64,000 nucleotides of DNA from a virus (Duplodnaviria; Caudoviricetes), in the IMG/VR virus record IMGVR_UViG_3300027969_004220, positions 32,001 through 96,000 of that record, one strand, 5' to 3'. This document shows, one piece after another, positions 1 through 64,000 of this stretch. Both the position numbers and the translations under genes were made by a program. Positions within the stretch are counted from its first letter, which is position 1. Each line of letters starts with the position of its first letter. The notes below the pieces were generated by a model that made no database searches, was not told the DNA's origin, and saw nothing but the letters and a program-made list of their open reading frames with translations.

Positions 1-2854
1 TACTTGATGCAGGTGCAGTCATTATTGTACTAAGATCTTTAAAACCTGCACCAAAATTTGTTCCTAATGTAACTGATGTAACTGAACCACCAGAAACAAC
101 AATTTGAACTCCCGTAGGATATGATATTGCAGTAGAACCACTTAAATATGTTAAACTAACATTTGGATAGATTCCATCTACATATCCACTACCTCCTGTT
201 ACTTTACCCAATCCATTAACAATTTGACTACCAACAAAACCTGATCCTAAAGTAGATGTAGTATTGTACATTGACTGATATCCAACTGCAGAATTATAAC
301 CACCAGTTGTATTTGAGTATAATGAATTAGAACCAATTGTAGTATTATAAGTACCAGTTGTATTATAATACATTGATTGGTAACCAATTGAATTATTACT
401 ACCACCACTTGTATTACTAAATAATGATTGATATCCAAGTGCGGTATTACCAGAGCCAGTTGTTATATAACTTAATTTTACTGAGAAAGTTACTCCAGTT
501 CCTAAATTGGCACCCATAATAGTTGTAACATCTTTAAAACCACTACCAGAGCTAACTAGTGTAACAGTACTTACAGAACTAGTTGAACCAACATAAACAG
601 TTACTATTGGATAAATATTTGCGGTACTACCAGATATATATGATAATTGAACATTTGAAAATGTACTACTTGCTGTATATCCAGAACCACCATCAGTTAT
701 TATTAGGGCTGAAGTAACTGCAGTATTATTATATAATGATGAAACCCCAAATGCAGAGTTACCATCACCAGTTGTATTATTATATAATGACTGATATCCA
801 ACTGCAGAATTATAACCACCAGTTGTATTTGAGTATAATGAATTAGAACCAATTGCAGTATTATTTGTACCGGTTGATACTAATAAAGCATTTAATCCAT
901 ATAAAGTATTTGAACCTCTTGCATCATTATAAACACTTCCATTTGGTGCAACTACTAATGAAGTAACTAAACTTGATCCAGTTGTTGCTCTTGTTGAAAA
1001 TTTAATTCCACCAGTAGAAACTGAATTATTACCAGTTATTGCATATCCAGTTATTAGTGCATATCTATGTCCAACATTATAAGGTTGTGATGCACCTGGT
1101 TGTCCATTTTGTGAGAATGATATTTCAGATATAGAATCAAATGTTCCAGTATCACCATTATACAAATCTAACATAACATTACTACCAATTGTAGTTGATG
1201 ATGTACTTGATTGTATAAATAATTTAACACCAATGATTGATTGTGTTGAACCAATATTTACATAGCCTCCTAATGTATTAAACATGACTTCACCATCAGT
1301 AACCTCAATAGATCTAAATTTATTTAGATCATTTGTCAATGTTGGTTTAATATAAATACCTCTATCTATACCTGATGCAGTACCTGTTTTATTTATAGTA
1401 GGACTTAATTCAATCATTCTTAATTGATTATTAGAAGAACTAGCACCAATTGTATATTCTTGTAACATAATTTTTTGAGTTACATTAGAATAACCTAATG
1501 GAAGAGTAGAATATATTGGATCAAACTTAAATGCAGTACCAGTACTATATGCTTTGAATATTATACTATTATTACCATCATACATACCAGTAGCACCATC
1601 ATAAAATACATATCGACCACCAGATTGTGATGTAATATAACTACCATTTGTGTGTACTGCAAAACCAAAACTACCTACATTTATGTCAAGTCTTGCATTA
1701 AAAGCAGAAGAAAATGTTGGTCCTATTGATACTTTACCAGAATCCTCAACTAAGAATATACTTGCACTATTACTCCAAGTTGCACCAGTTCCAACAACTT
1801 TCATAATACTTGCTGTAGTACCTTTAACAAATAATGTACTTTGTTGAGTGTTAACAAATGGACTGAATCCTGCAAAAGTATAGTTTGAACCAATCCATAA
1901 GTTTCCTATAGTACCCATTGGGTTTTGAAACTCTATTGCATTTCCCCATAAGTTTGTTATTTGATAACCATTAAATTTCCATCCATATCTAAACAATGTA
2001 TCTGTACCTATAACAATTTCAGCACCACCAGGTGAGTATATAGCAGTTTTACTACCAAAAGTAATAGAACCAGTAGGTATCGGAAAGTAAGAAGCAGAAA
2101 ATGTTGCACCTATTACTCTTGTATCACCACTAAATATACTATCACCTTGTTCATTTACAACTAGTGATAATGTACCACCAGTTGACGAAACTGAAAATCT
2201 ACTACTTGATGTAACCCCAGTACCAACTGATAAAGCACCAGTTCTTACGTTTGAATATGTTCCTATAGAAACATTACCTAAAGTAGTCGAACTACTAGTA
2301 GTTGAGAAAAACGAAAACTCACTTGAAGATTCATCCCATATAAAAGCTTGTGTAGCACCAGTACCTCTATTTATAAATAAACCAGAATCCATTGTCGGTG
2401 TTCCTAATTGATCACCGGCCAATAACATTATTGGGTCTTTAACAATTAAGTTTTCTGAATTTACTGTTGATGTTGTTCCAATAATCAATAGATTACCATT
2501 GATAGTAATAGTATCACCATCATCAGTTATTATACTATCACCTAATATAGACTGACCAAGCCATTTAGTAACACTATTGGTTGTACCAGATCCAGAAAAT
2601 CCACTACTTATAGGTGTCCAACTAGTAGTAACTGTAGAATCGTTTCCAGATAAATAATAAAGCTTGTTAGTATTTGTAACTAATAAAGTACTATAATTCT
2701 GTTTTAACTTTTCTGGTATACCATCAAATGCATTATATAAATCGATATTACTAAAATTAGCAATAATTCTTAATCCGCCTTTAACATCTGTAACATCAGC
2801 AATTGGATAGTTTGGGTTATTGTGTCCTAGTATGTCACCAAATTGAATACTCAT
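1..2854 (-). CDS. Long tail fibre/adhesin-like structural protein, 3' end runs off the window start
   Basis: Missing from the ORF track (no stop in window). ATG at 2854 gives MSIQFGDILGHNNPNYPIADV; the same frame is open at the window start. Gly/Ser/Thr-rich, with trimeric-adhesin-like repeats (NTAIGSNSLYSNTTGGYNSAVGYQS) and a duplicated module ending G(S/A)GFKD..TIM. Confidence 0.7.
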   Translation of the reverse strand, partial: MSIQFGDILGHNNPNYPIADVTDVKGGLRIIANFSNIDLYNAFDGIPEKLKQNYSTLLVTNTNKLYYLSGNDSTVTTSWTPISSGFSGSGTTNSVTKWLGQSILGDSIITDDGDTITINGNLLIIGTTSTVNSENLIVKDPIMLLAGDQLGTPTMDSGLFINRGTGATQAFIWDESSSEFSFFSTTSSSTTLGNVSIGTYSNVRTGALSVGTGVTSSSRFSVSSTGGTLSLVVNEQGDSIFSGDTRVIGATFSASYFPIPTGSITFGSKTAIYSPGGAEIVIGTDTLFRYGWKFNGYQITNLWGNAIEFQNPMGTIGNLWIGSNYTFAGFSPFVNTQQSTLFVKGTTASIMKVVGTGATWSNSASIFLVEDSGKVSIGPTFSSAFNARLDINVGSFGFAVHTNGSYITSQSGGRYVFYDGATGMYDGNNSIIFKAYSTGTAFKFDPIYSTLPLGYSNVTQKIMLQEYTIGASSSNNQLRMIELSPTINKTGTASGIDRGIYIKPTLTNDLNKFRSIEVTDGEVMFNTLGGYVNIGSTQSIIGVKLFIQSSTSSTTIGSNVMLDLYNGDTGTFDSISEISFSQNGQPGASQPYNVGHRYALITGYAITGNNSVSTGGIKFSTRATTGSSLVTSLVVAPNGSVYNDARGSNTLYGLNALLVSTGTNNTAIGSNSLYSNTTGGYNSAVGYQSLYNNTTGDGNSAFGVSSLYNNTAVTSALIITDGGSGYTASSTFSNVQLSYISGSTANIYPIVTVYVGSTSSVSTVTLVSSGSGFKDVTTIMGANLGTGVTFSVKLSYITTGSGNTALGYQSLFSNTSGGSNNSIGYQSMYYNTTGTYNTTIGSNSLYSNTTGGYNSAVGYQSMYNTTSTLGSGFVGSQIVNGLGKVTGGSGYVDGIYPNVSLTYLSGSTAISYPTGVQIVVSGGSVTSVTLGTNFGAGFKDLSTIMTAPASS

Positions 2855-2877
2855 TTATTTTTATTTATTTTTGAATT

Positions 2878-5622
2878 TTATAATGTTGTTATTGTTACTG
2901 TTGTTCCATTACCATAACTATTATCAGCAACTGCAATATATACAGTATATGATACTAATGCACCACTTATTGTCGTAATTGATAGTGCAGAAGTTCTTTT
3001 TATAAATGCGGTTAGTGTACTTGATACGGTTGGTGGTGGAATCGATTCTGGATAAGGAGTTACTGTTAAAGATGAAAGATCTCCTAATGAAGAAGGATAA
3101 GCAAATACCAATCTTGAACCAGCACCCCCATCATTGGAAGCAAATTTTTGTGCCTTAGTACCAAATTTATAATTTCCAAGTCCTTCCACAATACTTTGAA
3201 GAGTAACTGAATCATATGTATCAACATCTGTTTGAGTAAGACTTATCGAAGCTGATCCAATATTTGCATATCCATAGTAAAATACATTACTAAATGCTAA
3301 TGATGCACTAACTGGTGTACTATCACTTCCAGTTGCCGCAATTACTTGCGAACCAGATACAATTAAACCAGTTTTTGGTTTTGATATTGTTGTAGTATAA
3401 GTAGTACCACTAGATAATCCAGTAGTAGATAAAGTTGCACTAACTTTTGGATATGAACCTGAACTAAATGTATATGATCCAGTTACTGTAGATGGGGTTG
3501 AAAATCCAGTAGTTGCTGCAGGAATACTACTTGTTCCAGTATATTTAACTATACATCCATTAGGCACTGTTACTGAATTCGATGTACTAAATGTACCTAC
3601 TGAAAACGTAGCCATACTTGTTCCAGTACCTTTTATTACAGTCGGTCCAAATAGTGTAGTACCATCAGACTCATATATCTCCCATCTAGAAACAATTGTT
3701 GGAGTAACTAATGCAGTTGCAGCTAAGTCTATTTCAACTTGTTGATTATTTAACTTACCAACTAATCTAGCGGGGTTTTGTTGAGGTAAATCACCTTGAA
3801 AAACCAAATTATATTCAGATAAAAGTAATATTAAGGTTCTATCATATAAATAATTATCAAATACTAAGTTGTATTGTATTGAACTTGTATTAGTATTCAA
3901 ATTATATTGACCCGATAAATTATTCATTGTTATATTAGTTTGTGAAATTCCTCTAAAGTTGATATTTTCATTATAAGAATTCACTATATTTTGACTACCA
4001 ATTCCCTTACCATTAGCAGTATTGTATACATTACCCCATTGAAATGCTTTTATTGGATTATATAATCCAATATCATCTATCCAATAACTAATATTTTGTG
4101 TATTAGTACTTACTATATTTGTACCTCTCTCACTTCTATAAATTATTTTATTAGTAAATCTATCATACTTAATTTCATCATAACTAATATTATAGTTTGG
4201 AGTCGTATAAGAAAGAAGTGTCCATTCTGATAAGGCTAATGAAAAATTATCAAGTGATGCTAATGTATTAACTCCAGAGATATTACTCCAAGCTCTACCA
4301 CCCCAATAAACAACAGAACCGGTTGCGTAGGATGATGAAGGACCCGCCCATATTTTATATCCGGCAACTGTTTGATCATATTTAGGATTATAGAATTTAC
4401 CTTCTCCAACATCATTTAATATTCCTTGTGAATTTGTTGTTAGGTATATTTCTGTACCACCATATAAATCAATATCAGCATCTGTTATTCTATAAGTACT
4501 AGATGATGACAATGTTGACAATCCAGCAAATGCTGTAGCAGTTATAGTAATAACCGGTGTTCCAACTCCAGAAGACCAGCTAAGATTACCAACACCATCT
4601 GTTTTTATAACTTGCCCAGAAGTTCCATCTGATAAAGGTAGTTTATATTGATTATTAATGTCTACTTTACCACCTAAATAAACCGTATCTGCACTATCAA
4701 CTATTAAATCTTGACCACCAATAACAACTGTATTAGATAAACCAGGATCAACTGCTGCTCTAGAAGATGATATAAAAGTAATGTTAGTATTTTCAGTTCG
4801 TGTAGTAAATCCATTATCAATATCAGTAATAAAAATTCCACTATAATCACTCACCAGAGTATTCTTTGAATTTAATAAACCAATAATATTTCCAATTGAT
4901 GTTAAGTAAGTTTCATTATTACCGTTAAATTTTAACTGACCATCTCCACTTATTCCTTTTACATAACCACCATCTTTTATTATTAAATTAGGTGCATAAA
5001 CAGAGTTTGATTGTGTTCCAACAATCTGAGAACCACCAATAATAACACTATTATTAACGGTATTTGAAAATCTTGAACCATCTGATGATATAAATGCAGG
5101 AACTCTATTACCACTTGTTCTCACAGTGGTTGCTGTTGTAAACTCTAAAACATTTGTTACTCCTAATTTTAAATAAGAGTTGTTATTTTGTAATAAAAAT
5201 TGATTTGCACCATAACTTAAACTAATATAAGATGTATTCATTATTACAGATGAACTTAAACCAGTTAGTTGAATAGTATTATCATCCATAGTTAAAGTAG
5301 AACCTGTTATTGAAGATGATAATTGTACATAATTACCATAACTACCATTATTATCTAATCTTAAACTGGCTGATCCACCATTAGATCTTAGACGAGTATT
5401 TAGATCTAAGTATATAGAATTCGTACCGGTTGTTTTACCAATAGATAATGTTTGTGCAAGTGAACCTATTCCACCACCTGATCCAATTGGTGTAATAACA
5501 CCTAAATGATCTTTTTGTGTTAAAACTCCTAATGTATCATATCCAACTACGAATCCACCAATTGAAGAAGGTGTTGCCACAGTTATCATATTTACTCTAC
5601 TCTCAAAAAGAACTAATGCCAT
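2878..5622 (-). CDS. Large virion structural protein (tail fibre/baseplate-associated)
   Basis: 914 aa, Ser/Thr/Gly-rich, LPLSDGTSGQVIKTDGVGNLSW fibre-like motif; co-oriented with the fibre gene. Confidence 0.6.
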   Translation of the reverse strand: MALVLFESRVNMITVATPSSIGGFVVGYDTLGVLTQKDHLGVITPIGSGGGIGSLAQTLSIGKTTGTNSIYLDLNTRLRSNGGSASLRLDNNGSYGNYVQLSSSITGSTLTMDDNTIQLTGLSSSVIMNTSYISLSYGANQFLLQNNNSYLKLGVTNVLEFTTATTVRTSGNRVPAFISSDGSRFSNTVNNSVIIGGSQIVGTQSNSVYAPNLIIKDGGYVKGISGDGQLKFNGNNETYLTSIGNIIGLLNSKNTLVSDYSGIFITDIDNGFTTRTENTNITFISSSRAAVDPGLSNTVVIGGQDLIVDSADTVYLGGKVDINNQYKLPLSDGTSGQVIKTDGVGNLSWSSGVGTPVITITATAFAGLSTLSSSSTYRITDADIDLYGGTEIYLTTNSQGILNDVGEGKFYNPKYDQTVAGYKIWAGPSSSYATGSVVYWGGRAWSNISGVNTLASLDNFSLALSEWTLLSYTTPNYNISYDEIKYDRFTNKIIYRSERGTNIVSTNTQNISYWIDDIGLYNPIKAFQWGNVYNTANGKGIGSQNIVNSYNENINFRGISQTNITMNNLSGQYNLNTNTSSIQYNLVFDNYLYDRTLILLLSEYNLVFQGDLPQQNPARLVGKLNNQQVEIDLAATALVTPTIVSRWEIYESDGTTLFGPTVIKGTGTSMATFSVGTFSTSNSVTVPNGCIVKYTGTSSIPAATTGFSTPSTVTGSYTFSSGSYPKVSATLSTTGLSSGTTYTTTISKPKTGLIVSGSQVIAATGSDSTPVSASLAFSNVFYYGYANIGSASISLTQTDVDTYDSVTLQSIVEGLGNYKFGTKAQKFASNDGGAGSRLVFAYPSSLGDLSSLTVTPYPESIPPPTVSSTLTAFIKRTSALSITTISGALVSYTVYIAVADNSYGNGTTVTITTL

Positions 5623-5639
5623 AATTTTATATAAAATAT

Positions 5640-5670
5640 TTTGTACCTTATATATTATTTTTTATATTTG
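5640..5670 (+). promoter_or_regulatory. Bacteroidota housekeeping-sigma-type promoter (representative of about 17 copies)
   Basis: TTTG(5640)-N19-TATATTTG(5663). TAnnTTTG boxes also at 6850, 7176, 10822, 12532, 14856, 15931, 17220, 25453, 25562, 26741, 28691, 32178, 35284, 35465, 41022 and 41963, each just upstream of a + strand gene or array. Confidence 0.8.
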
Positions 5671-5689
5671 TAAATTAAAGGAAAGCAAC

Positions 5690-6193
5690 ATGATTATTAC
5701 TAAAGGTGAAATAAGTGAGAAGAAAAATAAATCTAAGATATTTAGATTTGAAAATGAAGAGTATGAAAAGGAACATTATAGTAAATTTGACTTACATCAA
5801 ACTAAAATAAAAACAGGTAAATTCTTTTTGTATGAGTCTGTTACTGGAAGAGGTCAATCAGTTTTGACTTATCCTAAGTTGGGAGTTTTCATAGATACTT
5901 ATCTGGTAGATCAAGCTTTAGAAGTTGAATGGATTGATACTCGAAGAACTTGGGAGTATAAAGTTGAATATGAATATGATTATAATGGTAAAATATACAC
6001 TAATCTTGTCGCTGAAGATAAATCTGAATTAAAAAGTTTAATTCTATGGGATGATGTAATGTATGTTTATGGAATTTGGGATATAAAACCGGATTGGAAA
6101 CAATTAAGACAAGCATATGAAAGAACTTTATGGTTCAAAAAAACAAAATCTGAACTGAGAAATTCTCAAATAAATAGAATACTAAATGGATAA
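5690..6193 (+). CDS. Hypothetical protein with C-terminal RxxxIxxIL tag
   Basis: 167 aa ORF after promoter; ends LRNSQINRILNG. Confidence 0.7.
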   Translation: MIITKGEISEKKNKSKIFRFENEEYEKEHYSKFDLHQTKIKTGKFFLYESVTGRGQSVLTYPKLGVFIDTYLVDQALEVEWIDTRRTWEYKVEYEYDYNGKIYTNLVAEDKSELKSLILWDDVMYVYGIWDIKPDWKQLRQAYERTLWFKKTKSELRNSQINRILNG

Positions 6194-6452
6194 ACAACAA
6201 ATAATCGACCTAGTAATTACAATGAAAAGTGATGCAGTTAAACTTCAAATATTTGACGCAGCGAGTGCTCTAAGAAGTATTGAGAATACTTTTAAAGGTC
6301 AGTTTGTATTTCCAGAAGAACAAAAAGAAGTCACTGTTGAAAATTTTATATCATTACTAAATCATTATATCCAAAGAACCCAGGATGAAGAAACCAAATC
6401 TTATCTAAAATCTATTTTAAGAGATTTCAAGATAAATTTAGTATCTAGGTAA
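6186..6452 (+). CDS. Hypothetical protein
   Basis: 88 aa, overlaps the previous stop; ends LRDFKINLVSR. Confidence 0.65.
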   Translation: MDKQQIIDLVITMKSDAVKLQIFDAASALRSIENTFKGQFVFPEEQKEVTVENFISLLNHYIQRTQDEETKSYLKSILRDFKINLVSR

Positions 6453-6806
6453 TTGCATATCAGTTGTAATCTCAATCTTAAATCCAAATCCAGAATCATC
6501 ATCTGATGTATATCTAACTTCTGAGTCATATCCTCTATCACCGCTAAATGTCATTGGTTTTGGACCAGTCATTTGTTGTTGTCTTCTCATTTGATTATTT
6601 CTTTCTTCTGATTCTTGTTGAGCAATCATTTCTTCAAATGTTAAACCCGGTGGAGTCGGAGGAGTTGGATCATCTTGACGAGTTGTAAATTGTTCTGGTT
6701 GATGTCCATATTTACGAAGTAGTTGTTCTGCTTCCCAACTTGGAATATTTGCTGGTCTAGTTTCCTCTGATTGAGGTTCGATCATTGTTACTTGAGTTCT
6801 TTCCAT
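6438..6806 (-). CDS. Hypothetical protein
   Basis: 122 aa; WATATATA motif upstream at 6830. Confidence 0.65.
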   Translation of the reverse strand: MERTQVTMIEPQSEETRPANIPSWEAEQLLRKYGHQPEQFTTRQDDPTPPTPPGLTFEEMIAQQESEERNNQMRRQQQMTGPKPMTFSGDRGYDSEVRYTSDDDSGFGFKIEITTDMQLPRY

Positions 6807-6934
6807 AACTTTTTATTTATTTTATAAGGTATATATAAAAAATTGTCACTATATTTGTACTCAGAAAGAAAAAAAGTTCAAAAATATGAAAAGGAAGAAA
6901 AACTTTTTAATATATAGAACTATAAAACATATAT

Positions 6935-7005
6935 CGCGTTAAAGTGTAAAGGTTGCATGAGACTCTCATAAGGTCTACGGGGTGGTTCGAATCCACGATA
7001 CGCTA
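6935..7005 (+). tRNA. tRNA-Met(CAT)-like, degenerate acceptor stem
   Basis: Anticodon arm AGACT-CTCATAA-GGTCT, T-arm GTGG-TTCGAAT-CCAC; three acceptor mismatches. Confidence 0.55.
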
Positions 7006-7051
7006 CAAAAGAGATAGATAACGATTTAGATACAAGTCTCAAAGAATATAT

Positions 7052-7124
7052 CGCGGGATAGAGCAGTAGGCAGCTCGTGTGGCTCATAACCATAAGGTCG
7101 GAGGTTCGAGTCCTTCTCCCGCTA
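7052..7124 (+). tRNA. tRNA-fMet(CAT)
   Basis: CGCGGGA...TCCCGCTA with unpaired C1, loop CTCATAA, GGTTCGAGTCC. Confidence 0.9.
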
Positions 7125-7152
7125 CTAAAAGAATAAAAAAAGTTAAAAAAGA

Positions 7153-7183
7153 TTTGGTGAATTAAAAACTTATCGTATCTTTG
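7153..7183 (+). promoter_or_regulatory. Host-type promoter of attenuated tRNA array 1
   Basis: TTTG-N19-TATCTTTG. Confidence 0.8.
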
Positions 7184-7221
7184 TAGAAGAATTAAAAACA
7201 ACAATTTAAAAAATAGAAAAA

Positions 7222-7323
7222 ATGACAACAATTACTAACATAACAATAGCTATCGAAGCCATAGGCGGGTATGAAGCGGGGTATACAATACCATCGGTCA
7301 GAAGCGTTATGTGTATAAAGTAA
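7222..7323 (+). CDS. Attenuator leader peptide 1 (Ile/Ala/Glu/Gly/Tyr sensor)
   Basis: MTTITNITIAIEAIGGYEAGYTIPSVRSVMCIK*; codons 9-21 are all I/A/E/G/Y; five ATA codons. Confidence 0.8.
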   Translation: MTTITNITIAIEAIGGYEAGYTIPSVRSVMCIK

Positions 7324-7350
7324 TGAGTTGAAAAAACATTATTATACAAC

Positions 7351-7388
7351 AAACCCAATCTGACGTAAAAATCAGATTGGGTTTTTTT
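7351..7388 (+). terminator. Attenuator terminator 1
   Basis: AAACCCAATCTGA/TCAGATTGGGTTT stem plus T7; its 5' arm TCTGAC can instead pair with leader GTCAGA (7297-7302). Confidence 0.85.
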
Positions 7389-7402
7389 ATTGAATTATAT
7401 CT

Positions 7403-7488
7403 GGGTAGATATGCAAGTGGTTAAAGCTGGCAGACTGTAAATCTGTTCTCATTCGAGTTCGGGGGTTCGAATCCCTCTCTACCCACCA
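7403..7488 (+). tRNA. tRNA-Tyr(GTA)
   Basis: GCAGA-CTGTAAA-TCTGT, long variable arm, encoded CCA. Confidence 0.95.
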
Positions 7489-7494
7489 AAATAT

Positions 7495-7567
7495 GGTGTA
7501 TTCGTCTAGCGGTAAGGATTACGCTTTTTCAAAGCGGAGGACGTCGGTTCGAATCCGACATACACTA
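7495..7567 (+). tRNA. tRNA-Glu(TTC)
   Basis: ACGCT-TTTTCAA-AGCGG, GGTTCGAATCC. Confidence 0.9.
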
Positions 7568-7581
7568 CAAAAAACATAATC

Positions 7582-7649
7582 GGGATGGATTATGGTGATA
7601 GCCGGGTCTGTAAAACCCTAGCAGGAGAGTTCGAGTCTCTCGCATCCCA
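7582..7649 (+). tRNA. tRNA-Tyr(GTA)-like, atypical (short D region, no long variable arm)
   Basis: GGGT-CTGTAAA-ACCC, GAGAG-TTCGAGT-CTCTC, GGGATG/CATCCC. Confidence 0.6.
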
Positions 7650-7655
7650 CTGCAA

Positions 7656-7727
7656 GCTGCTATCGTCTAACGGTAGGACAACATCTTCTCAAGGTGTGAG
7701 ATACGGGTTCGACCCCCGTTAGCAGTA
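7656..7727 (+). tRNA. tRNA-Glu(CTC)
   Basis: ACATC-TTCTCAA-GGTGT. Confidence 0.9.
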
Positions 7728-7734
7728 CAAAAAT

Positions 7735-7957
7735 TGGGTTAACTTCCGGTGTAGGAACCGGCGTCCTCAGGTAAGGGAGGAAGCTAACAAAGCTAAGGAA
7801 AATGGTGGTAAACAAACCACAAGGTGCGAGACCCCTTTAGCCCACAAAGTAGATATTTGAGTGTAAGCAAGTACAATATCAGTCGTTAGGTTCTTACAGA
7901 CAGTGAACGATGGTCCGAATGTCATTATTCGGTGATGGATACCAGGCAACTCCATCA
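7735..7957 (+). ncRNA. Unidentified structured RNA(s) inside tRNA array 1
   Basis: GC-rich; closing helix TGGGTTAA/TTAGCCCA (7735-7844) encloses several hairpins, followed by a further hairpin series. Confidence 0.5.
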
Positions 7958-7962
7958 TATAT

Positions 7963-8034
7963 GATCCGGTCTTCTAATGGTCAGGAAGCAAGGTTTTCAT
8001 CCTTGTAATCAGGGTTCGATTCCCTGTCGGATTA
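7963..8034 (+). tRNA. tRNA-Glu(TTC)
   Basis: CAAGG-TTTTCAT-CCTTG. Confidence 0.9.
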
Positions 8035-8043
8035 CAAAAAAAC

Positions 8044-8118
8044 TGGTAAGTAGCTTAGACGGTAGAAGCATCTGTCTTATACACAGAAGATAGTCGGGTT
8101 CGATACCCACCTTACCAA
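8044..8118 (+). tRNA. tRNA-Ile(TAT)
   Basis: TCTGT-CTTATAC-ACAGA. Confidence 0.85.
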
Positions 8119-8125
8119 CAAAATC

Positions 8126-8199
8126 GCGGGAGTCGTATAATGGCTCGATTATGCTGGCTTTCCACGTCAGAGACGAGGGTTCGATTCCCTTCTCCCGCA
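8126..8199 (+). tRNA. tRNA-Gly(TCC)
   Basis: GCGGGAG/CTCCCGC, CTGGC-TTTCCAC-GTCAG. Confidence 0.9.
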
Positions 8200-8253
8200 C
8201 CGCAGACTTTTTTGACTTTTTTATTTTAATATATATAATAAAAAAGTCTGAAA

Positions 8254-8880
8254 ATGTCAAAAAATAAAATAAAGTATCACTTTTTGTATAAAACTACAAA
8301 TTTGATAAATAGTAAGTATTATTATGGAATGCATAGTACCTATAAACTAGATGATGGTTATTTAGGATCTGGTAAAATGTTAAGATACTCAATACGTAAA
8401 TATGGTAAAGAAAATTTTAACATCGAAATTATAGAATTTTTTCCTTCAAGAGAAGATTTAGTAAACGCTGAAATGAATTTGATTACAGAAGAAATGGTAG
8501 TTGATAACAAACTATGTATGAACCTTAAAAAAGGTGGTTTAGGTGGATTTACAAAAGAACAATCTCATAAAGGTGCATTAAGGATGTTAGATATAATATG
8601 GAGTGATAGTGATTTTATAACAAGACACAACGAAAGAAAAAGTAAGCTAATCAAAGAACTATATCTAAGTGGTAAAATAAAAAGATGTGACTGGACTGGT
8701 AGAAAACATAGTAAAGATACTATAGAGAAAATGACTTTATCTAAAAAAGGACAAGGATTAGGAGAATCTAATTCACAATTCGGAACTTGCTGGATAACAA
8801 AAGATGGAGAGAATAAAAAAATAACAAAAGAAAAATTAGAAGACTATTTGATGGATGGTTGGATAAATGGAAGAAAATAA
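8254..8880 (+). CDS. GIY-YIG (Seg-like) free-standing homing endonuclease with NUMOD3 motif
   Basis: FLYKTTNLINSKYYYGMH, YLGSG, GRKHSKDTIEKM; inserted between tRNAs. Confidence 0.85.
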   Translation: MSKNKIKYHFLYKTTNLINSKYYYGMHSTYKLDDGYLGSGKMLRYSIRKYGKENFNIEIIEFFPSREDLVNAEMNLITEEMVVDNKLCMNLKKGGLGGFTKEQSHKGALRMLDIIWSDSDFITRHNERKSKLIKELYLSGKIKRCDWTGRKHSKDTIEKMTLSKKGQGLGESNSQFGTCWITKDGENKKITKEKLEDYLMDGWINGRK

Positions 8881-8881
8881 T

Positions 8882-8953
8882 GCGAATGTAGCTCAGTGGT
8901 AGAGCTTCTGCTTGCCAAGTAGAAGGCCGCCGGTTCGACCCCGGTCATTCGCT
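8882..8953 (+). tRNA. tRNA-Gly(GCC)
   Basis: TCTGC-TTGCCAA-GTAGA. Confidence 0.92.
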
Positions 8954-9033
8954 CAGTATAAGTGGTTTAAGTTATAGAAATCTCTATATCTAAGACGTTA
9001 GATGAAAAATTTTTATACACCACTTTAATTATA

Positions 9034-9177
9034 AAGATAGTAGTAATATAAAGCGTTACTTCGTATTCAAACGACTATTATAGGTTCGAATCCTATTGTC
9101 TGCTCAAATAATTAAAAATGCAGATATAGTGTAATGGTAACACAGTAAAAACACGTTTAATAAACTTTCTCTATCTT
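9034..9177 (+). ncRNA. YrlA-like (bacterial Y RNA-type) permuted tRNA mimic
   Basis: Order is outer stem, T-arm (ATAGG-TTCGAAT-CCTAT), acceptor-like stem TGTCTGC/GCAGATA closed by a loop, D-arm (GTGT-AATGGTA-ACAC), then outer stem (AAGATAG/CTATCTT). Confidence 0.6.
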
Positions 9178-9182
9178 ACTTT

Positions 9183-9254
9183 GGGGCTATCGTATAATGG
9201 CTATTACACAGGATTTGCAATTCTGATATGAGATTTCGACTATCTCTAGCTCCA
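9183..9254 (+). tRNA. tRNA-Ala(TGC)
   Basis: GGGGCTA/TAGCTCC with G3:U70, CAGGA-TTTGCAA-TTCTG. Confidence 0.9.
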
Positions 9255-9429
9255 CAAAATAAAAATTAAATATGAAAACTAAAGAACAGTCGCTGGACGC
9301 ACTTTAGTCACAGAAGAATATAAATCTTACTGTGACGGTAATAAAACAGAAAGAATTAAAAGATCATTAGTAAAAAATGGTTCTCGTAATGATAGAAAAT
9401 TACAAAAATATTCTGATAAATTTAACAAA

Positions 9430-9816
9430 ATGTTTGAGTTTTACTTCAAAATTTACAGAAGTGGTTTAGTTAAATTTTGTGGTGATATTGTTAAGGTAGA
9501 CTTTGATGTAAATGGCTCAGAAGGAAAATTTGCATTTAGGGAATATGATAATGGTCGTTTTAAACTAATAACACCTATATCAAGACACCCTAATATACTT
9601 CAATCCGTAATCATTGGTAAAAAAGGTTGGGGATTATGGGTAAATCAATGGACTGATGGAATTGTTGATTGGTCATTCACAAAAGAAGAAATACTAAAAG
9701 AATTTGAATTAAGAGATATAGAAATACCAGAATCACTAATGATTGAATGGGATAAATTGATACTAAAAAGAAAGATTATACGTAACGAAAATTATATGAA
9801 GTCTATTAAAATCTGA
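9430..9816 (+). CDS. Hypothetical protein (possibly frameshifted from ATG 9272)
   Basis: Frame is open back to 9283; the ATG at 9272 is one base out of frame. Confidence 0.6.
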   Translation: MFEFYFKIYRSGLVKFCGDIVKVDFDVNGSEGKFAFREYDNGRFKLITPISRHPNILQSVIIGKKGWGLWVNQWTDGIVDWSFTKEEILKEFELRDIEIPESLMIEWDKLILKRKIIRNENYMKSIKI

Positions 9817-9834
9817 GATTATTCTCAGATTTTT

Positions 9835-10797
9835 TTATATACCTTTACTTAAATTTGTTAAGTGTTCAGTAATATCGGCAATTGTTAAAATGGCTGATTT
9901 TTCTGCATCTTCACTACTAATTTCCTTATTATTCTTATCAATTCCAGTAACCAATGAATCTATATCAAAATGTAAGTCTGATATTTTTAGGTAAATTTCA
10001 TCAATTGAGGTTTTTATTTCTCTTGCACAAATATTTATTAAACCCTCTAGATCAGAAATAGGTAAGGTAACTTTTTTAGTATTATTATTACTAATTTTAT
10101 TGGTATTTAATTCAACATAACTTTTCACACCACTAACTACAATATTTCTATTTACATTTGTTTTATCACCACCACGTTTACTAACTGCAAAATCATCACT
10201 TATTATCTGACTATAATCTAAAATATGTACATCTATATTGCTATCAGATTGATTTTTAAGACATATTACATAGTAGTCACATGGTTTTAATGTATTAACT
10301 TTAATAACATTACCTGCTTTATATAATTTTATTTGATATGTTACAATATCTTCACCGGTATCTTCCTCAGATGGAACTGTTTTAAATTCAGCAACAGATA
10401 ATTCACTATATGATTTTGATGCAGTAATATCTGCAATTGCACGACCAGCAGTTAATTTACCATGAATTAGTGAAGCAAGAAATCCTTCTAATAAAAATCC
10501 AGCACTTGACTCATTGAAATTGGTTCTTAGTTCATTTAGATATTGTAATATTGTAATTAATGAAATTTTGTCTTTAATAGTTATATTATTATCATTTACT
10601 AGTTCATTTATCTGTGATAATAATTTTACTTTTTTCTGTAAATCATATTTATCTTTTTTTCTACTATTTGGATTTTTAGTTAATATCTTATCTAATATCG
10701 TAACGTATCTAGCCATTCTAATATACATATCATCATCCACTTTAATATTTACCCAACCTCTCGGATAAGTAAAGTTTTCAAATTTCATTATTTCCAT
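9835..10797 (-). CDS. Hypothetical protein, possible PD-(D/E)xK-like fold, N-terminal MxxMKFENF tag
   Basis: SAGFLLEGFLASL...IADI...YQIKL. Confidence 0.55.
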   Translation of the reverse strand: MEIMKFENFTYPRGWVNIKVDDDMYIRMARYVTILDKILTKNPNSRKKDKYDLQKKVKLLSQINELVNDNNITIKDKISLITILQYLNELRTNFNESSAGFLLEGFLASLIHGKLTAGRAIADITASKSYSELSVAEFKTVPSEEDTGEDIVTYQIKLYKAGNVIKVNTLKPCDYYVICLKNQSDSNIDVHILDYSQIISDDFAVSKRGGDKTNVNRNIVVSGVKSYVELNTNKISNNNTKKVTLPISDLEGLINICAREIKTSIDEIYLKISDLHFDIDSLVTGIDKNNKEISSEDAEKSAILTIADITEHLTNLSKGI

Positions 10798-10844
10798 ATT
10801 GTATATATTAAATCTTTTACTTACTTTTGTAAAAATTAAAGATT

Positions 10845-11114
10845 ATGGAGTTAAAAGATTTTCTAATAAAAACAGGTTTAAAATCTTCTGAGGTTTCATT
10901 TTTCTATAAGAATAGAACTGATGAAAGACCGGTTGAAGTAAAAATAATTCAATCTAATAAAAAAGGAATGTGGGAAATAATTAGAAAAAGTCAAATTCAA
11001 GATAGAACTGAATATTCTGGTTTTTTCACAACTTTTTCTACTCTCTGGATTAAAACTCCATCAAGATTTTTAAAGGTAGGTAAATTATTACAAGAGTTGG
11101 ATGCAGTTGAATAA
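10845..11114 (+). CDS. Hypothetical protein
   Basis: 89 aa after TACTTTTG promoter box. Confidence 0.65.
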   Translation: MELKDFLIKTGLKSSEVSFFYKNRTDERPVEVKIIQSNKKGMWEIIRKSQIQDRTEYSGFFTTFSTLWIKTPSRFLKVGKLLQELDAVE

Positions 11115-11583
11115 AGATACACCAAGAAGAATTAAACAACGTAAAGATTGTCGTACTGTACAAGAGATTAGAGATTTCTTGTTACAGTATTTTGACTTAC
11201 ACGATAGATACGAAAACAGACAGTTTGGTCACCAAAGTAATTTCACTTTAACTTATAAAGATAAACCGAGAGGTAATAATCATACCGATATTAGTATAAA
11301 ACTTGTGTGGTATAATGATGAAGATTTAGTTACTGAGGTTAAACTAGAATGGTATAAAGGTTGGAGAGACAACGATCGAGAATATAAAAATTACGAATGG
11401 ACATTTAAGAATGAAGATTATAATGATGAATGTTGGTTTCTATGGAATGATCAAGGTCGAAGAGATATAGTTGAAAACTGTGACATATTGACAGAGATTA
11501 CAAATTTTATCATTAAATATGAAAAAAGATTACCACGTGCTCTCTCAAGAGATAATAAATTAAAACAATTGCTCGGGTTATAG
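11101..11583 (+). CDS. Hypothetical protein with C-terminal RDNKLKQLL tag
   Basis: 160 aa ORF. Confidence 0.65.
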   Translation: MQLNKDTPRRIKQRKDCRTVQEIRDFLLQYFDLHDRYENRQFGHQSNFTLTYKDKPRGNNHTDISIKLVWYNDEDLVTEVKLEWYKGWRDNDREYKNYEWTFKNEDYNDECWFLWNDQGRRDIVENCDILTEITNFIIKYEKRLPRALSRDNKLKQLLGL

Positions 11584-11651
11584 TATAAGTTTATATTATA
11601 TATCATGATGTTACATGTTTTTGAAAATACTAATAAAAAATTAAATATAAA

Positions 11652-12257
11652 ATGAAGAAAATTGAATACGATCCATTTGTAACCAGACAATTCTCACAGA
11701 ATTTTTCTGGAACTAAAGTATCACTAGAAATTAAAGATGAACTTTTAGAAGTGATAAATGATGCTTATGAGCATTCTTCATCTGAAACCATGTTAAACTC
11801 TGACTGGGGTTTCTGTAAGTATCTTATCTTACCAAATGAATTTGGAGTTAAATGTGCAGTTAGAGAAATCACACTAGATATTTATCCTTATATTAGAACT
11901 GACTATGTTCAAAGAACACCTGAGGAATTACCAATCTTGTCCAGATTTGCTCAATTACCTCCTGGGTTTAAGTCACAAGAAGCCAATTATATTGTCTTAG
12001 TTCTTTACACAAGAAGACAATTAGAAAAAGAATTTAAACCTAAAGAAGAAGGACAAGAGTTTTACTTTGATGATTCTGTTAAATGGGGTATTGTTTCGAT
12101 AATGGGAACTATGGAACCGAAGCCAGATCCACTTGTGCCAATTACAATTATGAGAAATGCTTTAGGTGTTGAAGAAGGTGGTAATGGAGAAACACTAGAT
12201 AGAAAAGTTTATAACGAATCAGTGGAATTCTGGTCTAAATATATTTTAGTTAAGTAA
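11652..12257 (+). CDS. DUF3228-like protein
   Basis: VLYTRRQL...WGIVSI...PITIMRNALGVEEGGNG..LDR..Y.ESVEFW. Confidence 0.75.
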   Translation: MKKIEYDPFVTRQFSQNFSGTKVSLEIKDELLEVINDAYEHSSSETMLNSDWGFCKYLILPNEFGVKCAVREITLDIYPYIRTDYVQRTPEELPILSRFAQLPPGFKSQEANYIVLVLYTRRQLEKEFKPKEEGQEFYFDDSVKWGIVSIMGTMEPKPDPLVPITIMRNALGVEEGGNGETLDRKVYNESVEFWSKYILVK

Positions 12258-12496
12258 TGAAAAAATTTATAATCACATTTATCGTATCATTTATCGTATT
12301 CTATTTAATAGAGTATTCACTACACTATTTCTTTGATATAGATCTCGATACACTTGAATTAGGATGGCTAGGATGGCTTGGTTTCATAATTGCTTATGGA
12401 TTTAAGTTTCACATCTTTTGTTGTCTTATACCTCTTATTTTTACTTCGTATAAGTGTAAACATAAAAAATGTGAACACGATCACTGTAAAAAATAA
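12257..12496 (+). CDS. Small membrane protein
   Basis: Hydrophobic segments, C-terminal Cys/His cluster. Confidence 0.6.
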   Translation: MKKFIITFIVSFIVFYLIEYSLHYFFDIDLDTLELGWLGWLGFIIAYGFKFHIFCCLIPLIFTSYKCKHKKCEHDHCKK

Positions 12497-12560
12497 ATCA
12501 CCTTTTAATAGGTAAATACAAATATATGTTGTATATTTGCAAAACAAAATAAATAAAAAT

Positions 12561-13322
12561 ATGGAACTTAAAGACATAAACGTAGATACAATTACATCAG
12601 ATGAACTTTCAAAGGTTGACTTTTCAGTGTTTGCTAGTTTACTAACAGACTTAAAAAATGAACATTTAACAACTGATGAAGAAAGAAAAACTTTCTTAAC
12701 TGTTTTAAAAAGAATGTATGGTGGAGACTCATTTCCACACGTTGACATCTATCTTAAAAATACTCAATCTGGAGAACTTATTGAGAAGAAATTCGTTGAT
12801 ATGGTAAACGGAGTTACTAGAGTAACTAGTGAGAACTATGACTTTTCATATGATGAAAATAATAAGAAAGGTGAAATTAAATCTATTAGAGTAATGTCTA
12901 GCAAAGATAAAGATAAGTATCCTGTACAAAGATCAATGTCTATCTTTGAAAAACAAACCTGTCTTTCTAATACAAGTTTTCAGCAAATTAAACCAAGTGA
13001 GTTTGACTCAATGGTTGGTGTGTTAGTTTACAAAGATGGTATAAGTATATACAATGTTCCAAATACAGTATTCCACCCAACAGTAATTAAGAAAACTGAT
13101 AAGACTAAGAAAGCTTTTATCAAAGAATTAAATGATGCTGGTAAAATTGTACTATCTGGACAACACAAGTCTAACTTAACAGAAGGACAAATTGGATTTA
13201 ACGAATTAAAAAAATATCTTAAATTCTCACTTTATGTAAAAGATGGTAACTACTACTACATTGAGAATGGTAAGAAAACTGACAAACTATACACTAACTT
13301 AGATTTTAGTGATTTACTATAA
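12561..13322 (+). CDS. Putative PD-(D/E)xK (restriction-type) endonuclease
   Basis: E..E...YDFSY..GEIKSIR pattern; convergent with a DNA methyltransferase; start placed after the promoter at 12532. Confidence 0.5.
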   Translation: MELKDINVDTITSDELSKVDFSVFASLLTDLKNEHLTTDEERKTFLTVLKRMYGGDSFPHVDIYLKNTQSGELIEKKFVDMVNGVTRVTSENYDFSYDENNKKGEIKSIRVMSSKDKDKYPVQRSMSIFEKQTCLSNTSFQQIKPSEFDSMVGVLVYKDGISIYNVPNTVFHPTVIKKTDKTKKAFIKELNDAGKIVLSGQHKSNLTEGQIGFNELKKYLKFSLYVKDGNYYYIENGKKTDKLYTNLDFSDLL

Positions 13323-13323
13323 T

Positions 13324-13351
13324 AAAAAAGGAGACTAATGTCTCCTTTTTT
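13324..13351. terminator. Bidirectional intrinsic terminator
   Basis: AAAAAAGGAGAC-TAAT-GTCTCCTTTTTT between convergent genes. Confidence 0.8.
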
Positions 13352-14778
13352 TATTTCTTATATTTAAACTCTTCCATAAATTCTACTGGAACTCCAAAGT
13401 AAAACTTACTATAAGTTTTCTTAATATTCTTATACCAATCAGACTTATAGATAAATATCATATACTCATAAATCATATCAATTGGCATTTCAGTATTTTC
13501 ATACCAATACTTTTTAAATTCATCAGTAAGATTATCTTCTATACCTGCAAGAGGAACTGTTCTTATACTCCCAGGACTTGAGTTTCTATTTGCATCATAA
13601 TCTGTGTATCCATAATAATCAGTTGATATTGATGTTGGATTACTTGTAAAGTAAAAAGACTCCCCAGGATTACTATTTATAAGATAAACAAATGAAACCT
13701 TTTTAATACTCTCGTGTCTAAAATAGAATCTCCATTCATTTCTATGTTTTATTCTTTTATAATTATCAATATTCTGAAATACTGATAAATCATAAGAATC
13801 TTTGATCTCATTTATATAACCTAAAATTATTACCAATTTGTTATCATCGATTTTACTCAAGTGATAAGAATTATTATAAGACAGTTTATCTTTTAAATTA
13901 GTAAGATTAGTTTCTTCAAAAAAGATACTACAGATTCTTTGCATAAAATGTTCTTTAGGTTCATCTTTACAAGAAAGTAAAAAGGATTCTGCAGGAACAC
14001 TACCTAAATATGTTTTCTTAAAAATCTTATTATAAGGTATGATATTTTGATTAGCACCTAAGAAATCTTCTAATAAAACTTCTTCATCATTATATAACAT
14101 AGTTTTACTATTAGTAATAGTAGTAGTAAAGTGAACCAGAATTAAATTCTGGCTAACATTCTCGAAATTACTTTTATCAATATCTTTTATAGAAACGATA
14201 TTCAAATGGTTATTTAAGAAAGTATAAAATGACTTAAATGCCTTTGTTGGATTTTGAAAGATTGTTTTCGGTAGAATATAAAAAACATCAGCTTCTTTAT
14301 TTACATTTTTAATTACATCCAGTGTTTTTACTATAAAGAATATACATTCTTCTTTAACACCATCAATATTATATAATCTTTTCAATCTATCAATCTCAGG
14401 TTTTCTATCTTTTAAAGATAATGCTGGGGTTCTATAAGGTGGGTTACCAACTAATAAAATTCTATCACAATCTTCGATGAAATCTTTATCTAAATCAAAG
14501 TCATAAATATTCTGATTTATCAACTGACAATTATCTATTGGTGCAAACTCAGAGAAAACTTCTTCATCTATCTCAACTGCAACAATCTTATTTTTATAAA
14601 TCTTTCTAAATGATTTTACAAAGTTACCAGAACCAAAAGATGGTTCTATAAAAACAGTTTTATCAGTAATCTCAACAGGTAGTTCTGAAATAATTTTATC
14701 AGTACCTTCTATCTTAGTATTATACTGACCAAGTATCTCTACCTTTGTATAATTATCTTTATTTGTTGCTTTTCTCAT
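13351..14778 (-). CDS. Amino (N6-adenine) DNA methyltransferase
   Basis: Motif I IEPSFGSG, VAVEID, motif IV GNPPY. Confidence 0.85.
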   Translation of the reverse strand: MRKATNKDNYTKVEILGQYNTKIEGTDKIISELPVEITDKTVFIEPSFGSGNFVKSFRKIYKNKIVAVEIDEEVFSEFAPIDNCQLINQNIYDFDLDKDFIEDCDRILLVGNPPYRTPALSLKDRKPEIDRLKRLYNIDGVKEECIFFIVKTLDVIKNVNKEADVFYILPKTIFQNPTKAFKSFYTFLNNHLNIVSIKDIDKSNFENVSQNLILVHFTTTITNSKTMLYNDEEVLLEDFLGANQNIIPYNKIFKKTYLGSVPAESFLLSCKDEPKEHFMQRICSIFFEETNLTNLKDKLSYNNSYHLSKIDDNKLVIILGYINEIKDSYDLSVFQNIDNYKRIKHRNEWRFYFRHESIKKVSFVYLINSNPGESFYFTSNPTSISTDYYGYTDYDANRNSSPGSIRTVPLAGIEDNLTDEFKKYWYENTEMPIDMIYEYMIFIYKSDWYKNIKKTYSKFYFGVPVEFMEEFKYKK

Positions 14779-14810
14779 TGTAAAAATTCTTTATTATTAT
14801 ATGAGTTTAT

Positions 14811-15263
14811 ATGATTAAAGTTTCAACTTTTACTTGTATTACCAATACAATTCACTATCTTTGTAATCTAAAATATATGAATATGAACGGAACTGTGCAA
14901 GTTGTGCTAGTGAATAAAGAAGGATTAGTATTAGGTGTATCAAGAAAGACAGACCACAATGATTTTGGTTTAGTTGGAGGATCATTAGAAGACTATGATG
15001 TAACACCAGAAGCTGGTGCTTTAAGAGAAACAAAAGAAGAAACTGGATTAGATATTACTAATCTAAAATTGATATATGTAAAAGTAACTAGAGACGGAAG
15101 AATAGGTTATACCTATTTGGCTGACTATTCTGGTGAAATAGAATATGACGAACCACACGTAGTTAAATGGACAACATTTAGCGAATTGATTAAAGGTTCA
15201 TTTGGTCATTGGAATTTACAAGTTTATCAATCAATGTTAAATTTAGGAATAGAAGTTAAGTAA
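14811..15263 (+). CDS. Nudix hydrolase (true start probably near 14878)
   Basis: GGSLEDYDVTPEAGALRETKEETGL Nudix box. Confidence 0.85.
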   Translation: MIKVSTFTCITNTIHYLCNLKYMNMNGTVQVVLVNKEGLVLGVSRKTDHNDFGLVGGSLEDYDVTPEAGALRETKEETGLDITNLKLIYVKVTRDGRIGYTYLADYSGEIEYDEPHVVKWTTFSELIKGSFGHWNLQVYQSMLNLGIEVK

Positions 15264-15706
15264 TGAGTAAAAAAGAAAAATTAGAAGAACTTTATAAAAA
15301 ACTAACAGACGGACAAAGATTTGGATTTAATTTTTTGTATGGTTCACCACATACTATAAGTGATGATAAAATAGATAAAGCCATTTCAATCTGTGAAAAG
15401 TATAGCAGTATAAAACCTAATGTTATTACTACACTACCTGGTATAAATTTTACAAGTTCAACCGCATCTGTTACACCAACAGTAACATATTGTTTGTGTG
15501 GGAATATTCCATCAAAAGGCGATATATTTTATTATCAATCAAAGTATAGTAAAGTTCCACTTGAAGGTATCGTTGATATTATTTATCATGACTCAATTCG
15601 TTCCAAAAATGGAACTGCTTATAAATTTGATGAAATCATTGTTAAACCAAAGTTTGTAATAAGAGACGAAATACTAAATGAAATACTAAATGGGAAAGAT
15701 AACTAA
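15263..15706 (+). CDS. Hypothetical protein with C-terminal RDEILNEIL tag
   Basis: 147 aa, translationally coupled. Confidence 0.65.
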   Translation: MSKKEKLEELYKKLTDGQRFGFNFLYGSPHTISDDKIDKAISICEKYSSIKPNVITTLPGINFTSSTASVTPTVTYCLCGNIPSKGDIFYYQSKYSKVPLEGIVDIIYHDSIRSKNGTAYKFDEIIVKPKFVIRDEILNEILNGKDN

Positions 15707-15893
15707 AGAACAAGTACAAAAACTTCAAGAACAACAAGACAATCCAAGGTATCATCCTTATACGTGTTGTTCTTATGATGGATGCGAACGAGATAAACAA
15801 CCAAATTGGGGAGCTTTAATTCCAACAGAAGATTGTTGGATCTGTCCGTGTGGAAAATATAAACAAGAATATCGTGAAGAAGCCTCAAATTAA
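15690..15893 (+). CDS. Small Cys-rich (zinc-ribbon-like) protein
   Basis: HPYTCC...WICPCGKY. Confidence 0.65.
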   Translation: MGKITKEQVQKLQEQQDNPRYHPYTCCSYDGCERDKQPNWGALIPTEDCWICPCGKYKQEYREEASN

Positions 15894-15961
15894 ATTTTGA
15901 GGTTTTTCTTTTTTATTCAAATAATTTACTTATATTTGTAATCTAATACAAAATATAAAAT

Positions 15962-17188
15962 ATGCAATCTGAAATTAAATATTCCAGTAAGTTCACAAAC
16001 TTATTAAGACTTATCGACCACCGTGTCGCAAAAATACTTTTAGACATTGAAAATAAAAGTCTTATAGTTACACAAAACTATATTGATCTTACCGACAAAA
16101 AAGATACTGTATCTTTTACACCTGATAGAAAAGTTGCTGAAATAAAAGCCAGTATACCTCAGTTGTGGAAAACTACCGAAGATACAAGACATCTTACACA
16201 CGGTTCTGCAAATGATAAAATTTACGAAGATTTAGGATATGAAAAACCTAATAGAGATCCTTGGTCACCAGAGTATGGTACTTTAGGAACTATCTTAGGT
16301 GAAGCTAAGTCACGCACTACTGATAAAGTTTTTGTTATTTTTCAACAATATGAAGGTGACTATAAAGTTGTTGTAAACAAAGCTACTTTGATACAATCAA
16401 GTAATTTTAATAAAATCTGGTCTTCTAATAGAAACTCTATTAGAATCGGTAGATTGACTAGATCAATTCTATCTTCTGTTGGTGCAACATTTACAGAGAA
16501 AGACATTGAAGAATTTACTAATAAGTTTAAGGCGGCTTATGACTTTAATAAAGATGCTACCAATAAATTTGATATAGTATCCGGTGAAGATATTGCAAAA
16601 TGGTATCACTATGAGAAATACACTAAAGGTGGTGGTACACTTAATAACTCTTGTATGGCTAATGTAAAATCAGATTTCTTTGATATTTATGTTCAAAATC
16701 CACAAGTTAAATTAGTTATTCTTTATGATGATGCTGGTAAACTCGAAAATGGCAAATATACTTCTGATAAAATCAAAGGTAGAGCTATTCTTTGGGAAGG
16801 TGCTAAATGTGTTGGTGTAGAAGGCAATATAAACTTTATGGATAGAATTTACACAAGTAATGATTCTGATACAGATTTGTTTATAACATTTGCACAATCA
16901 AAAAACTTTTGGTATAAAAAATCACAAAGTATGGATTTTGAGTGTACTATCTGTAATGGAGTTATCGAACAAAAAGCTAACATCACAGTTGATTTGGATG
17001 AAACTAACTTTTCTTTTTATCCTTATACTGATACAATGTCTTTTGCTAACTTAGATGATAATACATTGATGAACTTCAATGATAAATATGATAGAAGACT
17101 TAGAGGTACAAACGGTGGATATGAAGGTTCAGACGATCACTATTATGATCCACAAGAATACGATGAAGATTATTATGAAGAAGATTAA
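15962..17188 (+). CDS. Hypothetical phage protein, shares a domain with 39056-40960
   Basis: VSGEDIAKWY..GTLNNSCM..IY..NP..GRAILW..FMDRIY. Confidence 0.75.
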   Translation: MQSEIKYSSKFTNLLRLIDHRVAKILLDIENKSLIVTQNYIDLTDKKDTVSFTPDRKVAEIKASIPQLWKTTEDTRHLTHGSANDKIYEDLGYEKPNRDPWSPEYGTLGTILGEAKSRTTDKVFVIFQQYEGDYKVVVNKATLIQSSNFNKIWSSNRNSIRIGRLTRSILSSVGATFTEKDIEEFTNKFKAAYDFNKDATNKFDIVSGEDIAKWYHYEKYTKGGGTLNNSCMANVKSDFFDIYVQNPQVKLVILYDDAGKLENGKYTSDKIKGRAILWEGAKCVGVEGNINFMDRIYTSNDSDTDLFITFAQSKNFWYKKSQSMDFECTICNGVIEQKANITVDLDETNFSFYPYTDTMSFANLDDNTLMNFNDKYDRRLRGTNGGYEGSDDHYYDPQEYDEDYYEED

Positions 17189-17231
17189 ATAAAAATCCTC
17201 CAATGTGAGGATTTTTTTGTATCTTTGTACT

Positions 17232-17585
17232 ATGAAAATCAAACTACAAGATGTTAAAGAAGAAATCGAAGATATAATCGATGGTGTTCTTGTAGAACTA
17301 ATTGATGATGATTTTGAAGTTAGAAAAGTTTTTGTAGATTCTGATACTTATAATTTTGGTGCTAGACATATTATAGATGTTTATATAACCAAAGATAAAA
17401 AAGGATTTAAAATAAGTAAAATACAACCAAAGGTTTTAACAGTTGTTGATTTTATGAAACGAAGATATAACGCAATTATATCTTATCAAACAATGGAAAG
17501 TAATAGTAAAAGAGAATTTCATAAAACCTTTCCTCTTTTTAAATATAATCTTATAAAGAAATTTAAAATAACTATAACTATTTAA
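17232..17585 (+). CDS. Hypothetical protein
   Basis: ATG after promoter at 17220. Confidence 0.6.
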   Translation: MKIKLQDVKEEIEDIIDGVLVELIDDDFEVRKVFVDSDTYNFGARHIIDVYITKDKKGFKISKIQPKVLTVVDFMKRRYNAIISYQTMESNSKREFHKTFPLFKYNLIKKFKITITI

Positions 17586-17641
17586 TAAAAAAATCATATA
17601 ATTTATGATAGTATTTATACTAAAAAGAAACAACGATTCAA

Positions 17642-17839
17642 TTGGACTATTCAAGTATCGAAACCCTAAAACAAGGTATCATTGATACTTTAAGGAATTG
17701 GGAATGGAATGTAACTGATATATTAATCGAAAATGATCAAATTAATATATCTTTTAATGCAGAAACTGATGGTGTTATAAAGTTTTATGAGGAAGACACC
17801 ACCGGAAGTTGGCACTTTGACGAAGTAACTGTTATTTAA
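17642..17839 (+). CDS. Small acidic hypothetical protein
   Basis: 65 aa ORF. Confidence 0.5.
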   Translation: MDYSSIETLKQGIIDTLRNWEWNVTDILIENDQINISFNAETDGVIKFYEEDTTGSWHFDEVTVI

Positions 17840-17857
17840 AAAATTAAAACATATATT

Positions 17858-18853
17858 ATGATAATCAAATCAGAAATAAACCCGAAAGACTTTGAAGTTG
17901 GTACAATTATTGGCCGTTTTCAAGTAAACAAACTACACGATGGTCATAGATCACTAATCAACTACGTATTAGATAACCATAAAAAAGTAATCATACTTTT
18001 AGGTGTATCAAGAGTTCAAAACACTCGTAAAAATCCACTAGACTTTGCTTCTCGTAAAGCAATGATTCAAAAAGAATTTCCTTCTGTTATGATCTTACCT
18101 ATTCAAGATCAAAGATATAACGAAAAATGGTCTCACGATGTTGATTCTATTATCCCTATTCCATTCGGTGAGAAAAAAACTGTAATCTACGGAAGTAGAG
18201 ACTCTTTTATTCCTTACTACTCTGGTAAATTCCCAGTAATCGAATTAGAAGAAAGTGTTACTTACAACGGTACAAATATCCGTGAAGAAGTTGCCAAAGA
18301 AACTTTAGACTCTGACGACTTTAGAGCAGGTGTTATCTACTCTTCTTTTAACCACAGACCTACAACTTTCCCGACTGTTGATATTGTTGCACACGATAAT
18401 GAAGGTAATATACTTTTAGGTAGAAAACCTAATGAGAAATTATTTAGATTTGTTGGTGGTTTTGTTGATACTTCAGATAGTTCATTTGAAGCAGCAGCTT
18501 TAAGAGAACTTAATGAAGAAACTGGTGGTAACTTAGTGGTAAATAAAAACTTAACATACATTACTTCTCAAAAAGTAAATGACTGGAGATACAAAGGTGA
18601 AGAATCTGGTATAATGACTACATTATATTTGGCAACAAGACACTTTGGATTTGCGAAAGCTTCTGACGACATAGCTGAAGTAAAATGGGTACCTGCTCAA
18701 AAATTTAGTAATTATGATGGTATTAGAACTGGAATTGTTCCAGAACACAGAGAGTTGATGAAAACTTTCATTGATAAAGTTTACGATCAAAATCTTATGC
18801 CAATTGGTGAAAGATTAGAAGAAAGAACTAATGTAACCTATACAGCAGAGTAA
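17858..18853 (+). CDS. nadM: Bifunctional NMN adenylyltransferase / ADP-ribose Nudix hydrolase
   Basis: GRFQ..LHDGH (HxGH), NPLDF..R, C-terminal Nudix box GGFVD..AALRELNEETG. Confidence 0.9.
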   Translation: MIIKSEINPKDFEVGTIIGRFQVNKLHDGHRSLINYVLDNHKKVIILLGVSRVQNTRKNPLDFASRKAMIQKEFPSVMILPIQDQRYNEKWSHDVDSIIPIPFGEKKTVIYGSRDSFIPYYSGKFPVIELEESVTYNGTNIREEVAKETLDSDDFRAGVIYSSFNHRPTTFPTVDIVAHDNEGNILLGRKPNEKLFRFVGGFVDTSDSSFEAAALRELNEETGGNLVVNKNLTYITSQKVNDWRYKGEESGIMTTLYLATRHFGFAKASDDIAEVKWVPAQKFSNYDGIRTGIVPEHRELMKTFIDKVYDQNLMPIGERLEERTNVTYTAE

Positions 18854-19188
18854 TGAATAATCCAGTTATAAAGGTAGGAAATGGTTTAATGATGTTACAA
18901 TCTTATCCATTTAATTGGATAAGAGAGTCAGTTTATACTGGCAGTTTTGGACCACCATTTTACTATTACATATTTTTAGGTGATATGTCTGGTGGTCCTA
19001 CGTGTGTCTATAAAGAGGAAGAAAATGAACTAGCTATTTCTGACTTAAAGTTTAAAGTTGAAAGTATAGAAGAAGCAGGTAAAATAGTTCTTAAACTTAC
19101 ACAAGGTATGGGAAAGAATTTGGAAGGAACTGTACATGAATCTGCTGCAGACATTAGAGATAAAAAGATAGAAAAAATATTAAATTAA
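18853..19188 (+). CDS. Hypothetical protein with C-terminal RDKKIEKIL tag
   Basis: 111 aa between the two NAD genes. Confidence 0.65.
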   Translation: MNNPVIKVGNGLMMLQSYPFNWIRESVYTGSFGPPFYYYIFLGDMSGGPTCVYKEEENELAISDLKFKVESIEEAGKIVLKLTQGMGKNLEGTVHESAADIRDKKIEKILN

Positions 19189-19193
19189 ATATT

Positions 19194-20786
19194 ATGAGTT
19201 TACAAAGACAAATTACTCGAAAATTAGAAAGAGCCATTGCTGATAAAGATTGGACTTCTTTACAAGGTATTCAAAAATACCTAACAAAAATTATTACAAA
19301 ACCAGACAATTTAATTCTTTGCTCTGATGCTTACAAATACTCACACCATAAATTCTATGGTGATGAAATGACCAAAATGGTTTCTTATATGGAATCTCGA
19401 GGTGGTAAATTCTCAGAAACTTTGTTCTATGGTTTACAAATCATTATCAAACAATACTTAGAAGGTATCGCTATTACCAAAGAAGAAGTTGATGAAGCAG
19501 ATGATTACTTAGCATCTAAACTAGGAGTATTCGGTAGAGACGATGTATTCGACCGTTCTAAATTTGATTACATTGTTGATAAATATGATGGTAAATTACC
19601 TATCAGTATTAAAGCAGTTCCAGAGGGAACTGTTGTAAATACAAAGAATGTACTTTTCATCATTGAAAGTTTAGACGAGAAATGTGCTTGGATAACAAAC
19701 TTCTTAGAAAGTATCTTACTTCAAGTTTGGTATCCAATTACTGTTGCCACTCTTTCAAGAGAAGTTAGAAAAATTGTAACCAATTCATTTTTAGATTCTA
19801 CTTCTTATGATGATAAAACAATCAATTTCTTAGTTGATTTTGTTTTAAATGACTTTGGTTTCAGAGGTGTATCTTCTGTACAATCAGCGAAAATTGGTGG
19901 GTCTGCACATCTTGTCAACTTCTTAGGTTCTGACACTGTAATCGCTTCTAAATTGATTAGAGACGTATATAATACTGAACGAATCTACGGATTATCAATT
20001 CCTGCAACCGAACACTCTATTATGACACTTAAAGGCGAAGAAGGAGAGTTAGAACTAATGATGCGAGTTTTAAAAACATTCCCAACTGGATTAGTTGCTT
20101 GTGTATCAGATTCATACAATATCTTTAGAGCTTGTTCTGAATATTGGGGAACTGAGTTAAGAGATTTAGTTCTTTCAAGACCAACAACACCTGGTAATCA
20201 ATTAGTTATTAGACCTGACTCTGGTCACGTTTTAAGAACTTTAAAAGAAATCTTTGATATTCTATTTGATAAGTTTGGTTATACTGTAAATGAAAAAGGT
20301 TATAAAGTTCTTCCACCACAAATTAGAGTAATTCAAGGTGATGGTGTGAATTTAGAATCAATTGGTGAAATCTATATGATGTTAAAATCAGAAGGTATCT
20401 CTCCAGAGAACTTAGCATTGGGTATGGGTGGTAAATTATTACAAGCTGATATAAATCGTGATACAAATAACTTCGCAACCAAAGCATGTTTCGCAATTGT
20501 TGATGGTCAAGAAAGAAATGTAGTTAAATCTCCTACAGAAATGGATGCAGATGGTAACATTACAAAATCTTTCAAAAAATCTAAACAAGGTCGTTTGAAA
20601 CTTGTTAAAAATGATGATGGTACTTACAGAACTGTTACATCAATGGATGCAGACTTTGATACTGTTAAAGATGAGTTAGTTGAAGTATTTAGAATGGGTA
20701 ACATCACAAAAGAGTGGAACTTTGATGAAATTAGACAAAGAGCTGCTGTTTTAGTAGAACAAGAATTAGAAGAATTGATAGCATAA
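19194..20786 (+). CDS. nadV: Nicotinamide phosphoribosyltransferase (NAMPT)
   Basis: SDAYKYSH, DFGFRGVSS, SIPATEHS, VSDSY, VIRPDSG, VIQGDG, KKSKQGRL. Confidence 0.95.
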   Translation: MSLQRQITRKLERAIADKDWTSLQGIQKYLTKIITKPDNLILCSDAYKYSHHKFYGDEMTKMVSYMESRGGKFSETLFYGLQIIIKQYLEGIAITKEEVDEADDYLASKLGVFGRDDVFDRSKFDYIVDKYDGKLPISIKAVPEGTVVNTKNVLFIIESLDEKCAWITNFLESILLQVWYPITVATLSREVRKIVTNSFLDSTSYDDKTINFLVDFVLNDFGFRGVSSVQSAKIGGSAHLVNFLGSDTVIASKLIRDVYNTERIYGLSIPATEHSIMTLKGEEGELELMMRVLKTFPTGLVACVSDSYNIFRACSEYWGTELRDLVLSRPTTPGNQLVIRPDSGHVLRTLKEIFDILFDKFGYTVNEKGYKVLPPQIRVIQGDGVNLESIGEIYMMLKSEGISPENLALGMGGKLLQADINRDTNNFATKACFAIVDGQERNVVKSPTEMDADGNITKSFKKSKQGRLKLVKNDDGTYRTVTSMDADFDTVKDELVEVFRMGNITKEWNFDEIRQRAAVLVEQELEELIA

Positions 20787-21112
20787 TGATTAGAGTTAGT
20801 CTATCAGAACATAGTATTCAACAAGGGTACAAAAGATTACAGATCAATTCTGATGAATTATCTATAATATGTCACAATGCTATTTCAGATGGCATACCTA
20901 AAGAAAAAGTTCGTACATTACTAAGGAATAAAATTAAAAGAGTTACAAATAATACTCTAATAAATGGATGTCAGAACCCATTTATTAGAGTTTATGATAA
21001 AAAAATATTTATATTTAACCATTCTTCTAGTACTAAATATAAAGATTATAAACTAATAACATTCTTTAAAATTGATATGTCGGATAATTTATATTATTCA
21101 ATGATAAAATAA
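20786..21112 (+). CDS. Hypothetical protein
   Basis: 108 aa coupled ORF. Confidence 0.6.
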   Translation: MIRVSLSEHSIQQGYKRLQINSDELSIICHNAISDGIPKEKVRTLLRNKIKRVTNNTLINGCQNPFIRVYDKKIFIFNHSSSTKYKDYKLITFFKIDMSDNLYYSMIK

Positions 21113-21123
21113 ATAAAAATAAT

Positions 21124-21753
21124 ATGGAAGAAAGAAAAACACTTGGATTGTCACCACTTATAATAGTTGAACCAGATCCTACTCTTATAGAATACTACAG
21201 AATTGCAAAACATTTTGAAGTAAGTGATATGCTTGTAAGTAAAACAGAAGATGGTGAGTGGTTATACATTCAAAGTAATTTAGATCAAAATATATTCTTG
21301 TTGAAGAAGTTGGATGATATGGGATTACTTACAGATTCTGGAAAGATATGTGATTGTGGTATTGGATTAGGAACTGCGATTTTTGATATTTATCTTCAAT
21401 CAAAAAAAATTGAAAAGAATTATTCTTTTGTAGGGATAGAGAAACAATCTAAATATGTAAATTATCTTAATGAAAATCTTTTAGATTATTGGAATAATGA
21501 TTTACAAATAGTAGAAGGTGATTTAATGGATCAAAAATATGATGATTATAATATCATATATTGTTACACACCTTTTAGAGATATAGAAAAACTTAAAACT
21601 TTCTATTTAAAAGTAATAGAAGAAATGCAACCAGGTTCTATTCTTATTGAGAATAAAAATTATGGATTGGGAGAAAGAGATATTCTTACTTCTTTATCAG
21701 ATAAATTATCTGAAATAGAGTTAGATGGAATAACAGTATTTAAGAAATTATGA
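21124..21753 (+). CDS. Class I SAM-dependent methyltransferase
   Basis: ICDCGIGLG, VGIEK, IVEGDL, YCYTPF, MQPGSIL. Confidence 0.8.
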   Translation: MEERKTLGLSPLIIVEPDPTLIEYYRIAKHFEVSDMLVSKTEDGEWLYIQSNLDQNIFLLKKLDDMGLLTDSGKICDCGIGLGTAIFDIYLQSKKIEKNYSFVGIEKQSKYVNYLNENLLDYWNNDLQIVEGDLMDQKYDDYNIIYCYTPFRDIEKLKTFYLKVIEEMQPGSILIENKNYGLGERDILTSLSDKLSEIELDGITVFKKL

Positions 21754-22082
21754 GTAAATGTAAAGTAGTACATTTTAGAAAAGCACCTTATGATATAATG
21801 ATAGATAGGACAACCAAATGGGGTTGTCCTTTCTCTCATATAAGAGATAGAAAAACAAAAGCTAAGTTCCTTGTAAACTCAAGGAAAGAAGCTATTGAAG
21901 CTTATAAAGAATGGATTACAAATGGAGAAGGTAAACATTTATTGAATGATCTACACGAGTTAAAAGGTAAAACATTAGGCTGTTGGTGTAAAGATGTTGA
22001 TGGTAAAGGAAAATCTTGTCACGGTGACGTACTAGTTGAATTAGTAAATGATATGTTTAGAACAGATGGGTTTACTATTTAG
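21750..22082 (+). CDS. DUF4326 protein
   Basis: IDRTTKWGCPF...ELKGKTLGCWC...CHGDVL. Confidence 0.85.
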   Translation: MSKCKVVHFRKAPYDIMIDRTTKWGCPFSHIRDRKTKAKFLVNSRKEAIEAYKEWITNGEGKHLLNDLHELKGKTLGCWCKDVDGKGKSCHGDVLVELVNDMFRTDGFTI

Positions 22083-22551
22083 GTAAACCAACAACAAAAC
22101 TAATTGATCTCAATTTTTTACCTTCAAGAAGAGCACCATCAAGTAATTCTTTAGTTTTAAATCTACTATTAGTTCCAGTGGCAAATTCTAAACCGAAACA
22201 GTATTTAATAGTAGATCTAGGATCTATCTTCAAAAGGTTATAATTATCTATTAGATATTTTACAAATGGTATAAATCTATCTGATACTTCCTCCCATAAA
22301 AATATTCCAAAGATAGGATTTATATCAGTTTTATAAAAACTTACTCTAAAATAATTTGTTTGATAACCTAATTCCGGATAATCTTTATTACCAACAGATG
22401 GCCATGAATCACTGGCATTATGTTCTCGTATCTCTATTTCAAAACCTTCATCTAAAAGGTAAGCTAAATACATTTCACAGAAGTCTTGTAATTCCTCTTT
22501 TTGTAGTTTAAGTTCTTCTCGACTTTCGTTAAATCTTTTTAAATGTTTCAT
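22075..22551 (-). CDS. MKHLKRFNES-family paralog 4 (putative internal head protein)
   Basis: MKHLKRFNES, FCEMYLAYLLDEGF, WEEVSDRFIPF. Confidence 0.75.
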   Translation of the reverse strand: MKHLKRFNESREELKLQKEELQDFCEMYLAYLLDEGFEIEIREHNASDSWPSVGNKDYPELGYQTNYFRVSFYKTDINPIFGIFLWEEVSDRFIPFVKYLIDNYNLLKIDPRSTIKYCFGLEFATGTNSRFKTKELLDGALLEGKKLRSISFVVGLPK

Positions 22552-22554
22552 AAT

Positions 22555-22992
22555 TTATTTAATAGTAACCATAAAGTATACCTCTCTTAATTGTTTTGTA
22601 TCCAAAGCATTATGTCTTTCTTCAAGAAGTCCTTTAGTTTGATACATTATACTATGCCATCTATAATCTACAAATTTTATATCTGTCTTTCTGTGGTAAG
22701 GTACAGTTGAACTTGGATCTACTTTTTCTAAGTTATAATTATCTTTTAGAAATTTAAGAAATGGTAAAAAGTGATTTATTATATCTTGCCATAAAAAAAT
22801 AGATTTATCTTGTTTTACTAAAGAAACTTGAAAAGGTGTTACACCCGCCGCTAGTTCAGCTCCTCCATAAATCTTCAACTCAAATCCTTCATCTAAAAGA
22901 TAAGCTAAATATGTTTCACAGAAATCACGTAACTCTTCTCTCTGTAAAGTAAGTTCTTCTTGACTTTCATTAAATCTTTTTAAATATCTCAT
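22555..22992 (-). CDS. MKHLKRFNES-family paralog 3
   Basis: MRYLKRFNES, FCETYLAYLLDEGF, WQDIINHFLPF. Confidence 0.75.
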   Translation of the reverse strand: MRYLKRFNESQEELTLQREELRDFCETYLAYLLDEGFELKIYGGAELAAGVTPFQVSLVKQDKSIFLWQDIINHFLPFLKFLKDNYNLEKVDPSSTVPYHRKTDIKFVDYRWHSIMYQTKGLLEERHNALDTKQLREVYFMVTIK

Positions 22993-23483
22993 AAACTATC
23001 ATCGTTTATTTTAAATGTTATTCTAGAAAGATCCCAATATATATTAACATTATCTAAAGTACTAATATACTCAGATTTTAAATCCATACCATTTGATGAA
23101 GTGAAATTTATATAATTAGTAGCTAATTTATAACTCTTTTGTATTCTTAATATAAATGGTATATAATGATCTTTTATATCATCCCACTTAAAATAAGAAG
23201 TATGAACACCGTTTTGATTTGTAGTTAAACTTTTTCTAAGAATAATATAGTAACCTCCACTACGTGGTTGTATATCAATAAAAAATCCTTCATCTATTAG
23301 ATAAGCTAGATTCATTTCACAATAATCTTTTAACATTGCGGTATCATACTCAGCTTTTACCATTTTATATTGTTTATCATCAACAGGTATCATATCTAAA
23401 TTCTCTTCTGTCCAAGCCAATACTTCTGGGTCAAAATCTAAGGATTCATTAAACTTTTTTAAATGTCTCATACCATTACTCAT
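22989..23483 (-). CDS. MKHLKRFNES-family paralog 2
   Basis: MRHLKKFNES, YCEMNLAYLIDEGF, WDDIKDHYIPF. Confidence 0.75.
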   Translation of the reverse strand: MSNGMRHLKKFNESLDFDPEVLAWTEENLDMIPVDDKQYKMVKAEYDTAMLKDYCEMNLAYLIDEGFFIDIQPRSGGYYIILRKSLTTNQNGVHTSYFKWDDIKDHYIPFILRIQKSYKLATNYINFTSSNGMDLKSEYISTLDNVNIYWDLSRITFKINDDSL

Positions 23484-23937
23484 CTTTTATATAAACATTT
23501 ATTTGCCATATATTATAAAGTTCAAGATTATCTAAGTCTTTAATATTCACAATTTTATAATACGGTAAATAACCCTTCTCTTTCTTGTGAGGTACTTGAT
23601 AAATAATCTCTACAGATTGATAATCAAAAAAATTATTAGTTTCTTTAGAATAACCTATTATTTTAGATTTATTATTTAAGTGTGTTAAAAATGGTATATA
23701 ATGATCCTCTATATCCTTCCAATCAAAACCTGGTGAACCCCAGGCCCCCTTGTGTATAGAGTCAGTCACTAGGCTTATTTTATAAACCCAGTAATCTTCA
23801 CCATCTTTTATTCCACACACACTATCTACTTTAAGACTGAATTGTGGATCATCAAGCAGATAAGCTAAATTTACTTCACAAAACTCTTTTAACTGGTCTT
23901 CACCTAAACTTTCATTAAATCTTTTTAAATGTCTCAT
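23476..23937 (-). CDS. MKHLKRFNES-family paralog 1
   Basis: MRHLKRFNES, FCEVNLAYLLDD, WKDIEDHYIPF. Confidence 0.75.
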   Translation of the reverse strand: MRHLKRFNESLGEDQLKEFCEVNLAYLLDDPQFSLKVDSVCGIKDGEDYWVYKISLVTDSIHKGAWGSPGFDWKDIEDHYIPFLTHLNNKSKIIGYSKETNNFFDYQSVEIIYQVPHKKEKGYLPYYKIVNIKDLDNLELYNIWQINVYIKDE

Positions 23938-23993
23938 AATCTATATATAAAAACATTTGACTAATAAAATCATATAATAAGAAAAAACTTTTT

Positions 23994-24647
23994 ATGGAAT
24001 TATTCATGTTTGATATAGAAACGGCCGGACAATATAAAGACTTTACAGAATTTGAAAAAAATGATGAACGTGGTTCAAACCTTTTTAAAGGCAAATACCA
24101 AAAAATGGGTTGGGAAGAAAAATACGGAAACATATACGAAGCTTATTTAGATAATGCAGGTATTGTACCAACTTATGGTAGAATAGTTTGTATCTCATTT
24201 GGTTACTTAGATAACGGTCAAGAAAGAATCTCAAGTTTCTACGGAGACGATGAAAAAGAAATTGTAGAGAAATTTAATAACCTACTTAAAAAGATTGAGA
24301 AGAAAGATTTTAATTTATCTGGATTTAGAATAGCTTATTTTGATATTCCTTGGGTAGCTCATAAGTTAGCTAAGTATGGTATTAAACCAGCTGATATAAT
24401 TACCACTTATAATAAGAAACCTTGGGAAATGAGAATCACTGATATGTCTGATGATTGGAAGTCAAAATTTGCTTGGGCATTCTCATTTGATGAGATGTGT
24501 TATGAGTTGGGAATTGAATCTCCAAAGGATAATATGAATGGTGGAGACGTACATGATGCTTACTGGGAAGGTAGAGTTGAAGAGGTAAAAATCTACTGTG
24601 AGAAAGACGTAAAAGCCTCAATTAAAGTATCTCAGGTTATTTATTAA
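23994..24647 (+). CDS. PolB-related DEDD 3'-5' exonuclease
   Basis: FDIET, GRIVCIS, FDIP, YCEKDV. Confidence 0.85.
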   Translation: MELFMFDIETAGQYKDFTEFEKNDERGSNLFKGKYQKMGWEEKYGNIYEAYLDNAGIVPTYGRIVCISFGYLDNGQERISSFYGDDEKEIVEKFNNLLKKIEKKDFNLSGFRIAYFDIPWVAHKLAKYGIKPADIITTYNKKPWEMRITDMSDDWKSKFAWAFSFDEMCYELGIESPKDNMNGGDVHDAYWEGRVEEVKIYCEKDVKASIKVSQVIY

Positions 24648-24697
24648 AAAACTTCAAAAATAAGGTTTTTTGATATATTTTTATGATATATAGTTTT

Positions 24698-25030
24698 ATG
24701 GAAAACCTCACTATCACGTACATAAAGACACATGGACAAACTTTGGAAATGTGGTCCGCAATAGATACAAAAAACAACCTTTCGGTAGGTCATATTTGTA
24801 TGAATGTAGAGAAAGACAACAGGATAAAATTCCTAGATGCTTGGGTTCATGATGATTATCGCAGAAGAGGAATTTATAGACTTCTATGGGAAACCAGATG
24901 GAAATATGTAAATGAAGAATATAAAGGTTATACTATATATGCTTGGTGTAAAGAAACATCATTACCATTACTTTTAGAGAAGGAATTCACTCCAGGTGAA
25001 ATAGTTACCTATGTTGAGAAAAAAATTTAA
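24698..25030 (+). CDS. GNAT family acetyltransferase
   Basis: WVHDDYRRRGIYRLL acetyl-CoA binding motif. Confidence 0.8.
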   Translation: MENLTITYIKTHGQTLEMWSAIDTKNNLSVGHICMNVEKDNRIKFLDAWVHDDYRRRGIYRLLWETRWKYVNEEYKGYTIYAWCKETSLPLLLEKEFTPGEIVTYVEKKI

Positions 25031-25059
25031 ACTTTTTATAAAATAAAAATATAAGTTGC

Positions 25060-25245
25060 ATGATGAGACCCTTAAAATCAGTAGCTAAGTACTACTCAAA
25101 AGGATTTTTTTTAGCATACGGTTTATTAGCAGTAATAAATCTACCAGAGTTTAACTTCTCTACATTAGCGGAACAGTCACTTATTTTTGGTATAGGTATG
25201 GCACTTCTAATTCATGCATTTGAAGACTTCTATAAAACAAAATAA
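25060..25245 (+). CDS. Small membrane protein
   Basis: Two hydrophobic segments. Confidence 0.55.
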   Translation: MMRPLKSVAKYYSKGFFLAYGLLAVINLPEFNFSTLAEQSLIFGIGMALLIHAFEDFYKTK

Positions 25246-25248
25246 ATT

Positions 25249-25428
25249 ATGGCAAATAAAGACAGAAACTTTATAATTAGAATCTCTGAAAAACTATTAG
25301 AAGATTTTCAAGAGTTCTGTGATGATAATTCAATGAATGCTTCTAAAAGAATTAGAAAGTATATTGAGAATGATGTAGAAGCTTGGAAGAAAAGAAAATT
25401 ACAACAACAACAAAATAATCAAAAATAA
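25249..25428 (+). CDS. Ribbon-helix-helix-like DNA-binding protein (not in ORF track)
   Basis: MANKDRNFIIRISEKLLEDFQEFCDDNSMNASKRIRKYIE..., 59 aa. Confidence 0.65.
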   Translation: MANKDRNFIIRISEKLLEDFQEFCDDNSMNASKRIRKYIENDVEAWKKRKLQQQQNNQK

Positions 25429-25537
25429 ATTAGGTACTACAAAATTTATTCGTATCTTTGTCATCTAATAAAAATAAAGATATGTTTATACTAGTCGGGT
25501 ACCTTATTTGGGGCAATAAAGAATAAAAACAAAAAAA

Positions 25538-25621
25538 TTAGGTAGATAAGTAAACTTTTATTACTTTTGTACTATAAAAATAACAAATAAACAAAAAGAG
25601 AGAATAAACTTTTAATATATA
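25538..25621 (+). promoter_or_regulatory. Conserved dual-promoter module of attenuated array 2
   Basis: TTAG-N20-TACTTTTG, then AAACAAAAAG and TAATATATA; near-identical modules at 26717 and 35441. Confidence 0.75.
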
Positions 25622-25626
25622 CAATA

Positions 25627-25731
25627 ATGAAAACAACTAATCTAAATATTAACTTAACGCTGAATGTCTTATGTCTAAGACAAAGACCGGGTTTTGCCTT
25701 ATTTAGAGCAACTGATTTTGATGGTGTGTAA
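25627..25731 (+). CDS. Attenuator leader peptide 2 (Leu/Arg sensor)
   Basis: MKTTNLNINLTLNVLCLRQRPGFALFRATDFDGV*; six Leu codons (CTA, TTA, CTG) and three AGA. Confidence 0.75.
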   Translation: MKTTNLNINLTLNVLCLRQRPGFALFRATDFDGV

Positions 25732-25759
25732 TCATTAAATTCAAACTAAATATACAAAC

Positions 25760-25792
25760 AAAACCCGAAATTTAAAAGTTTCGGGTTTTTTT
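25760..25792 (+). terminator. Attenuator terminator 2
   Basis: AAAACCCGAAA/TTTCGGGTTTT plus T-run; leader CGGGTTTTG (25688-25696) is complementary to CAAAACCCG (25759-25767). Confidence 0.85.
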
Positions 25793-25811
25793 GTGGAAAA
25801 AAATAAATAAT

Positions 25812-25885
25812 GGCCCCGTAGCTCAGCTGGATAGAGCAACTCACTTCTAATGAGTAGGTCACAGGTTCGAATCCTGTCGGGGTCA
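25812..25885 (+). tRNA. tRNA-Arg(TCT)
   Basis: ACTCA-CTTCTAA-TGAGT. Confidence 0.95.
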
Positions 25886-25900
25886 CAAAAATAATCACCT

Positions 25901-25970
25901 GTCGGGGTGGTGGAATGGTAGACACGCAGCACTTAAAATGCTGTGCTCCAGAAGAGTCCCTTTCCCGATA
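25901..25970 (+). pseudogene. tRNA-Leu(TAA) lacking the 5' half of the T-arm
   Basis: D and anticodon arms intact (CAGCA-CTTAAAA-TGCTG); no GGTTCGA. Confidence 0.65.
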
Positions 25971-25978
25971 CAAAAAAT

Positions 25979-26065
25979 GCGTCTGTGGTGAAATTGGTAG
26001 TACACGCTGGGTTTAAGCCCCAGTGGTCAGGAATGATCGTGAGGGTTCGACTCCCTCCAGACGTA
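25979..26065 (+). tRNA. tRNA-Leu(TAA)
   Basis: CTGGG-TTTAAGC-CCCAG, long variable arm. Confidence 0.92.
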
Positions 26066-26074
26066 CAAAAATAT

Positions 26075-26155
26075 GCCTCAGTAGTCCCAGTTGTCTTCTA
26101 AACAACTACGGGTAATTGGAAACTGAAAATGTAGGTTCGAATCCTATCTGGGGTA
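26075..26155 (+). tRNA. Atypical tRNA-Arg(TCT): no D-arm, D-loop-like insert 3' of the anticodon arm
   Basis: GCCTCAG/CTGGGGT, GTTGT-CTTCTAA-ACAAC, GTAGG-TTCGAAT-CCTAT. Confidence 0.6.
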
Positions 26156-26166
26156 CTAATACACAA

Positions 26167-26249
26167 GCCGAGGTGGTGGAATGGTAGACACGCTGGTCTA
26201 AGAAGCCAGTGTCCGAAAGGACGTGCGGGTTCGAGTCCCGCTCTCGGTA
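26167..26249 (+). tRNA. tRNA-Leu(AAG)
   Basis: CTGGT-CTAAGAA-GCCAG, long variable arm. Confidence 0.88.
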
Positions 26250-26251
26250 CA

Positions 26252-26518
26252 ATGAAAGAAATAAATTATATACAGTACACATCATATACATTATTATCAA
26301 GTGGTGGTGTATTTAAGGTAAATTCAGCAATGCCTTTACCGAATTTAGATAAACACTTGAATGAGAGTATAAACTTAATTATGTTTGTAGTTCATAATAT
26401 AAAGTGTAATGATAAAGAAGTAATGTTTTATAATAGAGATCTATTTAGATTGACATATGGATCAAAAGAATGTTCTGAAATGATTATGAAAATGAAACAT
26501 TCACATATATTAGAATAA
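26252..26518 (+). CDS. Hypothetical protein inside tRNA array 2
   Basis: 88 aa, exactly fills the gap between two tRNA-Leu genes. Confidence 0.5.
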
Positions 26519-26519
26519 T

Positions 26520-26601
26520 GTCGGAGTGATGAAATGGTAGACGTGCTTGGCTCAAGACCGAGTGTCCAAAAGACGTGTGGGTTCGAATCCCACCTTCGAT
26601 A
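26520..26601 (+). tRNA. tRNA-Leu(CAA)
   Basis: CTTGG-CTCAAGA-CCGAG. Confidence 0.92.
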
Positions 26602-26609
26602 CAAAATAT

Positions 26610-26696
26610 ACCCCTATGAGCAAATAGGCAAAGCTTGCTGGCTTAGACCCAGTGGAAAACAATGATACATTCTCGGTTCGAGTCCGAGTAGGGGTA
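26610..26696 (+). tRNA. tRNA-Leu(TAG)
   Basis: GCTGG-CTTAGAC-CCAGT. Confidence 0.88.
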
Positions 26697-26716
26697 CAAA
26701 GAAAAATTAAAAAAGA

Positions 26717-26797
26717 TTAGGTAGATTAAAAAACTAATAGTATATTTGTACTATAAATAAAGATAAACAAAAAGGGACAATAAAAATTTAATATATA
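26717..26797 (+). promoter_or_regulatory. Conserved dual-promoter module of attenuated array 3
   Basis: TTAG-N20-TATATTTG ... AAACAAAAAG ... TAATATATA. Confidence 0.75.
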
Positions 26798-26802
26798 ATA
26801 TA

Positions 26803-26892
26803 ATGAAAACAAATACTGTAAATATTAATGTGATTACGATTACGAATTGTGTGAATAGCACGACTTCGGGTAATGAGATATGTATGGTATAA
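26803..26892 (+). CDS. Attenuator leader peptide 3 (Asn/Ile/Val/Cys/Thr sensor)
   Basis: MKTNTVNINVITITNCVNSTTSGNEICMV*; codons 3-18 are all T/N/V/I/C. Confidence 0.8.
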   Translation: MKTNTVNINVITITNCVNSTTSGNEICMV

Positions 26893-26919
26893 AGTTAAAG
26901 TATATTATAATAAATTCAT

Positions 26920-26951
26920 AAAAACCCGAACTCAAAAAGTTTGGGTTTTTT
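26920..26951 (+). terminator. Attenuator terminator 3
   Basis: AAAAACCCGAACT/AGTTTGGGTTTTT; leader TTCGGGT (26865-26871) is complementary to ACCCGAA (26924-26930). Confidence 0.85.
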
Positions 26952-26970
26952 CATGTCAAAAAATAAATAT

Positions 26971-27041
26971 TCTTCTATAGTGAAATGGTATCACGTCTGA
27001 CTGTTAATCAGTTATTCCAGGTTCGAGCCCTGGTGGAAGAG
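26971..27041 (+). tRNA. tRNA-Asn(GTT)
   Basis: CTGA-CTGTTAA-TCAG. Confidence 0.9.
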
Positions 27042-27047
27042 CAAAAT

Positions 27048-27135
27048 TACTGGGTTGCCATAGCCAGGTCGAATGGTTCGGACTGTTAATCCGATGAGCA
27101 TCGCTCCACCGTGGGTTCGAATCCCACCCCAGTAG
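27048..27135 (+). tRNA. tRNA-Asn(GTT) with long variable arm
   Basis: TCGGA-CTGTTAA-TCCGA, variable stem GAGC/GCTC. Confidence 0.8.
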
Positions 27136-27144
27136 CAAATATAT

Positions 27145-27225
27145 TGGCAAATACCAGCCCAACCTGATAAGTTGGAGAACTGTAGTGGTAAGTTGAAAAC
27201 GTGGGTTCGAATCCCACTTTGCCAA
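27145..27225 (+). tRNA. Atypical tRNA-Ile(GAT): no D-arm, D-arm-like hairpin 3' of the anticodon arm
   Basis: TGGCAAA/TTTGCCA, CCAAC-CTGATAA-GTTGG, AACT-GTAGTGGTA-AGTT, GTGGG-TTCGAAT-CCCAC. Confidence 0.6.
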
Positions 27226-27349
27226 CAAAAAAAATAAAATAATAATTATGAAAATGAAAGAGAATTTATTAAATAGTTCGGTTAGTAGTTAAAAAAAGTG
27301 ATAAAAGTGAGTTATAATTTTTTATATATACAATAAATAAAAAACTATA

Positions 27350-27886
27350 ATGGAAAAAGATAAAATGATAGAACTAATCGAGTTAGGTTACTCACAAAGG
27401 AATCTTGCGGAAGAACTAAAAACATCACAATCTAATGTTAAATATTGGTTAAAAAAATTTGAAATAAGTACAAAATATAAAAAAAATAATATAGATAAAC
27501 ATATAATTGATGGTGGTAAAAATTGTCCTAAATGTAATGAGTTAAAAGATGTGGATGACTTTTATAAAAGAAGTAGTATAAATAGAAACGGAACCGCGGG
27601 TTATTGTAAAAAATGTAGTAATATTTATCATGGTGCTAGATTAAAGAAAGTTAAATTAAAAATGATTTTATATAAAGGTGGTAAATGTTGTGATTGTGAA
27701 CTAAACCATGAAAATACACACTATTGTGTTTTTGATTTTCATCACTTAGATCCAAATACTAAAGACCCAAACTTTAATAAAATTAAATATCAAAAATGGG
27801 AAAAAATTAAAGAAGAAATTGATAAATGTGTATTATTGTGTGCGAATTGTCACCGTTTAAGACACTCTGTTATCAGTGGATGGTAA
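27350..27886 (+). CDS. HNH homing endonuclease with N-terminal HTH and Zn-binding motifs
   Basis: CPKC..CKKC; CCDC..FDFHHLDP..KCVLLCANCHRLRH. Confidence 0.85.
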   Translation: MEKDKMIELIELGYSQRNLAEELKTSQSNVKYWLKKFEISTKYKKNNIDKHIIDGGKNCPKCNELKDVDDFYKRSSINRNGTAGYCKKCSNIYHGARLKKVKLKMILYKGGKCCDCELNHENTHYCVFDFHHLDPNTKDPNFNKIKYQKWEKIKEEIDKCVLLCANCHRLRHSVISGW

Positions 27887-27898
27887 ATAAATAAAAAT

Positions 27899-27981
27899 AG
27901 GTCTATGGTGTAATGGCAACATCCTTCTTTTACATGGAAGAGACGTGAAGTATAATCTCGGTTCGAGTCCGAGTAGACCTA
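27899..27981 (+). tRNA. tRNA-Val(TAC), extended variable region
   Basis: CTTCT-TTTACAT-GGAAG. Confidence 0.8.
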
Positions 27982-27987
27982 CATAAT

Positions 27988-28063
27988 GGTTCCTTAGCTC
28001 AGTTGGTTCAGTAGCGTCTGTTTTACACGCAGAAGGTCATAGGTTCGAATCCTATAGGAATCA
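27988..28063 (+). tRNA. tRNA-Val(TAC)
   Basis: TCTGT-TTTACAC-GCAGA. Confidence 0.92.
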
Positions 28064-28069
28064 CAATAT

Positions 28070-28143
28070 TGGTAGTTAGCTCAACTGGTTAGAGCACTTC
28101 GCTGATACCGAAGAGGTTATGGGTTCGACTCCCTTACTACCAA
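28070..28143 (+). tRNA. tRNA-Ile(GAT)
   Basis: CTTCG-CTGATAC-CGAAG. Confidence 0.9.
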
Positions 28144-28151
28144 CAAAAAAT

Positions 28152-28239
28152 GGCATAGTGTCTGAGTGGTCGAAAGATGCGGTCTGCAAAACCGTAATGA
28201 TTAAGTTCATCATCGTAGGTTCAAATCCTACCTATGCTT
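28152..28239 (+). tRNA. tRNA-Cys(GCA) with long variable arm
   Basis: GCGGT-CTGCAAA-ACCGT, U73. Confidence 0.85.
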
Positions 28240-28245
28240 CTAAAT

Positions 28246-28325
28246 GGTTGGTCACTGTAAATGGCTTCACAGTGGGACGGTACGTGGAATTTATTCCTAA
28301 GTGGGTTCGAGACCCACATCAACCT
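28246..28325 (+). ncRNA. tRNA-like RNA without a recognisable anticodon arm
   Basis: GGTTGGT/ATCAACC acceptor, T-arm GTGGG-TTCGAGA-CCCAC, 6-bp CACTGT/ACAGTG hairpin. Confidence 0.5.
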
Positions 28326-28332
28326 CAATAAT

Positions 28333-28406
28333 GGCGCGGTGGCCGAGTGGCACGTAGGCGGTGGATTGCAAACTCACACACACTGGTTCGAATCCAGTCC
28401 GCGCCT
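28333..28406 (+). tRNA. tRNA-Cys(GCA)
   Basis: GGCGCGG/CCGCGCC, loop TTGCAAA, U73. Confidence 0.88.
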
Positions 28407-28413
28407 CGAGACG

Positions 28414-28468
28414 AGACTGTTACTAATTCATAGGGGCCCATACGATGTAAGTGTCTGCGTAGAATTAG
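28414..28468 (+). ncRNA. Repeated pseudoknot-like spacer RNA, copy 1
   Basis: AGACYGTTACTAATTCATAGGG..GTCTGCGTAGAATTAG, also at 36082. Confidence 0.55.
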
Positions 28469-28473
28469 AAAAT

Positions 28474-28546
28474 GCCGATATAGCTCAATAGGTAGAGTGC
28501 CAACTTGGTAGGTTGGAGGTTAAGGGTTCGATTCCCTTTATCGGAT
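28474..28546 (+). tRNA. tRNA-Thr(GGT)
   Basis: CCAAC-TTGGTAG-GTTGG. Confidence 0.88.
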
Positions 28547-28554
28547 CAAATAAT

Positions 28555-28635
28555 GCTGGTGTTGCGTAGTGGCCGATCGCACCTACCTTGTAAGTAGGAA
28601 TTCCAACGTCGCAGGTTCGAATCCTGTCACTAGCT
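28555..28635 (+). tRNA. tRNA-Thr(TGT)
   Basis: CCTAC-CTTGTAA-GTAGG. Confidence 0.88.
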
Positions 28636-28639
28636 CGAC

Positions 28640-28673
28640 AAAAAAGACTTCTTTTAATTAAGAAGTCTTTTTT
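28640..28673 (+). terminator. Terminator ending tRNA array 3
   Basis: AAAAAAGACTTCTT/AAGAAGTCTTTTTT. Confidence 0.8.
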
Positions 28674-28722
28674 ATTTTAAACTAAATCCATATCTTTGTA
28701 TAGAATAATAAATACTACTATT

Positions 28723-29175
28723 ATGAAAGATATAAAACCTCGTTGCTTCGTGGATATGGATGGCGTCCTATGTGATTTTTTCGGAGCATTCTCAGATGTT
28801 CGTAGAAAAGACCCAAACTTTAAATTTCCTCAATCCAGAATAGGGTTCTTCAAAAATCTTGAACCAATACCAGATGCAATTGAGTCTTTTAATAAATTAA
28901 AAGAACATTATGACGTTTGGATTTTAACACGTCCTTCATTTAAAAACATTAGTTGTTTTAACGAGAAAGCTGAATGGGTATTAGAACATTTAGGTTTTGA
29001 TATATTAGAAAAAACGATTATGTGTGGTGATAAATCTTTGGTGAAAGGTGATTACCTTATTGATGATAATGGTCAAAATGGCCAACCTGAATTTGAAGGA
29101 GAATGGATTGAATTTGCTTCAGAATCCTTTCCGGATTGGACTGCGGTTATTGATTATTTAATACCGACTATCTAA
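28723..29175 (+). CDS. 5'(3')-deoxyribonucleotidase (NT5C, HAD)
   Basis: FVDMDGVLCDF, EKAEWV, KSLVKGDYLIDD. Confidence 0.9.
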   Translation: MKDIKPRCFVDMDGVLCDFFGAFSDVRRKDPNFKFPQSRIGFFKNLEPIPDAIESFNKLKEHYDVWILTRPSFKNISCFNEKAEWVLEHLGFDILEKTIMCGDKSLVKGDYLIDDNGQNGQPEFEGEWIEFASESFPDWTAVIDYLIPTI

Positions 29176-29500
29176 GCCACCAATCACCACCTTTTACTTC
29201 TTCAAAGTCTTTAATATCATATTTATACTTATAAACCCAACACTCAATATCTTTTGATGTGTTTATTTTAACTCTTATATACTCATCACCTTCAAACTCA
29301 TCTAGCTCTGGGAATATTGATGGGTCTATAAGATATATATCTCCTAAAACTTCTCCAGGTCCACTTACAAAACCAGGGTAGAATTCATTTACTCTATAAA
29401 TTTTACCTTTAATTGTTGCTCTTCCAAAAAAAACGGGTTTCTTTAGTAAATTTTTGGCAGTATCTCTAAACTGACCATATACAAATAAATATTCTTTCAT
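29168..29500 (-). CDS. Gamma-glutamylcyclotransferase (AIG2-like)
   Basis: LFVYG, YPG, LDEFEG..YIR. Confidence 0.85.
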   Translation of the reverse strand: MKEYLFVYGQFRDTAKNLLKKPVFFGRATIKGKIYRVNEFYPGFVSGPGEVLGDIYLIDPSIFPELDEFEGDEYIRVKINTSKDIECWVYKYKYDIKDFEEVKGGDWWLR

Positions 29501-29502
29501 AA

Positions 29503-29901
29503 TTAGTAATAACCTTTCCCAATAACAGAGTGTCTAACTCCACCTCTTGGATTTTCTACGTCACCAGTATATCTTGGAATTAAATGACAATGAAATTGCA
29601 TTACAGTTTGTCCTGCTGTTTCACCACAATTCATACCTATATTGTAACCATCTGGTTCATATTGTGATTCAACTATCTCCTTTGCTTTATCTAGCATTTC
29701 AGATAGTTTATTCCTTTTAGATTGACTTAAATCAAAGTAAGTTTCTTCTGGTCCATTTGTTATAATAAGTATATGACCTGGACTTGTTGGAAATCCATCA
29801 AACATTATAAAGAAGTCACTATCTTGATATAAGATTTTATCATCTTCTATCATATGTCTTCCGAACTTAACATCTTCATTTAAACTTGTAAATTTTCTCA
29901 T
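29503..29901 (-). CDS. HIT family nucleotide hydrolase
   Basis: FPTSPGHILII, GYNIGMNCGETAGQTVMQFHCHLIPRY. Confidence 0.92.
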   Translation of the reverse strand: MRKFTSLNEDVKFGRHMIEDDKILYQDSDFFIMFDGFPTSPGHILIITNGPEETYFDLSQSKRNKLSEMLDKAKEIVESQYEPDGYNIGMNCGETAGQTVMQFHCHLIPRYTGDVENPRGGVRHSVIGKGYY

Positions 29902-29913
29902 AATGTATATATT

Positions 29914-32121
29914 TTATTCAAATAGTTGGAAATTTGGTAAAACCAGACGAGTATTTGCGTTGTCTGCAAAAACTAAATACTTAGAATCGTCTCTAATAAT
30001 AGCTTGATTAAGTATCTTATCAAATGTAGATTCTGGTATAATATCAGTAAATAATCTAATATTAGTTGCTTTCATATCAGATCCTAATAATTGAGGATTC
30101 GTATTTTCAATTGTAAATTCAATTGGAGTCATATCTTGTTCATCAGAATAAACTTTTCTTAGGAAGTTATTTGTAAGTTTACCAGCCTCATCTTCAAAAT
30201 CAACATTACGCTTATAAACAAATTGAGAAATTTTTCTATTTCTTTGATCAACATTTAATGTATAGCAATACCAAACTTCTTCATCTAATATTAAATCAGA
30301 ATTAGTTGTATAAGTATCACCATTTAATGTAACTGTTATTACATCATTTACTAAGTTTACTTTCCAACCAATTAGATTCTCATCATCATAGAAGTTAAAG
30401 AAGTTATAAATCTCACCATCTATATAATTATTGATACTAAACCAAATAGTAAATCCAATATTATCAGAAACTTTTAGAATAGGATCAGAGTTAAAGTAAT
30501 TTACAGCTGGTATTCCTGCATCAACTGAGAATAAGTCATAATTTGATTTAGATATTATAGTAGATGAGTTTTCAATTAGTTCTTTATTTATACTAGCTAA
30601 GTATTCTAATCTAATTAAATCCTTAGTTAAAGTTCTTGTTTGAACCTTATTAGCTACTGCTCTCTTATCATCAGTATTCTCAACACCAAATAATGAATCA
30701 ATTGTAGTATTCTGTGTAAGCATATCCAATTTGTTTTGGATCTCTGTTGTACCAGCTTGTACATTTGCTTTTTGGTTGTATTTTTTCAGAATCAATTTAT
30801 AATAAACTGAAGAGTTATTAAATCCTCTAAATTGAGATACGTGATCTACTTGAAACATTCTACTTAATTGACAGAAAAACATAAAGTCTTCTTTACCTGG
30901 TCTTCTTTGAGCACCAAATACACTTTTAAATTGCTCTTTGGTAATATGTACTTCCATATTATCAAATAAACTTAAATCAAATTGATTCATCGTAATTTGT
31001 GAGTCTGGAAATTCATTATTATTTACCGATACTTTAACATCACCTTCACAAACAATATTATACAATTGATATTCGTGCATTGAGTAATCTTGTCCTTTTG
31101 CATCTGGATCAGTTACAAAGTAAACAACTTGATGTCCAAACATCATTTGAGCATCAGTACTTAATTTATTCAAAAGATTTAGTGCAGTACTTTGATTATA
31201 AGGATTGTAAAGAAGTGCTTGTTGGTCTTTAGTCATTGGTGAAAAAATATTAGCGGTATCACAACTTCCTTTACCATCTGAATTTAGATTAGTATTAGGT
31301 ATGAAATTTCCATTAGCATCATATGTACCAGTTAAATTAGACTGACAACATTCTCTTAAACCATATAAATTACTTTTCTGATAATCTAAAGTAACATTTT
31401 GAAAATTACCAATTAAATTTATATCTTGTATCTTTACAGGAACACCAGATTTATTTTCTATTGAGTATTCAACTTCAAAAAATCTTGTTGGAGTTAGTCT
31501 TTTTGTAGATACATTTTCTTTAGTTAAAAATTCCCAATCTGACCAAGTTCTTGAATTATCTTGTGAGTATCTCCATTTCAAATCTACACCTTGTATACCA
31601 GTAGATGATATTACTTCAACATCTTCTAACTTAAAAACTTTATAGATAAAAGGTGGTTTAATTACCTGAATACCACCAGAAACCAATTGAACTGCAGAAC
31701 CATCATCGGTCATAGGTCTTTCAGTTTCACATTCAATTGCATATTCTAATATTCTAATTGAACCAAGTGAATTAGTTCCCTTTCTAACCCACTTTATATC
31801 TAGGTATAAAGGGTCCAAAGGATCGATTGGTGGAAAGTTATCAATATATTTTTTTAAGTCAAACCAAGTAGTCCATTTTTGACCATCTCTTGATAAACGA
31901 TAATATTGTGCTAAATATCTTGTAGTAGATAAACCTAAAGTATCGTAAGTAAATTTGGTTATCTTACTAATATTTTGTAAATTTGTAAAACTGATTATGT
32001 ACTCTTCTTCTATATTATTAATATAAGGTGTTGCATCGGGTGCTGAAGCACTAGCACTTATGTTAAATTTATCAGAAATAACAGTGGAACCATTTAAAAC
32101 ATTTGTATCTATTGTAAACAT
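29914..32121 (-). CDS. Virion protein with T4 gp14-like neck domain and a C-terminal LamG-like region
   Basis: GHQVVYF..EVHITKEQF..RPGKEDFMFF..RMFQVDHV resembles gp14 neck proteins. Confidence 0.55.
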   Translation of the reverse strand: MFTIDTNVLNGSTVISDKFNISASASAPDATPYINNIEEEYIISFTNLQNISKITKFTYDTLGLSTTRYLAQYYRLSRDGQKWTTWFDLKKYIDNFPPIDPLDPLYLDIKWVRKGTNSLGSIRILEYAIECETERPMTDDGSAVQLVSGGIQVIKPPFIYKVFKLEDVEVISSTGIQGVDLKWRYSQDNSRTWSDWEFLTKENVSTKRLTPTRFFEVEYSIENKSGVPVKIQDINLIGNFQNVTLDYQKSNLYGLRECCQSNLTGTYDANGNFIPNTNLNSDGKGSCDTANIFSPMTKDQQALLYNPYNQSTALNLLNKLSTDAQMMFGHQVVYFVTDPDAKGQDYSMHEYQLYNIVCEGDVKVSVNNNEFPDSQITMNQFDLSLFDNMEVHITKEQFKSVFGAQRRPGKEDFMFFCQLSRMFQVDHVSQFRGFNNSSVYYKLILKKYNQKANVQAGTTEIQNKLDMLTQNTTIDSLFGVENTDDKRAVANKVQTRTLTKDLIRLEYLASINKELIENSSTIISKSNYDLFSVDAGIPAVNYFNSDPILKVSDNIGFTIWFSINNYIDGEIYNFFNFYDDENLIGWKVNLVNDVITVTLNGDTYTTNSDLILDEEVWYCYTLNVDQRNRKISQFVYKRNVDFEDEAGKLTNNFLRKVYSDEQDMTPIEFTIENTNPQLLGSDMKATNIRLFTDIIPESTFDKILNQAIIRDDSKYLVFADNANTRLVLPNFQLFE

Positions 32122-32221
32122 AATTTATATATTAAAAAAATAATTCTATAATCTTTTGTTATATTAAATAATATGTGTATATTTGCATGTTATTAATTAT
32201 AATAATAAAAAAATCGCTAAA

Positions 32222-33445
32222 ATGAATATAACAAAAAAATTCTTACAACTAACATCTAGAACTTACCCTCACGGTACTGAGCAAGAACTTTTTCACTTGT
32301 TACCGAAAAGTTTGAAAGAGGATGAATTTGGTAACTTATTTATTAAAATAGGTGAAAGTGATGTTATGTTTACTTCACACTTAGATACCGCAACTAAAGC
32401 AAATACAGAAGTCGTTCACATTTTTGACGGAGATATTATCAAAACTGATGGTAAATCTATCTTAGGTGCCGATGATAAAGCTGGTGTAACAATTATGTTA
32501 AACATGATAGAAAAAAATATTCCAGGTTTATATTACTTTTTCTTAGGAGAAGAAGTAGGTTGTATTGGTTCGAGAAAAGTTGCAGACGTACAAAAAGTAG
32601 AGAAAATTCCAGGTATCAACAAAGTAATTTCTTTTGACCGTAGAAGTACTGATTCTATCATTACATTTCAAAGTTCAAAAAGATGTTGTTCAGATACATT
32701 TGGTGAAGCTCTTGCAAAAGCATTTAATGATGTTGAAGAAACATTCTCATATAAATTAGACAAAAATGGTGTTTTAACTGACTCTATACAATTTATTAGT
32801 ATTTATCCAGAATGTACAAACATTTCTGTTGGTTATTACTCTGAACACACTTTCTCTGAAAGACAAGATATTGGTCACTTAACTAAATTAGCGGCAGCTT
32901 GTTTAAAAGTTGACTGGTCTTCTTTACCAGTAGAAAGAGATCCTTCAAAAGTTGAGTACGATTACTCTTGGGGTGGTTATGGTTACGGTGATGGTGATTG
33001 GGGTGCTTGGGGTGGTTCAAGATATGACACTGGTAACTATACCAATGCCTATGCTTCAACAAATGTGATGGATAACGATTATAGTTCTTCAAGAACTAGA
33101 CAACAAGGAGCTTACAGAGTGAAAACTGAAAAGTCTTATTTCTATGATGAATTGTTCCAATACTTATCTATGATTGAAACAAATGCCACAACTGGTAAAA
33201 TAGTTAAAGTAGAGTTGATTGAGGATAGAATTAAATATGAAGCTCAACTTATTACAAGATTGTTCAAAGATATTGAACTACACTATACTAAATTAGAATG
33301 GGATGGTTTCAAATGTACTGTATTCTATGAGTTAGAGCACAGAACTGAATGTGATAGAAATGATTTACTAGAATACTTACCAGACTTAGATTACCGTGGT
33401 ATTGAAATATTAGGTGATTATGACGATAGTGTCTATATGTGTTAA
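32222..33445 (+). CDS. M20/M28 family zinc peptidase
   Basis: SHLDT, LGADDKAG, GEEVG, FDRR, NISVGYYSEH. Confidence 0.85.
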   Translation: MNITKKFLQLTSRTYPHGTEQELFHLLPKSLKEDEFGNLFIKIGESDVMFTSHLDTATKANTEVVHIFDGDIIKTDGKSILGADDKAGVTIMLNMIEKNIPGLYYFFLGEEVGCIGSRKVADVQKVEKIPGINKVISFDRRSTDSIITFQSSKRCCSDTFGEALAKAFNDVEETFSYKLDKNGVLTDSIQFISIYPECTNISVGYYSEHTFSERQDIGHLTKLAAACLKVDWSSLPVERDPSKVEYDYSWGGYGYGDGDWGAWGGSRYDTGNYTNAYASTNVMDNDYSSSRTRQQGAYRVKTEKSYFYDELFQYLSMIETNATTGKIVKVELIEDRIKYEAQLITRLFKDIELHYTKLEWDGFKCTVFYELEHRTECDRNDLLEYLPDLDYRGIEILGDYDDSVYMC

Positions 33446-33474
33446 AAAAAGTCGAGAGAAATCTCGACTTTTTT
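33444..33474 (+). terminator. Intrinsic terminator
   Basis: AAAAAAGTCGAGA-GAAA-TCTCGACTTTTTT. Confidence 0.8.
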
Positions 33475-33522
33475 GTTTTCTTATAATTGTAATTTAATAT
33501 ATAAGAAAATTGATTACATTAA

Positions 33523-34740
33523 ATGACAAACATATTTGATAAGGAAGTATGGATTAAACTTCTACCTAAAAAACTTACTATTGTTGATAATAATGGTACT
33601 TACGAATTAGTATATTCTGATTGTTCAGTAAATGGTGTTTCTCATAAAGTAGAAATTATGTACTTTCACTCTACACCTAATAATCCTAATGATGTAAATA
33701 AAGATGGTGAACCAGATATGTTACAGTTTGATATACATATGGTTAAAACAAATGATGGCACCGAAGCAAATCCAGACAATCTTAAATTAAATATAGATGT
33801 TACTTACGGAGATGCAATGTTATCTCAATTTAGTATTTCAAAACCTGATCAGATTGAGGTCGGTCAATATAATGGATTTGGATCTAAATATGACAAAGAA
33901 ACATTTTTTGGATTTGAAGATGATTCAATAAAAGATTTAGTAGAGTTTTTTAATAGATTAGGATTTGAACTAACAGTAAAGGATTTTACTTTTATCGATA
34001 AATATCCTGATACATATACTTATACCGAATCAATTAAACTAATGCCTAGTTTTAATGGTGATGTTGTTTTAGTAGTAAATAATACAAAACCACAGGAAAA
34101 TAGATATTTAACAAATGTTACAAACTATTTAAAAGAAAGAGGTATTGATCATGTCATTGCTTCTAATGAAGAAGAAATTAAAAAGAATAATAATGACAAA
34201 GTAATTGGTGCAATTTCAACTGGATCTGAATATAGATTATCTAATCCAGAATCTGACAGTGAATTTTCTGCAAGTTCAGAAGCTCTAAAATCTTTACAAT
34301 GTCCTATATTAGGAATGTGTTATGGAATGCAACATATGGGTATTGAAAATGGTGCTAATTTAGCAACTTTGGATAAAGTTTATACTAACCATTCTACGTT
34401 AGATGATTATGATAAAGAACATCCTTTATTTAAAGATGTCGATTTATCAAATACTCAAGCAAGCTTTGATTTTAATGACTATTTAGAAGATTGTCCCCAG
34501 GGATTTAAAACAATTGCTAAATTAGGTGATAAAGTTGCCGGTATATCAAATGATGAAAAGAAACATTATGGTTTACTTTTTCATCCAGAAGATATAGAAG
34601 ATACACAAGGAATATTAGATAATTTTATAAATATGTGTAAGTCAGGAAGATCTAATAATGACGAACAAGGTATAGATCAATCTAAGAATGATATGAAATA
34701 CATACAAACTTACGAAAGTTTTAGAAAAAAAAGAAAATAA
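33523..34740 (+). CDS. Unknown N-terminal domain fused to a class I glutamine amidotransferase domain
   Basis: PILGMCYGMQ, FHPE; C-terminal MKYIQTYESF. Confidence 0.75.
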   Translation: MTNIFDKEVWIKLLPKKLTIVDNNGTYELVYSDCSVNGVSHKVEIMYFHSTPNNPNDVNKDGEPDMLQFDIHMVKTNDGTEANPDNLKLNIDVTYGDAMLSQFSISKPDQIEVGQYNGFGSKYDKETFFGFEDDSIKDLVEFFNRLGFELTVKDFTFIDKYPDTYTYTESIKLMPSFNGDVVLVVNNTKPQENRYLTNVTNYLKERGIDHVIASNEEEIKKNNNDKVIGAISTGSEYRLSNPESDSEFSASSEALKSLQCPILGMCYGMQHMGIENGANLATLDKVYTNHSTLDDYDKEHPLFKDVDLSNTQASFDFNDYLEDCPQGFKTIAKLGDKVAGISNDEKKHYGLLFHPEDIEDTQGILDNFINMCKSGRSNNDEQGIDQSKNDMKYIQTYESFRKKRK

Positions 34741-34745
34741 ATAAT

Positions 34746-34979
34746 ATGAGTACAATTCCACAAATCGAGACAACAGAAGATCAAACTCAACGTTCAATCT
34801 CAGCCGCATTTGATTCAGTAAATTTAATCAATGAGTTAAAAACAAAACCTTCTTTAACAGAAGAAGAACAAGATAGATTAGACAGAAACAAAGAACACTT
34901 AACAATAATGTTAGGTAAAGATTGGTTTGATGCTGGTTTAACAGAACAACAAAGAAATGACATAAACGCTTGTCTATAA
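34746..34979 (+). CDS. Hypothetical protein
   Basis: 77 aa. Confidence 0.65.
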   Translation: MSTIPQIETTEDQTQRSISAAFDSVNLINELKTKPSLTEEEQDRLDRNKEHLTIMLGKDWFDAGLTEQQRNDINACL

Positions 34980-34996
34980 AAAAATAAATAACCAAC

Positions 34997-35260
34997 ATGG
35001 CTGAAGTTGATGATAAAATTGAAGGTTTGGAAGAATCTAAAATAAATGAATCTAGTATTGACTATGATGTATTAGATAAAATGGTTAAATTACCTTGTTA
35101 TAACAAACTAAGAGAAGATCTTAGAGGTGCTATACAAGAGTTTACATCATGTATATCTGATAGTTCATCAGAAATCGGATATGATGAAGGTGATACAGAC
35201 CATGATATGGCTTTTAATGCAGCAATACAACAAGCAATTGACGAAATAGTTGGTTGGTAG
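34997..35260 (+). CDS. Hypothetical acidic protein
   Basis: 87 aa. Confidence 0.65.
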   Translation: MAEVDDKIEGLEESKINESSIDYDVLDKMVKLPCYNKLREDLRGAIQEFTSCISDSSSEIGYDEGDTDHDMAFNAAIQQAIDEIVGW

Positions 35261-35308
35261 TTTGGATAAAAGAAAAATATTTGTATCTTTGTCAAAATAA
35301 TAGAAATA

Positions 35309-35434
35309 ATGGCTGGTAAAAAAGGACAGTTTGCTGTTTGTAAAGAATGGGCTAAACACTTGAGAAAGAAATACAAAAGAATCTTTTGGAGCTCAGAAAG
35401 AGCACTTTCCAAAAAAGAAATTAAAAAAATCTAA
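35309..35434 (+). CDS. Small basic protein (not in ORF track)
   Basis: MAGKKGQFAVCKEWAKHLRKKYKRIFWSSERALSKKEIKKI*, after TTTG-N19-TATCTTTG. Confidence 0.6.
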   Translation: MAGKKGQFAVCKEWAKHLRKKYKRIFWSSERALSKKEIKKI

Positions 35435-35440
35435 TAATAA

Positions 35441-35523
35441 TTAGGTAGATTGAAAACTTTATATTACTTTTGTAGTATAAAATCAAAGAAAAACAAAAAG
35501 GAACAATAAAAGTTTAATATATA
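35441..35523 (+). promoter_or_regulatory. Conserved dual-promoter module of attenuated array 4
   Basis: TTAG-N20-TACTTTTG ... AAACAAAAAG ... TAATATATA. Confidence 0.75.
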
Positions 35524-35528
35524 GTAAT

Positions 35529-35627
35529 ATGAAAAATGTAAATGTAAATATCGTAGTTATGCCGCAGCCGATGCAGGATCAGGATCGTTTCACGAACCAG
35601 ACTAACTATGTATTTATATCACATTAA
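35529..35627 (+). CDS. Attenuator leader peptide 4 (Met/Pro/Gln/Asp sensor)
   Basis: MKNVNVNIVVMPQPMQDQDRFTNQTNYVFISH*; nine consecutive M/P/Q/D codons. Confidence 0.85.
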   Translation: MKNVNVNIVVMPQPMQDQDRFTNQTNYVFISH

Positions 35628-35650
35628 GAAATTACGTGTATAAAAATTAC

Positions 35651-35685
35651 AAATCCGTTAGTCTTTGAGACTAACGGATTTTTTT
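35651..35685 (+). terminator. Attenuator terminator 4
   Basis: AAATCCGTTAGTCT-TTG-AGACTAACGGATTT plus T-run; leader AGACTAAC (35599-35606) is complementary to GTTAGTCT (35657-35664). Confidence 0.88.
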
Positions 35686-35704
35686 ATGGAATAAAATTAA
35701 ATAT

Positions 35705-35776
35705 TGGAGTATCGTATAATGGTAATTATTCAGGGTGTTGGCCCCTGCGATTTGGGTTCGAATCCTAATACTCTAA
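35705..35776 (+). tRNA. tRNA-Gln(TTG), G at position 33
   Basis: CAGGG-TGTTGGC-CCCTG. Confidence 0.75.
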
Positions 35777-35785
35777 CAAAATTAT

Positions 35786-35847
35786 GGGACCATGGTTGAA
35801 TGGTTTACAATGCCACCCTGTTGCGGGTTCGAATCCCGTTGATCCCG
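35786..35847 (+). pseudogene. tRNA-Asp-like with the 3' half of the anticodon arm deleted
   Basis: CCACCCTGT is followed directly by T-arm GCGGG-TTCGAAT-CCCGT. Confidence 0.55.
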
Positions 35848-35854
35848 CTAAAAT

Positions 35855-35927
35855 AGTTATATAGCTCAGTGGTTAGAGTGCTAGGTTGTCGCCCTAGAGG
35901 TCGCGGGTTCGATCCCCGTTATAACTG
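35855..35927 (+). tRNA. tRNA-Asp(GTC)
   Basis: CTAGG-TTGTCGC-CCTAG. Confidence 0.9.
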
Positions 35928-35999
35928 CAAATGTAATCCTTCAGTCAACAGTGAGGAGAATGAATACCCTAATGCTTGTGTAGGGAGGTTACATAAATT

Positions 36000-36072
36000 G
36001 GTTTATAGGTCAAATGGCTAAGATGTCCGGCTGTCGCCCGGTACGGAGAGGGTTCGAATCCCTCATAGACCG
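36000..36072 (+). tRNA. tRNA-Asp(GTC)
   Basis: CCGG-CTGTCGC-CCGG. Confidence 0.85.
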
Positions 36073-36081
36073 CTGCATGGT

Positions 36082-36130
36082 AGACCGTTACTAATTCATA
36101 GGGACAGAAAGTTGGTCTGCGTAGAATTAG
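36082..36130 (+). ncRNA. Repeated pseudoknot-like spacer RNA, copy 2
   Basis: GTAGACC/GGTCTGC crossed with CTAATTC/GAATTAG. Confidence 0.55.
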
Positions 36131-36135
36131 AATTA

Positions 36136-36208
36136 CTAGGTGTAGGAAAGTTGGTATTCCGCGTGCTTTGGGAGCACGAGATCGCAGGTTCGAGCCCTGT
36201 CACTTAGA
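36136..36208 (+). tRNA. tRNA-Pro(TGG)
   Basis: CGTGC-TTTGGGA-GCACG. Confidence 0.9.
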
Positions 36209-36212
36209 CTAA

Positions 36213-36287
36213 CGCGTAACGATCCACAGAGAGAGGTTACCCGCCTTGGACGCGGGGTTATTGCAGGTTCGAGTCCTGTTTACGCGA
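36213..36287 (+). tRNA. tRNA-Pro(TGG), divergent D-arm
   Basis: CCCGC-CTTGGAC-GCGGG. Confidence 0.75.
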
Positions 36288-36293
36288 CTAAAT

Positions 36294-36378
36294 AGCTACA
36301 GCGCATAATGGCTGGTGTGCCTGACTGTCACTCAGGTGTTGATTTTCAACGTAGCGGGTTCGATTCCCGTTGTAGCTG
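36294..36378 (+). tRNA. tRNA-Asp(GTC) with long variable arm
   Basis: CCTGA-CTGTCAC-TCAGG, variable stem GTTGA/TCAAC. Confidence 0.8.
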
Positions 36379-36384
36379 CAATAT

Positions 36385-36455
36385 TGGAATATGATGTAAC
36401 GGTAGCATCACATCTTTTGACGGTGTTTGTGGAGGTTCGAATCCTCCTATTCCAA
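36385..36455 (+). tRNA. tRNA-Gln(TTG)
   Basis: ACATC-TTTTGAC-GGTGT. Confidence 0.9.
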
Positions 36456-36465
36456 CAAATAAAAT

Positions 36466-36537
36466 GGCGTTGTAGCTCAGAGGCAGAGCGGTCGGTTCAT
36501 ATCCTTCAGGACGGGATCTCGGAATTCCCCAACGCTA
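36466..36537 (+). tRNA. tRNA-Met(CAT), weak anticodon stem and atypical T-loop
   Basis: GGCGTTG/CAACGCT, loop TTCATAT. Confidence 0.6.
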
Positions 36538-36546
36538 CTAAAATAA

Positions 36547-36571
36547 AAATCCTCTCAAATTGAGAGGATTT
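36547..36571. terminator. Terminator ending tRNA array 4
   Basis: AAATCCTCTCAA/TTGAGAGGATTT. Confidence 0.75.
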
Positions 36572-36576
36572 ATTTG

Positions 36577-36771
36577 TTAGTTTTCTAATACCTTATCGAT
36601 ATTAGCTTCTCTAACTTTAGCTTTTACAATACTTGGACTTTGCATATCCTCGTCTGTAATTCCTAATTGAGTTTTGATGATATTTAATAAATATCTTTCA
36701 TTCTCCCATCTGTAGTCTGGTGCTTCTGACATAGTCTCTGACATCATACCACCACTAAGATTCTTATTCAT
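36577..36771 (-). CDS. Small protein with C-terminal REANIDKVL tag
   Basis: 64 aa. Confidence 0.6.
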   Translation of the reverse strand: MNKNLSGGMMSETMSEAPDYRWENERYLLNIIKTQLGITDEDMQSPSIVKAKVREANIDKVLEN

Positions 36772-36838
36772 AGTAATTAATTATTTTTTAATTATATATA
36801 GAAACATAAAATAAGTTTAATAAAAATAATAATAACCA

Positions 36839-37090
36839 ATGAAAACACTTACCGTTAAATCTCCAACTCAACTTTGGACTATTCTTAAAAATAAAGAAGA
36901 GATTTTTGAATCTAATAGAGAATTAGAAAGATTTATATTTGTTACAGAGAAATTCATCAAAGGATGTCAATGTGGCTCAGATAATAAGACTCTAATGGAT
37001 AATCAATATAACTTTATCTCAACAAGTGAAGAAATCATTTCCCTTTTAAAAGAAGAATTAGGATATGATGAAATAATCTTTGATAAATAA
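36839..37090 (+). CDS. Hypothetical protein
   Basis: 83 aa, GCQC motif. Confidence 0.6.
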   Translation: MKTLTVKSPTQLWTILKNKEEIFESNRELERFIFVTEKFIKGCQCGSDNKTLMDNQYNFISTSEEIISLLKEELGYDEIIFDK

Positions 37091-37127
37091 ATAACTTTTC
37101 GTATCTTTACAATTAAATATATACATT

Positions 37128-37583
37128 ATGATGAAACGTGTATATAAAGTAAGATATTCAAAATCCTCATTAGAACTAAATGAAGACTATGATAACCTAT
37201 CCGACTTTGAGAAAGAACAAATTTCAGAATTAGATGCTGAAGGTTTTTTTGATTACGAAGATAATAGTATTTATTGTTGTTATGTTATATCAACACCTGT
37301 AGAAGTAGTAAAATATAGTAAGATACTTACTAATAATCTAATTCAACACGAGTATTTAGATTTATCACAAGAAATTCTAAATAATAAAATAGATATAGAG
37401 TTAGAATTAGAACATAAATTAGACGAAAAGAATTTATTTAAGTATGATTTCTTTTTAGATGATTTAGAACACTGGATTTATAATAACTTAGAAATAGACA
37501 TCGTGTTAGATAGAATAACTGATGTCGGAATAAACTCATTAAGACAAGTCGAGAAAGACTTTTTAAAACATTACTCAATATGA
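37128..37583 (+). CDS. Hypothetical protein with C-terminal DUF6576-like helix bundle
   Basis: IDIVLDRITDVGINSLRQVEKDFL. Confidence 0.65.
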   Translation: MMKRVYKVRYSKSSLELNEDYDNLSDFEKEQISELDAEGFFDYEDNSIYCCYVISTPVEVVKYSKILTNNLIQHEYLDLSQEILNNKIDIELELEHKLDEKNLFKYDFFLDDLEHWIYNNLEIDIVLDRITDVGINSLRQVEKDFLKHYSI

Positions 37584-37996
37584 TCAATATTTTTTTAGAC
37601 GATATCCGTATTCCATCAATGTCTCACAATGTGAGTAAAGGTCTTGGTGTGGACTATTCTAACAAAGATAAATGGGTAATAGTTAGAGATTACTTTGGCT
37701 TCATCGACTTAGTAGATAAACATTTTGATGAAATTGACTTGATTTCTTTTGACCACGATTTGGCTTGTTACAAAGACGGTGTTGAGTTCACCGGTAAGTC
37801 GGCAGTTGATTATTTAATTGATTACTGTTTAGATAATAACAAAAAGTTTCCAGATTGGTATGCTCACACAGACAACACTTCTGGAAAAAGAAATATAATA
37901 GGAGCGGTACTAAACTACATAAATAAAGTAGAAGGTAAAGACATTACAAACTTTAGATACTATCACAATGGTATCGTAAACAACAAACCAGTATGA
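37580..37996 (+). CDS. Cyclic-phosphate-processing receiver-like domain protein
   Basis: IFLDDIR, ISFDHDL, TGKSAVDYL, HTDNTSG. Confidence 0.75.
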   Translation: MINIFLDDIRIPSMSHNVSKGLGVDYSNKDKWVIVRDYFGFIDLVDKHFDEIDLISFDHDLACYKDGVEFTGKSAVDYLIDYCLDNNKKFPDWYAHTDNTSGKRNIIGAVLNYINKVEGKDITNFRYYHNGIVNNKPV

Positions 37997-38316
37997 CATT
38001 TTTAGATACACATCTAATTATTAAAATTAGAGATAAAGTAAAAGCCATAGATCATATCGGATTTATATGGCTTGACCGACCTATCTATGATAAAAAAGTT
38101 GTCATTGATAGAATTAAACTAGATCCTTACGAATGTGACGAGATAATGCCAATCAGTTGGTATGCAGTAAGTCCTAAAGCACGTTTAAAGATTTATAACG
38201 CATTACGTAGAGAAGAGGTTTATATTAAACAAAAATTAAACGAAAATGATGCTTGGTGTAACTATTACATAAATATTAAACCAAGTCAAAAATTAAAAAA
38301 AAATGAACTTAGATAA
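37993..38316 (+). CDS. Hypothetical protein
   Basis: 107 aa coupled ORF. Confidence 0.6.
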   Translation: MTFLDTHLIIKIRDKVKAIDHIGFIWLDRPIYDKKVVIDRIKLDPYECDEIMPISWYAVSPKARLKIYNALRREEVYIKQKLNENDAWCNYYINIKPSQKLKKNELR

Positions 38317-39025
38317 AATAGACTTACATTATCGTTGTGTCGATATAGATTATCACACAGAATATGACTGCGAGAATAATGGTTGCAATGATGAAGGAAT
38401 TTGTCGTTGTGGTAGTATTTATGACGCAGTGGTTACACATGTTGATATTTCTCAAATGGTAAATCTAATTTATGATGAACTATTTGACAGTAGTACTGTT
38501 TTAGGTAAAAGAGAAGATAGATTAAACCAATTACTTTATGGTATAGGTGAAGACATAAACCGTTATACTATTGATAGAATTTTAAGAAAATATAAAGTAT
38601 GGAATTCTGATAACTTTGAGGTTGAAGTTTGTGGTGGATACTATGGACAAGAAATTGATGGTGCATTCATTATTAAAAATATTTCAGATAAAATAGAAAA
38701 CGAATTAGAAATAGCTTTCTCTATTGAAGACTTATCTGGTAGAGTTGAGTATTTATTAGGTTTAGAGTATGGTAATTTATTACCAGAGTTAGAAAACTGT
38801 CAATATGAAATAGTTGAACTTGATAAAGCAGACATCAACTTTGGCGCCATCGATCATCATAGTAAAGTAAAGAAAAAAGACTTAGAATTCTATAGTGATA
38901 AAAACTATAAAGGTATAAGAGGTGTTGTTACATTTGTAAATGGTAAATACCGACTTATAGATGGTTATCATAGAGTACATACAACCTCTGGGTATAAAGT
39001 TAAAGTTTTAAAAGCCTTTAAATAG
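38303..39025 (+). CDS. Protein with C-terminal ParB/Srx-like motif
   Basis: GKYRLIDGYHRV; N-terminal Cys cluster. Confidence 0.65.
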   Translation: MNLDKIDLHYRCVDIDYHTEYDCENNGCNDEGICRCGSIYDAVVTHVDISQMVNLIYDELFDSSTVLGKREDRLNQLLYGIGEDINRYTIDRILRKYKVWNSDNFEVEVCGGYYGQEIDGAFIIKNISDKIENELEIAFSIEDLSGRVEYLLGLEYGNLLPELENCQYEIVELDKADINFGAIDHHSKVKKKDLEFYSDKNYKGIRGVVTFVNGKYRLIDGYHRVHTTSGYKVKVLKAFK

Positions 39026-39052
39026 AAAAAGACTCCAATTGGAGTCTTTTTT
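39026..39052. terminator. Bidirectional terminator
   Basis: AAAAAGACTCC-AATT-GGAGTCTTTTT between convergent genes. Confidence 0.75.
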
Positions 39053-39055
39053 ATT

Positions 39056-40960
39056 TTATTCAAACCATTTTTGTAAAAATTCAGATCTTTGTGTCCAATA
39101 GTGAGGATCTAATTTTTCAGTATCCTCTTTTTCCGAATCTATGATTCCATCTATTTTATTTTTCAATTCTTCAACTGTTATAATTGGTTTGTCTCTGAAT
39201 AAAGTAGGTTTGTCTTTATAAGTTTCTATATCTTTATAATAGTCAAACCAATCAGTTATTCTTCTATACTTATCAAGATTATCATTATCATCACTTACTT
39301 TATCAATTTCATATCCGAGTAATTCAGCATCTTCTTCAGTTAGATAGAAGTATTCTTTTTCATTATCAGTTTTTAGTAAAAATGTTTTTATTTGAAAAAT
39401 GTTTAATACGTATTCATTTTTATAATCTAATGTAACAAGTTCTAACTTAATAGCTTCTTTATCTCTCCAATCACGATCTTCAGTTTTTAATTTTTTATAC
39501 CATTCCTTTTCTTTTACTTTATCCATTAAGATAATAGTATCTTTATCATCTTTGTGATAGTATTCGTCACCCCAACCACCTGAAATAGTACCATCATCAT
39601 CAACACTCGTAACTGTTGTAACTCCATCTTCTTCAAAGATATAATCTTGATAATCTTCACACCAAATCGCATTATCCTCGTGATAGTATTGATCATCCCA
39701 TTCTGACCAATTAAGACTATCATATCCATCAGGATAAACACCTCTACGAGATCCTCTTGTAACAGTAATAGAATCTTCTCGGTATATCCAATCTCCTAAT
39801 CTTTCAGAATAGATTGCATCGTCTCTCTCAATATCACAATCATGCCAATCAGAATAAACAGTGTCATTTATTTCACTATAACCACCTGATGTACTATCTA
39901 AAATATAACATCCAATATTTTTTGTATCTTCATTTTCATTATCATTGTAAAGTATTCCAGTTCTTGGGTCATATCTTCTAAATGTATCAACATAAGGAAA
40001 TCTATTAAATTTCTTTATATTAAGTTGAACTCTCATCTCTAATCTATAGTTTTCATCTTTGAATGTTACAGATTCCAGACTATGATGATTATTATGTGTT
40101 TTATACGCCCAACCTCTTTCCGAAGCATAAGTTCTGAACTTTTCTACATCAGAATCTTTGATAGTATATTGTCTGTCTAAGAAATATTCAATATCTAAGT
40201 GATCTTCTTTAGAAACTGTATCAGAGTCATCCTTTATTTTCCAAATAAGTGATCTTCCAATTAGTTTATCATCTTCTAATAAAACTAACATTCTACACAC
40301 TTCTGGATTAGCAGTATATATTTCAAATGTTCTTTTTTCTGCTCTTGCCATACAAGAACTACCTAATGAGCCATTCATAATTTTATAACTATTGTAGTCA
40401 TACCACTCTGCAATTTCATCACCTGATACTTCAATGAATCTTTCACCACTTTGTTCTAATGTAGATTTGAATTTATTTACAAATTCTTCTACTTCTCTTG
40501 CAGTAAATTTACCTGGAAATATATTATTTATAAAACGGCCTAACTTAATAGGATTTCTAGCTTTTTCATATGGATCTGCATCACCTAACATACCTTGTCC
40601 TCTTAAAGGAGACTCGCTTCTAATAGTATTAGCACCATCGTGTAAGTTCCATATATCGTCACCAATAAGTGGATCATTGTTTAATGTGTCTTCTAAACCT
40701 TCTTCATCAAAAACATCGGAGAATCTATCCGCCAAAATCTTTTTAGTATTTTTCATTGTTGTAAATGAAACATAACCTTCTTTGTCTAAATTGACAAATG
40801 TTATATCTGGTTTTATATCAGTTCTTTCCGTATCTAATAGTATTTTAGAAATAGGTTCATTAGATAACTTTTTTAAGACCTTTTTAAATGGTGGTGCATA
40901 AAATATTACTGACTCATTTAGTAATTTCTCAAGTATAAAATCATTATATTTACTTATCAT
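39056..40960 (-). CDS. Large hypothetical protein, shares a domain with 15962-17188; N-terminal KYNDF..LNES tag
   Basis: VSGDEIAEWY..GSLGSSCM..IY.ANP..GRSLIW..FLDRQY; acidic repeats. Confidence 0.75.
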   Translation of the reverse strand: MISKYNDFILEKLLNESVIFYAPPFKKVLKKLSNEPISKILLDTERTDIKPDITFVNLDKEGYVSFTTMKNTKKILADRFSDVFDEEGLEDTLNNDPLIGDDIWNLHDGANTIRSESPLRGQGMLGDADPYEKARNPIKLGRFINNIFPGKFTAREVEEFVNKFKSTLEQSGERFIEVSGDEIAEWYDYNSYKIMNGSLGSSCMARAEKRTFEIYTANPEVCRMLVLLEDDKLIGRSLIWKIKDDSDTVSKEDHLDIEYFLDRQYTIKDSDVEKFRTYASERGWAYKTHNNHHSLESVTFKDENYRLEMRVQLNIKKFNRFPYVDTFRRYDPRTGILYNDNENEDTKNIGCYILDSTSGGYSEINDTVYSDWHDCDIERDDAIYSERLGDWIYREDSITVTRGSRRGVYPDGYDSLNWSEWDDQYYHEDNAIWCEDYQDYIFEEDGVTTVTSVDDDGTISGGWGDEYYHKDDKDTIILMDKVKEKEWYKKLKTEDRDWRDKEAIKLELVTLDYKNEYVLNIFQIKTFLLKTDNEKEYFYLTEEDAELLGYEIDKVSDDNDNLDKYRRITDWFDYYKDIETYKDKPTLFRDKPIITVEELKNKIDGIIDSEKEDTEKLDPHYWTQRSEFLQKWFE

Positions 40961-41034
40961 ATTATTATTAAAACTTTATTTATTTCTTATATATAAAAAT
41001 TGTCAAGTCAAATTTTATTTGTATATTTGTAATT

Positions 41035-41511
41035 ATGAAAACAAAATCACCATTCGTTATAATATTATCAGGAATACCAATGTCTGGTAAATCTACTTGG
41101 GTAAGAGAAAACTACCCAGATACTCTTGCTATATCCAGAGACGAACTCGTTATGGAAGTTGCAGGTACAAGAGATTATAACTTAGCATTTAAAACTGTTG
41201 ATCAAAAAGCAGTTGATAAATTATTAGCTAAAAGAATAACTGATGCAGCTACTCAAAAAGTAGATGTTATCATCGACATGACTAACTTATCAAGAAAAGT
41301 AAGAGTAAAAAACCTTTCTTACTTCTCTAATGATTATTACAAAGTATCTGTTGTATTACCAATCCTAGATTCAGAAGAATACAAAAGAAGAAACGATTTC
41401 AGATCAATCAATGAAAATAAATTCATACCACCATTTGTAATTAAATCAATGATGGACTCTTTCGTTTTTCCAACAGATGATGAAGGTTTCGATAAAATAA
41501 TTTTAGTATAA
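41035..41511 (+). CDS. AAA_33 / polynucleotide-kinase-like P-loop protein
   Basis: GIPMSGKSTW, ISRD, IIDMTN..R, PT..EGF. Confidence 0.85.
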   Translation: MKTKSPFVIILSGIPMSGKSTWVRENYPDTLAISRDELVMEVAGTRDYNLAFKTVDQKAVDKLLAKRITDAATQKVDVIIDMTNLSRKVRVKNLSYFSNDYYKVSVVLPILDSEEYKRRNDFRSINENKFIPPFVIKSMMDSFVFPTDDEGFDKIILV

Positions 41512-41936
41512 TGGCAGGAAAGATTGAAAATTGGGAACGTATGAAAGACAAAATTAATCGTGCTAATGGTGTAAAAGGTCCCGCACTTCCAAAAGGATGG
41601 TACGTAACAAAGAAAGAAGAAGAAAAAAACAAAAATATGGATATAATAAACATTTTATTAGATGCAGTTGTTGCATCAGGGAAGAAATTTAGTGAGATAC
41701 CTAAAGAGTCAGTTTATGCTTACCTTGAAAAGGCAGGAATAAATAAAAGTAAATGGCAGGGTATCTATGAAACACTAGCCGGTAAATTTAAAGAAACTAA
41801 ATCTACTGTTAAAGTTGTAGAAGATAGAACACCAAAAAACATCGTAGATTATACTGAAAACAGTTCAAGAAATGATGTTATGACAAGAGTACCTAGAAAA
41901 ACTATTTTCTCTGAAATTAAGAAATTAACAAAATAA
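41511..41936 (+). CDS. Hypothetical basic protein
   Basis: 141 aa coupled ORF. Confidence 0.6.
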   Translation: MAGKIENWERMKDKINRANGVKGPALPKGWYVTKKEEEKNKNMDIINILLDAVVASGKKFSEIPKESVYAYLEKAGINKSKWQGIYETLAGKFKETKSTVKVVEDRTPKNIVDYTENSSRNDVMTRVPRKTIFSEIKKLTK

Positions 41937-41991
41937 TTTTTGGATTTCTGGAGTAATCACCGTATATTTGTACTCTAATAAAGAAACAGAT

Positions 41992-42327
41992 ATGACAAAC
42001 TTCGACAACTTAAAATTTATTGATGGTGATTTCTTAACTACTGAAAGTCTTGCAGATATGATCTATGAGAACGAAGGTTCTTTTACACAAAAAGATCAAT
42101 CTATGTCATTTGATGTAGATGGGAAAGATGTTACCGTAAACTATGAAGTTTATGTTGAGGGAACTATCGAAGAAGAAAGTGGTGACTATTGGACACCAGG
42201 TTCTTGTGATGTTGAACTTACTGATGTTGATGTTACTATCAACGAAGTTTTTATCGATGGTGAGTTAGTAGATCTAGATAAAGAAGACTTTTTCAAAGTA
42301 GAAGTTTTATTAAAAAATAACTTATAA
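41992..42327 (+). CDS. Hypothetical acidic protein
   Basis: ATG after TTTG-N20-TATATTTG. Confidence 0.65.
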   Translation: MTNFDNLKFIDGDFLTTESLADMIYENEGSFTQKDQSMSFDVDGKDVTVNYEVYVEGTIEEESGDYWTPGSCDVELTDVDVTINEVFIDGELVDLDKEDFFKVEVLLKNNL

Positions 42328-42371
42328 TAAAAAAACCCAGATTTTTATCTGGGTTTTTTATATATAGTATT

Positions 42372-42854
42372 ATGAGAAAGATAAAAACAATATTAGAGTT
42401 CTTCGATACTGATGATTTTAAATCGCAATATGAGATACCTTATCTAAAAGGTGAAATGCCTAAAGTTATAAGTAAGTTTAAAAACTATGAGACTAGTGAA
42501 GATATTAGATTTTTAGATGTAATGAGATACCAATTTCCAGTACTTAACAACTTCAATTATAAAGTAGTTGAAAAAGGTGAAAATAAAATACACCTTCTTT
42601 TCGCAACATCATTAAAACATGTAAATGGAGACGACTACTATGCTTCTATAACATTTGCTTTCCATAAACAAAAATATACAGTAATTACAATCTTTAGAAA
42701 ATTAAAGAGTCATGATAAATCTAAATGGGATGTCAAAGAACATAAATTTGACGATATACAATCAACATTCACAATTGTTGAGGATTTTATAAAAAGATGT
42801 GAAGACTTTAACATCATTGAACACGAAGACAACTTTAATTTACAAAGTAATTAA
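42372..42854 (+). CDS. Hypothetical protein with N-terminal MRKIKTILEF tag
   Basis: 160 aa; TATATATA 5 nt upstream. Confidence 0.65.
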   Translation: MRKIKTILEFFDTDDFKSQYEIPYLKGEMPKVISKFKNYETSEDIRFLDVMRYQFPVLNNFNYKVVEKGENKIHLLFATSLKHVNGDDYYASITFAFHKQKYTVITIFRKLKSHDKSKWDVKEHKFDDIQSTFTIVEDFIKRCEDFNIIEHEDNFNLQSN

Positions 42855-42898
42855 ACTAATCATACACATTCTCGTATAACATAAAAATTACTTTTTTT

Positions 42899-43219
42899 AT
42901 GTGGGTAAAAATTGACGATGAAGTATTTCATGTCGAAGATATAAGTGTGCAACTTTCTATTTCAAAACATGCAACTATTTATCTGGATTTAGACATCGAG
43001 AATAATAAAAACTACTACGACTTTTTTATAGATAAATATGAGAAGGTTAAGAACTTCACAATTGAACACACAAAATATATTGCAAAGGGATGTAGAATAA
43101 AAACTATTGATATAGTTTTTAATTCTAAGTTAAATTTAAACATTTACTGTGAACATATTGATACTGATGTATCTGAGAGAAGAGATTCAATTATCGAACA
43201 AATTTTAAAGGAAAAGTAA
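42899..43219 (+). CDS. Hypothetical protein with C-terminal RDSIIEQIL tag
   Basis: 106 aa. Confidence 0.65.
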   Translation: MWVKIDDEVFHVEDISVQLSISKHATIYLDLDIENNKNYYDFFIDKYEKVKNFTIEHTKYIAKGCRIKTIDIVFNSKLNLNIYCEHIDTDVSERRDSIIEQILKEK

Positions 43220-43274
43220 AAACTTTAAACAATTACCGAATATAAAACTTATTATAAATCTTATTAAATAAATT

Positions 43275-45380
43275 ATGGAGATAAACAAACAATTACTTAC
43301 GAAAACACTTGACATTAAAGCTTCCTTAGAAGATGATGATGACGATGACTACAACAAATTCGGAGGTGGTAATGGTAAAAAATCTGACACTAAATCTAAA
43401 ACTCCGGTATTAGATACATACAGTCGTGATTTAACTAAATACGCCGAAGAAGGTAAGTTAGATCCAATTGTTGGAAGAGATAAAGAAATTGAAAGAGTTT
43501 CGCAAATTCTTTCCAGAAGAAAGAAAAATAATCCTATGTTACTTGGTGAAGCTGGAGTTGGTAAGTCTTCTATTGCAGAAGGATTAGCACTTAGAATCGC
43601 ACAACGTAAAGTTAGTAGAATCTTATTTGACAAAAGAGTTGTTATGTTAGATCTAGCTTCTATGGTTGCTGGTACTAAATACAGAGGACAATTTGAAGAA
43701 AGAATCAAAGCACTTATGGCAGAGGTTGAAGATGATAAATCTATTATCCTTTTTATTGATGAGATTCATACAATGATTGGTGCCGGTGGATCAAGTGGTT
43801 CTATGGACGCTTCTAATATGTTTAAACCTGCTTTAGCTAGAGGTGAAATACAAATCATTGGTGCAACAACCCTTGATGAATATAGAAAACACGTTGAAAA
43901 AGATGCTGCATTAGAAAGACGTTTCCAAAAAGTAGTTGTTGAACCTGCTACTCCAGAAGAAACTATACAAATCTTAACAAACATAAAAGATAAGTATGAG
44001 TCTCACCACAACGTAACTTACACTGATGAGGCAATTAAAGCTTGTGTTGATCTAACTGTTAGATATATGTCTGACCGACACTTACCAGATAAAGCTATTG
44101 ATGCGTTAGATGAAGCCGGTGCAAGAGTACACATTTCTAACATAGTAGTTCCTAAAGAAATTACTGATGTAGAACAAAAGATCATCGAAATCAAAGAAAA
44201 GAAAAATGATGTAATTAAACGTCAGAAGTACGAAGAAGCAGCTAAATTGAGAGATGTTGAAAAACAATTAAACACTCAATTACAAGTAGCTAAAGAAAGA
44301 TGGGAAGAAGACACGTTGAAAAACAGACAATTAGTAAGTGAAGATAATGTAGCTGAAGTTGTTGCTATGATTACTGGTATTCCAGTTCAAAAAGTAAATC
44401 AAAGTGAAAACAAAAAACTTTCTAAAATGTATGAAAACATTGCTGGTAAAGTTGTTGGGCAAGATGATGCTGTTAAGAAAATCATCAAATCTATCCAGAG
44501 AGGTAGAGTTGGTATGAAAGATCCTAACAAACCAATCTTTAGTGGTATCTTAATTGGTAACTCTGGTGTTGGTAAAACAGAACTTGCAAAACAATTATCT
44601 AAGTATTTATTTGAATCAGAAGATTCTTTAATCAGATTAGATATGTCTGAATATATGGACAAAATCTCTTTAACAAGAATTCAAGGAGCAGCCCCTGGAT
44701 ATGTTGGATATGATGATGCGAATGTTTTAGACAAGATTAGAAGAAAACCTTATTCAGTTATTCTTTTAGATGAGATTGAAAAAGCTCATCCAGATATATT
44801 TAACCTTTTCTTACAAATGTTAGATGAAGGACATATTACAGATTCTCACGGTAGAAAAGTTAGTTTTAAAAACTGTGTAATCTTAATGACTTCAAATGTT
44901 GGTACTAAAGTTGTTAAAGAATTTGGTGCTGGTGTTGGATTCTCTACCAAAACTAAAGAAGATAAAAGAGAAGATGATATAAAAGGTATCTTAGAAAAAG
45001 AGTTGAAGAAAAAATTCGCACCTGAATTTATCAATAGATTAGATGAAATCATTTACTTTAGAGATTTGGGTAAAGAAGAGATAATGAAAATTGTTGACTT
45101 AGAATTAAGAAAAACTTTAGCAAGAGGTTTAGAAATTGGATTTACTTTAGAAGTATCTGATTTATTAAAAGAACATTTAGTTGAGATTGGTTACGACCCT
45201 CAATTTGGTGCTCGACCTTTGAAAAGAGCAATTCAACGAAGTATTGATGATGCAGTAACTGAATTCATTATTGAAAGTGAACCAAAAGAAGGTACTACTT
45301 TAGTACTTGACTATGATGCTGAAAAAGAAGAGACAACAGTCAACTTGAAAAAGAGAAAGAAAACAAAAAAAGAAGAGTAA
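43275..45380 (+). CDS. clpC: ClpC-like AAA+ unfoldase lacking the N-terminal Clp-repeat domain
   Basis: GEAGVGKS and GNSGVGKT Walker A motifs, [14 protein letters not shown]-like middle helix (YEEAAKLRD), VGF loop, GARPLKR. Confidence 0.9.
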
Positions 45381-45399
45381 TACTCTTCTTTTTTTTTAT

Positions 45400-45894
45400 T
45401 TAATTGAAAGCTAATTTTCCTTTCGCTACTGGATCATGTGTGCCCCAAGTATATAGAACTTCACCATCTTGTTGTAGATAATTAGACTTTCCATTAGTTG
45501 GTGTTGAATATATTGCAAGTGTACACATTTTACCAGGTATTTCATTATAACTAATAGTTAGGTCTTCACTTCTTGTAGGCTTTCTAAGAATTTCAATACC
45601 ACCTTCTGGTGAGATTACAGAGAAACTTTGACAAGTTTGTCCAGTCCACTGCATAATACCATATGCGTTCTCATCACCTTGTTTTACTTTATCATATGCT
45701 TCTGCATATAACTTATTAGTTTCATTACTAGATTGTGAATTCTTAGTTATTACTTTTAATCCTTTTTTAACTAAATCTGACTCATATCTTTTTGCCATAT
45801 CTACTAAAGATTTAGTATTATTTTCCATTTTTCTATTAGTTTCATGATCTATATCTAATTCTTCAAAGATTTTGAATGATTTTAAGTATTTCAT
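45400..45894 (-). CDS. Hypothetical protein with N-terminal MKYLKSFKIFEE tag
   Basis: 164 aa. Confidence 0.65.
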   Translation of the reverse strand: MKYLKSFKIFEELDIDHETNRKMENNTKSLVDMAKRYESDLVKKGLKVITKNSQSSNETNKLYAEAYDKVKQGDENAYGIMQWTGQTCQSFSVISPEGGIEILRKPTRSEDLTISYNEIPGKMCTLAIYSTPTNGKSNYLQQDGEVLYTWGTHDPVAKGKLAFN

Positions 45895-45972
45895 AATAAT
45901 TTATTTCTTTTTATAATGTATATATTAAAACAAAAATCACATTTTCTATATAAAAAGAAAATAATTTTTGTA

Positions 45973-46893
45973 ATGCAAAAAGACTCAAAAATATTTATAG
46001 CTGGTCATAAAGGTATGGTCGGTTCTGCTATTTTAAGAAAGCTAACCGAACTAGGTTACACTAATATAATAACTGCTACAAAAGAAGAATTAAATTTAAA
46101 AAATCAAGAAGACGTTAGAAACTTTTTCTGGCATCATTCTTTTGAATATGTCTTCTTATGTGCTGCCAAAGTTGGTGGTATAAAAGCAAATAGTGACTTT
46201 AAAGCAGACTTTATCTATGACAATATAATGATACAATCTAATATCATTCACTCTGCTAAACATTTTGGAGTTAAGAAATTACTTTTCTTAGGTTCATCTT
46301 GTATTTACCCTAAGTTATGTCAACAACCAATCAAAGAAGAATACTTACTAACAGGTTCATTAGAACCAACAAATGATGCTTATGCAATTGCAAAGATTGC
46401 GGGTATTAAAATGTGTCAAAGTTTCAATGAACAATATGGTACTAATTTTATTTCAGTTATGCCAACTAATCTGTATGGTTATAATGATAACTATGATTTA
46501 AAAAATTCTCACGTACTTCCTGCAATGATTAGAAAGTTTCACGAAGCAAAAATCAATGATAATCCACACGTAGAAATATGGGGTGATGGAACACCAATGA
46601 GAGAGTTTTTATTTGTTGATGATCTAGCAGATGCTTGTTTGCATTTAATGGAAAATTACAATGATTCTGAAATAGTAAACATTGGTACTGGTGAAGATAT
46701 AACAATTAAAGACTTAGCTTACTTAGTAAAAGAAGTAGTTGGTTTTAAAGGTAATATACTCTTCAATTCACAAATGCCAAATGGAACACCTAGAAAATTG
46801 TTAGATGTTTCCAAAATTACAAATTTAGGATGGCAATATAAAATATCTCTTAAAGAAGGTATAGAAAAAACATATGTAGAATATGTCAAATAA
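45973..46893 (+). CDS. fcl: GDP-L-fucose synthase
   Basis: AGHKGMVGSA, AAKVGGI, FLGSSCIYP, YAIAK, SHVLPA. Confidence 0.95.
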   Translation: MQKDSKIFIAGHKGMVGSAILRKLTELGYTNIITATKEELNLKNQEDVRNFFWHHSFEYVFLCAAKVGGIKANSDFKADFIYDNIMIQSNIIHSAKHFGVKKLLFLGSSCIYPKLCQQPIKEEYLLTGSLEPTNDAYAIAKIAGIKMCQSFNEQYGTNFISVMPTNLYGYNDNYDLKNSHVLPAMIRKFHEAKINDNPHVEIWGDGTPMREFLFVDDLADACLHLMENYNDSEIVNIGTGEDITIKDLAYLVKEVVGFKGNILFNSQMPNGTPRKLLDVSKITNLGWQYKISLKEGIEKTYVEYVK

Positions 46894-46981
46894 AAGTGTT
46901 TTTATCTCTGGTATAGAAGGATGTCGACTTTTTACAATGGATATCAAGAGATATAGAAATACAAAAAGAATATTTATATAA

Positions 46982-48028
46982 ATGGAAAAAATAAAAAAAG
47001 CACTAATAACAGGAATTACAGGACAATCAGGAAGCCACCTTGCTGATCTCCTTTTAGAGAAAGGTTATGAAGTACATGGTATTATTAGAAGATGTTCATC
47101 ATTTAATACTGCACGTATCGATCATATTTATGATAGAATAAAACTACACTATGGTGATCTAACTGATCCATTAGTTATTTCAGACCTAGTTACGAAAATA
47201 CAACCAGATGAAGTTTATAACTTAGGTGCTCAGTCACACGTTAGAGTTTCATTTGAAATACCTTATTATACCGCACAAGTTGATGGCTTGGGTACTCTGG
47301 TAATACTAGAGGCCGTAAAAAACCACTGTCCTAATGCAAGAGTTTATCAAGCATCTACTTCTGAACTATATGGTGGTATGTCTTATAATATGCCAGTAAC
47401 CGGATACACCGAAGAATCAGTTATGCATCCACGTTCACCTTATGGTTGTGCTAAGATGTATGGTCTTTGGATAACAAAGAACTATAGAGAATCTTATGGA
47501 ATGCATATTAGTAATGGAATACTTTTCAACCACGAAGGTGAAAGAAGAGGTGAGACATTTGTTACCAGAAAAGTCACAATGGCACTAGGTCTTATTAAAA
47601 ACTATTTAGATCACGGTCACACTGATTTTCCTACATTAAAATTAGGTAATCTTTACTCTAAAAGAGATTGGGGATATGCCAAAGATTATGTTTATGGTAT
47701 GTGGCTAATGACACAACAAGACACTCCAGACGATTATGTTTTGGCAACTAATGAAACACACTCAATTAAAGAATTGGTTGACCTAGCTGCTTTAGAATGT
47801 GGAATGGAACTGAAATGGATTGGAGAAGGAATAAATGAGAAGGCTTATTTTGAAGATAATATAATTGTGGAGATTGATGAAAGATATTACAGACCTGCAG
47901 AGGTTGATACACTTTTAGGAGACTATACAAAAGCAAAAGAAAAATTAGGTTGGGAGCCAAAAGTTAAGTTTGAGGACTTAGTTAAAATTATGATGAATCA
48001 TGATATAAAAAATCAACAAACCCCATAA
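46982..48028 (+). CDS. gmd: GDP-mannose 4,6-dehydratase
   Basis: [42 protein letters not shown]. Confidence 0.95.
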
Positions 48029-48720
48029 TGAAGCTTATTATTGAATACTTTAAATCTACAAATCAAAATCGTGATGTAGAATATAAATCTTGTATAAATG
48101 AGAATATTAAGAATACTTTAATTGAAAAGATATATATCTTCATATCAGATGATTCTATACTAGATTTACAATCAGATAAAATTGAAATTGTTAAAATAGA
48201 TAATAGACCTTCATTTAAGTTTTTATTTGAATGGTGTAATACTAATCTACCAGATGAGATTTGTATTGTTGCAAATACGGATATTTTCTTTGATTCGACA
48301 ATCGAACACTTAAAAAACACTGATCTTACTAATACATTTCTTGCTTTAACAAGATGGGACTTAATACTCAAAGATAATCAATGGTTTGTTGATTTTTATA
48401 ATAAGCCTTGGAATCAACATGGTGTAACAACTGGTATGTTATCACAAGATTCTTGGATATTTAAAACTCCTATAAAAATAGATGAACGAAGTAACTTTCT
48501 AATGGGTAAACCTGGGTGTGATAATAGAATTGTTCAGATTTACTTAGAGAACAATTATAATGTTAAAAATCCAAGTATACAGATAGTTAGTAAACACTTA
48601 CATATTTCTAATCACAGAACTTATAATAATACAGATATGGTATTTGGTCCATATCTTTTGGTTGAACCAACCAATGATATAAATATCGATAGCCAAAAGA
48701 AAACAATACCACACTTTTAA
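48028..48720 (+). CDS. GT-A fold glycosyltransferase-like protein
   Basis: IVANTDIFFD, SQDSWIF, GKPGCDN. Confidence 0.65.
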   Translation: MKLIIEYFKSTNQNRDVEYKSCINENIKNTLIEKIYIFISDDSILDLQSDKIEIVKIDNRPSFKFLFEWCNTNLPDEICIVANTDIFFDSTIEHLKNTDLTNTFLALTRWDLILKDNQWFVDFYNKPWNQHGVTTGMLSQDSWIFKTPIKIDERSNFLMGKPGCDNRIVQIYLENNYNVKNPSIQIVSKHLHISNHRTYNNTDMVFGPYLLVEPTNDINIDSQKKTIPHF

Positions 48721-49553
48721 TGAGAGTAGATAAAAGATTTAATTCACAACAAAGTAATGATGCAATTGCTAACTTAGTAAAAGAAAATAAAAGTTTTTTA
48801 ATATCAAGAGTTGGATTAGGTGGAGAAACTGCCATATCTGCTTTAGTATTAGCAAACCAAGAAATACCACAACACGTTTACAATTGGTTTTATATAAATG
48901 CGGGATTCTATGGATCACAAGATTTTTTAACTTATGCCAGATATTATAAATCTGCATGTGACTCTTGTGACTTACATGCATATTGGAACTATCCAGGATT
49001 TATTGAAATGGAAGACTTTTTAGTACCAGAAGAAAAACAACTTGTTGATGTAGGTGCTTTAGAATCTTTTAGATTTGATAACCCTTGGACAGAACATTTA
49101 AAAGGGAAAAAGATACTTATTATAAATCCATTTAAAGAAACAATAGATAAACAACTATTAGTTAAAGATAAGATATGGGAGAATAAAAATATACTACCTG
49201 ATGCAGAATATATTACATATAAGTCTACCCAATCAATTGGTGGTCAAGGTCCCGATAAAGATTGGTATGAATCATATAATAAAATGTGTGAAGATATATC
49301 AAAGATAGACTTTGATGTTGCTTTACTAGGTTGTGGTTCATATGGACTACCACTATGTGATTATATTAAAAATAAATTGAATAAATCCGCTGTTTATATT
49401 GGTGGTGGACTTCAGTTATATTTTGGTATAAAAGGTAAAAGGTGGGAAGGTAGTGAAGACATTACAAAATTCTATAATGAATATTGGGTAAGACCAAATA
49501 CAGAAGAAACACCTACAACAAGTACAATGGTTGAGGGTGGTTGTTACTGGTAA
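48720..49553 (+). CDS. Putative glycan-modifying protein (GT-D-like)
   Basis: ISRVG, DFDVALLGCGSYGLP, IGGGLQLYFGI. Confidence 0.6.
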   Translation: MRVDKRFNSQQSNDAIANLVKENKSFLISRVGLGGETAISALVLANQEIPQHVYNWFYINAGFYGSQDFLTYARYYKSACDSCDLHAYWNYPGFIEMEDFLVPEEKQLVDVGALESFRFDNPWTEHLKGKKILIINPFKETIDKQLLVKDKIWENKNILPDAEYITYKSTQSIGGQGPDKDWYESYNKMCEDISKIDFDVALLGCGSYGLPLCDYIKNKLNKSAVYIGGGLQLYFGIKGKRWEGSEDITKFYNEYWVRPNTEETPTTSTMVEGGCYW

Positions 49554-49568
49554 AAAATAATAAATTAA

Positions 49569-51053
49569 ATGAAAATATACACATATTATACAGAAAGTCA
49601 TAAAGACTTATTTGAAAACTATTTTTCTAAGACTGTAGAAGATTTAGAAATTGATTCAACAATAGGAGAGCAAGAATGTAAAAGTGGTTCTTACTATTCT
49701 GATGGTTGGAAAACAACAACAATGAAAAAGGTTGATGTTTTTATAAAAGCAGTAAATGAAAATATGGGAGATATATTTGTATTTTCTGATGTTGATATAC
49801 AGTTTTTTGGACCTATTAAAGATGCTTTAATACAAGAATTAGGTGAGTTTGATATTGCAATACAAAATGATTATAATGGTGGACTTTGTTCTGGATTTTT
49901 TGTTTGTCGTGGAAATGAGAGAACACTTAAAATGTTTGAAAGTATGAGAGATAATCACGACCAATACTTAGAGGATCAACACGCATTAAATATGAATCTA
50001 AATCATTGCAACTATACGGTCTTATCAACAAGATTTTGGACATTTGGATCATTTGGAACACAATGGAAAAATCAAAACTTTGATATACCAGATAATTTAC
50101 TTATGCACCATTCAAACTGGGTAGAAGGTATTGATAAGAAAGTTGAACTATTAAAAATTGTTAGATTTAAAAATAATCTAAAAAAACAAAACTTATTGGG
50201 TAAAGATAAGTATCAATTATTTCTTAATAATTTCTTTCAGGAATTTAGACCTAATCCTACTTATACAGTTTATCCACCATATCATACAGGTAAATACATA
50301 GAAGGGTTTTTCTTTGATTATTATAATAAGAACTTAAATAGTGATATTTATTATATTCCAGTTGATTGGACAACCTGTTATATACAAAATGTAAGTCTAT
50401 CTTTATTACAAGAAAAGTTACTAAGTTTAGATAAAACTAAAAAGTACTTTACTGTTAGTCAACATGATGATGCAATAAAAGAGTATTTTCCCTATGAAGT
50501 TATAAAATTCTCTGCCGGTGGTAATATGCCAGGAATTCCGATTCCATTAGTTTGTTCACCTATCCCTGAATCTATAAAGGTTATTAGAGATAAAGACATT
50601 TTTTGTTCATTTGTTGGATCCCTTACACATCCAATAAGACAACAAATGGTGAGTGTATTGGGTAAAAACAGTAAATATAATTTACAATATAAAACTTGGA
50701 CTGATAAAGTTAGTCAGTCTGATCTAACTAACTTTATTGATATTACATCAAGGAGTATATTTACACTTTGTCCTAGAGGGTATGGAAAAAACTCATTTAG
50801 AATGTATGAGGCAATGCAATTAGGTAGTATTCCTGTTTATATATATGACGAGGATTGGAGAGCGTTTACTGATACTATAAACTGGGATGAATTTTCTATT
50901 TCCATACATAGTTCAAACCTTAATAATATTGATAGTATTTTATCAAATATTAGTGATGATAAAATAAAACAAATGCAAGAAAATGTCATAAAAGCATATG
51001 ACGATTACTTTTCACTAGAGAGTATGTCAAAACAAATAATAGATAAATTATGA
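49569..51053 (+). CDS. Two-domain glycosyltransferase (GT77-like + exostosin/GT47-like)
   Basis: FSDVD..CSGFF..DQ..LN..HHSNW; SIFTLCPRGYG..SFRMYEAMQLGSIPV. Confidence 0.8.
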   Translation: MKIYTYYTESHKDLFENYFSKTVEDLEIDSTIGEQECKSGSYYSDGWKTTTMKKVDVFIKAVNENMGDIFVFSDVDIQFFGPIKDALIQELGEFDIAIQNDYNGGLCSGFFVCRGNERTLKMFESMRDNHDQYLEDQHALNMNLNHCNYTVLSTRFWTFGSFGTQWKNQNFDIPDNLLMHHSNWVEGIDKKVELLKIVRFKNNLKKQNLLGKDKYQLFLNNFFQEFRPNPTYTVYPPYHTGKYIEGFFFDYYNKNLNSDIYYIPVDWTTCYIQNVSLSLLQEKLLSLDKTKKYFTVSQHDDAIKEYFPYEVIKFSAGGNMPGIPIPLVCSPIPESIKVIRDKDIFCSFVGSLTHPIRQQMVSVLGKNSKYNLQYKTWTDKVSQSDLTNFIDITSRSIFTLCPRGYGKNSFRMYEAMQLGSIPVYIYDEDWRAFTDTINWDEFSISIHSSNLNNIDSILSNISDDKIKQMQENVIKAYDDYFSLESMSKQIIDKL

Positions 51054-51835
51054 ATAAATATTTAATAGTAATTGCTAGATATAATGACTGGCGACAGGAA
51101 TTTTTTGAATCTAACTTTTCTCCAAGAAATAAAGAGTATTGTGATAAATGGGGGTTTAACTATATAGAAATAAAAAATGATACTAATTTAACACTCCATA
51201 GAAATAATCCTACCTGGTGGAAGTTTACCATTGTTAGAGATATGATAAAAGATGGTATTCTAAAGGATGGTGACATTGTAACTCACCTAGATGCTGACAT
51301 GGCAATAGTTGATATGGAACAAGAATTCGTAACAAATAAATCATTCTCTTACTCAATTGACTCTGGTAATACACACTGTATGGGATGCTATAGTATTAAA
51401 ATAAATGATTGGTCAAGAAAAATGATAGATCTTATCTTAGATGAAGATAGATATAAGTTATTAAATGATAAAGTAACTCAACATGAAGCATTTGGACATT
51501 TCTCATCGTTTTGGCATGAATTTAGAGAACAAGCTTCTTGGTACTCACTTGCGGGTGTAAAGAGACATAGCTGGGAACCATTTTTTAATCTTTCTGATTT
51601 TGGATGGCACAGTGATAAAAATGAAACAACCATATATTCTTTAGAAGAATTGTATGAGAATGTAGAAATACTTCCTACTGCTTGGAATGTAACAGAGATG
51701 GTTGGAGAAACAGATGGTCAGTTTAATATAAATAAACTAAGTCCTGATGAAGTAATAATAAGACACTTTTCTGGTGGACAACCTTGGAGAAAAGAATGGC
51801 TTACAAAAAACAATAATAATAATGAAAGAAATTAA
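51050..51835 (+). CDS. GT34-like glycosyltransferase
   Basis: PTWWKF, HLDAD, EQA, WN, HFSG. Confidence 0.65.
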   Translation: MNKYLIVIARYNDWRQEFFESNFSPRNKEYCDKWGFNYIEIKNDTNLTLHRNNPTWWKFTIVRDMIKDGILKDGDIVTHLDADMAIVDMEQEFVTNKSFSYSIDSGNTHCMGCYSIKINDWSRKMIDLILDEDRYKLLNDKVTQHEAFGHFSSFWHEFREQASWYSLAGVKRHSWEPFFNLSDFGWHSDKNETTIYSLEELYENVEILPTAWNVTEMVGETDGQFNINKLSPDEVIIRHFSGGQPWRKEWLTKNNNNNERN

Positions 51836-52697
51836 AATTGGATACTCTGATTTTTGGGGAGAACTAATACCCGATGACAATTATTTTTATAATCTATTAT
51901 CACTAAAATATAAAGTTATAATAGATAATATAAATCCTGATATACTATTCTATACGGTCTATGGAAATAATCATCTCAGATATGATATGAATAAAGTTAT
52001 AAAGATTTTATATACCGGAGAGAACTATAGACCAAACTATAATGAATGTCACTACTCATTATCTTTTGATTACTCTAATGATAGTAGAAACTATAGATTA
52101 CCACTTTGGGTTTTAACTCTTAATTGGTTCGACCGACCATACAGACCGGAGAGAGATCAAGCATACCTTCATTCCGTTGATGATTTTTTAAATAAAAAAC
52201 TATTAGATAAAACAAAATTTTGTAGTTTTATTGCATCTCAACCTAAAGGCAAAAGAATGGAGTTTGTACCTAAATTATATAAATACAAACATATTGATTG
52301 TGGTGGTAGAGTTTTCAACAATATAAACCCAGTAGAAGGTAGAGGTGACCAAATACAAAAGATAGACTTTCTAAAAGACTATAAGTTTAATATTAGTTTT
52401 GAGAATAGTTCTAATCCAGGATATTGTACTGAGAAAATAATACATTCTATGTTTTCAGGTTGTATTCCTATATATTGGGGTGATACGCTAGTTGAAAATG
52501 ACTTTAATCATAATTCATTCTTAGATTTGAATAAATTCAAGTCTGATGAACACTTAATTGATGAGATTATAAAAATAGATAATGATCAAAGACTATATAA
52601 TGAAATTATTAACCAACCATGGTTTACTAATAATCAAATACCAGAATTTGCCAAACCGGAATCGGTTTTATCATTTTTTGAAAAAATAATAAAATAA
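51822..52697 (+). CDS. GT10 alpha-1,3-fucosyltransferase-like
   Basis: YTGEN, YKFNISFENS..GYCTEKI..IPIYWG. Confidence 0.9.
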   Translation: MKEIKIGYSDFWGELIPDDNYFYNLLSLKYKVIIDNINPDILFYTVYGNNHLRYDMNKVIKILYTGENYRPNYNECHYSLSFDYSNDSRNYRLPLWVLTLNWFDRPYRPERDQAYLHSVDDFLNKKLLDKTKFCSFIASQPKGKRMEFVPKLYKYKHIDCGGRVFNNINPVEGRGDQIQKIDFLKDYKFNISFENSSNPGYCTEKIIHSMFSGCIPIYWGDTLVENDFNHNSFLDLNKFKSDEHLIDEIIKIDNDQRLYNEIINQPWFTNNQIPEFAKPESVLSFFEKIIK

Positions 52698-52698
52698 T

Positions 52699-53373
52699 AT
52701 GAAGTTAAATATAGAAAAAGTGTATGTAATACACTATACAAAATTAGAAGATAGAAGAAAAAAAATAATGGATCAATTTTCTAATATCTCTAATTTAGAA
52801 TTCATTAACGATTATGATAAAGATGATCTAAATACTGAAATATTAGAAAAGTTTTACTATCCATCACCAATGGAATGGATAAAAAAAGTATCACCACTTT
52901 GGAATCCAGAAATACACAGGTTTAGAAACCTCAACCTAGCAGAAATATCATGTACAATTAAGCATATTTTGGCAATAAAAAAAATTTCAGAAAATGGAGA
53001 TGGATTTATTATTGAGGATGATCTTTTATTAAAAGAAAATTTTGTTGAGGAATTTAATTTGATGATTTCTAATCTACCTGATGATTGGGATCTAGTGATA
53101 GTTGGTGCGGGTTGTAATTTACATTCAGATAATATTACCAAAGATAAAAGACTTTATAAGGCAAAAAATCCAGCTACTCGATGTTTAGATTCATATCTAA
53201 TTTCACAAAAAGCAGCAAAGAAGATTATGGATACTATTATACCATTTCAATTAGTTTCGGATTGGGAACTAGCATACCATATATACCTACATAATCTTAA
53301 TACCTACTGGTTAGAACCAAGTCCATGTTTTCAAGGTTCTGAATCAGGAGAATATAAATCAACTTTAAGATAA
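52699..53373 (+). CDS. GT25 family glycosyltransferase
   Basis: YVIH..DRR, EISC..KH, IIEDD, SYLIS.KAA. Confidence 0.8.
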   Translation: MKLNIEKVYVIHYTKLEDRRKKIMDQFSNISNLEFINDYDKDDLNTEILEKFYYPSPMEWIKKVSPLWNPEIHRFRNLNLAEISCTIKHILAIKKISENGDGFIIEDDLLLKENFVEEFNLMISNLPDDWDLVIVGAGCNLHSDNITKDKRLYKAKNPATRCLDSYLISQKAAKKIMDTIIPFQLVSDWELAYHIYLHNLNTYWLEPSPCFQGSESGEYKSTLR

Positions 53374-54215
53374 TGGAAGAGATAAATTTAATATGGTTAG
53401 TTAAAAGTGATTACGAAGTAAACTTTTCATTTGATTGGATACAAAATATATTTTCAAATTTTATAATTAAAAATCACTATGATATTGAAAATCAATTTGA
53501 TTTAGTTATCGATAACTCTATTTTAATTGTTTGTGTAAATAAAGACTCTAATGAACGATTGAGTAATTATATAAATGAATATAACAAATTAAGTTTTAAT
53601 TATAGTATTCTACATCTTTCGGATGAAGCATTTGAACAAAACATCGACTTTTACAATGTTTCTAAAAAAATAATTAGAAACTATTATAATAAAGAATATG
53701 TAGAAAAATATAATATATTAACAATACCACTTGGATATCAAACGGGTATTAAGAGGTCAAATATTGATAGAAGTTTAGATATTAATTTTGTAGGACAGTT
53801 AAAATCCGATAGATATGAAATGTTAAATATTTTTAATAGTGTAGATAGTAAATATATTTTATTAACTCAAAGATGGGCAGATCCAAACGGGTTAGGAGTT
53901 AAAGAATTTTCTAATATTTTAAATATAAGTTATTTCACTCTTTGTCCAAGAGGTTGGATAAGTTTAGATAGTTTTAGAATAAATGAGGCCTTAGAATGTG
54001 GATCAATACCTATTACAATATTAGATAATGATGGTACAGACTATTTTATTAAGATATACGGAGAACATCCCTTTATAATTGGACATAATTGGAATGATGC
54101 TTTTGAAAAAATGAATAAATGTAATAAGGAACAACTAAGTTATCTATGTTCAGAGTGGTGGGATAACTATAAAAAGTCTTTGAAATTAAAATTAGAAGAC
54201 TTTATAAAAAAATAA
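53373..54215 (+). CDS. Exostosin/GT47-like glycosyltransferase
   Basis: FTLCPRG..DSFRINEALECGSIP. Confidence 0.75.
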   Translation: MEEINLIWLVKSDYEVNFSFDWIQNIFSNFIIKNHYDIENQFDLVIDNSILIVCVNKDSNERLSNYINEYNKLSFNYSILHLSDEAFEQNIDFYNVSKKIIRNYYNKEYVEKYNILTIPLGYQTGIKRSNIDRSLDINFVGQLKSDRYEMLNIFNSVDSKYILLTQRWADPNGLGVKEFSNILNISYFTLCPRGWISLDSFRINEALECGSIPITILDNDGTDYFIKIYGEHPFIIGHNWNDAFEKMNKCNKEQLSYLCSEWWDNYKKSLKLKLEDFIKK

Positions 54216-54223
54216 TAAAAGAA

Positions 54224-55165
54224 ATGAAAGTATGTTTTCACGATAATGGATTAAGCGTAAGAGGTACATCCAATGCTCTTTGGGATTACGCAGAGCAGTC
54301 ACAAAAGTTATTTAATATTGAACCAATTATTATGTATAACGAAAATTCTATACATAATATGCAAGTTGCAATAGATAGGTTTGAATCCAAATTTGATGTT
54401 TTTTCCTATAAAGAAACTAATCAAATAGATAATATACTTAGAGAACAAAAATGTGATGCGTTTTTTATGATAAAAGGTGGTAGATATGATGGTGTTATAT
54501 CTAACTACTGTGACAATTGGATAAATGCCATTGCAATATGTAATACTAATGATATTCATGGACAAAGATATGCTATGGGATCAAAATGGTTAAGTAAAAT
54601 AACAAATAATCAAATTGACTATGTTTCATATATGGTTAATTTACCAAATATCGAAACTGATCTTAGAGAAAAACTCGGTATACCAAAAAACGCAATCGTT
54701 TTTGGTAGAAATGGTGGTCACGATACATTTGACTTAGACTTTGCAAAACATGCAGTTGTAGAGTCACTTAGATTAAGAAATGATATATTTTTCTTATTTC
54801 AAGGTACTGATAAATTTTATGAACACGAAAGAATTATTTATCTACCAGCATCTCCTGATTTAGATGAGAAGGTTGAATTTATAAATACGTGTGATGTATT
54901 ACTACATGCTAGAGATATTGGTGAATCTTTTGGTTGTACCTGTGCAGAATTCTCTATGAGAAATAAACCAGTTATAACATGGTTTGGTTCAAAGGAAAGA
55001 AACCATATAGACTACTTAGGTGATAAAGGTTTCTATTATAATAATTATGATGAATTGTTAAAAATTTTAATAAACTTTGAACCAAATAATAGTATAAACT
55101 GGAGATGTTATGATGAATGTCTACCAGAGGTAGTAATGGAAAAATTCAAAAAAATATACCTATAA
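54224..55165 (+). CDS. GT-B (GT4-like) glycosyltransferase
   Basis: RGT..ALWDYA, GESFG...AEF..KPVIT. Confidence 0.75.
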   Translation: MKVCFHDNGLSVRGTSNALWDYAEQSQKLFNIEPIIMYNENSIHNMQVAIDRFESKFDVFSYKETNQIDNILREQKCDAFFMIKGGRYDGVISNYCDNWINAIAICNTNDIHGQRYAMGSKWLSKITNNQIDYVSYMVNLPNIETDLREKLGIPKNAIVFGRNGGHDTFDLDFAKHAVVESLRLRNDIFFLFQGTDKFYEHERIIYLPASPDLDEKVEFINTCDVLLHARDIGESFGCTCAEFSMRNKPVITWFGSKERNHIDYLGDKGFYYNNYDELLKILINFEPNNSINWRCYDECLPEVVMEKFKKIYL

Positions 55166-55181
55166 AAAAATAAATTTAAAA

Positions 55182-55967
55182 ATGACTAAAATAACACTAT
55201 GTATAACAACACATTGTATAAAAACAGAAAGCCATGGAATCTATACTGGTATACAGAATACTGTTCCCTCAGCACCATCAACTAGACTAATTGAAAACAT
55301 TATAGATGACTTTTTCAAAAAATCATCCATAGATCCAGAAGATGTATATATACACATAGGATATGATAAAAGAAATAATCGACCAATTGATGAACAATAT
55401 CATCAAAATTTAATTGAATTGAAAAATAAGTTTAAACACTATGAACTAATAGTTAATTCATCGGATATAACTGATCCAATTATCACAGCACCTATAAATT
55501 TTTTAAACTTAATCAATTCGGTTAAAACAGATGTTTATATTTTCTGGGAACATGATTGGATTTTGAAAAGAGAAATTGACTTAAATCCAATCATAGATGA
55601 AGTACTTTTAAATGATAAAGTAAATTATATTAGATTAAATCAATTTGATAATAATAATATAAGATATGATAATCTTATACAAGATGGTAAAATCCCATCT
55701 GATAAAATTCCTTTGATAGCCACCTTTAGATGGTCAAATAATCCATATATATGTAAAACTAAAATTTTTCAAAATTGGTGGTCAACATTTGTTTATTCAA
55801 CCTCAAATGAAGGTGGATTTGTAGAAGGACCATTAAATGAATTCTATAAATTTTACATCGATAAGATGGGATTTGACATGGCATCAGAAAAATTTGGATG
55901 TTTTGTATATGGTAACTGGGATGATGAATCCATAGTAGAACACTTAAATGGAAATGCTTGGTACTAA
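55182..55967 (+). CDS. GT2-like glycosyltransferase
   Basis: YIFWEHDW, WSNNP. Confidence 0.6.
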   Translation: MTKITLCITTHCIKTESHGIYTGIQNTVPSAPSTRLIENIIDDFFKKSSIDPEDVYIHIGYDKRNNRPIDEQYHQNLIELKNKFKHYELIVNSSDITDPIITAPINFLNLINSVKTDVYIFWEHDWILKREIDLNPIIDEVLLNDKVNYIRLNQFDNNNIRYDNLIQDGKIPSDKIPLIATFRWSNNPYICKTKIFQNWWSTFVYSTSNEGGFVEGPLNEFYKFYIDKMGFDMASEKFGCFVYGNWDDESIVEHLNGNAWY

Positions 55968-56731
55968 TGAAAATACTTTTAATTATACACGGTCTTGTTA
56001 GACCTAATTTGGATTCCGTTTTAGAAATAAAAAGAGTTCTATTAGAAAACTTCAAAGAGTATGAATGTCATACTCTTTTATCAACTTGGTTTAATGATCA
56101 AGGTCTAGATCAAGACTCTAAACATTATGAACTAGATATAGATGAAATAAAAAGTAATTTTAACTATTATCTAATAGATAAACAACCAACTAAAAATGAA
56201 CTTTTATCACAAATAAAAAGTTTACCTAGTTTGGATATATCTAAAAATACACATCTTTCAAATATATATGGGTATTTTCATTTTTATAAGAAAAATAATT
56301 TAATTGCTAACTTATTTCAAGATTATGATTATTATGTTTTTTGTAGAAGTGACTTAAAAATTATAGTTAGGGATATTAAATTACAAAAATTCTCTTTACC
56401 AAAACTTTTTTGGAAAAATAATGGAAATACAAATGAATTAAATGATCATTTTTTTATTTCCAATAAGGATACATTTTTGAAAGTTTTTAAAGAGCTTTCA
56501 ATTGATAATATTAATGAACTTTGTTACTTAGATAGTCCAGAAAAAGTTTTCACAGAACTTATAAAAAGAAATGTTACTGAATTTAATATTATTGAGAATA
56601 ATTGTATAGAAGAATACTATATTGTAAGAGAATATAGAAAATGGGAACAATCAGACTTGGATGAAGTTGGAAGAGATAGTACACAGGTATCTATTGATAA
56701 CTCTCTAAATATTAAACGATCTAAAAAATAA
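55967..56731 (+). CDS. Putative glycan biosynthesis protein
   Basis: HGLVR, LSTW, YDYYVFCRSD, NDHFF, PE. Confidence 0.55.
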   Translation: MKILLIIHGLVRPNLDSVLEIKRVLLENFKEYECHTLLSTWFNDQGLDQDSKHYELDIDEIKSNFNYYLIDKQPTKNELLSQIKSLPSLDISKNTHLSNIYGYFHFYKKNNLIANLFQDYDYYVFCRSDLKIIVRDIKLQKFSLPKLFWKNNGNTNELNDHFFISNKDTFLKVFKELSIDNINELCYLDSPEKVFTELIKRNVTEFNIIENNCIEEYYIVREYRKWEQSDLDEVGRDSTQVSIDNSLNIKRSKK

Positions 56732-56738
56732 TAAAAAA

Positions 56739-57431
56739 ATGTTACAAATTTTAATACCTGCTGCGGGTAGAGGTTCCAGATTTATAAACTCTGAGTTTAC
56801 TGAACCTAAACCTCTAATATCTTGGAATAATAAAAATATGATACAACATGTTATAGATAACTTCTCTGACGATGATGTTAATTTTTTCATAATTAAAAGA
56901 AAGGAACATTCTATTAGTTTCGAAAATGATGAAGTCAATATAATAAATATTGACTATATGACGGATGGTCCAGCAACCACCGCATATTTATCTAAAGACT
57001 TAATTGATCTAGAACAAGAACTGATTATAACTAACTGTGATCAAATAATAAAAGATTGGGATAAAAGTTTATTTCTATCATTTGCTAGAAAATATGATGG
57101 TGTCTTCGGATGTTTTATCTCAAACTCTAATAAAAATTCATATGTTAAAGTTGATGATAATAATTTAGTCACTGATGTAAAAGAAAAAATTGTTATTTCA
57201 AACATTGCCACAAACGGACTACACTATTGGAAAAAAGCCAAATATTTTTTTGAATCATATGATAAAATGAAATTAAATAATGATAAAACTAATAGTGAAT
57301 TTTATGTAGCACCAAGTTACAACTATCTAATTAAAGATGGATATAAAATTGGAATTTATATGTTTAATCAACACTTTCCAGTTGGTACTCCGGATGACTT
57401 AAAAAAATATCTACAAAATGAAAATAACTAA
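56739..57431 (+). CDS. Sugar-phosphate nucleotidyltransferase
   Basis: ILIPAAGRGSRF..PKPLI, NCDQ, EK..IS..AT.G, EFYVAP, GTPDDL. Confidence 0.85.
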   Translation: MLQILIPAAGRGSRFINSEFTEPKPLISWNNKNMIQHVIDNFSDDDVNFFIIKRKEHSISFENDEVNIINIDYMTDGPATTAYLSKDLIDLEQELIITNCDQIIKDWDKSLFLSFARKYDGVFGCFISNSNKNSYVKVDDNNLVTDVKEKIVISNIATNGLHYWKKAKYFFESYDKMKLNNDKTNSEFYVAPSYNYLIKDGYKIGIYMFNQHFPVGTPDDLKKYLQNENN

Positions 57432-57738
57432 ACTAGAAAACTACTTCAGAGGTTGGTTTATTGGCAACTTTGAACCAACCTGTTATAAAAATGAAGACTT
57501 TGAAGTTGGACTTCTAACACATAAAAAGGGTGAATTTTGGGCACCACATATTCATAAAATTTCCACAGAAATTAATTTACTTGTAGAAGGTGAAATGATT
57601 ATGAATGATGAAAAAATAAATAAAGGAGATATATTTATTATAGAACCAAATGAAATTGCGACACCAATATTTTTAACTGACTGTAAGGTATTGGTTATCA
57701 AAACCCCATCTTTACCAGGTGATAAATACAATATATAA
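57418..57738 (+). CDS. Cupin-domain protein
   Basis: GWFIGNF, HIHK..TE, GDIF..EP. Confidence 0.8.
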   Translation: MKITKLENYFRGWFIGNFEPTCYKNEDFEVGLLTHKKGEFWAPHIHKISTEINLLVEGEMIMNDEKINKGDIFIIEPNEIATPIFLTDCKVLVIKTPSLPGDKYNI

Positions 57739-57754
57739 AAAAATAAATTAAATT

Positions 57755-58933
57755 ATGAATATTTTTAGAAAAAAGATAAATAAAGAAGACTACTTTATAG
57801 TAACCTACTTCTTAGAGTCCACGACAACACTTAGAGATGCTGCTTGGAATCTTGCAATAGGTCAAAGTGTTGGTAATCCAAATGTTAGAAATCAATGGGA
57901 ATCAGACGAATTATTTAATAATCATTCTTGTATAATATTAGATGATGAACAGATACTAAAAACAAAAAATTCTGGAACTATAGAAATAGCTTTCCCAATT
58001 ATAAATATAGATTTCAAAACAGATGGTATCTCACACTTACTAGTTAATATAATGGGTGGTCAACTAGATATTGATAATATTGTAAAATGTCAAGTTTTGA
58101 ATATTGTATTTCCTGAATCAGTTGAGAAGCTATTTTTAGGACCAAAGTTTGGAATTAAAGGAATAAGAGAATATACAAAATGTTTTGATAAACCACTATT
58201 CGGTGCCATTGTTAAACCAAAAACTGGAATATCACCACAGACTCTTCTGGAAATGGTTAAAGAGTTAGTAGAAGGTGGTGTAAACTTTATTAAAGAGGAT
58301 GAGATTTTGAGTAATCCATCATTTTGTACAATTGAAGAAAGAGTTCCACTAATTATGGACTACTTAAAAGATAAAAATGTTATTTATGCGGTTTCTATAC
58401 ATGCGGATTACCCATATGTAATTGATAGAGTAAAGAAAGTTTATGAACTAGGTGGTAATGCAGTACATATTAATTTTTGGTGTGGACTAGGAGTTTATAA
58501 AACAGTAAGAGAATTAGACTTACCAATCTTTATACACTTTCAAAAAAGTGGTGATAAAATATTGACTAATAAAAATCACGATTTTCATATTGATTGGAAT
58601 GTAATTTCCAAAATAGCTGGAATGATGGGTGTCGATTTCATACATGCGGGTATGATTGGTGGTTATTATAAATGGGATGAATCCGAAGTATTAAATTCTG
58701 TTGAAACATTACATAAATATAATGTAATGCCTGCTCTTAGTTGTGGATTTCATCCTGGACTAACTGAATGGGTTACTTCTAAAGTTGGAATTGATTATAT
58801 GGCTAATGTCGGTGGTGCTATTCACGGGCACCCAGATGGTACACTAGCTGGAGCAAAGGCAATGAGACAATCAATCGATGGTGAGCAGTCTAGCGAATAT
58901 CAAATCGCTATTGAAAAATGGGGCAAAATTTAA
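57755..58933 (+). CDS. RuBisCO-like protein (form IV, RLP)
   Basis: GPKFG, GAIVKPKTG, GGVNFIKEDE, DFIHAG, PALSCG, GGAIHGHPDG..AGAKAMRQ. Confidence 0.9.
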   Translation: MNIFRKKINKEDYFIVTYFLESTTTLRDAAWNLAIGQSVGNPNVRNQWESDELFNNHSCIILDDEQILKTKNSGTIEIAFPIINIDFKTDGISHLLVNIMGGQLDIDNIVKCQVLNIVFPESVEKLFLGPKFGIKGIREYTKCFDKPLFGAIVKPKTGISPQTLLEMVKELVEGGVNFIKEDEILSNPSFCTIEERVPLIMDYLKDKNVIYAVSIHADYPYVIDRVKKVYELGGNAVHINFWCGLGVYKTVRELDLPIFIHFQKSGDKILTNKNHDFHIDWNVISKIAGMMGVDFIHAGMIGGYYKWDESEVLNSVETLHKYNVMPALSCGFHPGLTEWVTSKVGIDYMANVGGAIHGHPDGTLAGAKAMRQSIDGEQSSEYQIAIEKWGKI

Positions 58934-58957
58934 TAAAAATAAAAATAAAAATATAAT

Positions 58958-59599
58958 ATGAGAAGTATAAATATAAATGGATACAACGTAGAATTTAGAG
59001 AAGATAAAACCGATATACTTGGTCTTTCTTTTCTACCACAAATGATTGAATATGACAATGATGAAGATTGGAGTGTTTTTACAAGAGGATGTAAACAAGA
59101 AGTTTCACCACAAAACTTCAATTTAGTTAAGGAAATCTCTAAAAATTACATGACACATGGTATTATGGAGATTGGTGTTTCACGTAATGGTATGGCATCA
59201 TTTACTCAGGCGATGTTTCAATCTAAACCTGATCACATAAAATATTTAGGAATCGATTTAGATGATAAAACATACTTAGATAACAAAGATAAAAATATAT
59301 TTACAATAAGAGAAAATTCTTATAATAGGGATTTGGTGAAGAAATACTTAAATGAGATAGGTTTAGAAAAAATTTCAATACTATTTATTGACGGATGGCA
59401 TTCGGTAAATGCTGTTATCAATGACTGGCAATATGTTGATATGCTTTCAGATAATGGTATAGTAATATTCCACGATACAAATTATCATCCAGGTCCTACT
59501 ATTTTTTTAGAAGCCATTGATGGTAAAATTTTTAAAGTAGAAAAATACTTTGAAAACGAAGATGATTATGGTGTCTCTATAGCATATCGATTAAAATAA
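58958..59599 (+). CDS. Class I SAM methyltransferase (Methyltransf_24-like)
   Basis: MEIGV, GID, LFIDGWHS, GIVIFHD. Confidence 0.8.
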   Translation: MRSININGYNVEFREDKTDILGLSFLPQMIEYDNDEDWSVFTRGCKQEVSPQNFNLVKEISKNYMTHGIMEIGVSRNGMASFTQAMFQSKPDHIKYLGIDLDDKTYLDNKDKNIFTIRENSYNRDLVKKYLNEIGLEKISILFIDGWHSVNAVINDWQYVDMLSDNGIVIFHDTNYHPGPTIFLEAIDGKIFKVEKYFENEDDYGVSIAYRLK

Positions 59600-59608
59600 T
59601 TAAATACT

Positions 59609-60049
59609 ATGAAATACATTTCACATAGAGGAAATACAAATGGTAGATTTGAATCTTATGAAAATGAACCAAACTATATTGATATAGCTATTAAAAAAGG
59701 ATTTGATGTTGAAATAGATGTGTGGTATAAAGATAATATGTTATGGTTAGGACATGACAGACCCGATTACTGTACTGATTTTAGATGGTTTAGAGATAGA
59801 ATATCAAAACTGTGGATTCATTGTAAAAATATTGAAGCAATTGAATACTTTTCGACAAGTGGTTACGACTACAACTATTTTTGGCATCAGGATGATCTAT
59901 TGACACTAACATCACACAAATACATTTGGGTTTTTACTGGAAAACAACCAGTAAAAGGTTCTATTGCGGTTATGCCAGAATTAAATGATGAGGATATAAA
60001 TCAATGTTTAGGTATATGTTCTGATTATATAGAAAAATATAGAAAATAA
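59609..60049 (+). CDS. GDPD/PLC-like phosphodiesterase (short)
   Basis: ISHRGN, EN, GFDVEIDVW, LGHD, GICSDY. Confidence 0.75.
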   Translation: MKYISHRGNTNGRFESYENEPNYIDIAIKKGFDVEIDVWYKDNMLWLGHDRPDYCTDFRWFRDRISKLWIHCKNIEAIEYFSTSGYDYNYFWHQDDLLTLTSHKYIWVFTGKQPVKGSIAVMPELNDEDINQCLGICSDYIEKYRK

Positions 60050-60910
60050 ATGAAAGTTTTAGTAACAGGTGGGGCCGGTTTCGTAGGATTCAATCTAATA
60101 AAAGAATTGAAAAGTAGATATAAAAATCAAGAAATACATAGTCTTGATAACTATTTTACTGGTAAGAAATCTAATCATATCGATGGAGTAACCTACCATA
60201 CTGGAAACACATGGGATATTAATCATATATTTGAAGATTATAAATTTGATATAGTATACCATTTTGGTGAATACTCAAGAATTGTAAAATCTTTTGATGA
60301 TATTGAATATGTTGAAAAAACAATTATGTATGGTACACCTAAGGTTTTAGAAATGTGTAGAAAATGGAACGCAAAGCTAATTTATTCCGCATCTTCATCA
60401 AAATTTGGAAATGATGGTAAAGATGAGAACCTCTCACCATATTCCTGGATGAAGTCAAAAATGGTTGAGCTAATTAAAAACTATTCCAATTGGTTTGGAC
60501 TTGACTATGAAATATGTTACTTCTTTAATGTTTATGGAGAAGGTCAAATAATAGAAGGTGATTATGCAACTGTTATAGGCATTTTTGAGAAACAATATAA
60601 TGATGGTAAACCACTAACTGTAGTATCACCAGGTAAACAAACAAGAGACTTTACACATGTTGATGATATTGTTGACGGTATTATTCGTAGTGTAGAAAAA
60701 GGCCTAAGAGGTGAGTGGTATTTACGTTCTGGTAAAAATATATCAATTATTGAAATTGTTGAAATGTTTAAACACGAATGGAATTTTATACCAGAACGAA
60801 AAGGAGAAAGAGTTTATAGTATAGAAATTAAGACAGATACTGAAGAAAAACTAGGCTGGAAACCTAAACATAATGTTGAAGATTGGATTAAAAAAATAAT
60901 AAAAAAATAA
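60050..60910 (+). CDS. NAD-dependent epimerase/dehydratase
   Basis: VTGGAGFVG, SPYSWMK, FNVYG, RDFTHVDD. Confidence 0.9.
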   Translation: MKVLVTGGAGFVGFNLIKELKSRYKNQEIHSLDNYFTGKKSNHIDGVTYHTGNTWDINHIFEDYKFDIVYHFGEYSRIVKSFDDIEYVEKTIMYGTPKVLEMCRKWNAKLIYSASSSKFGNDGKDENLSPYSWMKSKMVELIKNYSNWFGLDYEICYFFNVYGEGQIIEGDYATVIGIFEKQYNDGKPLTVVSPGKQTRDFTHVDDIVDGIIRSVEKGLRGEWYLRSGKNISIIEIVEMFKHEWNFIPERKGERVYSIEIKTDTEEKLGWKPKHNVEDWIKKIIKK

Positions 60911-61524
60911 TGCATAAGATAAGTGTAGTAATACCAACAATGTGGAAATCAAAAAAATTAGAAATTTTATTAAATAATCTACATAAATGTGATAGAATCG
61001 GTGAAATTTTAATTATTGATAATGATCATATTTCAAAAAATGTAAATATTGATAACTATAATAAAGTAGTTTACTTAAATATGGAACAAAATATTTATGT
61101 AAACCCATCTTGGAATTTAGGAGTATCAAAATCTAATTTTGATATAGTTGCACTATTAAATGATGATATATTATTCGATGTAAGTTTTTTTGATCAACTA
61201 ATTGTTTCTGATGAAACACTTATAGGAGTTTCAGAAAAATCATATAAAGATCAAAATGATAATAACTTTAGATTAGAAGATACCGATAATAGAAATTGGG
61301 GATTTGGATGTATGATTATTTTTAATAAGAAATACTATGTTCAAATACCAGAAGAATTAAAAATTTGGTTTGGTGACGACTATTTATTTAGAAAATTTAA
61401 AAATAGATCTATTATAAAAGGTGTTTACTTTGATACTACAATGAGTGTTACATCCGATCTACCTATTTTTAATGAAGTTAAAAGTAATGATGAGATTTTA
61501 TATAAATCAAAATATTCAATATGA
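60910..61524 (+). CDS. GT2 family glycosyltransferase
   Basis: ISVVIPT, IIDN, WNLG, LLNDD, GDD. Confidence 0.8.
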   Translation: MHKISVVIPTMWKSKKLEILLNNLHKCDRIGEILIIDNDHISKNVNIDNYNKVVYLNMEQNIYVNPSWNLGVSKSNFDIVALLNDDILFDVSFFDQLIVSDETLIGVSEKSYKDQNDNNFRLEDTDNRNWGFGCMIIFNKKYYVQIPEELKIWFGDDYLFRKFKNRSIIKGVYFDTTMSVTSDLPIFNEVKSNDEILYKSKYSI

Positions 61525-61658
61525 ATATCGATGTAGTAGATAAAATAACACAAATGTTAGCAGATGAGCTGACAAAGTCAATTGATGCAGACATCATGAA
61601 AGAACTATTTAGTAAGAGAAATAGAAGAAAAATTAAGATTGAAAATCTTTTTAAATAA
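61521..61658 (+). CDS. Small protein (not in ORF track)
   Basis: MNIDVVDKITQMLADELTKSIDADIMKELFSKRNRRKIKIENLFK*; ATGA overlap with the upstream stop. Confidence 0.55.
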   Translation: MNIDVVDKITQMLADELTKSIDADIMKELFSKRNRRKIKIENLFK

Positions 61659-62250
61659 TCTGAATAATCTGAGGTACATTACCAAGTTCAAGTACCTTAC
61701 TTTGATTAAGTAAGAACTCAATATCATAAAAGTTAAAGTGAAAAGTAATTGTAAATTCTTTCGCATTAACTTTTTGTTGTGAGTAGTTGAAAGTATTCTC
61801 AGATAAAGATTTAAGTATTATTTCATAAAAACGAATTACATAAATTGCATCTCTATGTATATCAACACAAGTAATTGTAAATGGTTCTAAAAATGCATTA
61901 TCTGTATCTAAATAATGTTTACTCATAATATCAAACATCAACCAATAATTTAAGTCAGAATCAACTGATCTAAATGTAACAGTTAAATCATGTGTAGTTG
62001 GTATATCTTGAATATTTTTTGCAGGTTTTAAGAATCTTTCTTTACCTCTAACTTCAATACGCTTAACTAATTCAAATGATATTCCAGGAAAATTTACACC
62101 CTTAATAGTAGAGTTCAAATAATCAATAACATTCTCATACTGAACCCAATTCTTTTCAAGAATTGGTGTATAAGTATCTATAATCTCAGGCTTTAAAAAA
62201 GCTTGAGGTAGATTAAATATAAACTGACTTGCCTGACTGGATAATCTCAT
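61651..62250 (-). CDS. Tail tube/tail completion (T4 gp3/gp19-like) protein
   Basis: VNFPGISF..LTVTFRSVDSDLNYW..FTITFHFNF resembles the tail-tube fold. Confidence 0.5.
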   Translation of the reverse strand: MRLSSQASQFIFNLPQAFLKPEIIDTYTPILEKNWVQYENVIDYLNSTIKGVNFPGISFELVKRIEVRGKERFLKPAKNIQDIPTTHDLTVTFRSVDSDLNYWLMFDIMSKHYLDTDNAFLEPFTITCVDIHRDAIYVIRFYEIILKSLSENTFNYSQQKVNAKEFTITFHFNFYDIEFLLNQSKVLELGNVPQIIQII

Positions 62251-62266
62251 TTGTTACATATTATTT

Positions 62267-64000
62267 TTATGATGTTGCACCTGGTTTTATAATAGGAGCT
62301 TGTTCATTTATTAGTTTTCTTGTTACAATCGCAGTTTCTTTAGTTGTACTTGGATCTAAAATAATACTTGGATTATTGGCTTGCATATTAGCAGCTTGAT
62401 CATTTAAAGCATTTACATTTGATCTACTGTCATATATCTTGAATAAACCGGTATATATTACTGATGTAGTAGATTGACTCTTACCTGTGATATAAAATAT
62501 ATTTATACCACCATCATATATCTTTTTAATCTCCGCGAATCTACTTTGGGTTACTTTAAATACTACTTGGCCAATTGCTAAATTAATATCTCCTGATTCT
62601 GTAAATAACGGAAATGTAATTTGATTCTGATCATTCTTTACAACAAAGCTAATTTCACTTATACTAGTCATATTAAAATAATCTGGTTTATTCTCAGGTC
62701 CAGTTGCAATTGAAAATTTAATAACATTATCAAATGGATAAAGTAAGATTTGAATCTTTCCAAAACCATAGAACATAGTATTATTAAAAAGTGCATTATC
62801 AGATTTAGCAATTATATTAAATCTATCCACTAAAACCGGGAAAGGAACTTTAATAGTTTCAATAACTACACCATTTTGTGAACTTAGATTATTCAAACCT
62901 TGACCACTACCATTACCATTATTCATACTACCAGGTGCCATACCAGTATTACCCAATACTAATGACCCATTTGCATTACCTAAACCACCAATTAAAGTAG
63001 TATTGATAGATGATTTAATATTATAGATTTTCGGTTTAGAAACATTCTTAACATTGATTTTCATCATATTTATTGCATATTTAGATAACTCATCCTGTAA
63101 CATACCATAAGAAGCTCTTCTAATAATAGTACTATCATCAACACTATCAATAAGTCTCATCTCAACATCAATTATAGCCGTTGTAGATGAATATTTTATT
63201 ATAGGTCTATATTCTATTGTTTCATTAAAATTATCTGTTACAGTTATCGTGGTAGTTTTTCCACGAATATTTTGTTCATATAAAGTAATATCATATTGAA
63301 CATAGTAATTTCTATCTAACGTAAATGAATCATCAATAAATTTTTTAAATCCATATATTGTATCATTATAAACTCCATATATCTCGAAAAAATCTCCATT
63401 AGATGAATGTTGAACTACTAATCCTAATCTCTCAAATTCTGGTGACTGAGGTATTGATATTGTATTGTTTGCACTTAATAAATAAGATTTAACATTATTT
63501 ATTGTTTGTATATTAGTTATAAAGTGAAAATCAATAAAAATTGGTGCAGTTGAACTTAAACCAATATTATCAGTAAGATTATAGTTTATACTATTTTCCT
63601 TTGGTTTACCATCTAAAATCTGTGAAGATAACTCACTTAATGCAGGAATCTCAACTGTAATATTCTTACCCCATAATTTTTCTTGGAACAATAGTGGTGG
63701 TGATGTAAAATTCAATAAATATTGTTGTTCTATAGAAGTCATATCAAAGTAAAAATTTGATAAATCATATATTTTACTATTTGTATAATCATGTGCATAA
63801 ACCTTTATATAGAATCCTAAGTACTCTCCAAAAGTCCAATTTATCGGTAAGTGAATTTTTAAGGTATCATGTCTCAATGGGTTACCTGATGTATAATCTT
63901 TTACTTGTAAAAATGAATAGTTATTAGAAATAATACCAGGAATTTGTGTTGGTGAAGAACTTACTTTACCATATCTTCCAGAGATAGTATCAAGTTTAAA
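62267..64000 (-). CDS. Large putative structural protein, start probably beyond the window end
   Basis: Track ORF 62267-63877; the frame appears open toward the window edge. Confidence 0.6.
   Translation of the reverse strand, partial: FKLDTISGRYGKVSSSPTQIPGIISNNYSFLQVKDYTSGNPLRHDTLKIHLPINWTFGEYLGFYIKVYAHDYTNSKIYDLSNFYFDMTSIEQQYLLNFTSPPLLFQEKLWGKNITVEIPALSELSSQILDGKPKENSINYNLTDNIGLSSTAPIFIDFHFITNIQTINNVKSYLLSANNTISIPQSPEFERLGLVVQHSSNGDFFEIYGVYNDTIYGFKKFIDDSFTLDRNYYVQYDITLYEQNIRGKTTTITVTDNFNETIEYRPIIKYSSTTAIIDVEMRLIDSVDDSTIIRRASYGMLQDELSKYAINMMKINVKNVSKPKIYNIKSSINTTLIGGLGNANGSLVLGNTGMAPGSMNNGNGSGQGLNNLSSQNGVVIETIKVPFPVLVDRFNIIAKSDNALFNNTMFYGFGKIQILLYPFDNVIKFSIATGPENKPDYFNMTSISEISFVVKNDQNQITFPLFTESGDINLAIGQVVFKVTQSRFAEIKKIYDGGINIFYITGKSQSTTSVIYTGLFKIYDSRSNVNALNDQAANMQANNPSIILDPSTTKETAIVTRKLINEQAPIIKPGATS

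Follow-up and report, generated by a model that had tools for sequence, protein, structure and literature searches.

What governs the expression of the many tRNA genes that phages carry is, to our knowledge, essentially unknown, and the leader-peptide attenuators that we know of control protein-coding operons. The question is raised here by an element at 26803-26970 of the 64,000-nucleotide stretch of phage DNA that was analyzed (the window), which is part of a virus record of 105,621 bp and in which the element stands ahead of ten tRNA genes. We consider it very probable, judging from the sequence, that this element is a ribosome-mediated (leader-peptide) transcription attenuator which gates the phage tRNA operon. 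An earlier note on this DNA had proposed the same reading, and the computations reported here support it with a short ORF, a codon block and an intrinsic terminator, the 5' arm of which also takes part in an alternative pairing.

The leader ORF (MKTNTVNINVITITNCVNSTTSGNEICMV; 26803-26892, + strand), as listed and translated among the ORFs of the window, comprises 29 codons plus a stop and is located between a promoter-like box and the first tRNA. Its regulatory run, codons 3-18 (26809-26856, + strand), reads ACA AAT ACT GTA AAT ATT AAT GTG ATT ACG ATT ACG AAT TGT GTG AAT and is composed entirely (100%) of codons for T/N/V/I/C, just as the earlier note had described it (16 consecutive codons with ACG twice, GTG twice and TGT, the latter occurring once). 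This is the longest such run in the six frames of the 105,621-bp record, where the runner-up has 12 codons; these five amino acids account for 29.3% of the residues in 88 long ORFs, and the expected number of runs of at least 16 in the record is 0.0003. The same note had cautioned that a shared leader preamble supplies part of the match, and this caveat proved justified since codons 2-9 of the other five leaders contain between 4/8 and 8/8 T/N/V/I. As read from the sequences, the first nine leader codons are a preamble which is common to all leaders and devoid of array-specific information. The array-specific part is codons 10-18 only (VITITNCVN), of which 9/9 belong to T/N/V/I/C, with a chance of 1.6e-5 for nine consecutive codons. 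By plain wobble rules the array's own anticodons can read 21 of the 28 codons of the leader, among them the complete run of 16. Downstream of the run 7 of the 12 codons are also cognate, and these count against an attenuator because stalling there should not help. Some of the codons in the run are rare in this phage, GTG representing 4% of its Val codons and ACG 3% of its Thr codons; more generally, codons of the NNG type make up 23 of the 63 codons (37%) in the windows of six leaders compared to 5.4% in the phage ORFs, an approximately seven-fold excess (p = 9e-14).

The array behind the leader (26971-28636, + strand) contains ten tRNAs, identified with ARAGORN at default settings, Rfam and their structures, in the order Asn, Asn, Ile(gat), an ORF (27350-27886), Val, Val, Ile(gat), Cys, a tRNA-like stretch (28248-28330), Cys, Thr(ggt) and Thr(tgt). 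ARAGORN and Rfam each found ten tRNAs, which cover exactly Asn, Ile, Val, Cys and Thr, and the agreement of the assignable tRNAs with the five amino acids of the leader, as claimed beforehand, is thus recovered by both programs. The tRNA-like stretch at about 28248-28330 was called by neither of the two, and for the ORF inserted in the array (27350-27886) no Pfam family was found. When the region 25400-29200 was compared by blastn to cultured or deposited phages, the matches were only tRNA-sized, with the addition of one flanking gene.

Between the run and the array lies an intrinsic terminator (AAAAACCCGAACTCAAAAAGTTTGGGTTTTTT; 26920-26951, + strand, with the hairpin extending to 26950 and the T-run to 26951), which folds at -14.4 kcal/mol with its tracts and shows one compensatory pair, A-U to G-C, among orthologues. 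A consensus promoter/terminator scan listed neither this + strand terminator nor that of L2, a further leader in the record; for the present attenuator (L3) our guess is that the stem extends into the A and T tracts and thereby violates the scan's tail rule. The 5' arm of the terminator (26924-26933) doubles as the 3' strand of an antiterminator, the 5' strand of which (region 2; 26862-26871, + strand) falls in codons 20-23 of the leader according to ViennaRNA folds and has the core TTCGGGT at 26865-26871. Pairing of this core with ACCCGAA (26924-26930) is part of the minimum free energy fold predicted by ViennaRNA once the 3' arm of the terminator is omitted. The antiterminator as described in the earlier note, TTCGGGT/ACCCGAA plus ATGA/TCAT, is therefore upheld in its main part, while the additional pairing is present in this leader (AUGAG with UUCAU) and, by inspection, missing from the four orthologues which together with this leader form the five-sequence alignment A1. 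Across the five close orthologues 95.5% of cells of the nine antiterminator pairs are paired, and covariation among these sequences is nil, with zero two-sided changes in the nine pairs and 500 out of 500 shuffles reaching the observed score. A competing hairpin, 1:2 (CGAAUUGUGU, with the pairing GCACGA.UUCG; 26843-26868, + strand; -7.7 kcal/mol), appears in the minimum free energy folds of transcripts of 70-118 nt and of the full leader; it has 98% of cells paired in the five orthologues and two pairs changing from G-U to A-U. According to the model this hairpin would tie up the UUCG of the antiterminator whenever codons 14-17 carry no ribosome. The duplex between ORF and terminator arm is specific to each leader, as in a set of 19 leaders the duplex of an ORF with its own terminator arm had a mean of -9.47 kcal/mol versus -6.85 kcal/mol for non-cognate combinations, and none of 20,000 permutations was as good.

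The effect of ribosome position on this switch was addressed by folding with a 30-nt ribosome mask, an equilibrium model in which the readout is the sequestration of the terminator's 5' arm. Sequestration was 73-77% with the A-site at codons 1-15, 67% at codon 16 and 59% at codon 17, before dropping to 20% at codon 18 and to 2-7% over codons 19-24; the antiterminator would, in this model, persist only with a ribosome at or before codon 17. The end of the codon block coincides with the point where the ribosome starts covering the antiterminator strand. The same arrangement is seen across 19 leaders, where cognate codons make up 176 of 266 in the permissive zone and 85 of 275 downstream (odds ratio 4.4). 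It should be noted that equilibrium folding predicts the antiterminator also without any ribosome (74% sequestered), and termination by default is therefore argued on kinetic grounds, from hairpin 1:2 being the first to form. Likewise, once the ribosome has reached the last sense codon or the stop, the mask model has region 2 available again (74%), and the outcome therefore depends on the relative timing of polymerase and ribosome.

In the mechanism that we propose, transcription would begin near the promoter-like box (26717-26757) and a ribosome would translate the 29-codon leader. Should aminoacyl-tRNA for the Asn, Ile, Val, Cys or Thr codons be scarce, the ribosome would stall within codons 3-17, several of the presumptive stall codons (GTG, ACG) being very rare in the genes of the phage. 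The stalled ribosome would open hairpin 1:2 and free UUCGGGU, which could then pair with the newly made ACCCGAA and block the terminator, and RNA polymerase would continue through the array, whose ten tRNAs decode exactly the codons of the leader run. With an adequate supply the ribosome would advance over codons 18-28 and cover UUCGGGU, the terminator would form and transcription would stop at the T-run. The expected result is product feedback, in which the array is made while its own tRNAs are limiting and is off otherwise. The ORF, the match of codons and anticodons, the alternative pairings and the joint variation of leader and array content are observed by sequence analysis; we infer that the ORF is translated, that ribosomes stall on it, that transcription terminates or reads through, and which signal limits the tRNAs in an infected cell.

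The promoter-like region (26717-26757, + strand) shows 79-82% identity to the DNA ahead of three sister leaders of this record. It contains a conserved box, TTAGGTAGAT, at 26717-26726 and TAtaTTTG at 26741-26748, a pattern (TAnnTTTG) which may represent the -7 box of the Bacteroidota; behind it follows an A-rich 5' UTR that ends in TTTAATATATA ahead of the ATG. The region is common to the relatives recovered by pattern search, and a second scan with the promoter pattern detected 31 new loci, 12 of which have tRNAs within 3.5 kb downstream on the fetched stretch. A scan for consensus sigma-70 promoters gave 22 matches versus 16.3 in shuffled sequences and thus little excess. Logan contigs from RNA libraries (three runs labelled metatranscriptomic and one labelled metagenomic RNA-Seq) that are identical to the window correspond to segments of the Leu tRNAs nearby, of the inserted ORF and of the Val tRNAs; these contigs are short and of low depth and cannot show RNA ends or levels. 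The three metatranscriptome runs yielded no Logan contig on 26797-26923, which says nothing for or against transcription.

The element is one of six leader/terminator/array units in the record, and the codon block differs in each of them. Among the sister attenuators, all on the + strand, the one at 25627-25792 has the leader MKTTNLNINLTLNVLCLRQRPGFALFRATDFDGV and a terminator followed by Arg(tct) and four Leu tRNAs, the one at 7222-7388 has the leader MTTITNITIAIEAIGGYEAGYTIPSVRSVMCIK and a terminator followed by Tyr, Glu, Ile(tat), Gly and Ala tRNAs, and the one at 35529-35685 has the leader MKNVNVNIVVMPQPMQDQDRFTNQTNYVFISH and a terminator followed by Gln, Asp and Pro tRNAs. When leaders and arrays of this record, six of each, were permuted, the cognate assignment was the unique best of 720. 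At the amino-acid level it gave 79 cognate codons versus a permutation mean of 33.8 (65 versus 24.2 when the first nine codons were skipped), and at the codon level 78 versus 34.3. The cognate assignment was also the best in three other lineages (1/120, 1/720 and 1/2), related leaders being counted as independent in all of these permutation tests. The correspondence extends to isoacceptors: in the block before the Ile(tat) array three of the four Ile codons are ATA, and the block of L3 before Ile(gat) uses ATT; similarly, the leader before Arg(tct) uses AGA and the block of the Ser leader before Arg(acg) uses CGC.

Comparison to relatives shows how the leaders behave over evolutionary time. 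The reading frame of the leader is without indels in all five sequences of alignment A1, and the block is retained in five close orthologues whose arrays are N/I/V/C/T, with codons 7-18 identical nucleotide for nucleotide. Of six replacements in the run, five either preserve or create a cognate residue (N4T, V6I in two sequences, V6T and S19N), the exception being N4M. The earlier note had suggested looking at the leaders of relatives whose array content has changed, and the attenuator reading survives this comparison, as the leaders of merged or split arrays change along with their arrays. Where arrays are merged (N, I, V, C, T plus L, R, M; G006, G008, W01 and W02), Leu, Arg and Met codons have been added to the N/I/V/C/T block, and where arrays are split the leaders are split too, with YYYEVE before Tyr/Glu and IANGAG before Ile(tat)/Gly/Ala. 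A leader with QQQQQQQ precedes a Gln-only array of four Gln tRNAs, the poly-Gln leader of LR756502.1 being MTTSFQQQQQQQINRTD, and in a further relative an L/S/C leader stands in front of a Leu-Ser-Cys array. The same leader/terminator units were found in the published genomes LR745206.1, LR756502.1, LR756501.1, LR756504.1, LR756500.1 and Lak-B1, and the system is present in published "Mahaphage" genomes of 462-735 kb; in the genomes of 636-735 kb and in Lak-B1 the arrays are partitioned differently and the leaders match. For 45 automatically detected leader/array pairs from nine records, which include two probably false candidates (W01d 1244, which overlaps a tRNA, and W03d 2499), 315 of 491 codons at positions 10-20 were cognate, while shuffled pairs had a mean of 93.1 (sd 15.2, maximum 161) and none of 100,000 reached 315. 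The association has its boundaries: no leader was present in the 520 nt upstream of array W03b, the four tRNAs of the cultured relative Tenacibaculum phage pT24 follow a terminator-like hairpin but no leader ORF was found for them, and tRNA matches were absent from three other cultured relatives, Tenacibaculum phage PTm1, Chryseobacterium phage MA9V-1 and Flavobacterium phage MaF61.

An attenuator of this build need not respond to tRNA abundance. Its natural signal could be amino-acid starvation, i.e., the charging level, in which case the link to tRNA genes would couple tRNA output to the nutritional state without any feedback on tRNA supply. Multivalent leaders such as those of thr and ilv do sense starvation, and stalling reports aminoacyl-tRNA, the product of tRNA amount and charging, two quantities which the sequence cannot separate. 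There is, however, no obvious gain in having extra uncharged tRNA during starvation; moreover, the match at the level of isoacceptors (ATA versus ATT, AGA versus CGC) points to particular tRNA species and wobble-read codons of the array's U34 tRNAs are used, neither of which would be needed for an amino-acid signal, and we regard this explanation as unlikely. A more radical view would be that the short ORFs are untranslated, that each hairpin terminates the unit before it and has a promoter behind it, and that common ancestry and AT-rich composition account for the codon match. Leaders and upstream regions are indeed paralogous, with 79-82% identity, and the preamble is rich in T/N/I/V in every leader, but the terminator sits downstream and not upstream of the promoter-like box and the ORF. 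Further features that make this view very improbable are that, with the preamble left aside, cognate pairing still ranks first among 720 permutations, that leaders track arrays through merges and splits, that NNG codons are seven-fold above composition and that the frame is kept with zero indels.

Two other explanations would leave the ORF or the array out of the switch. T-box elements switch between terminator and antiterminator by tRNA status, and a leader RNA which sensed tRNA directly in the manner of such a riboswitch, or which bound a protein, would make the ORF incidental. We hold this to be extremely unlikely, as the T-box covariance model and those of other riboswitch families gave no match at the gathering threshold in the window and none at E <= 10 in 26700-26975, and blocks with matches to between five and eight amino acids are more than a single specifier could account for. 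Scarcely any weight attaches to the alternative that the short ORFs are functional micro-proteins, or the terminated leader a trans-acting small RNA, with no involvement in the gating of the array. Such roles have a precedent in the rhizobial trpL, for which trans functions of released attenuator RNAs and leader peptides are described (PMC6614838, PMC7298713). Here, the peptides differ almost completely across arrays and lineages, save for matching their array, and a role in trans would add to attenuation and not replace it.

Taking the element as a leader-peptide attenuator which responds to the supply of its own tRNAs, we think it likely that in the Mahaphage clade of huge Bacteroidota phages, gut Lak megaphages included, the whole tRNA complement is organized as self-sensing modules that act as a homeostat of tRNA supply. 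Each array may be gated by a mini-ORF that samples the codons which the array decodes, largely rare NNG codons. The design recurs, re-partitioned, in the largest known phage genomes and in the gut Lak megaphages and thus looks like a clade-wide rule rather than a curiosity of one contig. In a bolder extension, the modules could be alarms that switch on replacement tRNAs upon depletion of host tRNAs, which could follow from host shut-off or from anticodon-nuclease defences. Should the modular reading be true, non-coding RNA genes would here come under leader-peptide attenuation for the first time, and the reading would explain the grouping by amino acid in the tRNA arrays of these phages. The leaders would then also serve as an annotation of the codons served by each array, an aid in the assignment of oddly shaped tRNAs, and would provide compact and modular sensors for the supply of particular tRNAs that could be reused in Bacteroidota or in cell-free systems.

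No account of the system was found in a literature search or in the main texts of the genome papers. In their main texts, the genome papers on relatives count tRNAs (PMC7162821, PMC6784885, PMC8346664) and contain no wording on attenuation, leaders or terminators. The tRNA clusters of T4-like phages, huge phages and Lak megaphages are likewise dense arrays interspersed with small ORFs and homing-endonuclease-like genes. Rfam leader families remained below the gathering threshold in the window, the best in 26700-26975 being Thr_leader (RF00506; 23 bits versus a threshold of 55), a match which covers only 26900-26955, i.e., the terminator. With the T-box the element would share the sensing of tRNA status, the switching between terminator and antiterminator and the control of genes for the translation apparatus; the T-box, however, binds uncharged tRNA via one specifier codon without an ORF or a ribosome. 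The pheST attenuator of E. coli, a leader peptide that controls an aminoacyl-tRNA synthetase operon, would be similar in regulating a component of the translation apparatus via ribosome stalling at cognate codons, but its target is a protein-coding operon, specific to a single amino acid, and not tRNA genes. Close parallels in layout are the multivalent leaders of enterobacterial biosynthetic operons and their single-amino-acid forms, of which thrL contains Thr and Ile codons, ilvL contains Ile, Val and Leu codons, and hisL and pheL are leaders for a single amino acid. These leaders and the phage element have in common a short ORF in which regulatory codons for one amino acid or for several are clustered, the mutually exclusive pairings 1:2, 2:3 and 3:4, an intrinsic terminator ahead of the first regulated gene and a response sharpened by rare codons; the poly-Gln leader of LR756502.1 is moreover reminiscent of the His run in hisL. 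The element differs from these leaders in being phage-borne, in the absence of a Shine-Dalgarno sequence and its Bacteroidota-style promoter box, and in the position of region 2 inside the ORF, seven codons ahead of the stop. Most importantly, the regulated genes are tRNA genes and not genes for enzymes, and the product that is fed back is the tRNA itself; a classical switch thus appears to have been turned onto tRNA genes in a closed loop, in which a slowly read codon would call for more of its tRNA.

The leader ORF MKTNTVNINVITITNCVNSTTSGNEICMV (window 26803-26892, + strand) starts with ATG and has 29 codons, and, as the earlier note had stated, each of its codons 3-18 (26809-26856, + strand) specifies Thr, Asn, Val, Ile or Cys, with ACG and GTG occurring twice each and TGT once. 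The window belongs to a 105,621-bp IMG/VR virus record (G000), in whose 88 long ORFs these five amino acids account for 29.3% of the residues. No other run in the six frames of that record reaches 16 (the runner-up has 12), and 0.0003 runs of this length are expected. The feature is thus real and not due to chance. The same note was right to caution that a shared preamble supplies part of the match: codons 2-9 are T/N/I/V in 4/8 to 8/8 of cases in the five other leaders of the phage, a figure obtained as the difference between two leader-array matrices. Codons 10-18 (VITITNCVN), 9/9 cognate, are the sole part specific to the present leader; nine such codons in succession have a chance of 1.6e-5.

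The preamble, MK(T)xNxNI, is T/N/I/V-rich over codons 2-9 in all six leaders of G000 regardless of array. When a ribosome is stalled within it, the folding model likewise favours read-through, and a shortage of Asn, Ile or Thr tRNA might consequently switch on all the arrays; or the preamble may be no more than a product of common descent or start-site context. Upstream of the leader ORF are a conserved box, TTAGGTAGAT ... TAtaTTTG, and untranslated A-rich sequence. In three relatives' loci, L032 (in record G004), L077 (in G009) and L062, TTTGTA of this promoter box is directly followed by an inserted stretch of ~31 nt that contains an inverted repeat (CTCTGTAATAATACAGAG...); the window lacks it. 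Among assembled RNA-library contigs, which cannot show ends or levels, no metatranscriptome contig lay on the leader.

Downstream of the ORF is a terminator hairpin, AAAAACCCGAAC-TCAAAAA-GTTTGGGTTTTTT (-14.4 kcal/mol), with a T-run ending at 26951. The whole leader region folds with z = -3.4 against shuffles, and the fold of the full leader contains, besides this terminator, an upstream hairpin, 1:2 (26843-26868; -7.7 kcal/mol). When the 3' arm of the terminator was omitted, as if not yet transcribed, the MFE fold paired UUCGGGU (26865-26871; codons 21-23) with ACCCGAA (26924-26930; the 5' arm of the terminator), which bears out the core of the antiterminator that had been proposed; the proposed ATGA/TCAT extension also forms here but, on inspection of the alignment with four orthologues, is not conserved in them.

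Ribosome position was modelled by equilibrium folding with 30 nt masked and the A site placed at every codon successively. The terminator arm was sequestered at 73-77% with the A site at codons 1-15, 67% at codon 16, 59% at codon 17, 20% at codon 18 and 2-7% at codons 19-24, a profile by which the regulatory block stops at the position from which a ribosome would start covering the antiterminator strand. Across 19 leaders, 176/266 codons in the modelled permissive zone were cognate as opposed to 85/275 downstream, and each leader ORF was complementary to its own terminator arm over those of others (mean -9.47 vs -6.85 kcal/mol; 0/20,000 permutations equalled the observed mean). The equilibrium model also gives the antiterminator without a ribosome (74%), and gives it again once the ribosome has reached the stop codon or the sense codon before it; both termination by default and the choice between the two folds would therefore depend on folding order and polymerase-ribosome timing.

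Beginning 20 bases past the T-run, ARAGORN and Rfam identified ten tRNA genes at 26971-28636, in the order Asn, Asn, Ile(gat), Val, Val, Ile(gat), Cys, Cys, Thr(ggt), Thr(tgt), which are exactly the five amino acids named beforehand. Between an Ile and a Val tRNA lies a 178-codon ORF (27350-27886, + strand) with CxxC pairs and, by eye, an HNH-like C-terminus, for which a Pfam search gave no family. Since the two tRNAs are adjacent at this site in relatives G001 and G004, the ORF looks like a mobile insertion. Other arrays are interrupted by similar ORFs, for example at about 8255-8881 of the window. For most amino acids the array holds one ordinary and one long copy, as it does in relatives, the long copies having extended, partly base-paired variable arms although their amino acids normally have short variable loops: Asn 27048-27136 (89 nt), Ile 27133-27226 (94 nt), Val 27899-27982 (84 nt), Cys 28152-28240 (89 nt) and Thr 28555-28636 (82 nt). 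A tRNA-like stretch at about 28248-28330 escaped both ARAGORN and Rfam; four others within the arrays (25901-25970, 26075-26155, 35786-35847 and 36466-36537) scored 31.8-38.1 bits with the Rfam tRNA model and had no default ARAGORN call.

G000 carries six leader/terminator/array units. Leader MRTNSIHTSFSKSFKWFSHKF... is followed by Trp, Lys, Phe and His tRNAs, MKTIITTSSSSSSRSS... by Arg(acg) and four Ser, MTTITNITIAIEAIGGYEAGY... by Tyr, Glu, Ile(tat), Gly and Ala, MKTTNLNINLTLNVLCLRQR... by Arg(tct) and four Leu, the present leader by Asn, Ile(gat), Val, Cys and Thr, and MKNVNVNIVVMPQPMQDQD... by Gln, Asp and Pro; Trp and some Ser tRNAs were seen only with a lowered ARAGORN threshold. Two units lie outside the window, a putative attenuator with a Lys/Phe/His/Trp(/Ser) leader (G000:C1:22382-22554) and another whose poly-Ser and Arg leader immediately precedes Arg(acg) and the four Ser tRNAs (G000:C1:24177-24308). 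Together with two Met tRNAs the six arrays cover all 20 amino acids. The two Met(cat) tRNAs (window 6824-7125, one seen only at the lowered threshold) have a leader-type promoter and 5' UTR but lack the leader ORF block and the terminator; in this phage, attenuation would therefore not act on tRNA-Met.

The cognate assignment is the unique best among the 720 permutations of six leaders and six arrays, with 79 cognate codons at the amino-acid level against a permutation mean of 33.8, 65 against 24.2 when the first nine codons are skipped, and 78 against 34.3 at the codon level under plain wobble rules, two low-score tRNA calls being counted in the set of the first array. The match extends to isoacceptors: ATA provides 3/4 Ile codons in the block before the Ile(tat) array and ATT is used in the present block before Ile(gat), while Arg is encoded by AGA in the Leu leader before Arg(tct) and by CGC in the Ser leader block before Arg(acg). 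NNG codons make up 23/63 (37%) in leader windows and 5.4% in phage ORFs (p = 9e-14); GTG represents 4% of phage Val codons and ACG 3% of phage Thr codons.

For the comparison with relatives that the earlier note had proposed, these were found by promoter-pattern scans of viral contigs and searches of matching records, after which their arrays were retrieved. In the four aligned orthologues (from G001, G004, G009 and the L062 record; G003 has the same sequence as G001) the arrays are N/I/V/C/T and the codon block is kept, with codons 7-18 invariant at every nucleotide and a variable ORF-terminator interval. Of six replacements within the run, five leave the codon cognate or make it so (N4T, V6I in two, V6T and S19N), the exception being N4M. 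A single compensatory pair was seen in the terminator; pairing of the antiterminator holds at 95.5% among these close orthologues, with no covariation.

Where the array is cut differently the leader differs accordingly. In G006 and G010 a merged array (Asn, Asn, Ile, Arg(tct), Ile, Thr, Leu, Cys, (Met), Val, Val, Leu, Leu) follows leader MRTINLNMINVNNTLNTVMVLNTLCIR..., and similar arrays and leaders occur in G008 and two published huge-phage genomes (W01 and W02), where the antiterminator UGAGGGUU with AACCCUCA differs from the present one in both strands. These three genomes place Tyr/Glu and Ile(tat)/Gly/Ala tRNAs under separate leaders, in G008 ...YYYEVE... and ...IANGAG..., respectively. 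In LR756502.1, four Gln tRNAs have a leader of their own, MTTSFQQQQQQQINRTD.

A structural protein of the window shares 63% identity with LR745206.1 (634,780 bp), 58% with LR756502.1 (642,428 bp) and about 30% with LR756501.1, LR756504.1 and LR756500.1, with weak similarity to Lak phages. The five genomes above 634 kb have been assigned to the "Mahaphage" clade, with predicted replication in Bacteroidetes (PMC7162821). The window also encodes a nicotinamide phosphoribosyltransferase, a double AAA ATPase of ClpB-like type and glycosyltransferase domains (19194-20786, 43275-45380 and 49569-51053), auxiliary functions of the sort usual in very large phages. The distant genomes partition their arrays quite differently, with matching leaders. 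Those of LR756504.1 are MKAMILSLCLSLSLSLQK... (Leu, Leu, Ser, Cys, Ser, Ser, Leu, Leu), ...AIVEIAVIGGAEEGV... (Glu, Ala, Ile(tat), Val, Gly, Glu), MKTIAMIIRMRIIRPKMLG (Arg(tct), Ile, Met) and MRTILIIKKKKRD... (four Lys); LR756501.1 has ...IINMIQEQMQQIQ... (Glu, Met, Gln, Ile(tat)) and, found by eye, ...TPAPAVAFRRGTGTGTGTCVPAG... (Arg, Ala, Thr, Val, Gly, Pro); LR756500.1 has ...HIIHIWEHLLEEV... (His, Glu, Val, Trp, Leu) and, also by eye, MKTLSTYPLGQAQTLGTPPITG (Ala, Leu, Pro, Tyr, Gln, Gly, Thr); and Lak-B1 has ...NNIYKNNVDIYADSFNWYEQD... (Trp, Asn, Val, Ala, Tyr, Asp, Gln, Met, Ile) and ...CMHPVCGMIHMFPCGGGR... (His, Pro, Arg, Gly, Cys, Met). No leader was found in the 520 nt upstream of an Ile, Cys, Asp, Asn, Tyr, His array of LR756501.1 or for the four tRNAs of Tenacibaculum phage pT24, and no tRNAs were found in three cultured relatives.

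For a global test, 45 leader/array pairs were detected automatically in nine records (G000, G006, G007, G008, LR745206.1, LR756502.1, LR756501.1, LR756504.1 and LR756500.1); the near-identical G001-G005, G009, G010 and L062 were omitted to reduce redundancy. Candidate ORFs with no tRNA ahead of the next candidate were dropped (including W01c 24-203, W01c 3006-3062, W03d 1459-1500 and the W03c duplicate), and two probable false candidates were retained. At positions 10-20, 315/491 codons were cognate against a shuffled mean of 93.1 (sd 15.2, maximum 161), and 0/100,000 shuffles attained 315. In a curated set of 19 leaders, with five low-score calls removed and two anticodons read by eye added, the odds ratio between an amino acid in codons 10-20 and its tRNA in the array was 41. 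Both tests count related leaders as independent and their p-values therefore overstate the case; the real argument for a leader-array link is the re-partitioned arrays.

The codon match, the modelled alternative pairings and the leaders that track arrays in relatives support the attenuator reading of the earlier note and generalise it. Translation of the leader and every later step are inferred: in the proposed ribosome-mediated attenuation, a sensor ORF would sample the codons decoded by the downstream tRNAs; with any cognate aminoacyl-tRNA scarce, the ribosome would stall in the permissive zone, the antiterminator would form and the array be transcribed, and with sufficient supply the ribosome would cover the 5' antiterminator strand and transcription would stop. 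Rare, wobble-read codons would tune the sensor to the U34 tRNAs of the array in particular. Because the regulated products are tRNAs themselves, the switch would act as product feedback on tRNA supply. Among the matches listed by full-text literature searches, none described tRNA genes under the control of a leader peptide, and the stems "attenuat", "leader" and "terminator" are absent from the main texts of three huge-phage/Lak genome papers. These units offer a possible account of the way in which the largest phages control their set of tRNAs, and the proposal is directly testable. An Rfam covariance-model search placed the leader RNA outside all curated leader families and the T-box family. 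The element would work like the multivalent enterobacterial leaders thrL and ilvL, and its poly-Gln version like hisL.

What the first reader, a model, noticed from the sequence alone, without database searches (positions are those of the whole stretch)
35529..35704. Attenuator 4: MPQPMQDQD leader before the Gln-Asp-Pro-Met array
This is the cleanest case. ATG CCG CAG CCG ATG CAG GAT CAG GAT is a GC-rich island in an AT-rich region and names exactly the four amino acids of the array. AGACTAAC starts 13 nt later, is identical to part of the terminator 3' arm, and so competes for GTTAGTCT.
Basis: partly seen in the sequence, partly recalled or inferred. Interest (0 to 1): 0.9.

Follow-up and report, generated by a model that had tools for sequence, protein, structure and literature searches.

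The report
Codon-matched attenuator before phage tRNAs
A giant lake phage puts a tiny test gene, written in Pro, Gln, Met and Asp codons and followed by a switchable transcription stop, directly in front of its Gln/Asp/Pro/Met tRNA genes, so it probably makes those tRNAs only when ribosomes read these codons slowly.

Summary
Window 35529-35627 is a 32-codon ORF holding MPQPMQDQD. This is the only 9-residue run of M/P/Q/D in all six frames of the 105-kb contig. A 14-bp terminator ends 19 nt before tRNA-Gln. AGACTAAC (35599-35606) copies the 3' arm and can pair with the 5' arm.

Five more leader/terminator units precede the contig's other tRNA blocks, two of them outside the window. Each is enriched in its own block's amino acids, and the true pairing is the best of 720 permutations.

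Relatives confirm it. A pattern fixing only DQD and region 2 found 48 distinct leader peptides. All 48 carry Pro and Gln codons, and 180 of the 190 tRNAs called behind them are Asp, Gln or Pro. GenBank huge phage LR745206.1 has the unit too.

The terminator and a 1:2 helix covary. The 2:3 helix is conserved but invariant.

Six literature searches found no published account. The scan noted this system before, on this genome and on other phage DNA. Read-through on stalling is inferred.

The parts
35450..35478 (+). Candidate host-type promoter. It includes TACTTTTG at 35465-35472, which fits the Bacteroidota -7 consensus TAnnTTTG (consensus recalled, not tested).
   Evidence: The sigma-70-like scan hit is TTGAAA-17-TAGTAT, 9 of 12 matches. 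The same block, with TAnnTTTG, stands upstream of the other leaders and of E-type relatives. Its function is inferred.
35513..35523 (+). TTTAATATATA motif 5 nt before the leader ATG; possibly a phage-specific promoter.
   Evidence: It recurs 5-6 nt before five of the six leader ATGs and before many other ORFs of the contig. Its role is not tested.
35529..35627 (+). Leader ORF, 32 codons, MKNVNVNIVVMPQPMQDQDRFTNQTNYVFISH.
   Evidence: The reading frame is kept in 48 distinct homologous peptides.
35559..35585 (+). Sensor block: ATG CCG CAG CCG ATG CAG GAT CAG GAT (MPQPMQDQD).
   Evidence: It is the unique longest M/P/Q/D run in six frames of the contig. Homologues vary synonymously (CCG/CCT/CCA/CCC, CAA/CAG) but keep P/Q/D.
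35544..35559 (+). Region 1: the 5' strand of helix 1:2 (the preamble codons, ending in GTTA).
   Evidence: RNAalifold consensus on 7 sequences. 95.5% of cells are paired on 7 sequences. On 56 sequences 87.6% are paired, against 29.5-47.7% when slid; one pair is UA in 25 and CG in 19.
35599..35617 (+). Region 2: AGACTAAC (35599-35606) pairs with the terminator 5' arm. TAAC..GTATTTAT (35603-35617) pairs with region 1. The two pairings exclude each other.
35651..35664 (+). Region 3: the terminator 5' arm, AAATCCGTTAGTCT.
   Evidence: GTTAGTC is kept in 52 of 56 aligned E-type units, though the search pattern did not ask for it.
35668..35685 (+). Region 4: the terminator 3' arm, AGACTAACGGATTT, plus the T-run.
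   Evidence: The helix has compensatory changes: 3 pairs on 7 sequences, with 0 of 500 shuffles reaching the covariation score; 26 doubly changed cells on 56 sequences against 7.2 expected from shuffles.
35705..36537 (+). The regulated tRNA array: Gln(UUG), a tRNA-like gene lacking the anticodon arm, Asp, Asp, Pro, Pro, Asp, Gln, and a CAU tRNA-like gene.
   Evidence: ARAGORN; Rfam tRNA hits and their alignments.
36547..36571 (.). Two-way terminator-like hairpin that closes the array.

Best explanation
This is a trp-type leader-peptide transcription attenuator that gates a phage tRNA operon.

Transcription starts upstream of 35529. A ribosome translates the 32-codon leader while RNA polymerase moves toward the terminator at 35651-35685.

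- If charged Pro, Gln, Met and Asp tRNAs are plentiful, the ribosome clears the block MPQPMQDQD. Region 2 is then first covered by the ribosome and afterwards captured by region 1. The 3:4 terminator forms and transcription stops 19 nt before tRNA-Gln.
- If decoding of these codons is slow, the ribosome stalls on the block and masks region 1. Region 2 (AGACTAAC) pairs with the terminator 5' arm (GTTAGTCT). Polymerase reads through into the Gln/Asp/Pro/Met tRNA genes.

The product relieves the stall, so the circuit is a negative feedback on decoding capacity.

Shown here: the layout, the codon-to-tRNA match, its replication in six units, and its conservation and covariation in relatives. Inferred: translation of the leader, the direction of the switch, and its physiological trigger.
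For: 1. Layout. The ORF, the terminator and the tRNA follow one another with no room for a promoter: 19 nt from the last T of the run (35685) to the tRNA. The leader RNA folds at -43.6 kcal/mol, z = -4.56.

2. Codon block. It is the only 9-run of M/P/Q/D in six frames of 105 kb.

3. Replication in the contig. There are six units in all (genome coordinates 22382, 24177, 39222, 57627, 58803, 67529).
- Own-array enrichment has binomial P values of 7e-3, 2e-5, 5e-3, 1e-2, 1e-7 and 3.6e-2.
- The true leader-array assignment scores best of 720 permutations.
- Each leader holds the contig-wide longest run of its set: 9 for R/S, 16 for N/I/V/C/T, at least 12 for Y/E/I/G/A and for K/F/H/W/S, the longest lengths tested.

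4. Codon level.
- Arg is CGC or CGT where tRNA-Arg(ACG) follows, and AGA where tRNA-Arg(UCU) follows.
- Ile is ATA before tRNA-Ile(UAU), and ATT before tRNA-Ile(GAU).

5. Relatives.
- 32 distinct units were found by rule in my loci. Median geometry is a 32-codon ORF, 25 nt from stop to stem, and 17 nt from stem to tRNA.
- Composition tracks the array. A poly-Gln leader stands before Gln-only arrays. An M-rich leader stands before an array holding Met (L002).

6. The E-type family. A pattern fixing only DQD and region 2 found 66 loci and 48 distinct peptides.
- 48 of 48 have Pro and Gln codons in the 10 residues before DQD.
- 41 have a tRNA called within 500 nt.
- 180 of the 190 tRNAs called are Asp, Gln or Pro.
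- With an M before DQD, Met(CAU) is called in 4 of 6 arrays of six or more tRNAs. Without it, 0 of 12 (one-sided Fisher about 0.005 by my arithmetic; the rows are not independent).

7. Substitution pattern. Changes in sensor blocks are synonymous (F type 5 to 0, B type 3 to 0) or stay within the set (D type N to T, V to I). Tails change nonsynonymously.

8. Structure.
- 2:3 complementarity reaches p <= 0.05 in 15 of 32 units, against about 1.6 expected by chance, with different sequences in different unit types.
- Region 2 is predicted to pair with a region 1 lying in the sensor codons.
- The terminator and helix 1:2 have compensatory changes.
Against: No experiment and no usable RNA data were available. 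The RNA runs were assembled contigs only, and none bridges the terminator.

Within the E-type family, helix 2:3 never shows a compensatory change. 352 of 500 shuffles reach its score, and part of it (CTAAC) was fixed by my own search pattern.

The 2:3 test fails in 17 of 32 units. These include all B-type, F-type and poly-Gln units and the E-type units L009, L033, L055 and L045.

For this unit the equilibrium model gives only a small swing. The 5' arm is paired with upstream sequence at probability 0.64 when the ribosome sits early in the ORF, against 0.34-0.45 when it sits later, and 0.45 with no ribosome.

Region 2 lies 18 nt upstream of the stop codon. Masking by a terminating ribosome is therefore marginal, and termination must rely on helix 1:2.

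Whole-ORF codon decodability for E is 8 of 31, against a mean of 0.20 with unrelated arrays. The shared N/V/I preamble resembles the D-type sensor.

One variant, G002 (L045), has a broken preamble and a different terminator without 2:3 complementarity (p = 0.92).

The tRNA cluster fetched from the 735-kb phage LR756501.1 has no such units.
Confidence: 0.8

Rival explanations
1. The element works as RNA only and is not translated. The in-frame 'codons' would be displayed to the anticodons of free tRNAs, as in a T-box, or would be bound by a protein. The alternative helices would then switch without a ribosome.
For: Alternative helices are present. Translation is not shown. There is no Shine-Dalgarno sequence at a normal distance from the ATG.
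Against: At E <= 1, no T-box or any other known leader family matches 35440-35704. All units keep an ATG, one reading frame and a stop codon. Changes in sensor blocks are synonymous or keep the amino-acid set. Up to 16 different codons in a row would each have to be read separately.
Confidence: 0.06
2. The unit is an attenuator, but its signal is amino-acid starvation or general loss of transcription-translation coupling. It would not be tuned to the supply of the specific tRNAs. Alternatively, its polarity is reversed, so that stalling favours termination.
For: A leader of this kind cannot tell a missing amino acid from a missing tRNA. With no ribosome on the truncated transcript, the 5' arm is still paired upstream at 0.45-0.72, so the no-translation state is not clearly 'off'.
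Against: The exact match of each leader to its own array down to codon families has no obvious reason under a general signal. Making tRNA does not relieve amino-acid starvation. In the model, a ribosome placed on or before the sensor leaves region 2 free, while a ribosome on region 2 abolishes the antiterminator (0.00-0.10 in A, C and D). That is the classical polarity.
Confidence: 0.09
3. The terminator is a constitutive, leaky stop that only sets the tRNA dose. The small ORF encodes a peptide with a function of its own, or none.
For: The preamble and tail of the peptide are conserved.
Against: That conservation is explained by helix 1:2, which has compensatory changes. Tails change nonsynonymously. 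The leader-array match is best of 720 permutations and holds in 48 of 48 homologous peptides.
Confidence: 0.04
4. The resemblance is chance, in an AT-rich genome with many short ORFs.
For: Short ORFs are common here.
Against: as given above.
Confidence: 0.01

Closest known systems
Multivalent leader-peptide attenuators of enterobacterial amino-acid operons: ilvGMEDA (Ile/Leu/Val) and thr (Thr/Ile). Also trpL, hisL, leuL and pheL. (Recalled from textbook knowledge; Rfam families were scanned.)
   Same: A short ORF with clustered regulatory codons for several amino acids. Mutually exclusive 1:2, 2:3 and 3:4 helices. An intrinsic terminator before the regulated genes. Stalling is expected to give read-through.
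   Different: The regulated genes are tRNA genes, not biosynthetic enzymes. The carrier is a phage. There is no sequence or structure match to any Rfam leader family. Six differently 'addressed' paralogous units lie in one genome. Region 2 lies inside the ORF, 18 nt or more before the stop codon.
The pheST attenuator of E. coli, a leader peptide that controls a gene of the translation apparatus. (Recalled.)
   Same: Leader-peptide attenuation is used to adjust the supply side of decoding, not amino-acid synthesis.
   Different: It controls a synthetase, senses one amino acid, and is cellular. No homology was tested or seen.
T-box riboswitches.
   Same: They sense the state of a specific tRNA and switch a terminator/antiterminator pair.
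   Different: A T-box binds tRNA directly through one specifier codon and the T-box bulge, and needs no translation. No T-box match was found at E <= 1. Here there is a translated-looking ORF with many codons.
The Anabaena long tRNA operon (trn), induced under translational stress. PMC8421152: title and start of abstract seen in a search listing. PMC10272220: passages read with 'find'.
   Same: An accessory tRNA array is kept off and is switched on when translation elongation is impaired.
   Different: The control is by the protein repressor TrcR, which binds the promoter. The terms 'leader peptide', 'attenuat' and 'terminator' occur 0 times in PMC10272220.

Membership tests
Leader-peptide transcription attenuator (trp/his/leu/thr/ilv type) | A short ORF with start and stop codons between the promoter and the regulated genes. 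| tested here: met
   35529-35627, 32 codons. The frame is kept in 48 distinct homologous peptides.
Leader-peptide transcription attenuator (trp/his/leu/thr/ilv type) | A cluster of regulatory codons cognate to the regulated product. | tested here: met
   MPQPMQDQD is the unique 9-run in the contig. 180 of the 190 tRNAs called behind homologous leaders are Asp, Gln or Pro.
Leader-peptide transcription attenuator (trp/his/leu/thr/ilv type) | An intrinsic terminator between the leader and the regulated genes. | tested here: met
   A 14-bp stem and T-run at 35651-35685. The helix has compensatory changes.
Leader-peptide transcription attenuator (trp/his/leu/thr/ilv type) | An antiterminator (2:3) that excludes the terminator. 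| tested here: inconclusive
   An 8-bp duplex, -10.3 kcal/mol, empirical p about 0.04. 83.1% of cells are paired in relatives, against 7.5-47.5% when slid, but the helix is invariant and 352 of 500 shuffles reach its score. The test is significant in 15 of 32 units overall.
Leader-peptide transcription attenuator (trp/his/leu/thr/ilv type) | A 1:2 helix that overlaps or flanks the regulatory codons, so that a stalled ribosome frees region 2. | tested here: met
   95.5% paired on 7 sequences and 87.6% on 56 sequences, with one pair UA in 25 and CG in 19, and 0 of 500 shuffles reaching the covariation score.
Leader-peptide transcription attenuator (trp/his/leu/thr/ilv type) | The leader is translated, and codon-specific stalling raises read-through. 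| not testable with these tools
   Only assembled contigs of RNA libraries were available.
Leader-peptide transcription attenuator (trp/his/leu/thr/ilv type) | The regulated genes are amino-acid biosynthesis or synthetase genes. | tested here: not met
   The downstream genes are tRNAs only, up to the terminator at 36547-36571.
Rfam leader families (Trp_leader, His_leader, Leu_leader, Thr_leader, Phe_leader and others) | A covariance-model match at the gathering score. | tested here: not met
   The window scan at gathering scores gave tRNA hits only. At E <= 1, the leader region matched only tsr31 (E 0.11) and L10_leader (E 0.27), both far below their cut-offs.
T-box riboswitch (RF00230; accession recalled) | Stem I with a specifier loop plus the conserved T-box sequence, seen as a covariance-model match. 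| tested here: not met
   No T-box is among the 16 matches at E <= 1 in 35440-36600.

The most novel reading that the evidence does not exclude
The six differently addressed attenuators form an on-demand replacement system for tRNAs. Each unit would report the loss of a particular set of host tRNAs during infection, whether through host anticodon nucleases, phage-induced host tRNA decay, or a codon-usage mismatch in a new host. It would answer by transcribing exactly the matching phage tRNA block. Upstream leaders would also poll the needs of the blocks behind them. This would make phage tRNA arrays inducible, self-limiting counter-defence modules and not constitutive codon-usage supplements.
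Probability: 0.3. Interest if true: 0.95.

Novelty: new variant of a known kind. Interest (0 to 1): 0.86.

Why it matters
Why large phages carry tens of tRNA genes is debated. Proposals include codon-usage matching, compensation for decay of host tRNA, and escape from tRNA-cleaving defences (recalled background).

A switch that reads decoding speed codon by codon and releases the matching tRNA block would show that these genes are expressed on demand. It would explain why the tRNAs are sorted by amino acid into separate blocks. It would also extend leader-peptide attenuation from amino-acid supply to tRNA supply.

The six (or more) natural, differently addressed sensors could serve as compact reporters of the availability of single tRNA species.

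The family is testable at once. It occurs in a public huge-phage genome (LR745206.1) and in dozens of freshwater, marine and sludge metagenome contigs.

Tried and rejected
RNA evidence. The look-up of sequencing runs listed only runs kept as assembled contigs, each holding at most 0.32 of the sampled words. I laid X3, X6, X7 and X1.
- Contigs from RNA libraries cover the leader: X6 covers 35316-35613 and X7 covers 35329-35564.
- One X3 contig runs 35705-35953 with no differences, beginning at the first base of tRNA-Gln.
- No contig bridges 35652-35704.
- Contigs cannot show RNA ends or levels, and DNA may be present in such libraries. I draw nothing from this.

Other huge phages.
- The stretch fetched from LR756502.1 (L061, 16 kb) holds no tRNA.
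- The tRNA cluster fetched from LR756501.1 (L062: Met, Gln, Ile, Glu tRNAs) has no leader/terminator unit, either by my detector or by eye.
- The system is therefore not universal among the largest phages.

Whole-ORF codon decodability. This measure is noisy and weak for the E type: 8 of 31 codons, against a mean of 0.20 with unrelated arrays. Loci are truncated, ARAGORN misses odd tRNAs, and the shared preamble resembles the D-type sensor. I rely on block and set statistics instead.

The simple 2:3 duplex test is not significant for B, F and poly-Gln units. I did not find a better antiterminator for them.

The equilibrium 'ribosome mask' model gives a clear switch for A, C and D but only 0.64 against 0.34-0.45 for this unit.

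I guessed that the ORF inside the neighbouring array (27350-27886) was an HNH endonuclease. Pfam gave no family at E <= 0.001, so the guess is dropped.

A Bacteroidota host is inferred only from a recalled promoter consensus and from PMC7162821 (passages read), which says that the phages of more than 634 kb are predicted to infect Bacteroidetes. I did not test it.

Literature. Searches found no paper on leader-peptide control of tRNA genes. One search, which searched for the Anabaena trn papers, did not either. PMC7162821 has 0 occurrences of 'attenuat' and 'leader' in its main text. Subscription journals are not in the library.
Full report
**What is there.** The window is AT-rich phage DNA, about 29% G+C, with 31 ARAGORN tRNAs and 33 Rfam tRNA hits in blocks. 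It is bases 32001-96000 of a single 105,621-nt virus record.

At 35529-35627 on the + strand lies a 32-codon ORF, MKNVNVNIVVMPQPMQDQDRFTNQTNYVFISH. Codons 11-19 (35559-35585) are ATG CCG CAG CCG ATG CAG GAT CAG GAT, with 16 G+C of 27 bases. AGACTAAC follows at 35599-35606, 13 nt after the last GAT.

A 14-bp hairpin at 35651-35681 with a T-run to 35685 ends 19 nt before tRNA-Gln at 35705. AGACTAAC recurs in its 3' arm (35668-35675), and GTTAGTCT lies in its 5' arm (35657-35664).

The array runs to 36537 and is closed by another hairpin at 36547-36571. ARAGORN calls Gln, Asp, Asp, Pro, Pro, Asp, Gln. Rfam adds two tRNA-like genes. One, at 35786-35847, has its anticodon arm replaced by 6 nt. The other, at 36466-36537, has a UUCAUAU anticodon loop.

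**Is it more than chance?** MPQPMQDQD is the only run of nine residues from {M,P,Q,D} in any of the six frames of the whole contig. My arithmetic from a background frequency of 0.14 expects about 0.004 such runs.

The stronger argument is replication. The contig has six such units: short ORF, terminator, tRNA block. They start at genome positions 22382, 24177, 39222, 57627, 58803 and 67529.

- The unit at 24177 encodes ...SSSSSSRSS... (TCG TCA AGT TCG TCT AGT CGC TCA AGT). It precedes Arg(ACG), Ser(UGA) twice, Ser(GGA) and Ser(GCU).
- The unit at 22382 encodes ...SFSKSFKWFSHKF... It precedes Lys, Trp, His and Phe tRNAs.
- The unit at window 7222 encodes ...IAIEAIGGYEAGY... with ATA codons. It precedes Tyr, Glu, Ile(UAU), Gly and Ala.
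- The unit at window 26803 encodes TNTVNINVITITNCVN. It precedes Asn, Ile(GAU), Val, Cys and Thr.

Over whole ORFs, enrichment for the unit's own array gives binomial P values of 7e-3, 2e-5, 5e-3, 1e-2, 1e-7 and 3.6e-2. The true leader-to-array assignment scores best of all 720 permutations. Each leader holds the contig-wide longest run of its own amino-acid set.

The match reaches the codon level. Arg is CGC or CGT where tRNA-Arg(ACG) follows and AGA where tRNA-Arg(UCU) follows. Ile is ATA before Ile(UAU) and ATT before Ile(GAU).

**Relatives.** A pattern built from the shared upstream motif and the leader start found 40 IMG/VR stretches. Thirteen of them showed tRNAs, and most of those hold the same units. 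I then read the tRNA clusters of ten related virus records, 14-276 kb in length and 4-47% complete by CheckV.

A rule-based detector looked for a terminator within 35 nt of a tRNA plus an upstream ATG ORF. It found 32 distinct units with uniform geometry: median ORF 32 codons, 25 nt from stop to stem, 17 nt from stem to tRNA.

Leader composition follows array content.
- Phages that keep their Gln tRNAs in a separate block have a poly-Gln leader (MTT.TQYQQQQ...) before it.
- A phage with a merged Ile/Asn/Arg/Leu/Val/Thr/Met block has a leader rich in those residues, with three internal Met (L002).
- A 276-kb relative with a Gln/Pro/Thr/Arg(ACG)/Val/Ile/Cys/Leu cluster has TTIKNTILNIIQTVCRQTP, with CGC for Arg.

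The public 634-kb phage genome LR745206.1 has MKTINVNIAPVNPQPQDQDPM... before Pro, Asp (four times) and Pro. It also has MTTTQQIQQQQINQTD before three Gln tRNAs.

**The unit in question across many genomes.** I searched with a pattern that fixes only GATCAGGATC (DQD) and CTAACT...TTTA (region 2). It returned 7 IMG/VR stretches and 61 metagenome stretches. Together with earlier loci, I analysed 66 loci, which gave 58 distinct unit sequences and 48 distinct peptides.

None of the following was required by the pattern.
- All 48 peptides have at least one Pro and one Gln codon in the ten residues before DQD (means 1.92 and 2.35).
- 41 peptides have a tRNA called within 500 nt.
- Of the 190 tRNAs called, 73 are Asp, 61 Gln, 46 Pro, 4 Met, 4 undetermined, 1 Leu and 1 Tyr.
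- GTTAGTC in the terminator 5' arm is kept in 52 of 56 aligned units.

Among distinct peptides with arrays of six or more called tRNAs, Met(CAU) is called in 4 of 6 arrays whose leader has Met before DQD. It is called in 0 of 12 others. These rows are related, so the Fisher value of about 0.005 (my arithmetic) overstates independence.

**Evidence that codons are what is selected.** Between homologous leaders, changes in sensor blocks are synonymous: 5 to 0 in the Tyr/Glu/Ile/Gly/Ala leader and 3 to 0 in the Ser/Arg leader. Otherwise they stay within the set (N to T, V to I). The tails change nonsynonymously. In the E type, Pro appears as CCG, CCT, CCA or CCC and Gln as CAA or CAG.

**Structure.** The leader RNA folds at -43.6 kcal/mol, z = -4.56.

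- *Terminator (3:4).* On 7 E-type sequences, 92.3% of cells are paired, three pairs have compensatory changes, and 0 of 500 shuffles reach the covariation score. On 56 sequences, 26 cells are doubly changed against 7.2 expected. The inner pairs are misaligned there.
- *Helix 1:2.* RNAalifold finds a second conserved helix that joins the preamble (35544-35559) to 35603-35617 and encloses the sensor block. It is 95.5% paired on 7 sequences. On 56 sequences it is 87.6% paired, against 29.5-47.7% when slid, with one pair UA in 25 sequences and CG in 19. This explains why the preamble (..NVNI..) and the tail (..NYVF..) are conserved: they are RNA, not protein.
- *Antiterminator (2:3).* Its TAAC is the same TAAC that AGACTAAC uses to pair with the terminator 5' arm, so 1:2, 2:3 and 3:4 exclude one another as in trp. 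The 2:3 duplex is -10.3 kcal/mol; 4.35% of random contig segments do as well. It is 83.1% paired across relatives, against 7.5-47.5% when slid, but it is invariant. No covariation supports it inside this family.
- *Across unit types.* The terminators differ and the upstream complement differs with them: AGTTCGG, CGGGTTTT, TTCGGGT, AGACTAAC, TCTGAGGG and others. 15 of 32 units reach p <= 0.05. B-type, F-type and poly-Gln units do not.
- *Ribosome model.* In four units, region 2 is predicted to pair with a region 1 inside the sensor codons. A ribosome placed on region 2 abolishes the antiterminator in A, C and D (0.00-0.10). For this unit the modelled swing is small: 0.64 against 0.34-0.45.

**Mechanism.** The best reading is a classical attenuator whose output is tRNA. 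Stalling on Pro, Gln, Met or Asp codons masks region 1 and frees region 2. The 2:3 pairing then blocks the terminator, and polymerase enters the array. Smooth translation lets 1:2 and 3:4 form.

The layout and the match are shown. Translation, the polarity of the switch and the trigger are inferred. The two Met(CAU) genes at window 6933-7125 stand directly after a promoter motif without a leader.

Upstream leaders also contain residues of the blocks that lie further downstream behind their own attenuators. The Leu/Arg leader carries N, I, T, V and C. The Lys/Phe/His/Trp leader carries Ser. The Pro/Asp leader carries Gln where the Gln block is separate. I read this as nested polling, with the caveat that the shared preamble supplies part of it.

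**Comparison with what is known.** Functionally this is closest to the multivalent ilvGMEDA and thr leaders (recalled). It matches no Rfam leader family and no T-box. It fails the feature 'regulates biosynthetic or synthetase genes'.

The nearest published case of an inducible accessory tRNA array that I found is the Anabaena trn operon. It is controlled by the protein repressor TrcR, with no leader peptide or attenuation mentioned (passages read, listing).

Six full-text searches found no account of leader-peptide control of tRNA genes. The huge-phage paper PMC7162821 has no 'attenuat' or 'leader' in its main text.

This scan has noted the same system before. It did so in other windows of this genome (e1-6231431, e1-6231446, e1-6231464, e1-6231467) and on other phage DNA. 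Those are unchecked AI notes. My scores rest on my own calls.

**Verdict.** This is a new variant of a known kind of switch, applied to a new class of genes. It is widespread in a clade of large freshwater, marine and sludge phages, and it is not proven at the bench.

Noticed in passing
window 35786-35847: A tRNA-like gene inside the array. The Rfam alignment replaces its 17-nt anticodon arm with 6 nt, while the acceptor, D and T arms are intact (36.7 bits). ARAGORN does not call it.
   Followed up: partly
window 36466-36537: A tRNA-like gene with a CAU anticodon, two mismatched pairs in the anticodon stem and an odd T arm (36 bits). Orthologous arrays end with an ARAGORN-called Met(CAU).
   Followed up: partly
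genome 24002-24133 (outside the window, 7868-7999 nt before its start): A tRNA with an insert of about 50-58 nt. ARAGORN with introns allowed reads Met(CAU) with a 51-nt intron. At a relaxed threshold it reads Asn(GUU) at 24066-24133. This is not resolved. Several other tRNAs here are 84-94 nt long, and one Lys-like gene at genome 22564-22650 seems to carry an insert in the D loop (my reading).
   Followed up: partly
window 7729-7962: A 235-nt stretch between tRNA-Glu(CUC) and tRNA-Glu(UUC), at 43.5% G+C in a 29% genome. It has no Rfam hit at gathering score. It could be a structured RNA.
   Followed up: no
window 35513-35523 and about 25 other places in the contig: TTTAATATATA, with up to one mismatch, stands a few to 30 nt before many start codons, and 5-6 nt before five of the six leader ATGs. 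It may be a phage promoter. If transcripts start just behind it, the leader mRNAs would be nearly leaderless.
   Followed up: no
window 27350-27886, 26251-26519 and 8202-8881: Protein-coding ORFs or long gaps interrupt the tRNA blocks. The 178-aa ORF at 27350-27886 is Cys/His-rich, but no Pfam family matches it at E <= 0.001.
   Followed up: partly
L045 (virus record G002), the unit homologous to this one: The preamble is broken (ATG AAA ATG TGA), so the ORF starts at the Met of MPQPMQDQD. The terminator stem is a different sequence with GTTAGT in its loop, and 2:3 complementarity is lost (p = 0.92). The same variant terminator with an intact preamble occurs in L115. L088, L105 and L108 carry a related CATAAGT-type terminator stem.
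   Followed up: partly
window 32183-34740: The genes upstream of the unit encode a protein with a Peptidase_M28 domain (E 2.5e-5) and one with a class-I glutamine amidotransferase domain (E 1e-14).
   Followed up: no
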